A stretch of 64,000 nucleotides of DNA, taken from assembly GCA_964187785.1 (NCBI GenBank), contig OZ076409.1, positions 35,466,001-35,530,000 on the forward strand, written 5' to 3'. This document shows, piece after piece, positions 1 through 64,000 of the stretch. This stretch comes from Amphiscolops sp. MND2022 (lineage: Eukaryota). A program made the position numbers and the translations under genes. The notes under the pieces were generated by a model. That model did not search any database and was not told the origin of the DNA. It worked only from the letters and a program-made list of their open reading frames with translations. Position 1 is the stretch's first letter. The number at the start of each line of letters is the position of its first letter.

Positions 1-1114
1 ACGTACCTTGCGTCTTGTCCAAGGAAACCTTTTCCGTTCGAAATTGGTTCTCGGCCCCCGCCGGACCGGAGTTCGTCTGCCAATTTCGACACCAGTTTGG
101 ATCTGCCTTTACCGCGTGTGTTTGGTTCTCGTCCCCCGCCAGACGAGAACTTCTTTGCCAATTTTGGCTGACCGAATTGTTCCCTGTAGCTCTTGTGTTC
201 GATGGACGTTGAAAACATATTGCCTGATGATGGTTTCGTCCGCATCGGAAACAACCCTTGACCGCCTTACAAGTCCTTGATTGATGCTCAGCTGACAAAC
301 ACCTAAAGCAGCACCCATTCTGCATCAGAACGGTTTTTCGATCATTAGGTGACTGCACCACCGAACATTTGTGACTGCTGTGGTTTCCTGAGCAGAAGAC
401 ACCATCCTTCTCCTGCACTTTATTGACGAACGACGCAGTTGTGAATTGGTTGCAACTGTACTTGTCCGTCTGACCAGAAGGTTTGTCCTTAGTTGTTGAG
501 AAAGCACACTTTTCTCTAGCTTCAACCTCTTTAGTGAGAAGCTCCAGCAGTTCCCTCAAATCCCAGATTTCTGAAGAAATGAATCGAGTCACTTGTAATT
601 TGATATCTTCCGGAAGTTTCTCCAGCAAATTTGAGATGAGAAGGAAACCGAATGTACTTTGGTCAACTGATAAAGACTGCAAACCTCGGATGATGACCTC
701 AACCTGTCCTAAAAAACCCCTTAACCTCGCCACGTCTCTGCCCTCTGCCACACCGGAAATCTTAACGAGCTTATTCATGAAATTTGCTATCAACATCTGT
801 TTGTCCCCGAATTGTTTTTCCAAAAGCATCCACGCACTGTCGTAGTTTGCACTTATGATGGGCAAACCAGCAATGGTTTCCGCTGCCTTACCTGTCAAGC
901 TTGCCTTCAAGTAGGTAAACTTGTCAATTTTAGACAGTGCTGAATTTTGGTGAACTGCATTTCCAAAAAATTGCGGAAACTCATCCACTCAGTGACTGTT
1001 CCGTCGAATTTTGGCAGTTCAACTTTTAGAAGTTTTACAATGACGCGCTTTGAGAACTTTTTCAAGCTCTTTTTCATCTGTTTCATTTCTTTTTGTTGCT
1101 CTCTGTCCTCTTTG

Positions 1115-1250
1115 TCTTCTTCATCTCCTTCTTCTTCTTCTTCTTCTTCTTCTTCGTCTTCTTCTTCTTCGTATTCTTCTTCTTCGTCTTCTTCTTCTTC
1201 GTCTTCTTCTTCGTCTTCTTCTTCTGCTTGGATACCATCATCTTCTTCGT
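1115..1250. repeat. (TCT/TCG)n microsatellite encoding a poly-Glu/Asp tract in the BEL gag
   Basis: Run of ttcttcttc/tcgtct; the minus strand translates to EEEDEEEDEEEE. Confidence 0.95.
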
Positions 1251-1419
1251 TTTCATCTCTTCTTTTTCTGAATTTTTTATTTCGTTTTTTGTCTTCTTTG
1301 TCGCTTGAAAACATCACGGCGGTTTTGCCGCGTTTTGTTTTGCCACTTTTGTTTTGCGTTGTGTCAGTAACGGCAATTTTCTTCGAGTGCCCTCGAACTG
1401 CGTTGATCCCGACATGTCC

Positions 1420-1605
1420 AGCTCTCCAATCGCCAACAACTCCTACATCTCCAACTCTCCGACCGCCAATAACTCCTACATCTCAACTCTCCGACCGCCA
1501 ACAACTCCTACTTCCCCAACTCTCCGACCGCCAACAACTCCCACATCGCCATCTCTTTGACCGCCAACTTCTGCTCCAGCTCGCCGACCGCTGCCAACAT
1601 CTCCT
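1420..1605. repeat. ~33-bp minisatellite (ccaactctccgaccgccaacaactcctacatct) inside the gag region
   Basis: About 5-6 degenerating copies of ctccgaccgccaacaactcc are visible directly. Confidence 0.85.
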
Positions 1606-2595
1606 TCATCGTGTTCAAAATGATAACTTTTACGTTGAGTTTTTTTCCGAATTCATTGATGGTCCTCTATTCTTCTCTCCGCCTGTTGATGGTTTTGATG
1701 AACTCCAAACTGAATTCCCGCCGAAATCAGCGCCCCGGTTGAAACTTTCATTCAGCAAAACTGTGCTTTTCCAAATTTGTGACTGCGCTCCAGTTTGAAG
1801 CTCCAATGTATTCAAAGTTGACGTTCCCAAGGAATCGAAATGTCCGAATACGGATGCCATGACATCTCCCCCCTCGACCGACCGCAAGTCCGGACTGGTA
1901 CTCTGTTGCTCCTCATCTATCGTAGAGACATTTCTTCGTCCGCCTGATTGATCCTCCGCTACCGCTGGGTTAACAGAATCTTCCCTGAATGCTACCTCTG
2001 TTCCGCTTATTCTATACGACAGAAAGTTTTCCGCTGCAACGTTTACCCTCTCTACTACTGCTAGATCGGCTTGCTCTTGATCGCTTGTGGTCGATACCAT
2101 GTTTACCGCTCCCTGTTGTTCCTCCCGAACTGTCTGTCCCTTTCTTCGCTCAACTTCTCCCTCATAATCCTCTATATCAAACAATGACTCTTCCAGAAGC
2201 ATGAGTATTTCTTGACACTGTTCTATGTTTTCTATAACCGCTTCGTCTTCTCTGTCTCCTTCCTCCGCTAAGGCCTCATCCATTTCCTCATCTAATTTTT
2301 CCATTGCTACCCTGGAATCTATCAACTTTTTCTTTGCAGCTCTCCCACGAGATATTGTCTCTTTAGAAAAATCATTTCTGTCCGAAATTAGTGTTTCTAC
2401 TTACTTACCAGTTTTCCGATCACATTCATGTGACCAAGCTGCTTGCTTTTAACTCTTTTGACTGTGTGTTTCATTTTCGCAAGTTTTTTAAGACTTTTTT
2501 TTGTTTCTTTTTAGACTTCAGCTTTTTTTCAAATCGGTTGACGCTTTGACGTTACAAAGGTTTTTCTCAATTTTGGTGGGAAGCTATTTTTCCAT

Positions 2596-2610
2596 TTTGA
2601 GCGCCATGTT
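2596..2610 (-). promoter_or_regulatory. Putative primer-binding site and 5' LTR end of the first BEL element
   Basis: The minus strand reads ...AAACA|TGGCGCTCAAA, i.e. an LTR-terminal CA followed directly by TGG, ~130 nt upstream of the gag start. The far end of this LTR could not be located. Confidence 0.55.
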
Positions 2611-5600
2611 TCGAAAAAGATTTCCTTTTAGGCTAGTAGCTCTAATCAAACTTCAGTGGTAACATTAACTTTTTCCAACGAGAAAGCAAAGGTAAACGAA
2701 TGAAATATCTCGTCAATGAACGAACAATCTCTAACGATCAAAGGTTTTAAAGTCAGAAAGTTTTCAGTCTTATATCTTCATTCAGGAAATGAGTCTTTTA
2801 GTTTTCTCAGTTTTCAAACTTGATCACGATTTCCAACGTCTAGAAATCTGGAATTTTACAGAAGCAAAAAAATGCTCAGCGGGTGCCTTGTTCAAAATTA
2901 TTTGACAGTTATGGCCATGACTAGTTTCATAAATTTTCAGTGCAACCATCGATAGCATCAATTTGATTAATATCATGCTGGATTGCAAGATGAATTTTCA
3001 AAGTTAGCAGCGGTCGTCAACTTGAATCCTGATTTTCCACGAATTCCAATCGTTTCATGAGCTACGAGCATTTTGATCCGAAAAGAATTGCACTGTCTTC
3101 AATCGCACTGTCCTCACGTACGCTGGTAGGAGTACCCGTTTTGACAATTAGTCACATTCTATTTTCGATTGTAGACTTAGAATTTTTTGTTTTTTATATG
3201 GTATTATTTTCTACAATTTGTAAGTTTGATTTTTAAGCTGTAGCTGTTTGATAGTTGATATTTGATTCAATTCATTTTTGATTTCATCCAGTTAAACTGA
3301 AAAAAAATTGAAAATATTCATTGGTGAACAAAAATCAAATGATAATGCAACTCTCTAACAACCGTCCCTTACACCACGTTTTGTATAGGCTATTATCTAC
3401 CAGCCGTCCTCTGTACACTGAAAACAGAAAGATTTCATGAAAAACTCAATTTTTTCTATTGTTCTTCTCAGCGAAAAAACCTGATTTGCACGCTTGTTTT
3501 AGACCAATAACGTACGCTTATTGGACAAAAGTTTTTTTTCCTAGTTGAGTTACACCGATACGTTGCCTAAGGCTGAAATCAGGAAATAAGGGCAATGAAA
3601 CAGTCTTTTGATATTTAGAAGTTTTCGATAAGTTCTTCATTGTCGATAGTTGTTACAGAACTGCATTGTTCATAGAACATTTTAGGTAGAGTCGATTAGA
3701 CGTGCTGGTTGAAGCGACCGGTTTTAGATCTTCGTTGTTTTGTCGCTACCACCAGTTTGCAAGCATCAGTAATGACGATAATTTCTGAGTTTCCATTGAA
3801 AATTAGTGAACTCGTCCTTGAGTTTATTGAAATCGTTGTTTTTTCTTACGTCCAGTCCCGTTTTATGTTTTTACTGTTTGTTCTCAGATAGGTTTGTCCC
3901 AGGCGGCAGCCTGCGATGGTAATTTGTACTCCATCCAACACAACTATCAGAGGGCGCTTTCGGGGAAAATCGTGATGAAAACTGCCAGAATGTTCAACAA
4001 ACTGCTTTTTTTTCCATTTTATATTTTTTACTATTTTGTAAAAAAATAGTTTCATATTCAATATTAGTATAAGACACCAAACGCGCAAGCGAAAAGGAAA
4101 CGAGTTCAAGTGTTGGCTCGATTGGTGCACTGGACTACCGGTCCAAAAGACCTGTTATCCAATCGCCGTGAAGTTTTTTATCGATTAAAATACGCTGCTT
4201 AAACTACATGCTATGACTAAGTAAGGCAATGCGCCTTAAACGGCCTAACTTTGAAATATTGATTAATTAAAGGATGTCTTGTCTCAATGAAATCCTGGTG
4301 CTATTAATCAAAAGCCCTCTCTATTTAAGTGCTGATAAGAGTACATCCAAACCATGTGGTCAATGATATATGTCATTTCCCCTTTTCTAAAACAATTGAT
4401 GCGTTTGTACTGGATTTAGATATACTTGATGAATAGGATAATTATCATTGTACATACTTTGGCCCCAAAAGGTCAAATGCCATGAATCGCCATGAATGTT
4501 CAAGTAGTGCTATTGGAAGTCTATTTATTGCCCGAAATATGTTGTTCTAATACTATTCCTAAAACATATCATATAGGAGCTATATTTAGATCCATGACCC
4601 CCAATTTATTGAATGTCATCCTCCTCAGGGTATATAAGCCCAACATGAAGGGACTCTGACTTATTTTTCGATTGTTAAACTTGTTGAACGTTCAGTCATA
4701 GTTGAGACGGTTGATGAAATACTTTTCAGATTATACATTTTTGCCTTCCTGACTTACTTTTCCTAGCCTTCGACTAAAAGAGAGAAAATAAAAGCAACGA
4801 GATTAAGAGAAATTGACATATTGTCCGCTTACGGGAAAACGGAGGTGATGCTAGGAGAGGAAATTGAAACTAAACTGCAAGAGAGTTAGGAAATGTCATA
4901 AACAGGCCCTCAGACCACAGCGACACCAACACCTGGTTTTCGGAAAACTCGTCTTGGAAAAATGAAATCAGGGATATTGATGCTGGAAACGAAGCTCTCA
5001 GGAAGCATAGGCTGTTAGAAGTTGTAGAAATCAGTGATATTTTGCAACTGAATGTATGCTTTTAATTCCCAAAGGGTCCCCTCTTTTACATTTTCCGAAC
5101 AAAGAAAATTGAAAAGTTTCAAGTTTTTTTTTCAAAAAAGTGTTTTGCGCTTTTTTGAGCCTTGGATATAGCGCCGACTTTAGACGTTCTCTTCTTGTTT
5201 GTTACTTACCGTCTTGTTCGTTACTTAACAGGTTGCTCTCGAGACAATGTGACTTGCCAAATGAAAACTTCGTCGTTGATTGTTTAAAAAACTTCTATCG
5301 TCACAATTTTGGTTTTTTTGAAGTTTTCTGAAACAAAATCCATTTTCCAAGGCCTGAGGGTGATCTCATTAAATATTTTTTTGGTCCTGTGGAATTGATG
5401 AAAGTTATCTCAGTAATTGTGAAGAAGACCAACAATTTTTGCCGGCGCTGTGCGACTCTTCTTCGAAAAACAATTGATTGTTTTCGGCTTGAAAAAAGAC
5501 ATTTTCCGAGCTCAAACCTCCATTTTTGGCAATATCAGAGTTTTTTCTGGGAGCAAAATTTTTAGAAGCGAATTTGTATTGTTTTCAGTTGAGGAAAAAG

Positions 5601-6456
5601 TAATTTTCGAGTCTTATGCGTATCCCTTCGTGTATTTTTGGCATTGTAGTAAAAGATAATTTTTTAAAGTAGGTCTTCTGGTTTTCTTGAAATTTCTTTC
5701 TCTCGGGAGTTTTCTCTCCTTTTTTGTTGTTTTTGTCGGAGAAGCTGTTGATAACTTTTGAATTACAACGATCATTCTCTTCTGTTAGTTTGCAGTTGTT
5801 TCCTACTGGGTCTATTGATTTCTTCAAATGTTCTACAGGAGTTTCATTTTGTTTATCTTTTGCGCAGAGCTCCAAACTAGGGTTTTTCGTTTAGGTATGG
5901 AGTATTCTTTCAATCTGTATTGACTTTCTTGACATCGTTGGTGTCTGGGTCCCCGTTCGCGATGTATTTAATAGTTTTTTTAATTGCAGACGAGCTGGTG
6001 CTCCTGATGAAATCTTGCCCTAGTAACGATTCTTTTTGGATCCAGCTCATCGTAGGGAGTATTGTATGTTACGCGGAAAAAAGAAAAACCTTTTTTGTTC
6101 AGTTCCCTGGGCCAATTTAAAAATTTGTAGATCTTTTGGTAGAACTATTTTGATCACTTCAGGTGTATCGGAAAAAACACTGAGGAAAAGCCATGACTAT
6201 AGTCGACTCTTTTCTTAAGAAAAGCGCCGACTAAAAACGGTGACATAAATTGCCAACAGTCTATTCAAACGGAACACAATCAAATTACAACACTAAATAT
6301 CAAGTCTCCGTACCACTTTTGGAGTTTATTGTTCAACAATTTTCTATCACAAATAGCTCTTGACCCATAAAAGCGGTGATATGACAAGATATCAACTGGA
6401 ACGAACTTCATTCGAACGATCTTATCTTTCTTCGATTTTTTAATCGGCGCTTTTTG

Positions 6457-7380
6457 AAAACAAGCGGGGAACGGCCCAAGTCGGCGCCATATCTAAGGGT
6501 CAAAAACAGCAAAAGGACTTCAAAGTGTCAAAGTATTCTCTTCTACGGTACCGGAAAAACCCAAAAGTTGAACCGAATTGGCGCACCAGAGGGGACACTT
6601 TGAGATTTTTCATCCATTCTGTCGCAAATCATCAAAAAAATTGGAGGGGCACTTTTGGTGAAAAAAAATTGAAAAAAAGTCTCAATGCCGAAAAACTGAA
6701 AGGGGGGACCCTTTGGGATTTTTCAACATCCGTTCTGTCGGAAAACTCCAAAAACATTAAAGGGGGGACCCTTTGGGGAAAATTTTTTTCGAAAAAAAAG
6801 TCTCACAGAGCCAAAAATACTCTAAGGGAGTACCCTTTGGTCCCTTTGAGTTTCTTAGATGATGTAAAAATACTCCTTCGCAAGCTTTTGCGCCAGTATT
6901 TTAAATTTGCTAAGTAAGAATTGTAAGATTTTAAGATTGTAAGAATTGTAAGAAAAGTGGACCGATCAGTGTGAGGATTGTAGTCTGAAGAAACAAGACG
7001 GGAACGTCTAAAGTCGGCGCTATATCTAAGGCTCAAAAAAGCGCAATTTTTTAAATTTGTTATAGGGGAGACCCCTTCCGACTTTTTGAAAATCCAGTCT
7101 GTTGCAAAATATCAAAAAAGTTGAGGGGGACCCTCTGGAGACATTTAAAAAATATAAAAAATTTTTTGGAAAAATTTTCGAAAAAAAACGAAAAGTGAGA
7201 ATTTTGAAAAAGTCTCATGGTGCCGAAAAACTAGAAAGTGGGGACCCTTTGGGCTTTTTGAAACTTCAGTTTGCTGCAAAATATCAAAAAACTTGAAGGG
7301 GGGACCCTTTGGCGACAAAGAATTTCGAAAAAAAGTCGCACAGTGCCAAAAAAAATTGAAAGAGTCGCAGTGCCGAAAAA
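6457..7380 (-). mobile_element. Two adjacent partial copies of the HINE/Helentron-like non-autonomous repeat
   Basis: Family end motif aaacaagacgggaacgtctaaagtcggcgctatatctaagg at ~6991, with a variant at ~6457. Each is followed by the family's internal gggggaccctttg / cagtgccgaaaa motifs. Confidence 0.65.
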
Positions 7381-8371
7381 AATTGCTTGGTTTTTTTTCG
7401 TCACTATGCAACTTACCGAAGAACTTTCAAAAATGATGACTCTTAAAGAACTTTTTATTTCCACAATTTTTTGGTTTTTTCAGGGTTCCTTTAAATAAAA
7501 TTAATTGCCGAATTTTTAGTCTTTTATCTTTTTGATCTATTGGTCGTTTGGAACTGATGAGCGGTTTTTCAATAATTGCAGAAAAGTCCGAAGGTTTTTT
7601 TCGGTACTTTGGTACCTTTTGCTTGATTTAATTTTAGAGAAGAGCTAAGTTTTCGGGAATTTCCGACATTTCAAAAAAATGGGAGAGAAAATTACAGAAA
7701 AATTTCGAGTTTTTTTGGTTTTCTGAGATTTTCTTCTGAGGAAAACGGTTGTCCCAGACTGAAAGGTTGACGTTGGTTCGCTTTTTGTCCTTTGAGTTTT
7801 TCTAAAAATTGTGAGAAACTTCTGAGGTTTTTTTCGCCACTGTTCGACTTTTCAAAAAAATTTCATCAAATGTTATTCCATTCACTTTCATAATTATTTT
7901 CAGCTTGAACAAAGCATTTCGCGAGCTTAAATCTCCTTTTTCGGCACTATTTCTGGACTTTGGTCAGGAGATAAGTTCCTAAAAAATTGATTTCAAAATA
8001 TTTTTTATGTTAGGTTTCCAGTTGAGGAAAAAGCGGTATTCGAGTCTCATGAGTATCCCATCGGGTACTTTCCGTCACTGTAAATTTGATACAGCTTTCA
8101 AACATTTGATACAGAGTCTTCAAAAACAATGTGCATTTATTAAAAACCTGGTTTACTAATATTCAGCGGGGCCCCGACTTGGGCGGTTCCCGGTTTGTTT
8201 TGTGTTTTGGAGATTTCTGCTTCTGGAATCTTTTTGAGAAACGAGAGATCGCTGTTTTGGCGCGTCCAGACGAAAGATGATGGAAATTTAGACCTAAAAT
8301 GAATGGAAAACTTTATTATTGTCAAGAACACTGTGTTGTCATCATGCATTATGAAAACCAAAAATTGTAAC

Positions 8372-9930
8372 TGTCGCAGGCTGCCGCCTGTGACGGTTTT
8401 TATTATCAAATTACGCCGGAAAATGACCAAAGCAATCTTGGACCAGAAATACTCCCAATATAAAACATCCGAAAACAATACAACTTACACTATTTATTTC
8501 ATTCCAAATGTAAATCTCATGTAAATTTGATTAAATCAATGATTACATAAGTACTAGATACTGTATGTTAATATTTTGACCGTTCGTCAATTTGACTGCA
8601 ACGTATTACTCTAAATTAGTTAGAATGTTGTACTTATTGTTACTTCAATTGTTGTGATTTCATTTGATAGGTAACTCTAATACTTTGACGTTGTGGAAAC
8701 CACTACAGGCGCAATATATTTGTAATTGGGCTAAGTACAATACAATAAAGTGCCTTAAATAACATTCACAAGTGCTTGAAAGATTAGAAACGCATTCAAC
8801 CAGTTAAACACTGCAGTCCCGCTGACACGTAGTCAAAAGGTCTACTGGACAATCAGAATTCAGATTAGACCAACGCATGCAATCACGCTGACGTTAGGTC
8901 AGAAATCTTATTTTACTGGAAATTCATGTTGGCGCTACATGTAGTGTTGATTTACTCTAATATTAGTTACATGTAAGTTAGTTTGATGCTAGTTAGATAC
9001 TATTTATATCTCCCTTCCTATAATGACGTAATGTCAGACGCCCCAATTCATTTTAGGAATTGATGATGTAATATTTGAGTTAGAGCTAAATTTAGCCTGA
9101 CCTAAACCTAAATTTAGCAAAGTGACGCTCAAATTTATGCATGTCATGCAGTAGTGACTATAAATACTCGGAAACTATTGTAAACGGGATCATTAATTGA
9201 AAAGCGAAATACACTCAAAACGAAATTTGTTCATTTGTGTCTGTTGACAATTCATTGTTAATCTCAAACCACTCTCTTGAATATGCCTTCAATTAGAAAA
9301 CAGAAAGCTAAAGAAAACGTTCCCGTCAGTCTGACGTATTGTCGGATATTGAAAATCTTGATGTTATGTTAGGAAGTTGCCAAAGAGGTAACAGTGAAGT
9401 ACTAAACAGGGGAAGTGAGAATGAAATGGACTTAGAGTCAAATAGACGAGAAGAGGATTCAAATCATAATGGAAAAGATTATCGGTCTTATTTGAATACT
9501 AATATCAGTGAAAAAGGTGGACTGACAGTTGAAACAAGTAGAGCTATTAGTTCAGAAATTTCATCTCAAATGTCAAAGAGACTTGAAGAAATGCAATCTA
9601 GCTTAAATTCACAGATATTAGAAGTTATAAACACTGCAATTGAGACGAGAGTGTTACCCAGCATCAAAAATGTTGTTGGGAGGCAAAATTCAGCAGAAAA
9701 TACTAATTTGGACCTTCGGTCAAACCGACTGCATCAAGACCATGCGGACCAGGAAAACTCTCAGAAGGACCTTCGGTCAAATAGACTGCATCCGGAAAAC
9801 GCTAGTAAATCGATTCAAAATGCTCAGAATGAGTTCCCAAGACTAATACCAGTTAAAAGTAGCCAAACAAAGCACTGTAGAGAGAATTCAGTGGATTCTC
9901 AACAAAGTGAGGATGATTATGGTTACGACA
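8372..9930 (+). mobile_element. Solo LTR (1559 bp) with 5-bp TSD GTAAC
   Basis: Begins TGTCG, ends CGACA (terminal inverted repeat). GTAAC lies at 8367-8371 and at 9931-9935. A TATA-like tataaata is near 9159. Confidence 0.85.
9283..9930 (+). pseudogene. ORF embedded in the 3' part of the solo LTR (MPSIRKQKAKE/RSRQSDVLSDIENLDVMLG...DDYGYD), one frameshift near 9315; probably the N-terminus of the element's ORF1/gag
   Basis: ATG at 9283 follows the TATA-like box. A 1-nt shift in an A-run joins it to ORF 9339-9968, which stays open to the last base of the LTR. Confidence 0.6.
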
Positions 9931-12912
9931 GTAACAAAAAAATTGGAATAAAAACAGTATGTAAATGAAACGAAAAGAGTTAATCAAGAACGACAACTAG
10001 TTTGGGGAGTCAACAGGTATTCAGATCGCATGGGTGGGGAAAAAGTAACTGTCAGTCGCAAAAGCAACAAACAAGACCGGATTTAATCAATTTCACAGTG
10101 CCAAAAAGTACCCGAAGGGATAGGCACAAGACCTAAAAATCACTCTTACCCTGACTGGAAACAACAAAAAACCCTTTTCTTTTGAACAAAAACTGGAATT
10201 TTTTTCTTTCGGGAAAATCTAAAAGTACGGAAAACCCCAAAAGGAATTCTATATTTAATTCGAACGCTTTTTCAAGCCAAAACCTTCGTAAAACGTGAAT
10301 AGGTATAATTCTACCGAAAGAGAACAGTTTCGAAAAAAAGTCCCACTGTGCCGAAATGTGCTTTTGCACAAATACTGAGAGAACACTCATCAGTCCTACA
10401 GGGCTAAAAAATAATCAGAGGTTACGCTTTGAACAGGGAAAACGGCTTTGCTCAACCTAAAACTTCTCCAAAAACGAAAACGTGAGAAAAAAATTGAAGG
10501 TTGTTCCAACTCGCATAGTGCCAAAATCCCTAAAGACTCCTCTATGCTCTAAAAATGTTTTGGTTCTACTAAAAATCTAGGGGGGCGTCGAAGAAATCAA
10601 ATTGGAAAAAGTCGCATTGAACTGAAAAAACACCGGTCTTGAAAAAACTAACATTCGGATATAGCGCAAATTTTTGAACCTCCGCTTCCTCCTTCGTGAA
10701 ACGCAACTTACTTCGGATATAACATCAAAAGTTCGGATATAGCGTGCTGGAACAGTGAGAAAATCTACTTTTCAGACAAAATAATGATTTTGAAAGGTCT
10801 GACAATCCAAAAAATATATATAAAATTGTGGAGGCTTTGGGCTTTCTATCATCCAATTTGGCGCTATGCCTATGGCTCAATAAGCGCAAAGTTTATACAA
10901 TATGCTCAGGACGTTTTCATGAGACTCAAAAAAGGGTCTCAAAACATCCAAAGGGTGCCTTTCGTGCACGGAATTACTTCAGAAGTTCAGATCTAGCGTG
11001 ATCAGACAAATGAGAGCGCTTGTTCCAATCCTACACCCCTGCTCCTCAATAAAATCACTATAGTTCAGATACAACGTCAGATACTCGCAGATGGCGCAAA
11101 ATTTTTTACACCTCCATCTCCAAAATTCGGACAATATTGAACATTATAAAAAATTATTGGTGGATATATTAAGAATTGCAGGTTAAAAATGAGAATGGAA
11201 AAGGGAGCCATTTGGGATTCTTTAGCATCCATTCTGTTGCAAAATATCAAAAAATTGAGGGGGACCTTTTCAATACTTAAGGAAAATTTCAAAAAAAACG
11301 TCTCATAGTGCCAATAAAAATTGAAAAAGGGGAACCTTTAGTCTCGTTCGGTTTTGTATGTTACGTTAAAGAAGGAAAAATGAGAGGGGGACCCATCGCG
11401 CTAACTTATATGCGTTTTCGCTGGCCGGTGCAGTAGTTTAGTAGCTTTAGTAGTTTCCAAGTTTTATCTGTTAAAAGTGTCCACTACGCATAGATTCTGT
11501 AATATGACGAAAAAAAACTAACCATTGTAACAGTCGCGTTATTCGGAATGTAACAGCCGGATAGTTTCGAAAAAGTTATTGGTGGATATAAATTGAGAGA
11601 ACATAATATCAAACAAAAAATGAGAATTTAGAACAGTCTCATAGTGCCGAAAAGTTTAAAAGGGGGGGCCTTCGGGATTTTTAAAATCCATTGTTTCAAA
11701 ATATCAAAAAATTGAAGAGGGGACCCTTTGGAGACATTAAAAATTCTCGGAAAAAAAGTCTCATAGTGCCGAAAAAGTAGAAAGGGGGCCACTTCTGCTG
11801 TGGAATGGTTTTGTGCTTCGTCTAAGAGTCTTTGGATGCGATCAAAACCAAGTACTAAGTACTTATGGTAAAAGTGCACAGTGCCACGGTGCAAGTGCAC
11901 AAAAAGAGGACCATTCAGAGTGAGGCCGCCTAAAAACTAGCCACTGCAACAGTCGCTCTCATTTTCTACTAAAATGCACCGACTAAAAAACAAGGTGTAT
12001 CTGAAGAGGGAAGAAATATAGTCCTTTGATTGTTCATTTTGGCTTTTAAATTTCATTGAAAAACAGGAATATTTTTCAGTCTCTGGTTCTATAATATCAT
12101 GGCTACTTTCAGCTTGGTTTTGATATCAGATTTTATTAATCCGATTAAATTTAGCGTTAAAATTGATATATCTCCAAATTTGGTCAAATGCTCTTTCGAA
12201 AATTTCTCTATTGCCATGATAATTATGGTGACAGTCAGAAGATAAATTTTTACTTTCATCTTCAAAAAAGGCTCAGTAAAAAGTTTACATGATCGGTTTG
12301 ATAAAACTTATGACTCGAGTTAATGACTATTAACCAAATTGAAAATACACTCCAAGTTAAAAGTTTGCTTCACTGATCCAAGTCGAAGCAAACGTATTTT
12401 CATCAAAAAGCAGCAGCAGCAGTTTCAAAGTTGATATCGTTTCGTGTTTATTCTTCTTCGAGTTTGAGACCTAAACACTACAGGCCATCTAAAATGCATG
12501 TATCGAACAATGTACATGCATATGTACCTGAATCTGTCCAGTCCTGTAACAGTCTCAAAGCTTAACTTGGCGTTTTTGCTGGTCAACTTACTCAAGTTTC
12601 GTGTTTTGTTGTTTAATACTTGAATGGGTCTGTGATGAGCATCAGAATTTCTTTTGTATTGTCACAGGCTAATTTTACCAATTACAAACTTTCATTCATA
12701 AAAAGCATTTCATCACAATTTAAAAGTCGGAGCCATTATAGTGCGTATCAAACAAAACGCTTTCAAAACATGCTGTGATAAAAACCAAAAATGGCTGAGT
12801 ATTTTGTATAGTGCTACCCTTAACTTCTATAGATTTGAAAGGGCGACTTTTCAAAACTGCGGCCTCTGTACATAAAACTGATTAACCATTGTTAAAATTA
12901 AATTGTACCAAA

Positions 12913-13030
12913 ATGGCGTCTTACTCTTCCGGTGATATGGTTGCGGCCATTTTATGCTGCATCCTGGGCACTGCGTTGCTGATAGCCCTCATTTTCTACC
13001 TTATCTACCGATGTTGTTTCAAAGGAAAAG
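12913..13030 (+). CDS. Exon 1 of the AHNAK/periaxin-like gene: N-terminal transmembrane helix (MASYSSGDMVAAILCCILGTALLIALIFYLIYRCCFKGK)
   Basis: ATG in aaaATGG context; ~23-residue hydrophobic stretch followed by RCCFKGK; donor AAG|GTGAGT; phase 1. Confidence 0.8.
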
Positions 13031-13108
13031 GTGAGTAAACAACAATTTCTGGAAAACTTTCTTCTTTTTTAATTAAAGGTGACAGTTAACGTGAACCTGC
13101 AATTTCAG

Positions 13109-13162
13109 AAAACTATCATGCTGCTGGAAGTGCATCTGTGGGCAGAGAAGCGAACTTTATGG
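13109..13162 (+). CDS. Exon 2 of the AHNAK/periaxin-like gene (ENYHAAGSASVGREANFMG)
   Basis: Acceptor tttcag|, donor G|GTAAGC, 54 nt, phase 1-1, open frame. Confidence 0.7.
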
Positions 13163-13662
13163 GTAAGCTAAGATCCAAGATCCACTATTGCGGTTAGAAA
13201 TTGAAAAATCATCAATGTTTAAAGCTCTTCAGCTCCCACAGGTGTAAACGTTTTATGGTCTTTCTTTTACATTTTGTGCGAGAAAACAGCCCCAGACAGC
13301 TGGAAAAAAAGACGAACAAAGTTTATTTTTAGGGATTTTCTCAGCTTCCTGAACTGCAAGACTGAAGTTGAATGTCATGGCTTGTTCATGGAAGTTCATA
13401 TGATATCTTTCGTCCTGGTTTTTGGACCATGTGTCTAGTCTTGAATAATCATGCTTCAGATAATTGCTTTATAAATCGATGATAACAATAATTGATGATT
13501 CATGAATGTTCATGCATAATCATCCATGATTCATTGGTTCCCATTCATAGTCCATCAAAGACTCCAAGCCGAAATATTTCAAACCCGTCGAGGTAAAATT
13601 GATCAATTTGACATGTAGCCTATGTCTATACCCCAAAGGTACTTGAATAAAACATTTGACAG

Positions 13663-13833
13663 GTCACGTGGAGGCTCTTGATGAAGTTGACCTTGGAGGT
13701 GCGGCTGAGGGGTCAATTGTTGTGCACAAAAGAGCAGAGCATGACCTCAATTTCAACATACAGGAAGACAACGGACACTTCACTATCACTGACCTCGATG
13801 CATCCGAAGAGTTAATGAGTCAGATAAAAGAAG
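13663..13833 (+). CDS. Exon 3 of the AHNAK/periaxin-like gene: first half of the PDZ-like domain
   Basis: Acceptor tttgacag|, donor AAG|GTAAAA, 171 nt, phase 1-1; reads ...HDLNFNIQEDNGHFTITDLDASEELMSQIKEG. Confidence 0.8.
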
Positions 13834-15269
13834 GTAAAACTACACTAATTTATGCTTTTCAACACTGCACTTTTGACATGGATATATTGGTTGAACTATG
13901 GCATTGTTTTGCTGCTACTATTGATTATCTTAATTGCTCATCTTTCGAGTTGACATTGTCTAGACTGAAACCTGTACCCGTATTATAAATATGTGCACAC
14001 AGTATGATGACTTGATAACATGAGTATTGCCTAGAACCAAAGACTGTAACACTACTGAATTTCAAGGTCATCATTTGGCGAACCAATGATTCAATTTGAC
14101 CATCAGCCCAACAGGAGGCGCAATAGACACTAGTAATTTTCGAATTTTTGAAGAAAAAAGTATGCAAACGACAAGAAAAAAAATCGCCCTACAGATTAGA
14201 AAACTAGTTCATGCATATATGATTGCCACATTTCCCATAAGATGTGAAATCATAGAATTGGAAAACTCGATAATTTTTGGGACACAGTTCCACGAACAAT
14301 TTTTGCAGAAAACACCATTTCACATAATACGAGAGGTTTTTCTACCATGAAAATCCGGTAATCTAGCACCATGTCGTAAAAAACCTCATTTACTGCATGT
14401 TCTGAACTATTGTTTGTATTTTCACGTGTTTTCCGATTCTGCGTACTTTCTACGCACGTACTCTGCAAAAATTGGGGTCACTTCAACCAATTTTGGCAAG
14501 TGAGACATGTTCACGAGCGTAAAGGGGCCCCCTTTCAAGGTTTTCAACACTTTGCGATTTTTTGAAACAAAACTTCATCGATTTGATTTCTCTTGGTTTT
14601 GATGTTTTCAGAAATCCACGAAAGTTTTCTTAGCACGAAAGGCTTCCTTCGGGTATTTTTTTCGGCACTGGTAATTTTTGAAAAAAAACTCTGATCATAC
14701 TTTAAAAACTGCGCTTTTTTAAGAATTTCGCGGGCACCGACTTGAGACGTTCCCATCTTGTTTGTTCTATTTTTTTAAATGAGATTAAAGAGAATAAGAT
14801 TGTCGACGAACTAAAATGATTACGTTCTGTAAAACAAATGTTTCTCATGTATTCATAATAACTACTTTTCCAAGGAAATTTTTCATTTCTCCCTACTCAA
14901 GACAAAAGTGAATCTTTTACCACTCAAAATTATGTCATGGCGGTGAATGTTTTGTGGATCAGTTTGCGAAAAAGTTTTCAAGTTCATTCCATAATGTTTG
15001 CTGCACCATGGTATTTCGCTATTTCGATATTTCTAACGTTTTCAACTAAAAATTGAAAAAATTGGTTTGCTGAAGCAGTGGATAAAACATTTTTTATTTC
15101 TGAGTATTAGAAACACCCAGGTTGATAATGACCTCAAATTCTTTCAATTCTCACTGATTGCATGATGCTTCTCACTGAGCAAGCTAAATCAACATTAATG
15201 TGACTAAAAGTTACCAAACTTACATTTGTATGTTTTTTATGATATTTGTGAGTTGAACAGTGCTTTCAG

Positions 15270-15452
15270 GAGATTCTCTCCAGGGTTGTTTGATCGAATT
15301 CCAGAACTGTTCTCTGGCCACTTCCATCGACATCCTGCAACACGTGTCCTCTTTCGTCACCCAGCTCCACATCAAGAAGTCCCCCGCAGTCTCTCTCTCC
15401 CCAGGCTCGGTGTCTCTGGACATGGACCCCCATCTCAGAGGTGGCGTCGGAG
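15270..15452 (+). CDS. Exon 4 of the AHNAK/periaxin-like gene: second half of the PDZ-like domain
   Basis: Acceptor ctttcag|, donor GAG|GTTAGT, 183 nt, phase 1-1; reads DSLQGCLIEFQNCSLATSIDILQHVSSFVTQLHIKK. Confidence 0.8.
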
Positions 15453-15983
15453 GTTAGTATCTGAGGTTACTGGTGTTGAATTCACAAGGTAATGTTCACA
15501 TGCTCGCTAAAACGCAGTAAATTTGTTTATGATGACTGTTTATGCAGAAGAATGTGATTGCTCCTTGTTAAATTTCCCTGTGTAATGTTAATGAATTACG
15601 TAGGCCTAATGTGGACGTCAGACTAAACATCTCAATAGAAGTGTTTTTCCAAGAAATACAAAATCGTAAAATAGGCTAGCGGCACAGACAACTTCCATTA
15701 TTTTGCCCATTGTGTGTGCGCGTTTGCGGGATGATGAAACGTTATCCGAGCAGCAAATAGTGTTTCATTTGATTTTCATTCACTATGCGCTTCAGATACC
15801 TTTCATATATTAGATCGCTTCTAAATTAACCCTTTCATCGTCCTATTCGAAGTATACCTTAGCACCGGATAGGATTTGGATTTCATATTTCATATCAAAG
15901 ACTTCAATAAATTCTGGTCTCTTCTAAAAGTCAGATTTTCAATTAGGCATTTATACAAAAAGACATGTCAGTTGCGTTTTCAG

Positions 15984-18900
15984 GACAAATAGGCGGTGAT
16001 CACAAAGTGAGTCTGGGTAGGGGTATCTCAAACCCAGGTTTAGACATAGATGGGGAGTATAATGATGTTCAACTGGAAGCCCAATCGCCCGACTTCGATT
16101 CCAGGAAAGTGTCCACGGATTTGCACGTTGATGCCGATGTTGACTTCAAACCGATCCGACAGTTTGACACCAGGAGGCAATCTTCAGTTGATGTCACCGC
16201 TAATCCAGCCAGAATGTCTTTCAGCTCATCGGCTAACCCTAAACTATCAGTATCAGGAAGACCTCAAATGGATATTGGGGGTTCTGCTGGTCTTGAAGCG
16301 GGAGGTGCTTCACTGGGCACCGATGGAGTCGGCCTTAACACTGGCTCAAGTGTGGAAATTGGAACACCTAGTGCAAACTTTGAAATGGAACAGAGAACTC
16401 CCCAGGTTAAACGTGGTTTCTTGTGCTGTGGTGGAGGTAGAGCCAAAGCACCTAAAGCTGGCATCAAAGGAAATACAAATCTGAACGTTCAGAAATCAGT
16501 GGATACAAACATAGACTTATTATCAGAAAACGACATACACACTGGCAAAGGAAAGTTGTCGTTTGACCCAGATACAGAGCTCACTGTAAAAAGTGCGACA
16601 GGCTTAGAAGCCGTTGGTGAACATAACATGGGCTTTGATATTGATGGAAGTGCCAGTAGTCGTTCAAATTCTTCTGAAAAGAAGGGTGGATTTGGAGTTG
16701 GTTTTGGTATTGGAGGAGGATCGAAAATAGATGCGAATGTTGACCTTGATGCAGATGCGAAGCTGAAAGGCAGAGAGAGATCAATTTCTCCAAAACGCAA
16801 GACAGGCGGATTCGGCGTTGGTCTTGGTGTTGGAGGAGGACCTAACTTAGACGCGGATGTTGATGTTGATGCAGATGCGAAGCTTAAAGGCAGAGATAGA
16901 TCTGTTTCTCCAAAAGGCAAGAAAGGTGGATTCGGCTTTGGTTTTGGTGTTGAAGGAGGACCTAACTTAGACGCGGATGTTGATGTTGATGCAGATGCGA
17001 AGCTTAAAGGCAGAGATAGATCTGTTTCTCCAAAAGGCAAGAAAGGTGGATTCGGCTTTGGTTTTGGTGTTGAAGGAGGACCTAACTTAGACGCGGATGT
17101 TGATGTTGATGCAGATGCGAAGCTTAAAGGCAGAGATAGATCTGTTTCTCCAAAAGGCAAGAAAGGTGGATTCGGCTTTGGTGTTGGTGTTGGAGGAGGA
17201 CCTAACTTAGACGCGGATGTTGACGTTGATGCAGATGCGAAGCTTAAAGGCAAAGACAGATCACTTTCTCCAAAAGACAAGAAAGGTGGATTCGGCGTTA
17301 GTCTTGGTGTTGGGGGAGGACCTAACTTAGATGCGGATGTTGATGTCGATGCAGATGCGAAGCTGAAAGGCAGAGATAGATCAGTTTCTCCAAAAGAAAA
17401 GAAGAAAGGCTTCGGTTTCAAAGTGGGAGGTGGAGGAAGTGCGGATCGAGATGCTCATGGCCCAAAAAGTAGAGGAAGATCTAAATCTCCAAAAGGCAAG
17501 AGGAAAGGTTTTGGTATCAAAATTGGGGGTGGGGGAGGTAGGGCTAAAAATGGAGATGCACATGCTTCCCCTAAGGTTGACAAAAATGGCTTTGGTTTGA
17601 AACTACGAGGAGGGACAAGTAAGGATGACAGTGTCTATGATGCCCCGAGCAGAGACCTGTCGCTATCGTCAAAAAGCGAGAATGATAGCTTGGGTTTTGG
17701 TTTTGCAATAGACGGAGGACCTAAGGCTGACTTTGATGCTGACGTCAAACCGAGGAGCCGATCAACATCTCCCAAAGAAAAGAAGGATGGCTTCGGTTTT
17801 GGTTTTGGTATTGGCGGAGGAGCCGATGCTGATGCCGACGTTGATGCTGACATCAGAAGAAAAAGCCGATCACCATCTCCCAACGGAAAGAAGGGTGGCT
17901 TCGGTTTCGGGTTTGGTATTGGCGGAGAAGCTGATGCCGATGTTGATGCTAACGTTAAAAGGAAAAACCGATCACCATCCCCCAAAGGAAAGAAAGGTGG
18001 CTTCGGTTTTGGGTTCGGTATTGGCGAAGGCGCTGATGCTGACATCAAAAGAAACAGCCGATCACCATCTCCCGAAGGAAAGAAAGGTGGTTTTGGTTTC
18101 GGGTTTGGTATTGGCGGAGAAGCTGATGCCGATGTTGATGCTAACGTTAAAAGGAAAAGCCGATCACCATCCCCCAAAGGAAAGAAAGGTGGCTTCGGTT
18201 TTGGGTTCGGTATTGGCGGAGGAGCTGATGCTGATGCTGACGTCAAAAGAAAACGCCGATCACCATCTCCCAAAGGAAAGAAGGGTGGCTTCGGTTTCGG
18301 GTTTGGTATTGGCGGAGGAGCTGATGCCGATGTTGAAGGTGACGTTAAAAGGAAAAGCCGATCACCATCGCCAAAAGGAAAGAAGGGTGGCTTCGGTTTC
18401 GGGTTTGGTATTGGCGGAGGAGCTGATGCCGATGTTGAAGGTGACGTTAAAAGGAAAAGCCGATCACCATCGCCAAAAGGAAAGAAAGGTGGTTTCGGAT
18501 TCGGGCTCGGGATTGGCGGAGGAGCTGATGCCGATGTTGAAGGTGACGTTAAAAGGAAAAGCCGATCACCATCGCCAAAAGGAAAGAAAGGTGGTTTCGG
18601 ATTCGGGCTCGGGATTGGCGGTGGAGCCGATGTTGATGCCGATGTTGACGCTGATGTCAAAAGGAAAAGCCGATCACCATCCCCCAAAGGAAAGAAAGGT
18701 GGCATCGGTTTTGGGTTCGGTATTGGCGGTGGAGCTGATGCTGATGCTGACGTCAAAAGAAAAAGTCGATCACCATCTCCCAAAGGAAAGAAGGGTGGCT
18801 TCGGTTTCGGGTTTGGTATTGTCGGAGGAGCTGATGCCGATGTTGAAGGTGACGTTAAAAGGAAAAGCCGATCACCATCGCCAAAAGGAAAGAAAGGTGG

Positions 18901-20584
18901 TTTCGGATTCGGGCTCGGGATTGGCGGTGGAGCTGATGCCGATGTTGATGCTGACGTCAAAAGGAAAAGCCGATCACCATCTCCCAAAGGAAAGAAAGGT
19001 GGCATCGGTTTTGGGTTCGGTATTGGCGGTGGAGCTGATGCTGATGCTGACGTCAAAAGAAAAAGTCGATCACCATCTCCCAAAGGAAAAAAGGGTGGCT
19101 TCGGTTTCGGGTTTGGTATTGGCGGAGGAGCTGATGCCGATGTTGAAGGTGACGTTAAAAGGAAAAGCCGATCACCATCGCCAAAAGGAAAGAAAGGTGG
19201 TTTCGGATTCGGGCTCGGGATTGGCGGTGGAGCTGATGCCGATGTTGATGCTGACGTCAAAAGGAAAAGCCGATCACCATCTCCCAAAGGAAAGAAAGGT
19301 GGCATCGGTTTTGGGTTCGGTATTGGCGGTGGAGCTGATGCTGATGCTGACGTCAAAAGAAAAAGTCGATCACCATCTCCCAAAGGAAAAAAGGGTGGCT
19401 TCGGTTTCGGGTTTGGTATTGGCGGAGGAGCTGATGCCGATGTTGAAGGTGACGTTAAAAGGAAAAGCCGATCACCATCGCCAAAAGGAAAGAAAGGTGG
19501 TTTCGGATTCGGGCTCGGGATTGGCGGTGGAGCTGATGCCGATGTTGATGCTGACGTCAAAAGGAAAAGCCGATCACCATCTCCCAAAGGAAAGAAAGGT
19601 GGCTTCGGTTTCGGGTTCGGTATTGGCGGAGGAGCTGATGCCGATGTTGATGCTGATGTTAAAAAGAAAAGCCGATCACCATCGCCAAAAGGAAAGAAAG
19701 GTGGTTTCGGATTCGGGTTCGGTATCGGCGGAGGAGCTGATGCCGATGTTGACATCAAAAGGAAAAGCCGATCACCATCTCCTAGAGGAAAGGAAGGTGG
19801 CTCCGGTTTTGGTTTCGGTATTGGCGGAGGTGCTGTTACTGATTTTGAAGGCCCTTGTGCAAAGAACCATAACGGTGTAGTAACTTCGTTTAAACACGAC
19901 AATTCATTGAAGACGTCAGTAGATCTCGAAGCGGACATTGCCGTAAGCAAAGAAGCAACATTGGAATCTGAGCCAGTGAAACCAGCGAAACCCGAGTACA
20001 AGATAGTAATTGACCCAGTCACTGGGGCGAAGAAAAAGTTGCGACGAAAACCAAAAGATGGAAAAGCAGCTGCAAAAACAGATGGACCCAAGGATTATGA
20101 AATTAAAGTTGATCCAGTTACTGGTAAAAAATATAAAGTTAGAAAACGTGATCCTTCTGGTGACAAAAAAGGAAAAGCAAAGGTGGATTTAGAAAGTTCA
20201 TCAAATAGGGCCGATCTCAAAGCACCAAATGCTAGTCTGAGCAACAATCTCCATGTAGTTGCTCCAGTAACAGCACAGAATGGAATGTTGGAAGGTGAAA
20301 TAGACTTACGAGATGGAATGCATGGCCAGAGTTCTGACAACCAAAAAGTTAATTTGGAATCGGGTGGAGCAATTGGTGTTTCTTTAAATTCTGAAGGGAG
20401 CAATTATTCCTCACACAAAGAATTGAATTTGATTGAGAAGTCATTAGAAGAACTTCGATCTGCCAAAAACTTTTCCATGAGTAACAACCAATCACATTCC
20501 CGAACCCCCTCCCCGAAACCAAGGAAAACCAAATTGAAAGTGGCAATGAGAGCCAGCAGCAGTTCTGAAGACTCGGATGAATGA
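15984..20584 (+). CDS. Giant last exon (4.6 kb) of the AHNAK/periaxin-like gene: low-complexity tandem-repeat domain
   Basis: Acceptor gttttcag| at 15983 gives a phase-1 entry into the 1539-codon ORF 15965-20584. The spliced CDS is 5127 nt = 1708 aa plus stop. Confidence 0.9.
16675..17420 (+). repeat. Coding tandem repeat, 120-bp/40-aa unit (KKGGFGFGFGVEGGPNLDADVDVDADAKLKGRDRSVSPKG), ~6 copies
   Basis: The sequences starting at 16861, 16981 and 17101 are identical at a 120-nt period. Confidence 0.95.
17750..19830 (+). repeat. Coding tandem repeat, ~30-36-aa unit (RKSRSPSPKGKKGGFGFGFGIGGGADADVEGDVK), ~20 copies, with a 300-bp higher-order period
   Basis: Units are visible in the ORF translation; 18661-18960, 18961-19260 and 19261-19560 are near-identical. 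Confidence 0.95.
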
Positions 20585-21474
20585 AACCGAAACAGTACAG
20601 CAGAAATTCTAAGAATCATAATTCCATTTCTTATCAATAGATGATAGATTCAGAAATCGCCGCAATAATGGTTTATTACAGGATATAATATTTTATAAAC
20701 TTCAGACATAATTTACTGTTTTTTGTTTATACTGAAACGTCCTGACGTTTATTACGGAAGAAGTAAGAGTTGAGATCATCAGTTGAAAGAATGCCTTAAG
20801 CGCAGAAGGTTGATCGAACTTTTGATGAAAACTTTCCTGCCAACAAACCCAACCTTTTATATAAAAACCTAACTATAAAGAATTAAAGATCATACTTGGT
20901 TTCATCACCATGCTATTGTCACCGATTAGTAAGAGTCCGGATTTTATAGATGAATTTACCTTTTTTGAAACTATTAGTAAAACGTTTAGTGAGAAAATTC
21001 ACGGATATGGTTTCTCGGACTTTTGAATTGGGTCAACTAGTAAACTGAAAAGATTGCAAAAAGTGAAAAAATCAAATCAGTCACTATTTTTTTTTCGAAA
21101 AAAAAGATATCGCACTCATTGCTCGAACTTTCATCGCAAACTTTCCCGGTTGGAAAACTTTTCAAATTGACCGTTTCTCGTATTTAATGACACGTTGTAT
21201 GATCTGTAAAACAGTTGAAGAATAACTCCGATGCTGTGACCTCGAAGTAGGAGTCTAGCACTGGGCACAAGACATCTAACCAGCAATCTCGCTTATTCAA
21301 CTTCCGGGTTGGCAATCAATCGCAACCCATCAGAAACGCATATGACCCAATGTCCTATAATAGGGATTCACTGGAATCACATCTGCAACCTTTTCAACCT
21401 GTGTGCCGGCGATAGAATGATTGCCAGATTTATACAGATTAAACTGAAAACTTGTGATCCAAATTGCCAATGAT

Positions 21475-21530
21475 AATAGTCATATGGTGAATTGCTAGTG
21501 TTAACACTAGCAATTCACCATATGACTATT
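21475..21530. repeat. Perfect 56-bp spacerless palindrome
   Basis: aatagtcatatggtgaattgctagtgtt|aacactagcaattcaccatatgactatt is its own reverse complement. Confidence 0.97.
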
Positions 21531-22758
21531 CTCGCTTATTTACTTATAGCCATTCACCGGTGATTTTTAGTCGAAGTCAGCTCGGAATAACTCATACTAA
21601 TGATCAACTATAATCCTCTTCTTTTCTTTGGTTTTCCATAGGTATGAAAGTTGTTTGTTTCAGTACATTTTTGGTAAATTATGGCAGGTGAAATCGATTC
21701 CAGTTGGGCGTTTGGCTTTTACTGAATTTCCCAAAAAGATTCCAAACTATTTTACGTAATAGCCATGGCTTTCAGGAGATTTGAACGCTTTCACTACAAC
21801 TGATAGCAAATAAAACGCGAAGAAAAATCAAGTGTTCAAGACGTACGAACTGTCAAAAGCATCAATGAACATCAGTTTCTTTAATCAGTGACAATGAACG
21901 TCTCGAAAGAATTCGACACAACGAACCCATTTAGAGTATTCGCGATATCGCAACTGGTTGTTTCCTGAAAGTTGTGTTTTCCTGTTCGTGATAGGAACGT
22001 AGCTCAATCAATCAACAACTAAACCGACAAAATTGAATATAAACTTCGTTATCTGAAACTTTTACTGGAATTGCAGACAACTGTCGCATTACAGAGCGCG
22101 CGAGGTTTTAGTAACGTATACAAATATGTGGTTCCAAACACGCATCGTGAATACAGTTGAACCTTTTCTCCGAACACGAACATACACTGATTGACCCACT
22201 GTTACAGACTATATTGACAAGTTGAGTAGGTTTTCCGCTCGGTGGAAAATACTATGACTGGATCCCAATGATACTTTGAAGGTTGCCAATTCGTACACTG
22301 TCCAGTGCTTGACCAGCCGTTACCTTAATCAAAATCTGCTGAAGATCTCAGAAGAGCGCTACGGTGATTTTACATAACTGCGAATCGAGAGAAAAGTAAA
22401 AGGTCTCTAGCCGGGGCCAACGTGGCACATTTTTATCGGAAATAGAGGTTCTGTCCTGACAAATCAAAACAATGGATCGTCTCAAATCGATGCCCCAGGT
22501 AAGGTTCAAAACGCGCAAAGTTTTTATAATAAGCTCAGGACGTTTGTAAATGAAAACTCAAAAGAGTATGGAAGCAACCAACGGGTGCCTTTCGTGCTCG
22601 AAAAGCGCTTCAACACTTCAGATATAGCATGCTGGGCCAAATCGAATTGCTTTTTTTGACCATCCACCTCCTCCGTAGTGAAGCGCAATTCACTTCGAAT
22701 ATAACATCAAAAGTACGATTTTAGAGTGATGGGATGAATGGGAGCGCTTGTTGTAGAA

Positions 22759-22900
22759 CCTCCTCCTCCTCCTCCTCCTCCTCCTCCTCCTCCCTCCTCC
22801 CTCCTCCCTCCTCCCTCCTCCCTCCTCCCTCCTCCCTCCTCCAAACTCCCTCCTCCCTCCTCCCTCCTCCCCTCCTCCCTCCTCCCCTCCTCCCTCCTCC
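22759..22900. repeat. Pure pyrimidine microsatellite (CCT)n/(CCTCCCT)n
   Basis: ~140 nt containing almost only C and T. Confidence 0.95.
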
Positions 22901-23169
22901 AGTAACTTGAATAAACTAGCTTATCAAAAACTATAAATCTGTCACTTTTTCGGTCTTTAAAAGATAGCGTCGACAAGAAATTGATGTAATAAATTTTGAT
23001 TACTACCTATGATATAACTTTCCGAAATTTTTCTGCGTTGTACAGTTAGTCGCAAGATGCGTAAACGTTTGATATCTTTGGCATTGAAATCCTGTTTGTT
23101 AGCCAATTGTAGGTGATTTCATTCTTGATTGTTTGAAAACTTTTTTGAAAAGCTTGATGGAATACAATT

Positions 23170-24840
23170 TGTTGGCGCCTCGAAAATAACTTGAAATCAG
23201 CTATTCGAAAAATACCCTAAAATAGCCCTTAATTGGTGGCTGTAAAAGATTGAGTTTTGGGAATCACACTCTAGGATGGTCGGCAACCGACATATTTTTG
23301 GCCAACTAAACCATCTAGGGCAAAAAACCGGAAATCGAAAGCAAAAATTTGAAAAATATTTTTTTTCTGGGGCAAAAACAGAGATTTCTTCTAAAATATT
23401 ACAAATTTGGTAATTTATCGTCCTGCTTGTGTATTTAACCTGTCAAGTGGTCATATTTGGTTATATCTAGTCCAAGCGGAAGCCGGTAGAGCATTTGTAA
23501 TCTAATAGAAGCTTTGGTGGGCAAATAACAAATATATTAAAGGACCACAAAATCGTGTAAAAGTTTTCTTCAGATGTTGATATACCAATATCTTTGTATA
23601 CTTTATCGCCTCGAAAGTGGGTAGTTTGTTAACTTTATGTATCATTATAGAACATTTATGGTGTCCTCATATTTGATTGTAAACATGACTTTTATGTAGT
23701 TCCTTGTAGGTCCAAATAGACTCCAATCTTGCTAAAACCGACGAGAAAGACGGGAGAGAACTAAGTATCTTACTGAGCAGTTGATCTTTAACTTCGATTC
23801 GAATACCTCAAGAAAGCATATTTTGGAAATTGATCGTTCAAGATTTTACTAATTTCGAGCATAGATTGGATTTTATTTCGACCAATTGATTTTTGCCTAG
23901 TAAAAACAAGTTGATTCGAGATTCCATCCTCAATTAAAGTTATTGCTTCAATCTTGTTGTTTTATTCGTTTCATCGTCATCGGATCGACAGGTTTTGTTA
24001 TAGTTCTTTTGAACGTGAAAGTAGATCTACTTGAAACAATTTATTTCTCAGAGGTTAGAGAATTTCATGTTTTATAGAAAACACAAGTAACAGTCAAAGA
24101 CGCAGTAATTGCTTCACCGACTACGAACGCTTGTTTGTTGTGCACAATAGTTTTTCTAACCAAAGAAATAGATGCGATATCATCTATTTAAATCGTCGAA
24201 ATCTCGAAATTTGCTAATTGCTGACAGTCAAGGTAAAGAGCTTGATATAGCCAATTTCAACGTCTTATCATTACCAGGAGCTTGTGTAAGACACGTTTAC
24301 ATTTTCATCCCGAAAAAGGACAGTTACGATACTGTTGTTCTTTTCATTGGAGGTAACGATCTTTTTTGTAATAACGCACCTTCCACAAAATCTGCTGAAG
24401 ATTTAACGCAGGAATTATCAGACCTTGCTAATTTCCTACTTACCAAAATTAAAAGTGTTTTTGTTCTTGGCATACCATTACGCCATTCTCTACCTCAGAG
24501 ATCCAAAACCGTGAACGCATTATTGGCTTTGCGCAAAGAAGGCTGGAAATTCAGAGGCATTTCTAGACAGATATATAGTGACAAACACTTGAAAAGGGAT
24601 AACGTCCATTTGAGTTCTAAAGCTTTGAGTGGAATTGGTTATATCCTAAAATCTAAAATTCTTTACAAACGATTCTGTCCTGAATTGGAAGAAGAAGGAT
24701 ATTCGCATATTATTGAGTGCAAAGGAACCTGCAGGTGTCTTTCCTGGACAAAGTATTAGAAGAGATTGTTCCATAGTGAAGACGAGGGCCGTCGTAAAGC
24801 TTGGTAAGTGTATTTGTTATCATACCTTGCAGACGTAAAA
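23170..24840 (+). repeat. 5' LTR (1671 bp) of the BEL/Pao element
   Basis: TGTTGGCGCC...GCAGACGTAAAA; direct repeat of 31479-33148. Confidence 0.95.
24172..24759 (+). CDS. SGNH/GDSL hydrolase (esterase)-like protein, 195 aa, encoded inside the 5' LTR
   Basis: Four SGNH blocks in order: LIADSQG (block I Ser), LPGA (II Gly), IGGNDL (III Asn), DNVHL (V Asp/His). Intact from ATG to stop. Confidence 0.85.
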   Translation: MRYHLFKSSKSRNLLIADSQGKELDIANFNVLSLPGACVRHVYIFIPKKDSYDTVVLFIGGNDLFCNNAPSTKSAEDLTQELSDLANFLLTKIKSVFVLGIPLRHSLPQRSKTVNALLALRKEGWKFRGISRQIYSDKHLKRDNVHLSSKALSGIGYILKSKILYKRFCPELEEEGYSHIIECKGTCRCLSWTKY

Positions 24841-24843
24841 TTT

Positions 24844-24861
24844 TGGTGCCGCGACCCGGGA
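24844..24861 (+). promoter_or_regulatory. Primer-binding site, tRNA-His-like (TGGTGCCGCGACCCGGGA)
   Basis: 3 nt after the LTR end; resembles the complement of the tRNA-His 3' end (TGGTGCCGTGACTCGGA). Confidence 0.8.
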
Positions 24862-24910
24862 AGGCACTGTGCGGGATTCGGTCATAATTTGATTTGCAAA
24901 AGAAAATAGA

Positions 24911-27900
24911 ATGGCAGAGCCGATTGTACGCAATTTGTGGGACCCCACATATATGACTTCAACAAAAAACGGACATGAAAGAAAGGTCTTTTTTACTGAC
25001 TGCTTGAAAAATTCTTCCACAATGAAGGAGTGGATAGAACACGAAAAACGCGTCTCAGATATGATTTTAATTCTCAGAAACCTAGACGCGGATTTCCAGG
25101 ATCTCCATGCTCAGGATCCAAATGTTTGGGTTGACGTTGGTAAGTTCTTTTTAACTTACTCAACTTCAAAGGATAAGTTGCGCAAAGAGTTCGAAATGTA
25201 TCTCCCCATGCTGAAAGATAAGTTTCAAGGCAGCCGTAAGGAGATCTTGTACAAATTGGAGTACGAACTTGAAAACTATTTTGAGAATTGGAGCAAAAAG
25301 ACCTCATTTCTTGTGAGCGTGAGGTGGCTTCCATCGCGCCTGAAAAATGAAAATGACCTAATGAAGTATATGAAACTCTGCGATCAGTTTTATGACGCTA
25401 AACGAATAATTGAAGCAGAAAAAATGACAATCAGTAAACTAATCGAGCAAGGAGCGAGGTCGAGTCATGTGAAACTGGCTATCCAGAAACTTCAAGATAA
25501 CAAAGCGATTTTAGATAAAAGTCTCGAAAGTAGACGCAATTGTCTCAAGCCTGATGCTTTGTCAACTCTATCACACGCCGAAAAAATTGTCACAGAAATG
25601 AACTCTATCGTTCAACAGGCAATGACTGACGCTCTGAACTATTTTGATAGCTGCAATATAGCAGCAAATGATCCATTGGGAAACATAGAAACACCTGAAG
25701 TGTCTGGGTTTGAAAGTTCGAAGATATCAAAAGACGATGAGAACCGTTCTCATGCCTTGGAAAAATCCAAGGCGAATGAAACACTTGACAAAGGATTGAA
25801 ATTGCTTAACGAGGCAAATCAATCAACACTAATCCTCAAAATTAACGACCGGTTTGATAACCCATCTTTTCAACCTCAATCAGCTACTGTTGGATCCCAG
25901 AAAAGATTTTCTTTAGTAGACTACTCCCCTACAAGAACATTAGCTATGAGTGAGCCAGCAAAAAAGGCTTGTTCAAAGATAGGCTCCAATGCTTCGAAAA
26001 TGAGTGAACGAAGATGGTTGGAGATACAAGCTGAACTGATGGATCAAAAATTACAAATGGAAATAGAAAAAAGAACGTGAGTTGGAACTAGAGAAAACTC
26101 GTAGAGAAATGGAAAGAGATTTGGAAGAATTGGAGAAAAAACAAGAAATGGAAAGAAGAGAAGTCGAAATGCAGAAGAGGCTCCAAGAATTGCAAGCAGA
26201 ATCGGAAATTGCTGAATTGAGGAGCAAGAAAGCTTTTGAAAAGCACCAATTGCGATTGCAAATAGAGGAGGCTGAAGGATCAATTCGTGCTTCTTCAATA
26301 TGTCCTAGCTTGATGTCTCTCACTCTGGAGGAGGACAAAAACAGTGACATTAAAAGTTGGTTAGACCAAGGTGTTGATGACTTAGATAAGTGCTTCTCGC
26401 AACCGAAGGAATCTAGCAGAGAAGTAAAAAATAAAGGTGAGTCAAGTAAACCGCCTAATACATTTGACCGCAAAAACCTATTATCGCGAACCCAAGGCAG
26501 AGGTACAAGTAAGTCACCCCAGAGAAAAAACACTGGAATTACTTTTCCGAAACAAACGCCCTGCTTCAGCAAGGCAATGAGAAACCAAAGCCTAAATATG
26601 ATTTCGCGAAACCCTCATTCAAAATAGAAAGTGATTTTCCTTCCTTCACAACAGCAGTACCTGTACAACCACCGGTACATTTTGTTCAAACAAGCTTACC
26701 TAAATTGAAATTATCTGAATTTCATGGAGACCCATTGGAATGGCCAGAATGGTCCAGTTTGTTCACAGCTACCATCCATAATGCGCCAATTGATGACAAT
26801 GCAAAAATGAGTCATTTGAAAACACTTGTTAAAGGCAAGGCCAAGGCGGCAATTGCGGGTCTCGGATACTCAGGAGTCATGTATAGTGCAGCGTGGAATG
26901 CTTTGGTTACTAATTTCGGACGACCACAAACAATTGTCAATGCTCAGATGAAGCAAATTCATTTGAGTCCGTTCATCAAGTCGCATGATTCAGCGGCTAT
27001 TATAAAGTACGCACAGTTGATTACTACATGCGTTAATGTGTTGAAACAGTTCGGATTCACTGGAGATTTGTACTCTGAATCCGTCTTGAACTCAGCGTTG
27101 AGGAAGTTACCACCTGAATTGAAAACCAAGTGGTTTTTTCTTGCGAAGAGCAAAGGCTACACTACCACATTGATCTTTGTAAATTTAGCGAATGGCTGAA
27201 CGAAGTTGCTTATGTTCACGATGAAATGACAGTGCAATTCAAGTCTCAATCAGAGACAAAAGGCTACGCTAGTACGGAGAACGTGAAAACCTCAACATTT
27301 GCTGCTAATGAGCAGAGCAAATCAACACCTGCATCAACAAAGCAATGTCCATTGAAGGATGGCGACCATAAAATCTGGATGTGTACGAAGTTCAAACAAC
27401 AAGGTGTTAATGAGAGATACGAAACACTGAAGAAATATAAACTTTGTTTCTGTTGTCTAAATTCACATTTGATGAAGGACTGCAAGTCGGACAGAGTTTG
27501 TGGAGTAAATGGATGCACCAAGAAACACAACAAGCTGTTGCATTCGGATTCTCCTAGAACCGAAAAAGATAAGAAGTCGGAGGAACCCTTGTCTCAAAAC
27601 AGGGCCGGCGGTTCTTCAATGCTCTCAACAGGTAGCAGTGGTTTCTTACAGTTGATACCAATTTCAATTGGAAATGAGAAACGAAGCGCTGAAACGATAG
27701 CTCTTTGTGATACTGGATCCACGGTATCATTTATGGACAAAACTTTGGTCAACCTTTTGAAGCTGAAAGGTAAAGAATCCGTGATGTCGGTAGCTGGAAT
27801 TCATGGGCTATCTGACATGAAGACTGAAATTGTTACCGCCAGAATTGGTCCAAGTGAAACAGATACTGCGGGAGAAGAACTGGCCTTCTGCAGTCACCCA

Positions 27901-30900
27901 AACTTGAATGTCGGTGACAAAATCTACGATTTTACAAAATTGAAAGAAATTTATTCCTATTTGAAAAATTTGCCGGATATAAAGGTCTCGATGGCTGATG
28001 TCAAGGTCATTCTTGGTCAAGATGCGTATCACCTGATCAGACCTCTTGAATATAAGTCAGGTGATAGGAAAGAGCCTTGGGCGGTCAAAACTTCTTTGGG
28101 ATGGACAGTGAGTGGAGCATTACCCCAAGCAGAAACAAACTGTTTGGCAGCAACGTGTAACCTCTCCGTGTCTTCGGATCCTTTAGCGGATCAAATGAAG
28201 AAATGGTGGGACATGGAGACATACGCGTCTGTGTGTGATGTCTCAGGACGTTCTAAGGAAGAAAAGAGAGCCCAGGCAATCTTCGAAAAAACTACCATAC
28301 ATAACGGCGAACGTTATGAAGTAGGACTCCTCTGGGCCGATGACAACCCTAACTTGCCGAACAATTATTATTCTGCTTACCAACAGTTTCTGTCAATGGA
28401 GAGAAGATTAAGCAAGGATCTAGAGTTGAAAGAAGCTTACAAAGCTACCATTGAGAAAGACTTAGAAAATCATTTTGTACGAAAACTGGAACAAGAACAA
28501 GTTGTGAGTACAGAAAATGACATGCAATGGTATTTACCTCATCATCCGGTCAAGCACCCACACAAACCAGGCAAGGTCAGAAGAGTTTGTAATGCAGCTT
28601 CAAAGTTTAAAGGCGTTTCCTTGAATGACAAACTTTTAAGCGGACCTGATTTGTTGCGAAACTTGGTTGGAATTGTTTTCAGGTTTAGGGAACACCAAAT
28701 AGCTATTACCGCCGATATTGAGTCCATGTTTTTGCAAGTAGCAGTTCCGAAAGAGGAATGGAAAGTACTTCGTTTCCTATGGCGTGATAGTCCTGAGGAC
28801 AGCATCGGAATCTTCGAGTACAACAGACACGTGTTTGGGGCAAAAAGCTCTCCAACTTGTGCGAACTACGGATTCCAACAGGGAGGAAGAGACAACAAAG
28901 TCGATTTTCCTTCAGCAGCATCGACCATAGAAAGAAACTTCTACATGGACGATTTAGTGAAAAGTGTTGATAGCCCTCAGGCAGCTATTACCTGTTACCA
29001 AGAGTTGGTAGAGACTCTCAAACGTATTGGATTCACATTGAAGAAGTGGGCTAGCAACAGCCCGGAAGTTTTGGAAATTATCCCAGTAGAAGATCGACTA
29101 GAAGCGAACGAATTCACGCTTAATGCTGAATCATCTGCCATTCTAGGTCTGGAGTGGATAATCGATAGAGATTGTCTACAAGTATGTAGAGGACCTAACA
29201 AAGAATGTCCACAAGACATAACTCAACGAGTAGTGTTATCCTTTGTTTCCTCAGTTTTTGATCCCATGGGAATCTTTGCACCTTTCACTATGCGGATGAG
29301 AATGCTTTTGAAAAGTATCTGGATTCGCTTTGGCCAATCATGGGATGAAAAAATTGCGGATGATGATGAACAGGTATTCCTAGATTGGGTGACAGAAATG
29401 CAAACAATTAAAAACACCTCACTTCCTGAAACTTATTTCTCTGATAACCCCAAAAACATTCAACTGCACATCTTCAGTGATGCGTCTCTAGAAGCCATGT
29501 GCATCGTCGCTTATTTTCGAGCAGAAGTCAATGATGGAGTCGAAGTCTCTTTTGTTTTGGGCAAATTTAGAATAGCTCCCATCAAACAACTGTCTATACT
29601 TCGTCTAGAGCTGCAAGCAGCAGTGTATTCAGTCAGATTGAGAACCTTGATTGTTCAAGAACATGATTTACGGATTGACAGCGTTACTCATTGGACTGAT
29701 TCAGTTACTGTGCTTCAATGGTTACACTCAGCTGACAAAAAACAAAATGTTTTTGTAGCTAACAGAGCAGCTGAGATATTGGAAAACTCCACAATTGACG
29801 AGTGGAAGCACGTTAAAGGTGAAATGAATCCATCTGATATTGGGACGCGTGGAATTTCTATAGAGAAATTGACTGAAAGTGATTGGTTAGCTGGACCAAT
29901 TTGGCTCAAAGACCATCCTGACGATTGGCCTTCGTCTCTGCAACCAATTAACTTGGTGCCTGATGACCATGCTGCAGTTGCAGTAATTGCGAACACAAGC
30001 ATGATTCAGAAGCCAATAGTTGATTGGAGCAGGTTTAGCAGTTTTTCTAAATGTGTGCGAGTTATTGCATTTTGCTTACGTTTGAAGTTCAAGAGTCAAT
30101 CTAAGGTATTACTTCCATGTGAACTGCAGCGAGCGGAAGAAAAGATTCTGAAACTAATCCAACGAGAAACCTTTCCTGAAGTGTATGATGGGAAGCAAAT
30201 GTTTGGTAAGACAAGCAAAGGTGGAAACTTGGCAAAATTTTCTCCATTTTTCGATGAATGCGGTATGATTCGAATAAGTGGTCGCATCAAACATGCAAAT
30301 TTGAGCTTCCAACAGCGACATCCAATTCTTTTATCCACAAAACACGATATGTTTAGTGTAATGTTACGTGATTTACATCTGGAACACAACCATGAAGGAG
30401 TAGAGTATGTTAGAAGCGTAATACAACAGAAGTTCTGGATTTTGGGATTACGAAATGCTTTGAGTAGCAATTGTGTTTACTGTCGCAAATTACGTGCGCA
30501 GATAAAATCTCCTCTCATGGCCGATTTACCTGCCGAGAGGCTCGATTATCAGTCATATCCCTTTACCCACGTTGGAATGGATTATTTCGGTCCATTCGAA
30601 GTTAAATTGTTACGACGATCCATGAAACGATGGTGCTGTTTGTTTACATGTTTAACTACCAGAGCAGTGCATATCGAAGTGGTTCGAAGTCTCGACACAG
30701 ATTCTTGCTTGGTAGCTATCAACAGATTTATCGCCAGACGTGGCAAGCCAACAACCATCATAAGTGACAATGGTACTAACTTTGTTGGATCCGCGAGAGA
30801 GTTGAAAGAGTACATCAACTCGTGGAATCACGATCAAATTACATCAGAGTTGGCTCAAAAGCATATTGCATGGAAATTTAACCCTCCTGGGGCACCTCAT

Positions 30901-31503
30901 TTTGGGGGTGTTTGGGAACGGTTGGTCAGAAGTTGCAAGATAGCTATGATGGCAATTCTGGGAAATCGATCTCTGACTGATGAATCTTTGACTACAACCA
31001 TGTGCTTGGTTGAACAAACATTGAATGCACGTCCTATTACCCCAGCAAGTGATGATCCTGCTGATTTGGAGGCCCTTACGCCTAATCATTTTATTCTGGG
31101 TCGTGCGAATATTTGTATACCCTTTATCCCCAATGCTGAAGTTTATTCCAATCATCGCAAGATGTTTCGGTCGTGTCAGGCTTATGCTGATATGATTTGG
31201 AAACGATGGGTTGCAGAATACCTACCCCAAACCCATGTCAGAAACCAATGGAGTAAACAAGAAGCCAATGTTGAAGTTGGCAACTTAGTTTGGTTGGTGG
31301 ATAACAATGTGAAAAGGTCTCATTACAAGATGGCACGAATTCAAGAAATTTATCCAGCAAAAGATGGTGTAGTGAGATCAGTGCTTATCAAAACTCATGA
31401 CGGTACCTTCAAACGACCTGTAGTAAAGTTGGCGCCAGTCTTCAATGAGCGTTTTCAGTCTGAAAACGGGGCCGCCATTGTTGGCGCCTCGAAAATAACT
31501 TGA
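24911..31503 (+). pseudogene. BEL/Pao gag-pol polyprotein, interrupted by three frameshifts (~26075, ~26550-26700, ~27165)
   Basis: Gag LPKLKLSEFHGDPLEWPEW with three Cys/His knuckles; protease LCDTGS; RT FYMDDL; RNase H FSDAS; integrase H..H/C..C plus MDYFGP, SDNGTNF and WERLV. The pieces are ORFs 24911-26080, 26082-26627, 26705-27199 and 27130-31503. Confidence 0.95.
31462..31478 (+). promoter_or_regulatory. Polypurine-tract-like site of the BEL element
   Basis: gaaaacggggccgccat lies immediately before the TG of the 3' LTR. Confidence 0.65.
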
Positions 31504-33148
31504 AATCAGCTATTCGAAAAATACCCTAAAATAGTCCTTAATTGGTGGCTGTAAAAGATTGAGTTTTGGGAATCACACTCTAGGATGGTCGGCAACCGAC
31601 ATATTTTTGGCCAACTAAACCATCTAGGGCAAAAAACCGGAAATCGAAGACAAAAATTTGAAAAATATTTTTTTCTGGGGCAAAATCAGAGATTTCTTCT
31701 AATATATTACAAATTTGGTAATTTATCGTCCTGCTTGTGTATTTAACCTGTCAAGTGGTCATATTTGGTTATATCTAGTCCAAGCGGAAGCCGGTAGAGC
31801 ATTTGTAATCTAATAGAAGCTTTGGTGGGCAAATAACAAATATATTAAAGGACCACAAAATCGTGTAAATGTATGCTTCAGATGTTGATATACCAATATC
31901 TTTATATACTTTATCGCCTCGAAAGTGGGTAGTTTGTTAACTTTATGTATCATTATAGAACATTTATGGTGTCCTCATATTTGATTGTAAACATGACTTT
32001 TATGTAGTTCCTTGTAGGTCCAAATAGACTCCAATCTTGCTAAAACCGACGAGAAAGACGGGAGAGAACTAAGTATCTTACTGAGCAGTTGATCTTTAAC
32101 TTCGATTCGAATACCTCAAGAAAGCATATTTTGGAAATTGATCGTTCAAGATTTTACTAATTTCGAGCATAGATTGGATTTTATTTCGACCAATTGATTA
32201 TTGCCTAGTAAAAACAAGTTGATTCGAGATTCCATCCTCAATTAAAGTTATTGCTTCAATCTTGTTGTTTTATTCGTTTCATCGTCATCGGATCGACAGG
32301 TTTTGTTATAGTTCTTTTGAACGTGAAAGTAGATCTACTTGAAACAATTTATTTCTCAGAGGTTAGAGAATTTCATGTTTTATAGAAAACACAAGTAACA
32401 GTCAAAGACGCAGTAATTGCTTCACCGACTACGAACGCTTGTTTGTTGTGCACAATAGTTTTTCTAACCAAAGAAATAGATGCGATATCATCTATTTAAA
32501 TCGTCGAAATCTCGAAATTTGCTAATTGCTGACAGTCAAGGTAAAGAGCTTGATATAGCCAATTTCAACGTCTTATCATTACCAGGAGCTTGTGTAAGAC
32601 ACGTTTACAATTTCATCCCGAAAAAGGACAGTTACGATACTGTTGTTCTTTTCATTGGAGGTAACGATCTTTTTTGTAATAACGCTCCTTCCACAAAATC
32701 TGCTGAAGATTTAACGCAGGAATTATCAGACCTTGCTAATTTCCTACTTACCAAAATTAAAAGTGTTTTTGTTCTTGGCATACCATTACGCCATTCTCTA
32801 CCTCAGAGATCCAAAACCGTGAACGCATTATTGGCTTTGTGCAAAGAAGGCTGGAAATTCAGAGGCATTTCTAGACAGATATATAGTGACAAACACTTGA
32901 AAAGGGATAACGTCCATTTGAGTTCTAAAGCTTTGAGTGGAATTGGTTATATCCTAAAATCTAAAATTCTTTACAAACGATTCTGTCCTGAATTGGAAGA
33001 AGAAGGATATTCGCATATTATTGAGTGCAAAGGAACCTGCAGGTGTCTTTCCTGGACAAAGTATTAGAAGAGATTGTTCCATAGTGAAGACGAGGGCCGT
33101 CGTAAAGCTTGGTAAGTGTATTTGTTATCATACCTTGCAGACGCAAAA
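31479..33148 (+). repeat. 3' LTR (1670 bp) of the BEL/Pao element
   Basis: Direct repeat of 23170-24840, differing by roughly 14 substitutions and one T indel by eye. Confidence 0.95.
32480..33067 (+). CDS. SGNH/GDSL hydrolase-like protein, 195 aa, copy in the 3' LTR
   Basis: Same ORF as 24172-24759 with two amino-acid differences (I/N, R/C); all four SGNH blocks are intact. Confidence 0.85.
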   Translation: MRYHLFKSSKSRNLLIADSQGKELDIANFNVLSLPGACVRHVYNFIPKKDSYDTVVLFIGGNDLFCNNAPSTKSAEDLTQELSDLANFLLTKIKSVFVLGIPLRHSLPQRSKTVNALLALCKEGWKFRGISRQIYSDKHLKRDNVHLSSKALSGIGYILKSKILYKRFCPELEEEGYSHIIECKGTCRCLSWTKY

Positions 33149-33970
33149 CAATTCGAGAAAGGTCAAGACCTTGTTCGCTCCAATCATATATTCAACACCC
33201 ATCATAATCATCTCTAAAATGAACTTGCTGTAGTGTTCTTCGTTGACCTTTCAAAATTTTGTCGAGTTTGGTTTTCGCTGTACTTCTTTATGACAGTATT
33301 CCATGAGAAATTTTCGACCTTGCAGAACATCAAAAAGTTTTTTACGGGGTAAACTTCACGGACTTTAGATACCATTCCACTCACTGACTTCATTCAACTT
33401 TTCGACAACGTACCCAACCTGATCAAACCGGTATTCTTTTTATTTCAGAGTAACTTTTTGTTCAGGTATACTCCAAAATAATTACATGTGTTCAGCTCAT
33501 CAAGTTTTTTGTTTTTTAGTGCCAACTCCCCCGGTGTACCAATCCCGACGTTCATAACTTCACAATTTTGAAACTTTAACGACATTTTGTGGCAAGAAAA
33601 CCAGTTGTTTGTTCGATACAAGTTCAATTGTAATTCACACTGGTTTCGTGGGCCAGCCTTCAGAATTGAAGTATCATCCTCGAAAAATGTAATTTGCATT
33701 GGTTTTTCAATATATCTAGGCAACTCATTGATATTGACAAAGAAAATAAATGGACATGAGATCGATCCTTCAGAGACGCCAGTGATAATCTGTACTTTCA
33801 CCGTTACCAAACACTATACATTCGTCCCTACTTCTAAAGTAATCACTAAATCATTTAAAGAATGGCCTTCTGTGGTTCAACGTAATCTGTAGAATTTAAC
33901 AGTTTTGAACAATCAGGGGTGTCGAATGTATTCTGAAGATCAATGAGACCCGCGCGACCGTTTTTGATCA
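33149..33970 (-). pseudogene. Decayed non-LTR (LINE, CR1/L2-like) reverse transcriptase; its continuation lies on the other side of the BEL insertion (<23169)
   Basis: Degenerate motifs LIDLQNTFDT (cf. FxDLxKAFD), GVSEGSISCPFIFFVNINELP (cf. GVPQGSxLGPLLFxxYIND), FFEDDT (cf. FADDT) and NYFGVYL. Confidence 0.8.
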
Positions 33971-36900
33971 TTTTTTTCTACGAAGGATGGAAACACCGCA
34001 AACTAATAAAGTTGTCGTGATCTAAATATATTCTCACATGAAAGCCCTCAATATATATTTGTGTTGAATTTCATTATATGAATCGGAATCTCTATGACTG
34101 TTAAAGATAAAAGCATGAAGCAGTTTGAAACACGTCTGTTTCAAACACATGGTAAGCGCAGAAAACTATTGAAACTTGGAGTAAGCATTGTCATTGGCGT
34201 TATTTTTGGACCTAAAAAATTATTCAAATTGCTTTTTGTCAGGGGAACTCAAATGTCACATATGCAAAATGAAGGATTTAGCAAGTAACTTTAACTGCTG
34301 ATAAATAGAATGATTTGATGAAGCTTACAACATTCCTAATGAAGCATCTGATTACGTGAAAGGTTCTTTTTCAATGATTGACAGATAACAACGGGAACGG
34401 GATAAGTCGGCGCCACGCTTAATTGTTCAAAAAGAGCAAAAGTTTTTCAAAGCGTCAAGGATTCTCTACGGAATAAATTTTCAATTTCACAGTACCGAAA
34501 AAAAACCAAAAAAGGGACCTTTTGGGCCCCAAATCACTTTTGGGACCCTTTTGGAAAATTGGAATTTTGGAAAATTGGAAAAGTCTCACAGTTTCGAAAA
34601 TACCCTTTTAGATTTCGAGAAAAATCTATTTAATTCGCGAATTTAATTCCGAATAATTTGCCCATTTGTAGAATTTTCGTAGAATTGACGTTCGACGAAA
34701 AGTCACTATAATAGTAGTTTCACTCCAATAGTCTCTCCTACTAAAAACGAAATAGTTAATGAGCCTTGCAAACAGGCATCGCGAATGGCGTTTGGGCAAA
34801 CCTTGTTTTATATTGGTGCAGCTGTGTTGAGACATTGAGTGGTGTAAAAATCAAACCAGCGCGGAGGTAAAAAACTAAAAACACGAAAGAAATAAAAACA
34901 CGAACAGATTCTGAAAACACGAATCTGTAACGACAAACGGTGAAGGGTTGCTTAGTTCGCCACACAAGGGGAGGATCTAGTACGATGGCCCACTGGTCTG
35001 GGACTGACAGTCTTAGAGTACCAGCCCATGTTACCTCCCGTGGGTGCAGGTCACAATGGAGGGGGTTTTGTCTCTTGAGAAGGCTAAGCATACTAACTTA
35101 CGCCACTTTATCCATTATTGCGCTTTACAGTGGGTACCATGATCGTCTTCAAGACCACGACTTGAAAAGCCTTCAAAAACAAGATCGAGGTGCTACCAAG
35201 AAAAAAATTCAACAAGGAGAATAAGTCACATATTCCAGCAGCAGCTGCCGAGCATGTATAATAAAACATAAATTACCAACATAAACAGGCATTAAATATC
35301 AAGAAACAAGACAGGAACGTCTAAAGTCGGCGCTATATCTAAGGCTCAAAAAGCGCAAAGTTCTTAGAATTGTAAAAGGGGGACCCTTTGGGCTTTTTGA
35401 AGGTTCAGTTTGTTGCAAAATCTCAAAAAAATTGAAGGGGGACCCTTTGGAGACAAAAAAAAATTGAAAAGCCGCACTGCCGAAAAAAAATCACAGGGGG
35501 ACTCTATAGTCGTCCCGTCCGGTTTTGTATCTTACGTTAAAAATAGAGTAAATGAAAGTGGTGACCCTTTGCGCTAACTTAGATGCGTTTCCGCTTGCCG
35601 GTCCAGAAGTTTAGTAGTTCTGTAACGTCAAGCTAGTGACGCACATACTAGAACTGGGACAATGCTTAGGTTGCCTAGACAGGAGACCTTAGTCCTATAG
35701 ATATCCCAAACATTAGTTTTTGGTTCCTAAAGGTCTCCTAGGGGATGTAACGGCAAGCTCTGGTACAGCAATATCAACCGACATGTTTAGAAAATTTTGT
35801 CAAAAATTCGTTCAAATTTGACGTGGCACTCAAACATGCTCAAGACGAAGTACCTGCCAGAAAAAGCACCCCAGAAAAGCAGAAATCGCCGCTCGCGACG
35901 AACAAGCACCGGAGACGACTAAAAAGACGTCCCCAACGCATACAGAACACGGTATTGTGTCAATCTCTAGGAGATATCCATTACTACAGTAAAGGAAACC
36001 AGTGTTCCAGATGTTCGCCTGAGTATCCCTGTGGTATCCTGTGTGGCAACTAGCGCTAGCGCTGGGAACCTGAGGTCAATTTTCATCAAATGACTCTGAA
36101 CTCTTGATTTCTTGTTGTATTTTTCGATGTGATAGATTAATATGCTCGAGAGCTGTTGTTTAACATCTGTTTATCCAATTTGGCGATTTTATCAGATTCT
36201 CCAATATTACGGTTCAACCTTCATCGATTTTCAGCCCAATTTTTAAAGGCTAGTTGAGCAGTGGTCTTGAATCTTGCAAGATGCCTGTTACTTTTAGCAG
36301 TTACAGACTAGGACCAGGCCAGAGAGCGTCCTACAAGACGGTTCCCCCACCTTGGGACTGGCTCCTTCGGAGGGAAAATGAGCTAGGGCCGCGGAGATCT
36401 AGGTCCCAGATTATATTCGCTGTTCTAGTTCCTCCACTCTACGTTGCGGTTCAAGCGCCAACGCTTATCGTTACAGGACTTTTCCATACTTCTAAGAAGA
36501 CTAATCAAATTAAAACTCCGTGGCGACATGCCGGCACACCCAAAGTCCGGACACGTTCCGCAAGTCTGTAAAAACGTATCCTAAGGTTCCTGCGACTTCC
36601 TATATACTCCCGAAGTCCAAAAACAGGTGTTTAGCAAAGGTACATTCTATTAGATGAATAGTATCTAAAATGACAAAAATAGGATCTAGTAGATCCTGTA
36701 CCATCACCAATCTATGAAACACTCAAAATAATGAAAATAATCAAAATCAGTACATTCCGCACTCTCATGGAGTTTTCAGGGTTTTGGAGCAAACCTTTGA
36801 AGGGTTATTTTTTTCTTCTGGGTCTTCTGAGGCATTTCTCTGTGTTAGACGGCACAACACAGTGCTTTCTTCTTCTCTGATGTTTTTCTGTCTCTGGGTG

Positions 36901-37426
36901 TTCTTTCTGATTCTCTGGTGCTCTGTGTCTTTTTTTATCTTCCCGCCTGTTTTCACGTACCTCCTAGGTCGGCCATTTTGATTTTGTACATAATCGCACC
37001 TTTTCGAATTTTTCATCGAAATTTTGTCATTGGTTGCTGGACGTTACATTCTGTAAAATAAAGTGTCCACTACGCATACATTCTGTTGTCTGACGAAAAA
37101 AACTAGTCACTGTAATAGTCGGGCTTTATTCCTTCTAAAGAAAAATGAGCCGACTAAAAACGGCATCAATCCGCCCAGTTCGAAAAGCACTAATCTAGGA
37201 ACTTTACGCGGTACTCTTTTTTGAGTATCCGGTACTTCTAGTTGCAATAAGCACACTTCTCCATTAAGAGAAATAGGGTCGCGTATTTCCACGTTCGTCA
37301 CCATCGTGGCATGACTAATACGTGTTGTACTTCCGTTTTCACGCCTTGCTGTCCACGCCGTGCTCACACGTCTCTTTTTAGTCGGCGCTTTCCTAGTGAA
37401 AAGATCCCGACTATTACGGTGGCTAG

Positions 37427-37944
37427 TTTTTAGTCGGCGCTTTTCTAGTGAAAAGTGCCCGACTATTACAGTGGCTAGTTTTTTTTCTTTTTTTTCGTCA
37501 GACTACAATCTCACTCTGATTAGTCCACTTTTCTTACAATAGAAACTACTAAAACTACTAAGGCCATAAGGCCAAGTCAGGTCAGCGGAAATTAGTGCAA
37601 AAGTGTCCCCCCTTTCATTTTTTTACTTTTTTAACGTAACCTACAAAACCGGACGAGACTAAAGGGTCGTCCCTTTCGATTTGTTTTTGGCATTGTGCGA
37701 CTTTTTTTGAAAAATTTTGTGATGTCTCAAAAGAGTCCCCTTTTCGAGTTTTTTGATATTTTGCAACAGAATATATGTTAATAAAGCCCAAAGTGTCCCC
37801 CATTTACATTTTTCGGCACTATGTGACATTTTCCGAAAGAAACAAAATTCAAAAAGTCAAAAATTCAAGTCTTTTTTCAAATAAAATGTTTTGCGCTTTT
37901 TGAGCCTTAGATATAGCGCCGACATTAGACGTTCCCGTCTTGTT
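37427..37944 (+). mobile_element. Apparently complete HINE/Helentron-like non-autonomous element
   Basis: 5' end TTTTTAGTCGGCGCTTTTCTAGTGAAAAGTGCCCGACT (subTIR within an inverted repeat); 3' end AGCGCCGAC (subTIR) + AGACG-TTCC-CGTCT hairpin + TGTT; no TSD. A duplicated 5' end sits at 37375. Confidence 0.7.
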
Positions 37945-37947
37945 CCA

Positions 37948-38438
37948 TTTTTAGTCGGCGCATTTTAGTAGAAAATGTGCCCGACTATTACAGTGGGTAG
38001 TTTTTTTTTAGACACGAAAGGTCCACTTTTTTGTTCATTTGTTCAACAACCTCAAACTTCAACAACTTCAAACCTCAACAACTCCAACCTCAGAAGCGCG
38101 TCCAAAACGAAAAGAAAAAACAAAACTTTTTTTCAGCACTTTTTTTGAAGTTTTTTGGATTGCACCACCCTTCATTTGTTTCGATATTTTGCAACACAAT
38201 GGATGTCAAAAAATCGCAAAGGGTCCCCCCTTTTACATTTTTCGGCACTGTGACTCTGTTCAAAAATCTCATTAAAAAAGTTTTTTTGGGAAATTTTTTC
38301 ATGTCTCCAAAGGGTCCCCCCTTCAATTTTTTTCAAATTTTTTGCAACCAGCTGGAGTTTCATAAAGCCCGAAGGGTCCCCCTTTCAAATTTTGAGCCTT
38401 AGATATGGCGCCGACTTTGGCCGTTCTCGGCTTGTTTT
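37948..38438 (+). mobile_element. Second HINE/Helentron-like element in tandem
   Basis: Same 5' TTTTTAGTCGGCGC...CCCGACT end; 3' GGCGCCGACT + GCCG-TTCT-CGGC hairpin + TTGTTTT. Confidence 0.7.
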
Positions 38439-39600
38439 CTGTTTGACTGGTGGGTCGTCTCAAAGCCAAATTTGCTTGAACCAAATTTTCACACCAGTTT
38501 TGAAGTAATTAAGGGGTATTCGTTACAACCTTTTAAGTATCCTCTTCAACGTGAATAAATAATGATCTACGGAATCAAAATTATTTTACGCCAATGTTTA
38601 GACCTCATTAGTAAAACTTGATAGTTGGGTGCAAAAATCGTTTCGAACTGTCTGTTGCAGTGTTCGCCGTCGCTCAAAAACCGTATGCGCAACTATCTGG
38701 CGTGAGTGATATCTAATTCTGTTTCATCCAATTCCTCGTCAGTCTTTGACTGATGCATGGTTTTGGACCAGTTCCAGTGCGTTTCATCATCAACGAGCAG
38801 TCATCTGTCACATTTTCTTTCTTTTTGGCTCTCGACTGAGTCACCTGAATCAGTATTGGATCAGACATCGAATTCACACACGTAAAAGTGTTTTCTAACA
38901 TTTTTGTGCTCATGGCCGTACAACTTTTGCTTCCTCTGAAAACTGTTCGATTTGGTTGTTGCCATCTTTGTATTTGCCGGTCTGAACCATGCAGGTCCGA
39001 AACAACACTGAAATAAACCGTTTCGGAAAAATTGTGTTCAGATCATTGAAAAACCTTCTTTCAAGAAAACGAAAAGTTTTAGTTTAGGCGGGGTATTTTT
39101 TCCTGAAATTATTTGTGCTTTCCACTTGACCCAGTAGTTAGCGTGTTGTGTCTGGCTTGGCTCGGTCTAGGAAGCAAGAGTACTTGGGTTCGAATCGTGC
39201 AATAGAACATAATTTTCAATACTGGAAAAGGTTGAGAGGAGACCAAAGGGTCCCTCTCATTGTTTGGCACAGTGCAACTTTTTTTTGACAGGTGCAAGCT
39301 TTTTTGTTTCCAGTTTACAAATGAACACGTTTTTCGAGTTTCCAGGGTAACCTCTCTGTTAATGTTTTGTTACTGAAATTGAATTACCTTAACAGACTTT
39401 GTTCTTTTTGACATTTGACGCATCGATTTGAGCTGTTCCCGGCATCTTTTCAATTCGACATTGTTCTGATTCGAATGTTCGACATTTTTCTGATGAGCTT
39501 TTGCATAGAGGAAGGCCGTGGAAATACTCGATTTGAAAATTGAAAGCCTATATGAAGAAAATTCAGATCTGCAAAAGTAGTTTTTATTGAGACTGTTCTA

Positions 39601-42165
39601 TGTTGAATCTCAATGTAAAACGGTTAATATTGTATTCGAATTGTATGAATCATGTAAATGATACTATTGTACAGTTACGATGTTGGCAGGTACTCTAAGT
39701 AACAATAATATAGTTCATCTTAATTATGTAATATAAATATCCGACTGACCTCTAAGCGCCATGCCACATTCCCCCTCCTTTTCGATACGCAACATGTATA
39801 TAGAATAATATGCGTACAATTATAAGCATATGGCTTTTACATGCGAAAGTGATTTTAGAAATCAAATTGCATCATTATTGGGTGTTTAACAGTGCAGTCT
39901 GTTTCATTCTCGTTCTTTTGATGCTTTCTTCTTCACCGTTTTTCTTCTCTGTTAGTTTTACAATGCTGTTAATTTTAATGCCTCTTCTGAAGGGTCTTCT
40001 CTTTCAATACTCTCCACGGTTTTAAAGTCCAGTTCATGTTTGCAATTGGTAGTTTTCGCGGTTTAAATAGTACTCTGACTTACTTTGAATTGGTAGCAAC
40101 GAACTGTGATCGTAGTGTTTGTTATTTTCCGACCCCAATTTTCAATGGGGGTAGAAAATCATGATCTGTGACGTTTTTTCAACAAATTCCGCCATAAATC
40201 GACTCTTCAATTCAATCACTCTTCTCTATCTCACCTAATCTCCCACTCACTTAGGTTAGAGGGGGAATAATATCTAAAGTAAAAAGAGGGAACAAGATCT
40301 AAAAGGAATAAGATCTAAAATTTCAGGACGGGATTAAGATCCAAAGGGAATAAAATCTAAAATCACTAAGTTTTAGATCTTATACTTTAAAGTATAATCC
40401 CCACTGCAATTAAGCTATAGCTCAGTTGAAGGCGAAGAGGGTGGAAAATATCCCGGTGCTTACCGGATGTCTTGTTATTATTTGTTCGTGATGTCTGCAC
40501 GAGTCTCGTTTCTGACTGGTTGTTTGTCTGGTGAGAAACTTTCGTTTGGTCCATTCGCGCCGTTGTGCGTTTTCCTCGGTATACCACCGTCATTGTTATT
40601 GAACTCCATAGAGGTATTACGCAATTATTTCCGGATTTTTTATCGTATTTCTCAATCGGCTCCAACTTTGCTATCGGATTTCTGCTTACGCATTCAGTAA
40701 AGCTGAGATGTTTGCCTGCAACGTGCTTCATTTGTATGTCAAAGTGAGCTAATTTATCCAGCCATCCTAATTTTGCACTGTATCTTTTATTTGATTTGTG
40801 ATTCGTAGTGTGTGGTTGCAGAACTTGATGATCGGTTGATAATTCTATTGGATTGCCAAAGATGTATAGTCGAAATTGTTCCAGCCCCCAAACTAATGGC
40901 AGGAAATCCAGTTAATTCATGGCGTTTTTCTAACTGGTGTCCAATAAAAATCTGCTAGCGTTTCAGGTTTCCGTCGTTTTGTTTTTGCCATAACGTTGCG
41001 CCCAATCCTTTCGTGCTTGCGTCCTTGTTAGAATGTTTCCGCTTTTGCAATTGTAATGTGCCAAGCCTGGCTGTTGTGTTATTAACCTTTTCAGATTTTC
41101 GATTGTCTTTGTGTCTTCGTCTGTCCATGTCCCATCATTTTGTTTCTTTAATATTTCTCTGAGTATATCTCTTTAAGCTGATAGGTTCTCGATATACGTT
41201 GCTAAAAATTGTATGGTTTCCAGGATCGATTATAGTTCTTTTTCGCTTTTTGGTATGTTTATTTTCGTGATTGCTTCGAGTTTGTCTTGTAATGTTATTC
41301 CGTCATTCGAGTTGTTCGAGTCATTCAACCGATCATACACATTCGTGGATTAGATCTGTTATTGTTTCTATTGTCATGTTGCTTCTGTGGATCTTTTTCT
41401 TTAACTCGTAAACTCCGGTCGAGCTTTCGATAAGTGACAAGATTTTTGAGGCACTCTTGTAGGCTGGTGTAACATGATCGACCTCTAAGTTCTTTCCTGT
41501 TTGCAATATTCTTGTCCATACGTCTCCTGCTGTTTCGTTTATTCCCCCTACAATTCTGAAATGCTCTACCGTGGAACTTATTTCTTTACGGTATGAATTG
41601 GAGCCTGAACAGTGAACACAGCTGGTTTACATTCATTTTGTTTGGATCATTATCTCTTACTGTTTTGGTCATTTCTGTTACCACCGCTTCGCCCAAATGA
41701 ATATATATTTGATCTTTGTCTTTATCTCCCATTTTCACCGTAATCAGATATGATCTCATTGTCTGTAATCATGGTGTTTATGTCTATATCCTGTGTCATT
41801 TTGACGTATTGGATAAATTTCCTCCACCAAAATTTGGCTTCTTGGATAGTTTTCTTCTCGATAATCGGTAGAGTAATCTTTTGGTGTGGTTTTGTTCTCC
41901 CCTTTCTTTCTGATTCTTAACTTGAAGAATTTCTGCTCACCTGTTCGTAAATGTTTAACTTTGTACTGCTTGAAGTCATCTTGCTGACTGCGCCATGTTG
42001 AATCTCGATGTAAAACGGTTAATAAGGGAATGTAATACTGTATTCGAATTGTATATATCATGTAAATGGTTCAGTTACGATGTTGGCAGCTACTTTATGT
42101 AATAATATAGGTCATCTTAATTATGAAATATCAATATCAGACTCGGGTCTAAGCGACATGTCACA
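39601..42165 (-). mobile_element. Old, internally deleted Ty3/gypsy element with short diverged LTRs (39601-39768 and 41996-42165)
   Basis: The two ~170-bp direct repeats start TGTTGAATCTC and end ATG(C/T)CACA. On the minus strand the PBS TGGCGCAGTCAG abuts 41996 and the PPT AAAAGGAGGGGGAA abuts 39768. Decayed RNase H-region text (WGLEQFRLYI, WLDKLAHFD, KHVAGKHLS...SRNP) lies at ~40650-40900. No TSD was found. Confidence 0.85.
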
Positions 42166-43559
42166 CTCAGTTACTATTTCTTTTTCAAAGAATTCGTGTT
42201 TAAGAATGTCCGATTTTTCCAAAAAAACATCGTGTAACAGTATGCGAGAAAAAGTCCAGTGTCACTGTGCCTATTGTATGTATTAGCATTTTAATTAAAT
42301 TTCTACAAGGAAAATAAATTTTGATTATCAATTTGACGTTTTTTGGAAGAAGCAACATACCAATCAATGGCCTCTCGAAAATCTGAAAAATCCTAAATCA
42401 AGTTTTGTAGCAAAACATTTGAACACAATGTCAAACCTGGAGATTTGGGCCCCTATCCCGGTTAATAAGGAAGCTCAACTCATCGACAGACGATTTGTCA
42501 AATCATTGTACGAGAAAAATGCCATAAAAACGGCCAGAAAAAAGCTCCGATAGAAAACTACGCATAGTCTGCTATGGTCACAAATATCAAACGCCCTAAA
42601 TGCAGGAGCAGAGTGAGACTGAGCGCATTATCAATACTACTTGAACAGTTGGTTATACGGTGGTGGACCTGGAGAGCGTGAACTCCCTTAAGGTGGATCG
42701 CTGAGTCATACAACCAATATAAAAAATTATGTAAGATAAAAACATGAAACGTTCCAACAATATTTTTGTCGGATTTTCTTCTTTTACGCTTTTTTTCGCT
42801 GAGCCTAGTTTTCTTGGCTTTTTGAAGGCTCAACAAGTAGTGAAGAATTTAACTTGTACTACACTTCTGTTTCGCATTACTTCGCAACTAACTGGGAACA
42901 GTTTAAACTTGAGCATCCAGTGGTATTCAAACCCAGCTTTTACTTCCCTGAAGCCGAAACATCCACTCAAAAGTCCAATCAGAAAGCTACTTGTTCAAGT
43001 GTTCTTGGTAAAACTTTATTTAATTCAAGACCAAATTTCACTTTTCAAGTTTCTAAAACGGACGAGATCACATGGTCCTTTCTTGGGTTTTTCGGCAATG
43101 AACGACATATGCGACGGTGTTTCGGCACTGTGGCTTTTGGGGAAAATGTTTCACAAAAGGTCTCCCTTCGTATGGAATACCCTGGGTGAAGTTAAACGCA
43201 AATCTTTACAGATTCTTGCCAATTTCACGCATTTGATGGCTATCTTGCTAGATTGAGGACCTAAATTCAAATCTTGCAAGATTTTTCAGTTGTATGCAAA
43301 TCTTACATGATATCTTACATTTCTTGCAAGATTCTTGAAAGAAAAACATTTTGCTGAAAATATCTTGCAAGATTTTATAAAAAAAAATCTAAATTTGAAA
43401 AATTCGAAGTTTGGGCGCCGTCATTTTGAATTTCATCATTTTTGCTTGTCATCATTTTCGGATAGCCAAAACGGTAAATATTAGAGGTGCGCCGGAACAG
43501 AAATTTCAAAGCCCAATCCTACCGGAACCTAGCACTAGCAGAGAGCCTCCAACCCAGAA

Positions 43560-46500
43560 TAAGGACCGATATTGTGAGATCGGTAATTTGAAAACTATCG
43601 CTGATCCCGAAGCTTACATGATACGGTTACGTTTTATTGCTGGATTACAAAATTCCGAAAACAAATTAAAAGTGTTGGAACATCTTCAACAAAACCCACA
43701 CGCTACAATAGACATTTTGTTGGTTATTCAGCAGCGTGAACAAACTGTACAATTCGTGAACAATCAGAACGAACCGAATGAAACAATTTCATTTGCCCGG
43801 AACGGTCAATTACGAAAGAAGACAACCGGAAATGGCAAAATTTCAACCGGCTTCCACAACAAAGTTCAAGAATGCTCGAAATGCGGAACGAAGCATGAAC
43901 CAAGAAGTTGTCCGGCCTTCGGCAGAACATGCAACAACTGGAAGAAGCCGAACCATTTAGCAAAAGTGTGTCGGGTGAAAAAACAAACAAATCATTTTGT
44001 TGGAAAAGAAGCCAATTTCGAAGAAAACCATGGCAGTACCTCCGATTATTCGTATTTTTTGGGCATACCGACTATATCAAGAATGGTACAATGGAGAAAA
44101 TCAAAGTGAATGGTAAAGAAATACCAATGATGAAAGACACTGGAGCATCACTGACGCTGCTTTCAAAGAAGCTGTGGAAGCAGATTGGACAACCGAAACT
44201 TGAAGAAAAGAACACGGGAATTGAAACAGATGACAAACATAAAATGAAATATTTCGGTGCTTTCTTCAGTGTTTTAGAATAACAAAGAGCTTAATGTAAA
44301 CATTGCTGTTGTTGATGCTGATAGAAATTTTGGTTTGTTGGGACGTGATATAATAACTAATAGCAAAGAGTCCATTGAACGGTGCTTCAAAGCAGAAGTA
44401 TCCGAAAAGTTACCAACAGTGAAAGGTGCTATAGCTTCCATTAAAATGAAACCCGATGCTAAACCAATGTTTTGCGCGGCACGGAAGGTACCGTTGCAAC
44501 TTGAACGGAAAGGTCAATAAAACCATTGATGAATTACTGTTGTTGGGAATTCTTAAACCGGTTGGGTGTAGATAATTGCTCCCCGGTTGTGTGTACAGTG
44601 AATACAACCCGAGGCCTATTTCGAGTCACCCGGTTACAACAAGGATTGAAAAATACAGCGGCTATTTTCCAGCAAGCTATCGAAGAGGTGCTCAAAGGAC
44701 TGGATGGTTGCGTCGCATATCAGGACGATATCTTGTTGTTCGGTGTACCCGAGGCCGAACTCCGGAAAAGATACAATGCGGTCAAAGAACGGCTGGCAGC
44801 AAAGAACTTCACTGTGAATGAAGACAAGTGCGTATCATTCTGGACAACGTTATACTTTTTGGGCTACGAAATTTCATCGGAAGGAGTAAAGCCGGAACAG
44901 AAGCACGTTCAAAAACTTCTTCAACTGCAGCCACCGAAGGATGTCAAAGAAGTTGAAGCTTTTATCGGACTTATCAACTACTTTGGGCGAATGATTCCAA
45001 ACTATGCGGCCAAGACGCAGTGTATCCATGAACTCCGGCAAAAAGATAAACCTTTCAAGTGGACCAATGAATGTCAAAGGGCGTTCCAGTCACTTGTAGA
45101 TGAGCTTACAAGTGAACCATTGGTACAACCGTCCTCATTGGATAATGAAGTGACTCTCACAACGAATGCATCCGAAAAAACCATTGGTGGTGTATTGACG
45201 CAGAATGATCACCCGGTTATCTACATATCTCGTAACTTGACATCGACCGAACAGAAATACAGCAACATTGAACGGGAAGCGCTTGCTGTAGTGTTCGCAG
45301 TGACACGACTACGACAATTTGTATTGGGGAGGAAGTTCACTTTGAGAACAGATCACAAGCCACTACAATTTATCTTCAATCCGAGCAACCAGATACCGAA
45401 AGTTGTATCAGCGAGACTTGCTGATGGGCAAAAACACTGATGGCCTATGACTATGATGTACAATACACTCCCGGTCAAGATATTGGTCATGCGGATGCAA
45501 TGTCACGCTTACAGTTCAAAGACGATGAAGACGACTCAGTTGCGGTAGCAATGGCTACATTCGAGAAACCCGTGATTGATGTCTACAGGTTACGGAAAGA
45601 GATGATGAACAGAATCCGAAATGGAAATTGGAAAAACTGTACCAAGATGGAGAAATCTTTCATGAATGTTTCAAAAGCATCAACAGTACAAAATGACATG
45701 ATATATAATGGATCGAGAGTTTTTATACCAATTACATGCCGGAAACAAGTGATTGAAAAATTTCACGACGTCCATCAAGGAATCAGTGCTTTGGAAATCT
45801 TGGTGAAAAATAATGCGTGGTGGCCGTTTATGGACAACGATATCGAACAATTTGTCAAAAACTGTTCCGAATGTAGCAAAAACCGACCGAGACTGACTGA
45901 TTCTACTGACAAATGGAAAGAATGCGCTCCATGGGAAAGACTGCATATGGACTGGCTTTATGAAGCAGAACACGGTAACATTCTGATCATCGCTGATGCT
46001 CATGGGTCCGGTTGGCTGGAAGCTTTCTTGTGCACGGACCGATCAACGCGGAACGTGGTTAGATGTCTCCGAACAATCTTTTCTCGGTTTGGAATACCAT
46101 ATACGGTTGTGTCCGATAACGGAAAGGAGTTTGTATCCAAAGACCTGAAAGACTGGTTGGCAGCACAAGGATGCAAAAAGATTGACACACCTATGTATTC
46201 ACCGAGAAGCAATGGACTTGCCGAGAGAGCTATTCAAACATTGAAAAGAAGCCTGAAATTTTACAATAAAGACATCGGTTGTTCACTGACTACTTACATT
46301 AATAAAATTTTGTTCAGTCATCGAAATTCTTCAAATGCTAGAGGTGACACTCCTGCCAAATTACTACTTGGAAAAAACTTGAGAAACCCTGTTGTTGGAT
46401 TTTATGAAGTTGGTGAAAAAGTGATGTACAAACCCACTTCAAACCATGAGCCGAAAGAATTGACATACATTATCCGGAAAGGACGAAACACGGCCTTGCT

Positions 46501-46747
46501 TCATGACAACAACCGAACAATTTTGGCTAGTGACGGACAAATCGCACCGCTACCCTCATCAAGCATTGTGAAAGTAGAACCTCAACCAAACATTGGGCAT
46601 GATGCTATTCAAGATCCAGTCACCCCGAAGACTAGTAACGCTGATAACTTGAGCCCGGTGTTGACCGACGAACATACCGCAGTAGCCAAATCTAGACCGA
46701 AACGATTACGAACCCAAACCCAGAAATATCAATCCGGATTCGCATGA
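43560..46747 (+). pseudogene. Ty3/gypsy gag-pol, frameshifted, with a deletion in RT
   Basis: Gag knuckles CSKCGTKH...C and C..WKKPNHLAKVC; protease KDTGAS; RT AYQDDIL; RNase H YSNIEREALAVV and TDHKPL; integrase H...C..C plus LHMDW, SDNGKEF and SNGLAER. Confidence 0.92.
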
Positions 46748-47049
46748 GGCAACTAAAAGAGGGGATGTGGTGACGTCATCGTCACTTGTTGTTATTCGGT
46801 AAACATCTACCGTTCGTTACCGAAGAAGCTACTTCAAGTTCATTGGTTCCGAGATTCGGTTATATAACACCGAAGAATAGAAACTTCCAATATGCGTTAC
46901 CGAGAACTGGTGAAGGAACTCAAGTAAACTCTTACATATAAGACTTGTATTTTAACTGGTGTCAACTATTATTTTGAATATTATTTTACTGTATTGTACG
47001 GACCATAGTGAAACAAAACGAGAACCTGAATTGAACTGAGTTTACAACA
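43560..47049 (+). mobile_element. 5'-truncated Ty3/gypsy element with PPT and 3' LTR (~46766-47049)
   Basis: gag-pol remnants are followed by aaaagagggga|TGTGGT...; the probable LTR end is ...TTACAACA at 47049. Confidence 0.85.
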
Positions 47050-50000
47050 AATTCTTTTCAAAACCATTTTACGACATATAATTAGGACCAGAGGTGTTCA
47101 TTATTTTATGCGAATATTATTATTACCTAAAAAATGAACTATTTTATTTTCAGGTTGAAAAAATGATTATTTTTTGCTAAAAATGATTTTTTTATTCTTA
47201 GCGAAAAACGGATATCTACAAAAACTTAAATTATGCTCTGAACCTCACAAACAGATCAATATTTTGGTTAGACATCACAAGAAGTTGCGACTCGGAGTTC
47301 ACTGGGCCGAGTTTTTGGCGGTCATCTCCCATAATATGGATATGATTAACAATTCTCGAATTTAATTGGCTGACGATATGTTAAATTAAACGCTCTTAGT
47401 TTTAGTTATCTCAAGAAAAATTATTTTCATTTTAACAGGTCCAAAAATAATTAATTTTATTTATTTGAGTGTAAAAATAAACACACCTGATTAGGACCCT
47501 CTTGAATTTTGTTTTCATATTCGTGATAGGAGCCAGGCTTGCTCAAACCATCCACACTAAACTGACATGAATTCAAACTTCATTGTGTGACACTTTCAAT
47601 AGAATTACAGACGACTGGCGTATTACGGAATCCGTGAGGTTTTTTATAACGAATACAATCAGGAAGTTCCGAAGACGCATCGCTAATACAGATGTAATTT
47701 TTATCCGATAACGAACGCTCACTTGTTGTCCACAGCGAATACGCTCATTCTCAATTTTGTTTTGTCGGCAAATTGCACTGTCAGTCAAAAGCGCCGTCGG
47801 CCAATTGACCTAGCACAACATTACAGTACTGTATCTTCTCGTTACGTAATATCAAGGTTTGTCCTCTAAGTTTGTGTCTTCCTAATTTCAAAGTTAGTTG
47901 TTGGTAAACTAGCCAAAAAAGGTAGCAGTAGCGATACTTTGGGCCGGAAAGTAAACAGACGAAATTGCCAGTTTTGACGAATTGTTTCGAATGCATGAAG
48001 GTACACAAACTTGACATGCACATCAACGAAACGTGTTTGAACTGAAATCAACTGTATGTATTTAGTGCAACTTGAAATCCTTTCTACTGCTGAAAGTGTG
48101 CCTATACGAGTGGTTCTGTTAATACTTGTCATATTTGAGGGTGTTGTCTATTGGAACATGCAAATACGGCAGCTATCAATTCTGACCTACACTGTAGTGT
48201 CACAAATGGCCCATTTTTGAAAGTAAATTACAATCTATGGGTTAGTTGTAGATTGCACAATGTCTAGACGCAAAAATGCCAATTATACCAAAATTAGGTC
48301 ATCCCGAAAGAATAGCCGCTTTGTTTTTGATAACAATTTGCCAATTAATTTATGCACCGAAATTGGTAAATATTTTGCGTCTGGTTGTTACTTTTCTCAG
48401 AAATACGGAATCAATACTAAGAAGCATTGAGCTTATCTTTTCATTATTGAAGACTTCGCAGTAAAAGTCGGTTTTTAAATTTTGTGATTCAGCCATGCGT
48501 TTATTATGCAGCTTTACAGCTCATTAGATTGAACCGAGACTTTGTTTTTCAAATACCGCGAATTTGCAGCAGCTGCTTGCAACCACGGTTTATTTGAAAA
48601 TATGTAAAACTTGGTTGTTTTCGATTTCTGAGAAAAATGACTGTTTCTGAGAAAAAAGAAGGAAGAAATTAAGGAACATATTTCTCATCCCAACAACATT
48701 TGATTCAAAATTATCAAAAAAATCAGGGTGTTTTTCGGAGATGTTAAAACAGCTGTAGGGATAACCCTTTCATCCTCTAGGGATGAAGAAACATGGTCTA
48801 AAAAATATAATTCCGAGGTTCATTTTTCCGACAGTTCAATCAATGTTTGCGCAATAGCATTGTTCTTCCGAGACGTTTGCAAAAACCAAATCATTTTGAA
48901 AACAATGGTGGAGTTCGAATTTTTAGGTCCGAAAACAAATATAGAGCAATGATAAATCTTCTTATTTCAAACTCACTTTTTTGTTTTTCATCCCTTTTGA
49001 GCATGTGAATTGTTAAGAGAAGCATTTGAATATTAGAGAGTGAAAAATCAGTTTTGGCAGGCTTCTTTTTCATTAGTGATAGACGTTGAATCAGACAGAC
49101 TAGATGGGGTAAAAAGCCGTCGATTGCGCTTTCTGATAGCTGTCATCAGCAGCCACCGTTCCCCTTAGGCTGCAAGGGGGATCCTTAACAATGGGGCTCT
49201 TTATCGACAATACAAATGGCGTGCACTGACGTACTCTAATTCAAGTCCAGACAAAAGTCCGGCTCGTTTTTTTGCACTTTGGCAGCTTCCAGTGCTGTCC
49301 GGTCTATGTGGTTGCGTTTTGGTGACAGAGGCGGCGCTTGCATGATTGCTGTGGAGTGTAGAATTTAAATTCAGGGAAGAATTTTAAACCCACGCACGAA
49401 TTAATCATAGGCACAGCCACAGACGTCTATGAATGCGGTCGGTGTGAGGAAGACGTAATCGGGACGCAGGGGAGAAGAGAAGTTAAGAGAAAAGAACGAG
49501 GGGGTAGAGTCCGAGGTATTTTGGTGCATACGCGGGAACAAAAGCTTCTTGTGGGAGAGAGGGAAATGCTTCTTCAATTCCCTCCAAATATCCTCAATTA
49601 GAGGACTTGCCGGGATTAATGAGGAAAAAACAGGGTCTGGGAAGGGTACCTTGCGATACAGACGTTGTCCTGTCTTGTTCACTGCATATACCCACAAAAA
49701 CCTGTCTACCCATGTATCACAGCAGCACGTAATTCAATTCCCTCAATTTTCCTACCATTTCTTACATCCATTCATAGTCGCAATAGCAATGGTAGTGCGT
49801 CGGCTTATTGCCTCGGTAACACATCTATCAGTGGAGTCGCCATCATTGAGATCGCCTTGTTTTCCTTGTGAATGAAAGCCGTATTCAAACGGGAGTTAGG
49901 CGAAGGAAGGAATGAAGTTAGGGAAGTGGATGAAAAAAACGAAACGCGAAAGCGACAGTATCGCACCGCAATACGGAACTGCAATGCTTTTGTGGTATTT

Positions 50001-51478
50001 AGCGGTAGTTCTTAATTTTAGTAGTCATCAAAAAATTAGAAAAGAAGACAGTTTTATAACACGAATTTGCGGTTTCGTAGTGAAACATACGTGGTGTAAA
50101 ATATCGTGTTTTTATGTTGATCAGCAGCAACTTTGAAGATATTGAATACCGAGTCGGTATTCAATATCGGTATTACCGACGGCCGAAAGTACAAATAAGA
50201 GAGACGAACCATCTCGTTTAGATTCCATACCATTCATAATTTTATTATTTGCGCTTATAACAATGACGACGAACACGATGTCGTCATAAGAAGCGCCGTT
50301 TTCTAAAAATATTCTACGACTCATACAGCCACTATTCCATCACTCCACTGTCTGTCCAAAAATAGAAAGAATTTGTAGTAACTGACTCACAGTCGGCTTC
50401 TCGAGCAACCAATGGCGTGCCGATCTAATGACGCTGTCTCCATAGTTAACTCTCGGCTGATTAATCACCCCTTTCGTCTGTTGTAACAGCGTTTTAATTT
50501 GAATTCCAAATGGCGAGTAGCTACGACAGACATTTACGAGTTGCTATCGTCATTCGATTCTCAAGTCGGTGGACGTCGGTTGGTCGGCATTGATTCATTG
50601 AATCAAAAGCAGTCTGAGAGAGACGGGAGTAAAAATACTGAATGGACGGACGGCCGCTTTGTCAGTCTGGAGGAATTTGTACCACCGCCGGATTTCTGAC
50701 TAATAGTTCCGTTAAATATATCCTACGCAAGTTCTCTATTTCCCACCACAAAGCAATATTTTACTTGTCAACCACCAGTTTTGCCAATTGAAAGCTTTCA
50801 TTAGTCAATATTGCCCAAATGGGGGCGGTTACTTCAGATTTTAGCCCACCCGCGAAGAAGGTTAGATACTTGTGTTCATCTCAAGAATAGCTGAAATTTG
50901 GGGTTTTTCTGGTCGTTAGTGATTATACCAGTTTAACACTAATGCCCAGTTAGGCCCTCGACGGTAGCTATTCAGAACTTTTGATATTTGAAATCGAAAA
51001 CCTTGATAGTTATAAAATAGAAAGGTTTTTTTGTTGTTACTAATTAGTTAATACTAGATGCAGTTGGTTTTGATGTGAAGTTGCGGTGCATTAATAATTC
51101 ATTCCCATTCATATATCTAGATATTTTGATTGCTATAGCTTATTTTGTAATATTCACAGGTTCAGAGGTGTAGACAAAAAGCGGAAATTAGTTCAAATTT
51201 CTTGTCGAGCCTCTAAAATCACCGAATTTGGTCTCCAAATTCTTTTTTAACCATGTCAATTTTATTTGAAGCAGAAAGTGAAAAAACCCATTTGTCCCAG
51301 ACTGCTAATTTATGGAAATAGTATGAATGTTCAAGGTTCACTGGTGAAAAGAGAAAAATGACCTAATTTGATCACGTTTATGCGATATTCTCAAGTAGTC
51401 ACCGAAAAAATAATTTACAAGTTTTAGGAGATCTCGAGACTCTTAGATTAGGCTTTTAGAACAGTTCATGGAATGATT

Positions 51479-51783
51479 TCAATCATTGCTCATATTTCGC
51501 CGAAAAAGTCCTGTAAAATTTTCGCGCCCGCAGTAATTATGATACATGTGAAATGGGCAATCATTATGAGCCATAAAAGGGTCATAGTTATCAAAATTGA
51601 AGTTACAATATTTCACTCTTGGCGGAGACTTTATGTCGCTGACTGTACAGGTATAAATGGCATTTGCTATAGTCGGTCGAATCCTAGAAGTATCATTTCC
51701 TAAAATAGACTCAGCTGCAATGAGCTTTGAAGTCAGAAATTCCTGACTCCACTTATAACGGGCCACCATTATGATGAAATGCA
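51479..51783 (-). CDS. Possible terminal coding exon of an unidentified gene
   Basis: A minus-strand acceptor ttttcag| is followed by a ~100-codon open frame with Cys/aromatic content (YTCTVSD...KYCNFNFDNYDPF...CPFHMYHNYCG). No family was recognised and no upstream exon was identified. Confidence 0.3.
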
Positions 51784-52145
51784 CTGAAAAGATGCCCTAG
51801 TTGAGACTGCTTGAACTTTTTACATGCTGCAGGTCTGCATGCAGGGTAATTTTTTTTATAAAACCTAGAAAATTCAGTGAGTATAATTTAATTACACTGC
51901 ATTCTCCACTACTGCAATTAAATTTGAAAATATTTCCCTTTTCTTTACGGACATGATCACGTTGTATTCACACATTAATGTCTCAACTACTCCTCCGATT
52001 TAATAACCGCTTCTCAAACAGGACGCTGAAGTTCAAGCAAGTTCAACAAGGGTGACCAGCTTTTTAGGAAAAAAACGTGATTTTACTTGTTGCTCTGTGA
52101 AGAAGTCAAAGTGGATGTTTTTGTTAGAACTTTTGATTTTTTTGC

Positions 52146-53360
52146 CAGGGTTGGCATTTTGTGTGTTATTTATAATAAATAACTAACTCACAGTTATTTA
52201 AAGAAAAAAACATGTTATTTTTGTTATTTATGCAAAAAAGCAAACGAAATACAAAAAAAAAACAAAAAAATCAAGTACAACGGCCGAGTTATTTGTTGAA
52301 CTGCCTTGTGAGAAAGGCTAACTTTCCAGCTTTATCAACCCCGAGTTGCGAACGGAGCTTGCCGTAAGTGAGTCCGAGGGTCGAAAAATTCCGCTCAAGA
52401 TTGGCCGTAGCAGGAGTGGCGGTGACCAGACTCGATGAGAAAAGAGTCAGTTTTTCGCCAAAGCCTAGCATCGTTCCGGCTGTCCACCATGCACCAGGAC
52501 TTGTATTTTTGTAATCTCCCTCAAATAAGTATTCATTATAAGGCGGAAACTTCGCAATATAATTTGTAACTTCTGGGATCAGTGATGAGTCAAAGTCTTT
52601 TATATAATCCATTGCAAGTTCAACCTCACATGCATCCAGCTTGCTGCCTCGATAACGATGGTCCAGCATATTTGCGGCATAAAAAACAGGCAAAAGCTCT
52701 GACCTACCAGATAATTTTGAGGAGTAAGCAATTGGAAACACTGTTCGCATCTCATACCAAATTTCCACGACGTCACCAAGCAGGCATGAACTGCCTTGAA
52801 GCTTATCTAGAGCGAATGAAATCGGCCGAAAAACTTTTTGAAGGTCTTGAATGTTTCGCTTCAAAGAAATATCTTCTAAATATCGGTATAATGTATCACT
52901 TTCTTTCAGTGTTTTTTCGAAAATTTCCGATATAGCTGAACGGTGGGTAACAAAGTAGTCCAATGAGTCAGCCAAAGAGTTCCACCTTGTTTCGATGGGC
53001 AAAGGGGGTCTTGGCAACTTCATTTCTTTCATTAAAGCAGACTCAGCCGATGAACTAGTGGCAATGCAATCATCATGGTGCTTTTCATTCGTTTGGCGTC
53101 GGGTACCATGTCTTTCGAGCAATTTTTGCATACTGCGCGCTGAGCACCATCTTTAGTTATAGAATCAAAATTCTGCCAAATGGGTCCTTTGGGTTTCATT
53201 TCGTATCTGAAAAGCAAAAATTTATCAAGTGTTTGAACTTGCAAAGCAAATTTGAAAGTGGAAAATAACAAAAAAAAAACAAAAATTGTTGTTTATAGGT
53301 AAATTACATTGTTATTTATAAGGGTGTTAAATAACACTGTTATTTATCATGCCAACCCTG
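52146..53360 (-). mobile_element. hAT DNA transposon, internally deleted (1215 bp)
   Basis: 12-bp TIR CAGGGTTGGCAT / ATGCCAACCCTG; flanking 8-mers ttttttgc / gtttttgc (7/8 TSD match); subterminal gttatttat repeats. Confidence 0.92.
52289..53200 (-). pseudogene. hAT transposase remnant: BED finger fused to the C-terminal half
   Basis: MKPKGPIWQNF...AVCKNC...RMK/HHDDC (BED zinc finger, frameshift near 53085) runs almost directly into ETRWNS, then AANMLDHRY and WW...LERNFS (hAT dimerisation region). The central catalytic segment is missing. Confidence 0.88.
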
Positions 53361-56300
53361 GTTTTTGCCATGTATTGATAGCTACAGAACGTTCGAGACG
53401 AAGTGTGAACAATCGTTGAAAAGTTTTGAAAAGAAACCTATTTTGAATTTCCTTTCCTTCGTTCGCATGGACACTCAGTTCTTTTACTTTGGGAAAAGTG
53501 CAGTGTTACACTGGGCTGTTTCTTTCAAGTCACAAAAGGACGAACTTGCCATCTCGACTCACCAATTACTGTACTCAGTGTACAAGCTAAACAGCTTGGA
53601 CGTTTGACAAAGTTCTTCAAAGCCAAGACCTTGAACTCATATATATTTTTTAGAAAATTGGCCTGCATGCTCGAAAGCAGCATTGAAAACCTCTTCATCT
53701 ACTTTATCATACAATTAAATTGTATCTCGATTTTCTGAATCAGTATCATAATTAAATTGGGGCCAAAGTGCTCAAAATTCTCCTTAAATTGCATCACTTT
53801 TGAGCCTTTCCCAGCGTTACATTCTCGTCTTGCTTGTCAAAAATTATTATCCTTGATGATCTCAGAATTGAAATAACTTCCGAAAAATTGTTGCTCACTA
53901 CCAGAAACGCATGTTTCACAAACGATAACCTCTCAGAGATAGGATGCTTGGGAATTGCAGTGAAAAACTGTGTCATTGTGATACGAAAAACACTTGGACG
54001 AGACAATAACCGACTCACTTATAATTTAGTTTACTCCATCACTCCTATTGGTACAAATCAATCATGGATATGTTCTATTGAAAACTAGAACAAGACGCTC
54101 AAAAAGCGCAGTCTCAAATATATCTGAGACTCACATATGCTCACAGTGGCTTCAAGCAAATTTTCAAAATTTTCTCAGATCAAAAACTTCAAAGGCGCAC
54201 TCTGGCATCGAAAAACGCATTCCTCTGACTTGAATAATCGAAAAATACTAATTGGTGAAAAAACGTTCAATTTTTTTGGAAGGAAAAAAGGCCCACAGTG
54301 CCGGAAAACTCAAGATTGAGCCCTATAGTGAAAGCAGTGTGAAAACCGAACGGGAGCATTTTGGTGAAATTATTTTTTTTCGAAAATTTGTCTCGCAGTA
54401 GCAAAAAAGTTCAATTGGAGGACCCTTTGCTTCTAGTTAGTGGTCTTAGATATGAAATGGTCCTAGATACATTTTAGGGTGACCAAATTGATGAACAAAA
54501 AGATGAACAAAGTGAACCATTGTGTGACCACTGACAAAAAAATGCCTCTGTAAGAGTGGGAACTTTTTGTATTTCAAAAAACGCCGACTAAAGCTCGAAA
54601 AAAGAGTTATTTATAAAAGTTATTTATGTGAACTTTTTGTTACTACAAACTACTGAACAAAAAACTATAGTGTATTTCGATACCAACATTGTATCACGAA
54701 AGAATCATGAAAAGTACGTTTATTCAAAACATGTATTAATCTAAAGAAGCATACCTATGAAGATACGCAAACATCACTTGATACGCTAACAGCTCCAATT
54801 AACTGCCAAACATTATTTGCGTATATTAATATTCCAGCCAGGAATGTTAAACATATTTATAAAATAACTCAAAGTTATTTTTTTCTGAAATCTGTATTTT
54901 TTCAGGAGGAAACAGTTTTTCTCGCCAAAAAAATTTGAGCTTTTGTTTCAAATTGAAGTAAATTGTATTTTCAAAAGCATTCATGTAGATTGAAATGTCT
55001 TGAAATTTAAAGCGACCGTTGATTTAAAATTTTTGAATCATTTCCAATCGAACTCTTAATTCGCACTTTGGATAGGTGAGGTCAATTCATCTTTCCTCTT
55101 GTACTAGAAATGCACCTGCTACTATTCGTCATTCAGAGGTGAACACTGCGGACAAGAGAGAAAGACAGGGACCTTATATGGACTCCAATGGACGAACATG
55201 ACGCCGCAATCAGCCGCAAGTGAGATTCGTGGGTGCGTAGGTGTTATCAATGACTCGTTCTTATTCAAAGCTATCCCTGTACCTATCTGTTAGTCTTTGT
55301 AAAAAGCAAACACCCCCTGATGCTGTGATTCTGCTTTTTCTTTTCAGCACCCCCTTGAATTCGATCAAGTTGTTAACGATGTGAGGACCTTCGACGCCAA
55401 GTTTTTTGTGATCCCACATTGCAGTACGACAAGGGCCTATTGAAAAACGAAGTCATAACAACTTTAAACTACTAACTTTTATGTCTAATTTATCAACTTC
55501 CATCACAATTTAGCAATTTTAGTGAAAATAAATAAAGTTTTAGAAATGCATCTGGGTTATAAATTCTATTGCAAGAAAGTTTCGTGACTATTAGAGAAAA
55601 TAGAGATGTTTGTTACCATTTGATCACAATTTTGAAAGTTGAGCATGCTTTTACACACATCACCTCAGAGTTTTTGAAACTGTACAAACGTTAAACGACC
55701 TCAGTCTTGCAAAAATATGAACGAAAATTAAAAACCAAAATTAGACCTCGATTAAAGCTGCAATTATAAACAAAAATTTATTCTTCGTAGACGTTGCTTA
55801 TTATCGTTGAACGAATGTCCCCTCTGTCAAGAAAACGTTGAATGACGTTGGCATTGAAAATTGGCAGTAAGCACATTTCATTGCAGAAGTGTTTTGCGAT
55901 GAAATTTTCTGTTTTTGAGGCAAATGATCCAAAAACCTAATCATTGCCATATAGTTTGCTTCAAATGAAAACATTTTTTGAGGGACTGGAACTTGAGTCA
56001 ACTCATCAGTACCATCAACAAACCATTAATCTCACGGGCAATGATTTTTTGCGGATCTCTATTACACTCTGATAAACTTGAGTTAATATGCAAAGTTGAC
56101 AGCTCAGCGAGATTAAGCATCTTTTTGGCAAGAGTTCCATGGCTCCGAATTTCAAGGGTGGATGGATAATAACACCAGGGCTAAGGCTATTGCTTTTTGC
56201 GGAAGTCATACTTCCAGTCATTCTCTGGTTAAATAAATCAGTTTCTAAAGTTCTGACGTCATCGACTTAGGCGGCACAAAAGTGTCAACAGTTGTAATGA

Positions 56301-56689
56301 TATTTGGTCAATCTCAATATTTACTCAAACAAAACTTCCAATATACAAATATCCATATTTAGAATAACGCAACATAACTGGATCTGAAATGACGACACTT
56401 TCACCATCATGATGACGCAACGAGAATGAGCTCTTGCAAATTGTTGATTTGGTTGGCCTCTTTCGAATTTATTACAGCATTTTATTAAATGGAATTTAAA
56501 GGAAACATGCATATTCTAGGGAAGTTTTCGACTGATGAATATCTCAAAACTGACATCAGATAAGCTCAAAAAGGTATGCATCGATTTGTAAAACGAATAT
56601 AATTGTCAAAACTTCAAGTTTATAAACAATTCGAAATTTTGTTGTCTTTCGGTGACTCAAAGTTCAAACGGCTCCGGACGGTATGTAGT

Positions 56690-58055
56690 TCTCATTCCCC
56701 AAAACACCAATGGCTGTTGATTGTAATGTTTCCCCAGGTTTTCGATCTTTGCGAATCTGTGCAGATCTGCAGGATTTTTTCTGCAGGGTTCTGCAAAGAT
56801 CGTTGCACTGAATCTTGAAGATCCATACAGATCTGCAAGATCTTTACTGAAGTATGCAGATTTTTCAAAAAGATTTTTGCAGAAATATGTTTTTCTGCAG
56901 CTTTTAAGGAACCAATGTATTGCATTTTTGGACTTCTTCAACTACTTTATCCAGTATTTTAGCTGACCTAAGGTCAGTCAGTATAAACTCTCCATCACTC
57001 AAAATTCATGAGAAGGAAATATTGTCCCCATCACGGTAATATTGGTGTCTGGGGAATATTTGGTATTGGTCATGAACTAATTTATCTATTTCACTCGAAC
57101 TTTGCAGAAGCGATTGTTCAACTTTGAGAGGCTCGTTTGCCATATTGACTTCGTTTTGGCAGATAAAATTTGACATGTGGCAACCTTCTGGGTTGGTCGA
57201 TGTGTCGATAAAGTGTCTTTTTTGTAATATTTCTGCAACATAGTTTGTTGGAGTATTTTCAACTTGGACTACGTTATGGTAATTTATTGGTCATTGTTTG
57301 GCCCTATAAAGATCTGTAAATATCTGTAATCTCTACAGATCTGTACAGATTGCTACAGAAAAATGTTTCATCATTTTGACATAAATGAGACTTCTCTCCA
57401 GTTTTAAACATTTTTATTATTTGACATCGCTGTGAGGTTTTTATTGTGTTTCTGAGTACGTTAGTTTTTTTCGAATCTGCGCATTTCTGCAAAGATCTGC
57501 AAAAATTCCGCAAATCTGCACAGATTCGCGAAGATCGAAAACCTGGGACCTCTTCGCTCATAGTGATATATTGGAACATGTGTAACCAAAAAAATTTCAA
57601 TCAAATTTTCAAACTGACTGATCAGTAGCCAGCCGTAAGAGAAAATGACACCTGTCAATGATTCAATAAGTGTACACAACGTCTCTGAAAATGAAACAGA
57701 CTCAAAATTTTTACATCTGCTAATAATAGTAGACCCGAAGTATACACCTTCGCATTTGCTAGCACTTCCTTTTGAAATGAAAATTACAAATAGACGCTGA
57801 ATTTGGTCGAAAATGATGTACAAAGAGTCTCCGAATAGTGGAAAAAAATACAAGTAGTCCAGGATCTTCAATATGTTTTGTCTTGATCTTTGATGGGAAC
57901 GGCCTATGTTTTTACTTGTGAAAAACTGTTGAATTCTCAAAAATATTAGCAGAATCGAAAGTAGGGTGTTCGAATAAAACTTAATAAATTTTCCGTGAGG
58001 TTTCCGTTACATAGGGGTTGACTCAGTGTACACTCCCGGAAAGCTTTAGCACTAC
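56690..58055 (-). mobile_element. Truncated Crypton-like unit A (promoter end and first codons only), interrupted by a MITE
   Basis: 57550-58055 aligns with 60931-61474, and 56690-56732 aligns with 60890-60930. The unit ends ...ACTAC immediately before (GAT)n. Confidence 0.65.
56733..57547. mobile_element. MITE (815 bp) with CCCAGG-starting TIRs and internal AGATCTG repeats
   Basis: cccaggttttcgatctttgcgaatctgtgcagat at 56733 matches its reverse complement ending at 57547. The empty site is visible in the paralogous sequence at ~60930. Confidence 0.85.
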
Positions 58056-58180
<125 letters not shown>

Positions 58181-61100
58181 CCAATATAGACGCTGTTTAT
58201 CGGCCCTCGATCATTAGAGATTGTATGTACAGGGTCCCCATTTTCAGGGGCTTTTCCCTGGATTTGTTACAAAAAATACCAAAGGATTATCGTCTTTTAT
58301 GTTCGCCTATTCTAGTCAACTTATTTCTTGACCCACAGACGGAATCTGACGTTGCTACGACGAGTTTTAGGAGAAATTTGAGAGCCGTTTAAAAAACGGA
58401 GTAATCAGCTTGAAAATGTAAAAAATGGAGACTCGGCGTACAAAATTTGTGAAAATGTAGTACTCTGTGTACAGCAAAATGAAAATCGGAGACTTCAAGT
58501 ACGGTGCAAAAGTTGGTTGTATCAATAGTCCAACCATGGATTTAAAGTTAGCCTAGGGAACGTATTCGCCACGTACAATGTCAGTTTCGAGATACTTTTC
58601 AACGATTAAGGTTTTGAGTAAAAAAAATCGAGACGCTGTGTACACGCTTAGAAAATCAGAGACCCTGTGTTTAGCTCAAAAAAAGAACAAAATGGCCTAA
58701 TTTTTTGAATTATATCAAGAAATACGAATACTTGAACATTGAAATGAATACAAAACAGTTCCGTATAAATGAATAAAAGTTGGAAACAAGTTTTGGTTGG
58801 GCGGAACAAATGTTTTAAAGGTCCAAATGCTTGCAAATGTTGTGGTATTTGGAGTACACTTTGTTGAGCACTGCTTCCTGGTCCTGCAAATTCATTTTCA
58901 TTGGCAGCATGAGGTTCCGCATCTCTGTTTTGGACAGTTTACCATCGACTTTGCTCAGGAGATCAATAAGACGAATCATGCTCGCATGCAGTGGATCTCG
59001 TGGTCCCTTGAATGTTCGCATTCTTCTCTGCAACTCGTCGAGTTTGGATTCAGTCGACATTGTTGCTTTGGCATACCTTCCAGGAGCTTTTATAATTCGT
59101 GTCCTGGTCTTAACTGAACTGAGGGAAAACGTACTACAAGTTGACAACTCAGAATCTGAGTCTGGGTTGGCATTAACACTTTCCTGGGGGGCTGTATCCA
59201 AAGTTCCAAGAGTAACCTCGGACGCCGATGTATACAAAGGGTCTGTTGTATAGGCATCATCGTCTTCAATTGTCTTCGAACACGAAGGCCCGGGAACTTC
59301 TAGCTCGTGCTGAGGCCTTGGTGCATCAGTGGAGCCTGGTGATACCGGTATGTCCATATGATCGTCTTCGATTTGATTTTCGGCACTGTACACGGCGTCT
59401 CTGATTATGTCTCTCTGATGGGCAAGTAAGTCCTTTATTGCGTCTTCCTGCATCGGTGCGACGTAATGAGCTGCTGCTGTTTCATCGGTGTGTCCAGTGT
59501 TCGCCCGGAAAGCCCGGCGCATACCACTGGGGATCGCTCCGGCCTTGTTATGGACATAGGTTTCCCAGCATTTCCTGAGGGAATTTGGGTTCAAGGAGAA
59601 CTCCTGGGTTCCAAACAGTTTTTCGGTCGTTTTTTTCAAAGTGGCAGCCACATTACTGAATTGGGTACCACTCTTGTTTGGGAAAAGCAAAACAGGGCAA
59701 GTGTTTTTTCCAGTTTCTTCCTTGTAGAGGGCATGACATCGGTCCACCAAGCCTGCAATTTCTCCGGTTTTCTCAAAGAAATTCTCGAATTTGTCTCCAG
59801 TTTTGTGATTTCGGGTTCTAATTACCTCCCCAACTTTTTTCCCGAGGAACTCGCTCGATGTACAGCTCAAAACAGCGCCAAGTCGACAATTTGAGTTCAC
59901 CAGAATGCAAAAAACTGTCAATGAAGCCAGTTCAAGGTATGTCAAATTATCGGAGACGCCATGTACAATGTGTTTTTCGACTTCTTTTGCCAGTTTTGCC
60001 ACCTGTTTGAGGGTTGGAACACGTTCGAACCGCTTTTCCTTTCTAAGTTCGATCTCTTGATTCCGACTTTTCTTTGTTCGCTTCTGATAATCGGTAATTT
60101 CGTCCAGAATAGAGTTAAATTGTACCCGTATTACCCGGGATCTGTGCCGCTGAAGCCATGTTATGAAGTCTTTTAGTGCAACAATGAGCTTACTCATCGA
60201 ATTGTGTGTGTAGCCATTCGTTTCTTTGTACTCCTTCAGCACTGTTGCTACTCTAGCAGTGTCACGAAAGTGATCACTCTTCGAGAACACTCCTTTAATG
60301 AAGTTTCTTTTGAACTGACTGATTTCTTGATCTTGGGATTCTCGAATTGAATTGCAATATTCCTCCAACAATTCTGCAGATTTAGGCCCTAAATCATTTC
60401 TTTCTGACAACTCCCATATCTGGGGTGGGAATTCTTCATCAGACTTCTTATTTCTGACCTTCAGGATGATGTGTCGAGGAAAATCATTATTGTGTCTCCT
60501 GGGATTCGTCATCCTCAAAGGGCAATTGACACACTGCGAAACTGGACCGCGGGCGTTTTTGTAGAATAAAACGACATCAAGAACTTCCGGTGCTCTGGTA
60601 GAAGGTTTCTATGAACTTTGTCAAGGTGCTGTCCTATTTTTGCGACTTTTTTGCGGCAAATTGTACAGTCACGTACTGCTTCCTTCTATGTTTTTTTGTG
60701 AATTTTTCGCCGTTTGGAAGTCAAATTGGCCTGCCCATGGGTTGGTTCTTCTTCTAGAGGAACTTCAACCTGTGTAGAAGTTGCCGCGGGAACATCAGCT
60801 GCGGGGGAGAGTTGAAAACCGAGATCTGAGATGGTATTCAGGTCAAAACTTGACATTTCAGCTGGTTGTCGGTCGATCATTTCCGAGGTCTCATTCCCCA
60901 AAATACCAATAACTGTTGGTTGTAAAGTCTCTTCTTCGCTCATGGTAATGTATTGGAACAATTATAACCAGAAAACAATTTTTCTTTCAAACTTTTAGAC
61001 CGACTGATCAGTAGGAAGCTGTAAGAGAAAATGGCACCTGTCTTTAATTCAAAAAGTGTACACAGCGTCTCTGAAATAGAAAAAGACTCAAAATTTTCAC

Positions 61101-61474
61101 ACCTGCCAATAGTAGTTGACTCAAAGTAACTGTACACGTTCGCACGTGCTAGCACTTCCTTTGAGGAGAAAATTAGAAGTAGACGCTGAAGAAAAGTTGT
61201 GACTTTGGTCAAAAGTGTTGTTGTACAATGAGTCTCCGATTAGTCCAAAATTATACAAGTAGTCTAGGATCTTCAAAAGGGCATTTTTTGAGATTTGATG
61301 GGAACCGCCTGTTTTTTTGCTTGTGGAATTTCATTAAAATTTGTAATTTATTGGCGGGATCAAAAGTAGGGAGTTCGAAAAAAAACCTAATAAAATTTCC
61401 GTGAGATTTCTGGTACATAGGGTTTTGGGTGTTTTGGAGACTCAGTGTACACTCCCGAGATACTTTAGGACTAC
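58181..61474 (-). mobile_element. Crypton-like tyrosine-recombinase DNA element (unit B, ~3.3 kb) between two (GAT)n tracts
   Basis: Single YR gene; no RT, LTR or TIR seen; both ends abut GAT repeats; its right ~550 bp is paralogous to the right end of unit A. Confidence 0.7.
58815..60518 (-). CDS. Tyrosine recombinase (Crypton-like). The gene probably starts at ATG 60943 with an N-terminal zinc-finger region now broken by a stop (60686) and a frameshift (~60557).
   Basis: Catalytic-type motifs in order: NCRLGAV (R), NHKTG (K), PNSLRK (HxxR position), TGHTDETAAAHY (H, Y). Upstream frames give CTICRKKVAKIGQHLDKVH and QCVNCPLR. Confidence 0.85.
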   Translation of the reverse strand: MRMTNPRRHNNDFPRHIILKVRNKKSDEEFPPQIWELSERNDLGPKSAELLEEYCNSIRESQDQEISQFKRNFIKGVFSKSDHFRDTARVATVLKEYKETNGYTHNSMSKLIVALKDFITWLQRHRSRVIRVQFNSILDEITDYQKRTKKSRNQEIELRKEKRFERVPTLKQVAKLAKEVEKHIVHGVSDNLTYLELASLTVFCILVNSNCRLGAVLSCTSSEFLGKKVGEVIRTRNHKTGDKFENFFEKTGEIAGLVDRCHALYKEETGKNTCPVLLFPNKSGTQFSNVAATLKKTTEKLFGTQEFSLNPNSLRKCWETYVHNKAGAIPSGMRRAFRANTGHTDETAAAHYVAPMQEDAIKDLLAHQRDIIRDAVYSAENQIEDDHMDIPVSPGSTDAPRPQHELEVPGPSCSKTIEDDDAYTTDPLYTSASEVTLGTLDTAPQESVNANPDSDSELSTCSTFSLSSVKTRTRIIKAPGRYAKATMSTESKLDELQRRMRTFKGPRDPLHASMIRLIDLLSKVDGKLSKTEMRNLMLPMKMNLQDQEAVLNKVYSKYHNICKHLDL

Positions 61475-62044
61475 GATGGATCTCCGATGATCATGATGAT
61501 GATGACGATGATGATGATTATTATGATGTTTATGAGAGACGCTTTGGCAAGGACACTGAAAAAACTGGGTCAAAGCGGTTCTGGAGCCTTCAGTCTGGGC
61601 GAGTGGATCGTCTCCGGGAAAAATCTAATATTTTTCAAAAAGCTGGCTGAATCGTGTTTTTGTCGGTTACTTACCTTTGGATTGAGGTATACGAAACGCA
61701 TATTGCGCCTTTTAATTTTTCAACCAGTCACAATTTTTTGGGTGATGATATTGGAGTTTGACCATTTCAGGAATATATAGAAACGCGCTCTGTTTTTTTA
61801 TGATAATTGGACGCCCTCTAGCGGCCAAAATGTGCAACGCGACGTTAGTCAAAACTCAATAGTAGGCCTTGAATTAGTGCTCTAAAAATTCACACCTTTA
61901 GTGGAAAGTTTCGTTCCTTTCAAGTAGCAGCTAATTTTTCATTACACCGTGAACTGAATTTTTTCGGAGGTTTGACCGATCGTTACTACTTACTCATTTA
62001 ATTCGTTCAAACACACTACAGAAAGATTGTTATTTCTACTCTGA

Positions 62045-63950
62045 ATGGCTGACGACTCCTTAGATTCAGTTAGTAACCTAACAGAAGTGGCTGGTTTAAG
62101 TTATTCACCGTGCACGCAGACTGTCATCAACAATTGCGTTGAATCCCTCATGCAAGACATCGCTTGATATTGATGAAAATGCGGTTGTTCTGAGTGGTTC
62201 CGAGACGGAGACCATTTAGCATGGATGGAAAATGAGACATCAACCCTTTTTCCTGTGGAAACAAAAAAAAAGAAGAAAGCTCAGTCGTCGAACTTGTCAA
62301 AAATTCCTTTTGAAAGGTAAACGACCGGAGCAACCTGCAAAGTAGCCTGCATTTTGTGCAACGGACATTACGCAAATTTGCGACAACATTTTTCAAAATC
62401 TCGTAAAAACTTGTCAATTAACCAGAGGTATTGTAATAAGCCTTCATAGAACCTCTGTTTGCAGTTCCACTGTTTATCAGTGTAAAACTTGTCTTCTTCG
62501 ATTCACCAAAGGCAAGCATTTTAAAGTTTGCAAGAAACGAGCTGTCTTACGAGTACAAGCATCAAAGCATCAAGTACTGATGACTTCCCAGAATGCCTCA
62601 AAGATGCGTCAATCCTCAGTCTGAGTTCTTGTTCTGTTAAGGCCTCGGTTTTGCTTGATGAATACAACATTAATCGTGATGAAGGCGGAGACCCCGAGAT
62701 AACCCGCTTTCAGAGGACATTTTTGTTATCAGTAATGAAAAGAACGCAGTTTTTACGGAACCCTGTCAGAAATAAAGACACTTTGGATCGTAGTCAGACT
62801 GAGAAGAAGAACACATACCAAACAATGCGCAAATTGATGTTCGAATGGTTGAATTCCTTGAGGCGTACAATCCGAAAGAATTGCGATTGAATGTTCCATT
62901 GGTGGAAGAAAATGATCCTCTTGGGAAGTTCCTCTTGGGAAGTTCCTCTTGAGAAAAACTGCCAAGAAAGTGGCCCGAAAAGTCAACTAGGGGAGCGTAA
63001 AAAATTCAGCACTGTCCCTCCTTTATACCAGGTTGCCTATTCGAGACAAGATGTGCAGGAGGTGTTTGACAAGTTCAACTATGCGGGTTTCGAGTACAAC
63101 GAGTACCTCAGCTTGGTTTTATTTGTTATTCATGGTGAATTCAACTGTCGCATTGCTGCCCTTCTATATTTGGAATACGCAGCGTATGCAGTCATACTTC
63201 CTGCGATTTCGACCTCAGACCAAGAGATATGTTGATCAGTTATACGAAAAGTTCCGGGAAGAATTCAACCAAGAGCCCCTTCGCACATTTCTTTCCTAAA
63301 CGAACAAAAGGTTCTCTTGTCAGGCTACCTACCCAAAAGATGCTTTCTGATATATCCTATAACCCAGATAATGTGAGGAACGCTTAGGATTCTTACAAAG
63401 TGAAGTCCAATTTTCTCCGGACGAAAACTCAGCAAAGTTGTATCAAATGGACACAGGACATTGCGAGTCCACCAGAGACAAATATTACGTTCAAACGGCA
63501 ACAGAAGCTGTTATAACCAAAACTCTGGACCGGCAACTTCAGCTTTTGAATGACCCCGAAGCTTGTTATGTCAAGGCCGATGAACCACCGCAAGTAGTCT
63601 CAGAGACGACTGATGGGTCAAACATCTTTGAAGAGGAACCAGATGACGAAGATGACACTGTTAACCCTTCATGCGAAGTTTTAGAGCACGAAAAACCGCT
63701 CTGACCCAGGATTCTCAAGCAACTGACGAAAATGGCAACATTTGCCAGATCCAGATGTACCTGGATCTTCGAAGGAAGGTACACGGTGGTTGACCGAAAA
63801 AAGGTTGCTGTAACACCCGAAAACAGCCAGAAGAAGGTCCCTGCTAAAAGACCAGAGACAAACAACAAGGGGAAAGACTACAGCAACAAAATTTGACATG
63901 TGATCCGGCTAAACCTCATGAAATTCAGAGACAACGACGTGCTCCAACCC
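62045..63950 (+). pseudogene. Second, divergent tyrosine recombinase (unit C), heavily frameshifted
   Basis: Fragments parallel unit B: CILCNGHYANLRQHF, YQCKTCLLRF, RKKFSTVPPLYQVA (cf. KRFERVPTLKQVA), YLSLVLFVIHGEFNCRIAALL (cf. LASLTVFCILVNSNCRLGAVL) and DTGHCESTRDKYY. Confidence 0.8.
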
Positions 63951-64000
63951 CATTTGATTCAACTTTTTGATAAGAACTGTGACATAAAGAAAAAAATCTC

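Follow-up and report, generated by a model that had tools for sequence, protein, structure and literature searches.

The window, as the whole 64,000-nucleotide stretch of DNA analysed here is called, holds a predicted five-exon gene whose product is probably a divergent relative of AHNAK, AHNAK2 and periaxin, tethered to the membrane by an N-terminal anchor of its own, oriented N-out/C-in, and not via partner proteins. Membership of the gene in the AHNAK/periaxin family is likely, not proven. The initial annotation had named it a member of this family; the gene layout and the G|D intron agree with that claim, but the phases of the flanking introns, repeats unlike those of fish AHNAK2 and a sequence similarity below significance do not.

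Gene structure and coding evidence

The arrangement first proposed, four small exons joined by phase-1 GT-AG introns and followed by one 4.6-kb repeat exon, is borne out by the gene model. GT donors and (C)AG acceptors are present at every intron, 4/4 introns are in phase 1 (78, 500, 1436 and 531 nt for introns 1-4), and the joined frame of 1,708 aa is open, with the terminal stop as its sole stop codon. The predicted five-exon animal gene can be regarded as confirmed at the level of observation, its splicing being predicted from the sequence. The features of the gene are as follows.

12913..13030, + strand: exon 1, 118 nt; opens with the ATG, and a 9-aa N-terminus precedes the predicted signal-anchor helix, which R-C-C and basic residues follow
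12940..13008, + strand: predicted transmembrane helix, residues 10-32, likely N-out/C-in by the positive-inside rule
13012..13017, + strand: juxtamembrane Cys34-Cys35, candidate palmitoylation site
13109..13162, + strand: exon 2, 54 nt, phase 1-1 linker, called from splice sites, phase and GC only
13663..13833, + strand: exon 3, 171 nt, ending at the EG|D donor
13710-13833, + strand: putative PDZ N-half, residues about 74-115, in exon 3
15270..15452, + strand: exon 4, 183 nt, called from the orthologs P0024 and P0025 and from hhalign against vertebrate exons
15272-15379, + strand: putative periaxin/AHNAK2-like PDZ C-half, residues 116-151, conserved, in exon 4
15984..20584, + strand: exon 5, 4,601 coding nt; encodes a low-complexity linker, then the repeat arrays and a C-terminus rich in Lys and Ser, up to the stop
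16424..16429, + strand: Cys pair C323-C324, the second of the protein, which follows a basic-hydrophobic patch and may be a further lipidation site
16679..17403, + strand: repeat array A, 6 copies of 120 nt (40 aa), each with a Gly-Phe strand, an Asp-alternating strand and a basic Ser-Pro segment
17733..19835, + strand: repeat array B, about 21 copies of 90-108 nt (30-36 aa)
20012..20125, + strand: DPVTG hairpin-like motif, present twice in the C-terminal region (residues 1519 and 1552)

The GC content of the exons is 0.46-0.56 vs 0.32-0.36 for the introns. Exons 1-3 span 921 nt; an in-frame stop lies 13 codons upstream of the ATG of exon 1, no AG occurs in the 36 nt directly before this ATG, and read-through of intron 1 reaches a stop after 2 codons. 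Exon 4 read on into intron 4 meets a stop after one codon, which would leave a product of ~176 aa, comparable with a short PDZ-only isoform of the S-periaxin type; intronic stops are common. Pairwise comparison of 12 repeat units of 34 codons gave 312 synonymous vs 177 non-synonymous codon differences (the pairs are not independent), and since the synonymous differences outnumber the others, the reading frame of exon 5 is taken as the coding frame. A gene caller that ignores introns mis-called exon 3, running on into intron 3 (product P0022). Open AG..GT exon candidates in the region of intron 3 and exon 4 number 13, with 11 of them overlapping exon 4, and the candidate chosen was that whose 5′ end agrees with the ortholog and vertebrate boundary. 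The repeats also carry long ORFs in the antisense direction and in alternate frames, which were set aside as by-products of the repeat. The exon scan outside the masked elements of the window yielded 26 candidate groups, among which no neighbouring host gene was recognisable by eye.

Independent support for exon 4 as coding sequence comes from its presence in two other genomes. A phmmer search of exon 4 against 1.84e9 representatives returned 3 matches, two of which (P0024, P0025) are exon 4 in other genomes, with core identities of 64% and 57% over 36 columns. In P0024 the sequence upstream of the G|D boundary looks like intron, and the similarity sets in precisely at that boundary. The third match (P0026) is an unrelated HYR-repeat protein. 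The sole match in the homolog search with exon 3 was P0022, the mis-called product of the window itself (1/23), the metagenome locus search with the exon-4 alignment gave 111 pattern matches and 0 confirmed loci, and the ESM Atlas held no usable match for exon 4 or the repeat region.

Membrane anchor

The N-terminal helix is likely a membrane anchor with N-out/C-in orientation, as judged from its sequence. The signal-anchor-like helix and the juxtamembrane CC of the initial annotation were both recovered: residues 10-32 reach a Kyte-Doolittle 19-mer value (KD19) of 2.9 and form the only strong hydrophobic helix of the gene model, preceded by a 9-aa N-terminus and followed by R33, C34, C35, K37 and K39. 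No other of the window's 514 open stretches that start with ATG reaches a KD19 of 2.8. By hydropathy, the layout is that of a type III membrane protein, with a short N-terminus and a single helix that is followed by basic residues and cysteines. A cleavable signal peptide appears less likely, given the 23-residue hydrophobic core, the lack of a basic N-region and the basic residues after the core.

Examples of such an arrangement are LAT and PAG/Cbp, palmitoylated type III transmembrane adaptors with a short N-terminus, one helix, juxtamembrane cysteines and a long disordered tail. The likeness to them (very short N-terminus, single helix, juxtamembrane cysteines, long cytoplasmic tail) is one of layout only, whereas their tyrosine-motif signalling and their lack of a PDZ domain and a giant repeat exon set them apart.

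Similarity to the periaxin/AHNAK2 PDZ domain

The vertebrate references were identified by PDB search: the best match of L125 is AHNAK2 4cn0 (E 1.5e-15), that of L123 is periaxin 4cmz (E 4.8e-15), and L124 matches both. Two of the five motif hits (L122 and L126) were set aside as chance, since they stop or diverge directly after the motif.

The exon-4 core weakly resembles the C-half of the periaxin/AHNAK2 PDZ domain. Aligned by hhalign with the vertebrate exon alignments, exon 4 gave 69.6% with a pairwise E of 4.2e-5 over 34 ungapped columns at 26% identity. The score of 22.5 was reached by 0/117 bacterial-PDZ triplets (maximum 13.65) and 0/200 column shuffles (maximum 16.8), where the negative controls are bacterial PDZ sequences selected for the V-[ND]-G turn, not animal ones, and the comparison target was picked after the fact. 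Residues 72-151 aligned with the two-exon L125 domain at a local score of 58, in 40 ungapped columns spanning the junction; 0/3,000 shuffles equalled this score, and the bacterial PDZ maximum was 37. On the two-exon vertebrate HMM, the joined domain reached 14.8 bits (matched by 0/2,000 shuffles and 0/117 bacterial PDZ) vs 7.7 for exon 4 alone, the exon-3 tail contributing about 7 bits in register across the splice junction. The last four residues of exon 3 fit an AHNAK2-like donor, and 2/185 G|GTRA donors of the window, including itself, score so. In the C-half, D1, F10, N12, L22, aromatic 28 and basic 36 stand in ungapped register with periaxin and AHNAK2, and the V-[ND]-G turn typical of canonical PDZ domains is absent.

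The exon-3 part gave a different result. Exon 3 alone scored -0.5 bits on the vertebrate HMM, BLAST produced no alignment with the L125 exon, and 312-753 of 2,000 shuffles scored equally well against L125. The L125 counterpart of this exon matches Pfam PDZ at E 2.9e-4 and canonical PDZ chains at 12-19 bits. On visual inspection, the hydrophobic strand pattern is retained in exon 3, where L-N-F stands at the site of L-G-F, the carboxylate-loop motif of the canonical PDZ. The earlier proposal that exons 3 and 4 encode a periaxin/AHNAK PDZ domain is partly supported: the putative C-half aligns ungapped and beats all pairwise controls, and no PDZ or AHNAK2 signal was found in exon 3 as a whole.

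The PDZ/AHNAK2 resemblance stayed below significance in every database search. Scanned separately, neither exon 3 nor exon 4 matched Pfam PF00595; Pfam, NCBIfam and PDB sequences gave no PDZ match for either, and PDB searches with the exon-4 profiles likewise yielded no PDZ chain up to E 10. The Pfam blank on exon 4 says little, because Pfam likewise misses the true vertebrate exon B. The vertebrate exon-B HMM gave exon 4 a score of 6.7 bits (E 63 at PDB size), with the next unrelated window segment at 6.1 and a GRIP PDZ chain (1p1d) above it at 11.9. On an HMM of 117 bacterial PDZ sequences, the joined domain scored -1.3 bits vs 10.2 for L125. A match of exon 4 to reovirus sigma C (Pfam/PDB, E 0.0016, below cut-off) was rejected, as it covers 18-25 residues outside the conserved block. 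Single-sequence AlphaFold of exon 4 alone, which is half a domain, predicted one long helix and not strand-helix-strand (pLDDT 64); the exon 3 and exon 4 peptides predicted as a two-chain complex scored 0.02, which is counted neither way.

Intron positions and gene layout

The intron at EG|D had been put forward for comparison, and a phase-1 intron in the Gly codon is indeed common to the gene and 3/3 vertebrate periaxin/AHNAK2-like loci, at the same base. Introns at G|D may, however, be widespread among PDZ genes in general. The exon that follows it measures 183 nt here, 182 in L125 and 194 in L123; the c.184/185 intron of human PRX is also in phase 1, and the exon after it measures 197 nt (c.185-381) (PMC12617670). 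The introns flanking the two PDZ exons are of phase 1 and 1 here vs 0 and 0 in L125, with phase 0 downstream in L123 and phase 0 at c.27 and c.381 in human PRX, which gives 1/1/1 for the three introns here vs 0/1/0 in vertebrates. The flanks are unalignable with the vertebrate genes, and the flanking introns may not be the same introns. The small 5′ exons (118, 54, 171 and 183 nt) followed by one giant repeat exon of 4,601 nt reproduce the AHNAK/periaxin layout, in which small exons precede a single giant exon (PMC10682155, PMC10352492).

Repeat exon

Array B has a higher-order period of 300 nt, with one SPK-type motif in each unit, and the tail is net-basic, with 27 SPK motifs. The DPVTG region gives a weak PepSY match, below the curated cut-off. 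Compared with two partial fish AHNAK2 giant exons (first 525 and 945 aa), the repeats showed no detectable relationship in 8 comparisons, the best result being 3/150 shuffles in one of them and 35-137/150 in the others. The homolog search with the exon-5 linker found 0/3,683 candidates, that with the repeats 21/7,999 matches of 20-24% identity, read as compositional, with no ortholog; neither this search nor the ESM Atlas gave an AHNAK-family match for the repeats. AlphaFold modelled four repeat units at low confidence (pLDDT 51.5), with one strand per Gly-Phe segment, and a fold search with this model returned nothing at E <= 0.001. Such unrelated-looking repeats are to be expected, because the repeats of AHNAK and PRX evolve very fast, ranking #1 and #8 in repeat-evolution speed in vertebrates (10.1101/2020.02.14.947036).

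Comparison with known systems and proposed mechanism

Periaxin (PRX; PDB 4cmz) shares with the gene a phase-1 intron inside the PDZ region (G|D in L123), the ungapped C-half register, a single giant exon at the end that codes for a basic region and short repeats, and a similar size (1,461 aa vs 1,708 here); its tail is predicted to be disordered (PMC7072810). It differs in its clear PDZ N-half, with the best block only about 26% identical, in its phase-0 flanking introns and PEVK-type repeats vs Gly/Phe here, and in having no known membrane anchor of its own, being held by DRP2/dystroglycan and integrin beta4 (PMC7072810, PMC6465933). AHNAK2 (PDB 4cn0) has its PDZ domain over two exons split at EG|D (L125), a 182-nt exon and a giant exon, and L125 gave the best pairwise score obtained. 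In contrast, the AHNAK2 protein has 5,795 aa with 165-aa repeats (PMC8833689), its giant exon is dissimilar (two partial fish sequences), its N-half is not significantly alignable, and no anchor is described. AHNAK (desmoyokin) is similar by description, with small exons and a giant repeat exon, an N-terminal PDZ domain and a cortical scaffold role (PMC10682155), but it is a protein of about 700 kDa with 128-aa repeats, recruited to the membrane by annexin 2/S100A10 (PMC8833689). These sources assign the membrane attachment of the vertebrate proteins to partners, consistent with no helix of their own. To our knowledge, the vertebrate AHNAK/periaxin family lacks a transmembrane helix. The soluble, partner-bound state of the family is not what the gene model predicts here, as it carries a strong N-terminal helix.

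In the proposed mechanism, the helix would insert N-out/C-in and C34/C35 would be palmitoylated, placing the rest of the protein in the cytoplasm. Exons 3 and 4 would fold as a degenerate PDZ-like domain, which may mainly homodimerise and not bind C-terminal peptides, because its register is of the periaxin type and a Gly-rich carboxylate loop is missing; periaxin and AHNAK2 are described as intertwined, domain-swapped PDZ homodimers (PMC7072810, PMC8833689). The mostly disordered, SPK-rich basic tail would serve beneath the plasma membrane as a long spacer or scaffold regulated by phosphorylation, and the built-in anchor would take the place of the partners through which the vertebrate proteins are attached.

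Alternative explanations

The same exons could encode a degenerate PDZ domain of another animal family, in which case the giant exon and the periaxin/AHNAK2 likeness would be independent and the gene a lineage-specific transmembrane PDZ adaptor. This is an unlikely reading: it fits the higher GRIP score on the vertebrate exon-B profile, the differing flanking phases, the repeats unrelated in sequence and the vertebrate family's lack of a helix, but not the ungapped C-half register without the canonical turn for which the bacterial set was selected, nor the near-equal length of the post-intron exon and the similar overall gene layout. More improbable still is the absence of any PDZ domain, with exon 4 as a small lineage-specific module, the periaxin match as a chance amphipathic pattern and the product as a membrane-anchored Gly/Phe and Ser-Pro repeat protein of structural or adaptor type. 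The blank Pfam, NCBIfam and PDB-sequence searches, the silent bacterial PDZ HMM and the helix-only model of exon 4 would agree with it; however, the Pfam blank is uninformative, the match runs in register across the junction with 1 other of 185 donors as good, and the intron position coincides to the base with the vertebrate loci.

The gene may also be a real periaxin/AHNAK relative whose exons 1-2 lie outside the main transcript, as an alternative or separate 5′ end, so that the main product would be soluble. We consider this very improbable, given that exons 1-3 are closely spaced and joined by short canonical phase-1 introns, with coding-level GC, that read-through of intron 1 ends almost at once and that the helix is unique among the ATG-started stretches, even though orthologs were recovered for exon 4 only and exon 2 was called from splice sites, phase and GC. 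The self-anchored relative of AHNAK and periaxin is the preferred reading.

Significance

In the papers cited, periaxin and the AHNAKs figure as scaffolds of vertebrates whose domain-swapped PDZ is unique and which have no further homologs; periaxin (PRX) is mutated in Charcot-Marie-Tooth 4F. If the reading is true, a non-vertebrate relative would open the origin of the swapped PDZ and the pre-myelin role of the giant repeat exon to testing, and the self-anchored form would show a cortical, membrane-lining role directly. Such genes would be missed, their only conserved part being about 80 residues over two small exons, below the database-search threshold. If the homology fails, an undescribed lineage-specific membrane repeat protein remains, which is of modest interest. 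A wider and doubtful extension is that the family long predates both vertebrates and myelin, that its ancestral or early-branching form was an integral, palmitoylated membrane protein whose PDZ-like head dimerised and whose gene had the giant repeat exon, and that vertebrates lost the anchor and are now attached by dystroglycan, integrin and annexin partners. Should the host be an acoel-grade bilaterian, as a dispersed repeat family of the window may hint, and the reading be true, the origin of the family would lie at the base of Bilateria.

Gene model and coding support

The initial annotation proposed five exons joined by four phase-1 GT-AG introns. All five exons are present, the four introns have the claimed boundaries and phase, and the joined frame encodes 1,708 amino acids with one terminal stop.

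Exons of the gene model (window coordinates)
12913-13030 (+), exon 1
13109-13162 (+), exon 2
13663-13833 (+), exon 3, putative PDZ-like region
15270-15452 (+), exon 4, putative PDZ-like region
15984-20584 (+), exon 5, with repeat arrays of 6 x 120 nt and about 21 x 90-108 nt

The GC content is 0.46-0.56 in the exons versus 0.32-0.36 in the introns, and a long ORF is found in exon 5 only. The ORF track does miss or split exons, as claimed: the intron-blind caller runs from exon 3 into intron 3 (product P0022). P0023, the same region from a second assembly, differs at a single position in 106 aa, having Leu instead of Ile immediately ahead of the KEG donor motif in exon 3. Among 12 repeat units of 34 codons, 312 synonymous and 177 non-synonymous codon differences were counted, from pairs that are not independent.

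The phmmer search with exon 4 against 1.84 billion representatives recovered three proteins. Two of them, the ENA records P0024 (E 2e-7) and P0025 (E 1.4e-4) from two other genomes, share 64% and 57% identity with exon 4 over a 36-column core in which 16 columns are invariant; beyond this core the similarity drops off. The P0024 match starts at the Gly-Asp opening exon 4. The third protein, a HYR protein, was discarded as unrelated. For exons 1-3 and 5, no ortholog turned up. The predicted splicing thus draws on the sequence plus a single conserved exon, and the five-exon locus is judged to be a real gene.

Vertebrate reference loci and intron positions

Metagenome contigs scanned with a degenerate motif yielded five loci, two of which were chance matches and three of which (L123, L124 and L125) are exons of vertebrate-type genes, inferred to come from fish. 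In PDB searches, L125 is nearest to AHNAK2 (4cn0, E 1.5e-15) and L123 to periaxin (4cmz, E 4.8e-15), while L124 matches both; L125 also retains the upstream PDZ exon (4cn0, E 2.5e-18). Public metagenome assemblies contain periaxin/AHNAK2-like genes of vertebrate hosts whose exon structure is preserved, usable as references in the absence of an animal genome collection.

The comparison of the intron at the exon 3/4 junction, proposed in the initial annotation, came out in its favor. All three loci have the acceptor in the Gly codon before Asp in phase 1, like the window gene, and the exon that follows this G/D intron (exon B in the vertebrate loci) measures 183 nt in the window gene, 182 in L125 and 194 in L123. 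The introns flanking the two PDZ exons are in phase 1 in the window gene versus phase 0 in L125, and two reports place the human periaxin (PRX) introns at c.27, c.184 and c.381, with the flanking ones in phase 0 (PMC10352492, PMC12617670). Because of these flanking introns, only one of the three positions is common in phase to the window gene and the vertebrate genes.

Similarity to the PDZ domain

The evidence on the claimed PDZ homology is divided: the putative C-terminal half encoded by exon 4 beats the pairwise controls, but exon 3 as a whole gives no signal and the PDB profile search finds no PDZ. In the profile-profile comparison with the three vertebrate exons, the exon-4 core reached a probability of 69.6% and a pairwise E of 4.2e-5 over 34 ungapped columns with 26% identity; its score of 22.5 was matched by none of 117 bacterial PDZ C-half triplets and none of 200 column shuffles. 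The control set comprised 117 usable of 121 loci, its whole domains being bacterial rather than canonical animal PDZ domains. An alignment of model residues 72-151 with the two exons of the L125 domain runs through 40 columns without a gap, spans the junction and scores 58 (0/3,000 shuffles as high; bacterial PDZ maximum 37). The two-exon vertebrate HMM gave the joined exon 3+4 region 14.8 bits (E 0.021 for 20,000 sequences), a value equalled by 0/2,000 shuffles and 0/117 bacterial domains; exon 4 alone scored 7.7, and the whole 1,708-aa model had an E of 0.35. A match to L125 as good as that of the four residues before the exon-3 donor occurs at two of the 185 G/GTRA donors in the window, one of them the gene's own.

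Other sequence tests speak against the homology. As a whole, exon 3 has no Pfam match, no BLAST alignment and -0.5 bits on the vertebrate HMM, with 312-753 of 2,000 shuffles scoring as well; its vertebrate counterpart matches Pfam PDZ (E 2.9e-4) and many canonical PDZ chains. With the bacterial PDZ HMM, the joined domain obtained -1.3 bits versus 10.2 for L125. The exon-4 profiles found no PDZ chain in the PDB at E <= 10, and single-sequence AlphaFold of exon 4 alone gave one helix. The blank Pfam result for exon 4 is uninformative, because the genuine exon B of vertebrates goes unrecognised by Pfam too. The domain might instead belong to another PDZ family, the layout being convergent, which we hold unlikely; that the protein has no PDZ at all is in our estimate less probable still. 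With the vertebrate exon-B HMM, a GRIP PDZ chain scored 11.9 bits, above exon 4 (6.7 bits); in a ranking of 1,258 window segments together with 117 bacterial domains, exon 4 itself came first, followed among unrelated segments by one at 6.1. The domain is 26% identical to the vertebrate members versus 56-75% among them, and the phmmer search with exon 4 recovered no vertebrate protein; the gene is therefore not an ordinary vertebrate paralog. The reading that we moderately favor is a divergent relative of the AHNAK/periaxin-type scaffolds with its own membrane anchor.

Predicted membrane anchor

The proposed N-terminal signal-anchor with a juxtamembrane Cys pair is borne out by an anchor-like helix at residues 10-32, directly followed by R33, C34, C35, K37 and K39. 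This is the sole strong hydrophobic segment (KD19 2.9), nothing after residue 40 exceeding 1.2, and of the window's 514 open stretches starting with ATG, it alone reaches a KD19 of 2.8. A second Cys pair is located at residues 323-324. The helix would insert N-out/C-in, with palmitoylation. That the main transcript lacks the anchor is very improbable.

Repeats of exon 5

Three kinds of segment make up each repeat unit: Gly/Phe, Asp-alternating and basic Ser-Pro. The repeat region contains 25% Gly with a net charge of +76, and the whole protein carries 56 S/T-P and 27 SPK motifs. AlphaFold returned a low-confidence model with a single strand per repeat. The repeats, linker and C-terminus show no resemblance to two fish giant exons, compared over their first 525 and 945 aa (3/150 shuffles in the best of eight comparisons). 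Diverged repeats are to be expected, because in a comparison of 4,939 vertebrate groups AHNAK ranks first and PRX eighth for repeat evolution (10.1101/2020.02.14.947036).

The C-terminal region (20012-20125) holds two DPVTG-containing units and a weak PepSY match below the cut-off. These units are reminiscent of the plakin-repeat hairpin.

Neighboring elements

23169-33067, BEL/Pao-type LTR retrotransposon (Pao peptidase, RT, integrase), direct repeats on the flanks 8,308 nt apart, 93-96%
24172 and 32480, 195-aa GDSL/SGNH-like ORF (cluster of 18; weak Pfam matches below cut-off)
43399-46747 and 52289-53152 (-), Gypsy-type RT/RNase H/integrase in several frames, plus a hAT dimerisation-domain fragment
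58815-60608 (-), 565-aa ORF (cluster of 184 members; no Pfam/NCBIfam match at cut-off)
57588 and 60974, 155-nt direct repeats (82%) bracketing the 565-aa ORF
5035-5199, 6455-7334, 35301-35473 and 37754-38436, dispersed repeat family (D6, D9-D11)

Since the GDSL/SGNH-like ORF recurs at the spacing of the BEL/Pao direct repeats, it apparently lies within the terminal repeats, whose length would then be 1.6 kb or more. The motifs R, HK, R and H...Y of the 565-aa ORF, which we take to be reminiscent of a tyrosine recombinase, possibly make it part of a Crypton/DIRS-like mobile element. The dispersed repeats may be a family found in acoel genomes, which would suggest an acoel origin.

Proposed working and relation to the family

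The proposed working is modelled on periaxin and AHNAK. A putative degenerate PDZ-like domain would serve mainly for dimerisation, a role suggested by its periaxin-type register and the missing Gly-rich binding loop. At the cell cortex, the long and probably disordered basic tail may form a spacer or scaffold tuned by phosphorylation. Membrane attachment would be built in, versus partner-mediated in periaxin and AHNAK. As described in the sources, the periaxin PDZ is an intertwined dimer, its tail is predicted to be disordered and its membrane ties run through DRP2/dystroglycan and integrin beta4 (PMC7072810, PMC6465933), and AHNAK is recruited via annexin 2/S100A10 (PMC8833689).

In the mainly open-access literature covered, at the level of titles and abstract openings, no invertebrate or membrane-anchored periaxin/AHNAK is described. 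'AHNAK' appears as a marker name in an earthworm genome paper (PMC7253469), whose available part does not analyse it, so the label is already in circulation for invertebrate genes; the corresponding parts of PMC1790709, PMC3276551, PMC4879868 and PMC3954830 contain nothing further on the range of the family.

The gene resembles periaxin/AHNAK in its G/D intron and giant last exon, and differs in the flanking intron phases, the repeat sequence and its own predicted anchor, which the vertebrate members are not known to have. This anchor may have been acquired through exon shuffling, as exons 2-4 are all phase 1-1, or may equally be ancestral and lost in vertebrates. Its layout is that of a periaxin/AHNAK scaffold and a common ancestral gene is likely, the locus being placed beside the family rather than counted as a proven member.

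Follow-up and report, generated by a model that had tools for sequence, protein, structure and literature searches.

How does a complete enzyme gene come to lie inside both long terminal repeats (LTRs) of a retrotransposon, and whom does it serve there? The question is raised by the window, a 64,000-nt stretch of DNA, in which positions 23170-33148 are occupied by a 9979-bp BEL/Pao element with an open reading frame (ORF) for a small SGNH esterase in each LTR. SGNH esterases have already been described in LINE ORF1, in rotifer LTR elements, in Penelope-like Terminons and in Ngaro, and a search confined to the published literature found no report of one in a BEL/Pao element or in a retrotransposon LTR. 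A single genome is considered here in which five types of element carry the same small esterase, on which purifying selection is strong; it usually stands before gag and, in one clade, is built into the LTR.

Anatomy of the element

Domain searches gave the order gag-PR-RT-IN (Peptidase_A17, E 1.2e-38; DUF5641, 1.5e-24; DUF1759, 7.4e-12; also RVT_1 and rve), and these domains, together with the LTRs, the target-site duplication, the primer-binding site and the polypurine tract, confirm that the element is BEL/Pao. The LTR pair (1671 bp) differs by 14 mismatches and one single-base indel, each LTR beginning with TG and ending in AAAA rather than CA, and CAATT lies directly outside both. The features, numbered on the window, are as follows.

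23165-23169, + strand: 5' target-site duplication CAATT; the 5 bases recur after the 3' LTR
23170-24840, + strand: 5' LTR, 1671 bp, TGTTGG...GTAAAA; 99.1% identity with the 3' LTR
23170-24084, + strand: fast-evolving upstream part of the LTR (LTR 1-915), candidate U3/promoter region, from divergence from A2 and diversity within A1
24085-24171, + strand: conserved block 5' of the ATG (LTR 916-1002), candidate start-site or splice region, with the lowest diversity in the LTR
24172-24759, + strand: esterase ORF, 5' LTR copy, 195 aa, SGNH hydrolase; Ser19, Gly36, Asn62, Asp143, His146; Cys183/187/189 tail
24760-24840, + strand: LTR tail, 81 nt, conserved core with splice-donor-like GGTAAGT (24803-24809); CCTTGCAG at its extreme end
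24844-24861, + strand: primer-binding site TGGTGCCGCGACCCGGGA, 3 nt downstream of the 5' LTR
24911-27199, + strand: polyprotein N-terminal extension plus gag (DUF1759), divided by frame into three pieces (24911-26080, 26109-26627, 26807-27199)
27226-31503, + strand: pol ORF, 1425 aa (protease, RT, Pao Peptidase_A17, integrase, DUF5641), entering the 3' LTR by 25 nt
31462-31471, + strand: polypurine tract GAAAACGGGG, within the end of pol, 7 nt before the 3' LTR
31479-33148, + strand: 3' LTR, 99.1% identity with the 5' LTR
32480-33067, + strand: esterase ORF, 3' LTR copy, 195 aa, 2 residues different from the 5' copy
33149-33153, + strand: 3' target-site duplication CAATT, matching the 5' duplication

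A tract like this polypurine tract also stands before the 3' LTR of families B, C and E. A related intact element has gag-pol as one ORF of 2226 aa, and relative to it the window copy has three frame changes, near 26.07, 26.55 and 27.16 kb, at all of which its length differs from that of two other family copies, which carry their own breaks. The first-pass annotation had called a BEL/Pao element with a frameshifted gag-pol and an open 195-aa ORF in each LTR, and all of this is upheld. The polyprotein N-terminal extension (about 600 aa in families A and C) has no similarity to the PHD-containing ORF of the LINE considered below, and its Atlas scores are all below 0.8.

The encoded protein

The window ORF contains the blocks ADSQ (I, Ser), LPGA (II, Gly), GGND (III, Asn) and DNVH (V, Asp-x-x-His), followed by a C-terminal C-x3-C-x-C tail. 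In an alignment of 21 relatives C183, C187, C189 and G61 are invariant, and conservation is 90% or more at D18, G36, N62, D143 and H146, so that the ADS, PGA, GGND and DNVH blocks and the Cys tail on which the esterase was first recognized are family characters. Ten sequences from six element contexts keep blocks I, II, III and V and the Cys tail, with the catalytic residues retained in all ten; the one exception is an Asp-to-Ser change beside the nucleophile in one LINE copy.

As modelled by AlphaFold2 (pLDDT 87.2, pTM 0.87), the 195-aa ORF is an SGNH hydrolase, with a three-layer alpha/beta/alpha fold and a parallel sheet. Foldseek returned 59 PDB matches at E<=1e-3, the top ones among those listed being SGNH-type esterases and acylhydrolases, with 1vyh_A first (1.9e-6). 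VIA-align superimposed the model on sialate O-acetylesterase 7pzg (Z 16.6, rmsd 2.0 Å across 154 residues) and on PAF acetylhydrolase (PAF-AH) 1wab (Z 15.8); the ZfL2-1 esterase 4c1b was absent from the best 50 matches listed. The SGNH fold first proposed from motifs is thereby corroborated by structure prediction. PAF acetylhydrolase Ib alpha subunits and bacterial sialate O-acetylesterases have the same fold and catalytic layout and are likewise small, cytosolic-type proteins of about 200 residues, but they are only 18-20% identical to the window esterase and are without the Cys/His tail.

Pfam supports the assignment for the family but not for the window copies, which fall below the gathering scores of Lipase_GDSL / Lipase_GDSL_2 (17.9-20.4 bits vs 23.6, and 17.8-19 vs 32.9); PF13472 matches 13 of the 21 family members at E<=0.01, the best at 6.7e-7. 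A sequence search of the PDB with the single window protein gave no matches, and in a search with the family profile the best GDSL entries (E 0.49-0.97) ranked below unrelated proteins at chance level.

An env-like, extracellular role had also been suggested for the enzyme. Judged from the sequence, the N-terminus is not hydrophobic, its first 12 residues being polar and basic, and the catalytic Ser is residue 19, all of which would speak against such a role. The best 150 relatives in a library of 1.84 billion representatives are 61-320 aa long, and no fused or longer esterase form was found among proteins of 343-2000 aa, which is weak evidence. The element protein, an SGNH (GDSL-type) esterase whose Cys/His tail is conserved, is probably cytosolic and stand-alone, and belongs to a small family of retroelement esterases.

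Occurrence within LTRs

All 30 of the best genomic matches place the ORF inside an LTR, and the arrangement is therefore not due to chance. The primer-binding site follows the LTR in 15 of these (one degenerate), the end of pol precedes it in 13, both are present in one and neither in one. Exact copies of the LTR tail motif number 81 in the genome and those of the junction between LTR end and primer-binding site 97, with 0 for either reversed control. The same placement of the esterase is found in family B (LTR about 1660 bp) and in family C, whose LTRs (1274 bp) are 99.84% identical and flank one 2226-aa gag-pol ORF. All three families, A, B and C, have 57-81 nt between the esterase ORF and a primer-binding site that lies downstream of it, not upstream. 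One copy, L027, was considered as a solo LTR and rejected, a degenerate primer-binding site following it.

Relatives in other retroelements

The esterase is not confined to these LTRs, a point beyond the first-pass annotation. Relatives occur in the same genome in a CR1-like LINE, a Gypsy, a Copia and two other BEL/Pao lineages, and are 35-53% identical across contexts, whereas identity among the pols of BEL/Pao families A, E and G is only 30-37%. In the CR1-like LINE, which also encodes PHD, endonuclease (Exo_endo_phos) and RT (RVT_1) domains, the esterase is the first ORF, 47% identical to that of the window and with the same Cys tail. G1 (BEL/Pao, LTR 264 bp), F1 (Gypsy) and H1 (Copia) also have it as their first ORF, after the primer-binding site and before gag, and this position 5' of gag is that of most LTR elements examined. 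In E1 (BEL/Pao family E) it directly follows pol. The contexts F1, G1, H1, D1 and E1 are represented by one genomic copy each. On these sequence comparisons the esterase is a module common to a CR1-like LINE, a Gypsy, a Copia and several BEL/Pao lineages, of which the site within the LTR is one positional variant. Its sharing by five element types argues that the enzyme gives a general service to retrotransposition, independent of the integration or capsid machinery, and the LINE, Copia, Gypsy and three BEL/Pao layouts form a natural comparative series in which that service can be tested.

Selection on the esterase

Comparison of sublineages A1 and A2 (44 pairs) gave dS 0.815 and dN 0.067, with a pooled pN/pS of 0.129 and a median of 0.081; within A1 (55 pairs) pN/pS is 0.42. 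Between the two LTRs of the same element (11 pairs) the pooled value is 1.09, from 22 synonymous and 87 non-synonymous differences. The copies within one element undergo neutral decay after insertion, and purifying selection is evident only between transposing lineages: it acts on the element, not on the host. The earlier description of the ORF as an accessory gene is in accord with this selection along active lineages, and the ORF is likely to be a working accessory gene of the retrotransposon.

Two alternatives are affected by these values. The ORF might be a passenger, a captured LINE fragment without present function that is open by chance in young copies, as its identity to the esterase of the CR1-like LINE in the same genome could suggest. 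A dN/dS of 0.08-0.13 at a dS of 0.8 already contradicts such a relic, which is further opposed by the retention of the catalytic residues across contexts, bar the single LINE substitution, and by frames that are still open in families 46-53% identical; we regard it as scarcely credible.

The second alternative is a self-contained cassette, in which the LTR would provide the esterase with its own promoter and terminator, and every LTR, solo LTRs included, would be an independent unit of benefit to the host or of gene dispersal. An open frame is retained by 19 of the 30 best copies, and a conserved block precedes the ATG, as this model would have it. By a rough estimate, however, 19 open frames in 30 is about what is expected of a 588-bp ORF at 1-4% neutral divergence, and the cassette is also at odds with the neutral decay after insertion and with selection limited to transposing lineages. 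Only one of the 30 best matches is without internal sequence on either side, and the gene-dispersal role via solo LTRs that was first envisaged finds no support. We consider the cassette very unlikely.

Position of the ORF within the LTR

In retroelements the sequence from the transcription start to the primer-binding site is copied into strong-stop cDNA. With the primer-binding site 3' of the ORF, such copying would make the ORF part of the LTR, most likely of R/U5, and would duplicate it in every round of replication. The reading that we favour, and hold to be probable from sequence features, is that the ORF lies in R/U5 and is the 5'-proximal cistron of the genomic RNA. The promoter would reside in the initial 0.6-1 kb of the LTR, which evolves fast, the esterase would occupy a LINE-like ORF1 position in the full-length RNA, and gag-pol would be reached by re-initiation or by splicing out of the ORF, for which a donor near the conserved GTAATT block and an acceptor at CCTTGCAG would be the candidates. 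If so, this is to our knowledge the first protein-coding gene on the U5 side of an LTR.

The main rival assigns the ORF to U3. On this model the transcription start would fall within the final 57-81 nt of the LTR and leave the ORF of the 5' LTR silent. The esterase would come from the ORF of the 3' LTR, which lies at the 3' terminus of the genomic RNA; its messenger would probably be subgenomic, made by joining the GGTAAGT donor of the LTR tail to an acceptor within the block 5' of the ATG. There is retroviral precedent for ORFs in the LTR: sag of MMTV, which encodes a host-directed superantigen, is a U3 gene, and other retroviral ORFs are so placed. The putative splice signals are where the U3 model needs them, GGTAAGT being conserved in the tail just 5' of the primer-binding site, and the block 5' of the ATG being conserved, with pyrimidine-rich ...AG motifs. 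This block (LTR 916-1002) has a diversity of 0.021, the minimum of the LTR, and is 64-66% identical to A2, vs about 40% farther upstream; its core AGTCAAAGAYGCAGTAATTGCTTCACCGAC is common to A1, A2 and B.

Divergence along the rest of the LTR favours the R/U5 reading. LTR 1-915 of A1 has about 40% identity to A2 and 4-5% pairwise difference among 11 A1 elements, while synonymous differences between A1 and A2 extend along the entire ORF, its last third included (0.26-0.32 of degenerate third positions). The rapid, U3-like evolution upstream and the spread of synonymous differences argue against a promoter within the ORF. A U3 position would force the core promoter into coding sequence, where no special conservation marks the synonymous sites of the ORF's 3' end, and would leave at most 57 nt for R and U5 in family C. 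Taken together, the sequence features are ambiguous as to a U3 position. In family E the esterase lies right after pol, and an upstream move of the polypurine tract would convert such an ORF into U3 sequence; but a simple shift of this kind from an E-like ancestor gives the reverse of the order observed, in which the ORF is at the primer-binding-site end and 0.6-1 kb separate it from pol. The esterase is moreover 5' of gag in three other LTR families. The U3 model is accordingly a possibility to which we give much the smaller share of belief.

The R/U5 reading has its own difficulties. A 195-codon ORF before gag would hinder translation of gag-pol unless it were spliced out or bypassed; the A, B and C LTRs examined contain no AATAAA, which is present in the short LTRs of E and G elements; a U3 origin through a polypurine-tract shift is conceivable in view of E1; and the strong splice-donor-like GGTAAGT 3' of the ORF would fit a leader exon joined to an acceptor before the 3' LTR copy as well. 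Removal of the ORF from spliced RNA should yield LTR derivatives lacking it; a genome search for primer-binding sites with the conserved upstream block no more than 60 nt away gave no matches, which is weak evidence.

The A2 LTR is a mosaic, in which the part corresponding to LTR 1-915 resembles family B. The mosaic was tried as a marker of the R region and rejected for that use, its breakpoints bracketing the ORF and not the whole stretch to the primer-binding site. It may indicate that swapping of esterase cassettes between families is still ongoing. The full proposition, that the ORF lies between LTR promoter and primer-binding site (R/U5), is copied in strong-stop cDNA and is the first cistron of the genomic RNA, in an "ORF1-first" design resembling that of LINEs and taken up by BEL/Pao, Gypsy and Copia elements, which have traded one cassette with a CR1-like LINE, with swapping continuing, is about evenly balanced between being right and wrong in all its parts.

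Relation to known systems

Kapitonov and Jurka are said to have recognized, in 2003, an esterase (ES) domain in ORF1 of CR1/L2-type non-LTR retrotransposons. The CR1/L2 ORF1 esterase resembles that of the window in its SGNH fold and motifs and in its placement before the replication genes, but the window enzyme is a separate 195-aa protein within a BEL/Pao LTR, not a domain of a coiled-coil ORF1p. [quoted passage not shown] By analogy, the window enzyme might bind or modify membrane lipids and so aid the assembly or trafficking of particles or RNPs.

Vesta LTR retrotransposons of bdelloid rotifers carry a GDSL esterase as ORF3, which is found also in Athena/Terminon elements (PMC5408684). As there described, ORF3 is, like the window esterase, an SGNH/GDSL accessory ORF of LTR retrotransposons with intact catalytic residues, common to unrelated retroelement classes. 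It follows pol in Gypsy-like elements, whereas the carriers here are BEL/Pao, Copia, Gypsy and a CR1-like LINE, in which the esterase mostly stands 5' of gag or, in one clade, within the LTR. An ORF in the rotifer position, between pol and the 3' LTR, is absent from the window element and present in BEL/Pao family E. Ngaro (tyrosine-recombinase) retrotransposons contain an SGNH hydrolase ORF whose function is given as unproven (PMC9210276). It too is an extra retroelement ORF, but the element that carries it has split direct repeats, and there it follows the recombinase.

MMTV sag is, like the window ORF, an entire protein-coding ORF in the LTR and hence occurs twice per provirus. The window gene differs in encoding a predicted enzyme, in a position next to the primer-binding site that points to R/U5, and has no sequence relation to sag. 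LTR boundaries can, it seems, enclose a gene merely through the location of the primer-binding site.

The window element and its gag-pol

The retrotransposon at 23170-33148 carries a putative esterase gene in each of its LTRs, and this LTR esterase is a real, well-supported feature. The element is assigned to BEL/Pao because of its Peptidase_A17, DUF5641, RVT_1, rve and DUF1759 domains, and its parts, with the repeats delimited by self-alignment, are as follows.

23170-24840 and 31479-33148: LTR direct repeats, 1671 bp each
24172-24759 and 32480-33067: esterase ORFs, 195 aa, ATG to stop, one per LTR
26807-27199: gag-piece ORF, DUF1759
27226-31503: pol ORF, 1425 aa, with Peptidase_A17 (E 1.2e-38), DUF5641, RVT_1 and rve

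The LTRs are 99.1% identical (14 mismatches and 1 single-base indel), CAATT stands at both ends of the element, the primer-binding site (TGGTGCCGCGACCCGGGA, starting TGG) lies 3 nt past the 5' LTR, and GAAAACGGGG precedes the 3' LTR within the final pol codons. The two copies of the esterase ORF differ at 2 residues.

The first-pass annotation described the gag-pol of this copy as frameshifted, and comparison with family C (locus L035), in which gag-pol is a single unbroken 2226-aa ORF extending from the primer-binding site into the 3' LTR, bears this out. Laid on the window copy, the family C polyprotein matches in 3 pieces in 2 frames, and the stretch between pieces 1 and 2 is open in the third frame only. 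The 3 frame changes fall near 26.07, 26.55 and 27.16 kb, and at all three the window copy is longer or shorter than L043 and L044, two further copies of its family (A). The latter have gag-pol breaks of their own at other places, and an intact gag-pol was found in 0 of the 3 family-A copies examined. The polyproteins of families A and C have an N-terminal extension of ~600 aa (window 24911-26627; L035 2270-4100), in which E, K, Q, L and R are abundant and which is only 29% identical between the two. It matches no Pfam family and resembles neither the PHD ORF of the LINE nor the polyprotein N-termini in families E and G.

The LTR ORF as an SGNH hydrolase

As a single sequence, the window esterase gives sub-threshold Pfam scores (PF00657, E 6.4e-4 to 3.6e-3; PF13472, E 2.1e-3 to 5e-3), and a sequence-only search of the PDB returned no significant match. 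A database search yielded 97 relatives, nearly all without names, 20 of which were aligned with the window protein. Blocks I (ADSQ), II (LPGA), III (GGND) and V (D-x-V-H) are conserved in this 21-member alignment, and G176 and the C-terminal C183, C187 and C189 are invariant; 13 of the 21 match PF13472 at E<=0.01 (best 6.7e-7), and 10 match PF00657. The AlphaFold2 model built from the alignment (pLDDT 87.2, pTM 0.87) retrieved 59 PDB chains at E<=1e-3 with Foldseek, led by PAF acetylhydrolase Ib alpha (1vyh_A, 1.9e-6), sialate O-acetylesterase and thioesterase I/TesA, and VIA-align superposed it on 7pzg with Z 16.6 (rmsd 2.0 A, 154 residues) and on 1wab with Z 15.8. As modelled, then, the LTR ORF is an SGNH hydrolase, as initially proposed.

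Searched by profile, a library of 1.84 billion representatives contains 554 clusters that match at E<=0.001, of which 196 reach E<=1e-10 and 59 reach E<=1e-30. The best 150 of the 554 are all short (61-320 aa), and the search for a longer fused form found none, which is weak evidence.

Published work describes retroelement SGNH esterases in LINE ORF1 (PMC3905857), in rotifer Vesta ORF3 and Athena/Terminon elements (PMC5408684) and in Ngaro elements (PMC9210276). In the literature searched, no BEL/Pao or Copia element is reported to carry an esterase and no retrotransposon LTR to enclose an enzyme gene, and consensus sequences of this kind may well exist in Repbase and Dfam; literature on LTR-encoded ORFs likewise yielded no such enzyme gene, and two TE surveys leave esterases unmentioned. 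The accessory module itself is already known, and what is new here is its position in the LTR and the set of its carriers.

Genomic copies and selection

A search of all six frames of the 1.07-Gb assembly yielded 151 esterase matches among 1222 first-look candidates, many of them same-strand pairs spaced 7.8-8.4 kb apart. LTR and flanks were mapped for the best 30 of the 151 (80-100% identity). The ORF lies within an LTR in all 30, and its frame is stop-free in 19. A primer-binding site follows in 15 (including L027, whose degenerate site was seen by eye only), the pol end precedes in 13, and both are present at one locus (L029), which suggests two tandem elements with one common LTR, or a recombinant. 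Neither is present at one other (L028), whose flanks show no clean duplication. The sequence in which the LTR end meets the primer-binding site has 97 exact genomic occurrences, and its reversed control has 0.

Selection was estimated by the Nei-Gojobori method on a 588-nt alignment, with same-element LTR pairs as the neutral control; estimates are pairwise, and the pairs are mutually non-independent.

Divergence of the esterase ORF (comparison; pairs; estimates)
Two LTRs of one element; 11; pN/pS 1.09 (22 synonymous, 87 non-synonymous differences; dS and dN not pooled)
Within sublineage A1 (that of the window element), one LTR per element; 55; dS 0.059, dN 0.024, pN/pS 0.42
Sublineage A1 vs A2, both of family A; 44; dS 0.815, dN 0.067, pooled pN/pS 0.129, median dN/dS 0.081

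The esterase gene is therefore under strong constraint along transposing lineages and decays neutrally after insertion. The low ratio between sublineages upholds the ORF as a selected gene, and the same pattern argues against a host-level role and against the proposal that solo LTRs disperse it as a functional gene.

Position of the ORF within the LTR

The LTRs of families A, B and C begin with a fast-evolving 0.6-1 kb (about 40% identity between A1 and A2, 4-5% difference among A1 copies), followed by a conserved 87-nt block with the lowest variability of the LTR (0.021), the ORF, and a 57-81-nt tail with a conserved core, directly after which comes the primer-binding site. By definition, the segment from polypurine tract to transcription start is U3 and that from the start to the primer-binding site is R+U5. 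Three other LTR families hold the esterase between primer-binding site and gag, and the sole difference from A, B and C is the side of the ORF on which the primer-binding site lies. The last third of the ORF shows no special conservation at synonymous sites, so that no promoter is visibly embedded there. These three observations favour, if modestly, a start site upstream of the ORF, on which reading the ORF would lie in U5 or R and form the opening cistron of the genomic RNA.

A sag-like placement in U3, with expression from a subgenomic spliced mRNA, would accord with the GGTAAGT conserved in the LTR tail, with the layout of family E, where the esterase lies 3' of pol, and with the impediment that a 195-codon upstream ORF would pose to gag translation; we consider it rather unlikely. 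A leader intron containing the ORF is a further possibility, with which both the GTAATT motif of the conserved block and CCTTGCAG, at the LTR end, would be consistent. No derivative LTRs lacking the ORF turned up in a search for them (weak evidence). AATAAA is absent from all A, B and C LTRs examined (window 23170-24840; L035; L037, of family B).

In families E and G, whose LTRs are short, each LTR has one AATAAA near its end. Family C (L035, about 1570-1625) has a short duplicate of the ORF start (M-R-Y-H, stop after 8 codons) about 45-55 nt upstream of the true ATG.

Exchange between families and element classes

The A2 LTR is a mosaic (L020/L021 and L024-L026, compared with the family B loci L037+L038 and window 23170-24840). 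Its two ends (positions 1 to about 1000, and about 1550-1676) resemble B, with identity of up to 92-100%, and its middle (about 1050-1500), which covers most of the ORF, resembles A1 (82-93% identity vs 49-75% to B). Since the breakpoints flank the ORF, at its borders, the esterase has been exchanged between related families as one unit, a cassette.

One copy was fetched for each of 6 more distant match groups. Each context below is that of one copy, and the six-frame search shows further open copies per group.

Contexts of the esterase in other retroelements (group; class; LTR; position)
B; BEL/Pao; about 1660 bp; in LTR, copy examined degraded
C; BEL/Pao; 1274 bp, 99.84% identical; in LTR, ending 57 nt before LTR end, gag-pol intact
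E; BEL/Pao; 258 bp, 100% identical; internal, single 1746-aa gag-pol ORF, then esterase, then polypurine tract
G; BEL/Pao; 264 bp; internal, between primer-binding site and gag
F; Ty3/Gypsy (PR-RT-RNaseH-IN); about 145 bp; first ORF, ATG 25 nt past 5' LTR
H; Ty1/Copia (IN before RVT_2); 136 bp; first ORF, 71 nt past LTR, after primer-binding site
D; CR1-like LINE; none; first ORF, then ORFs with PHD finger, endonuclease and RT

All these esterases stand alone (188-211 aa) and have the common blocks and Cys tail. BEL/Pao pol identity is 61% for A vs C and only 30-37% among families A, E and G. Because the esterases are so similar across LINE, Copia, Gypsy and BEL/Pao contexts (35-53% mutual identity), the gene must have moved between element classes.

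Function

The esterase of LINE ORF1 is proposed, by those who studied it, to serve membrane targeting (PMC3905857). The nearest folds to the window esterase are PAF acetylhydrolase and O-acetylesterases. Its nucleophile is residue 19 and a hydrophobic N-terminus is absent, and hence we read it as a presumably cytosolic protein. By analogy, we commit to a lipid- or acetyl-ester-directed enzyme of the cytosol that would serve the assembly or trafficking of the element's particle or RNP; its His/Cys tail is probably a metal-binding contact module.

Other features of the window

5-988 (-): BEL/Pao gag piece, DUF1759 (E 1.4e-27)
15947-20584: 1545-aa open frame made of 102-bp and 120-bp tandem repeats (about 21 and 6 copies, respectively)
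22762-22900: (CCTCCTC)n microsatellite, about 20 copies
44505-46744 (+): Gypsy RT-RNaseH-integrase fragment

The repeat frame, without a Pfam family match, has a GC content of about 50% and strong GC skew, and may be either a satellite or a structural gene of repetitive make-up. The microsatellite lies 270 bp upstream of the element's insertion site.
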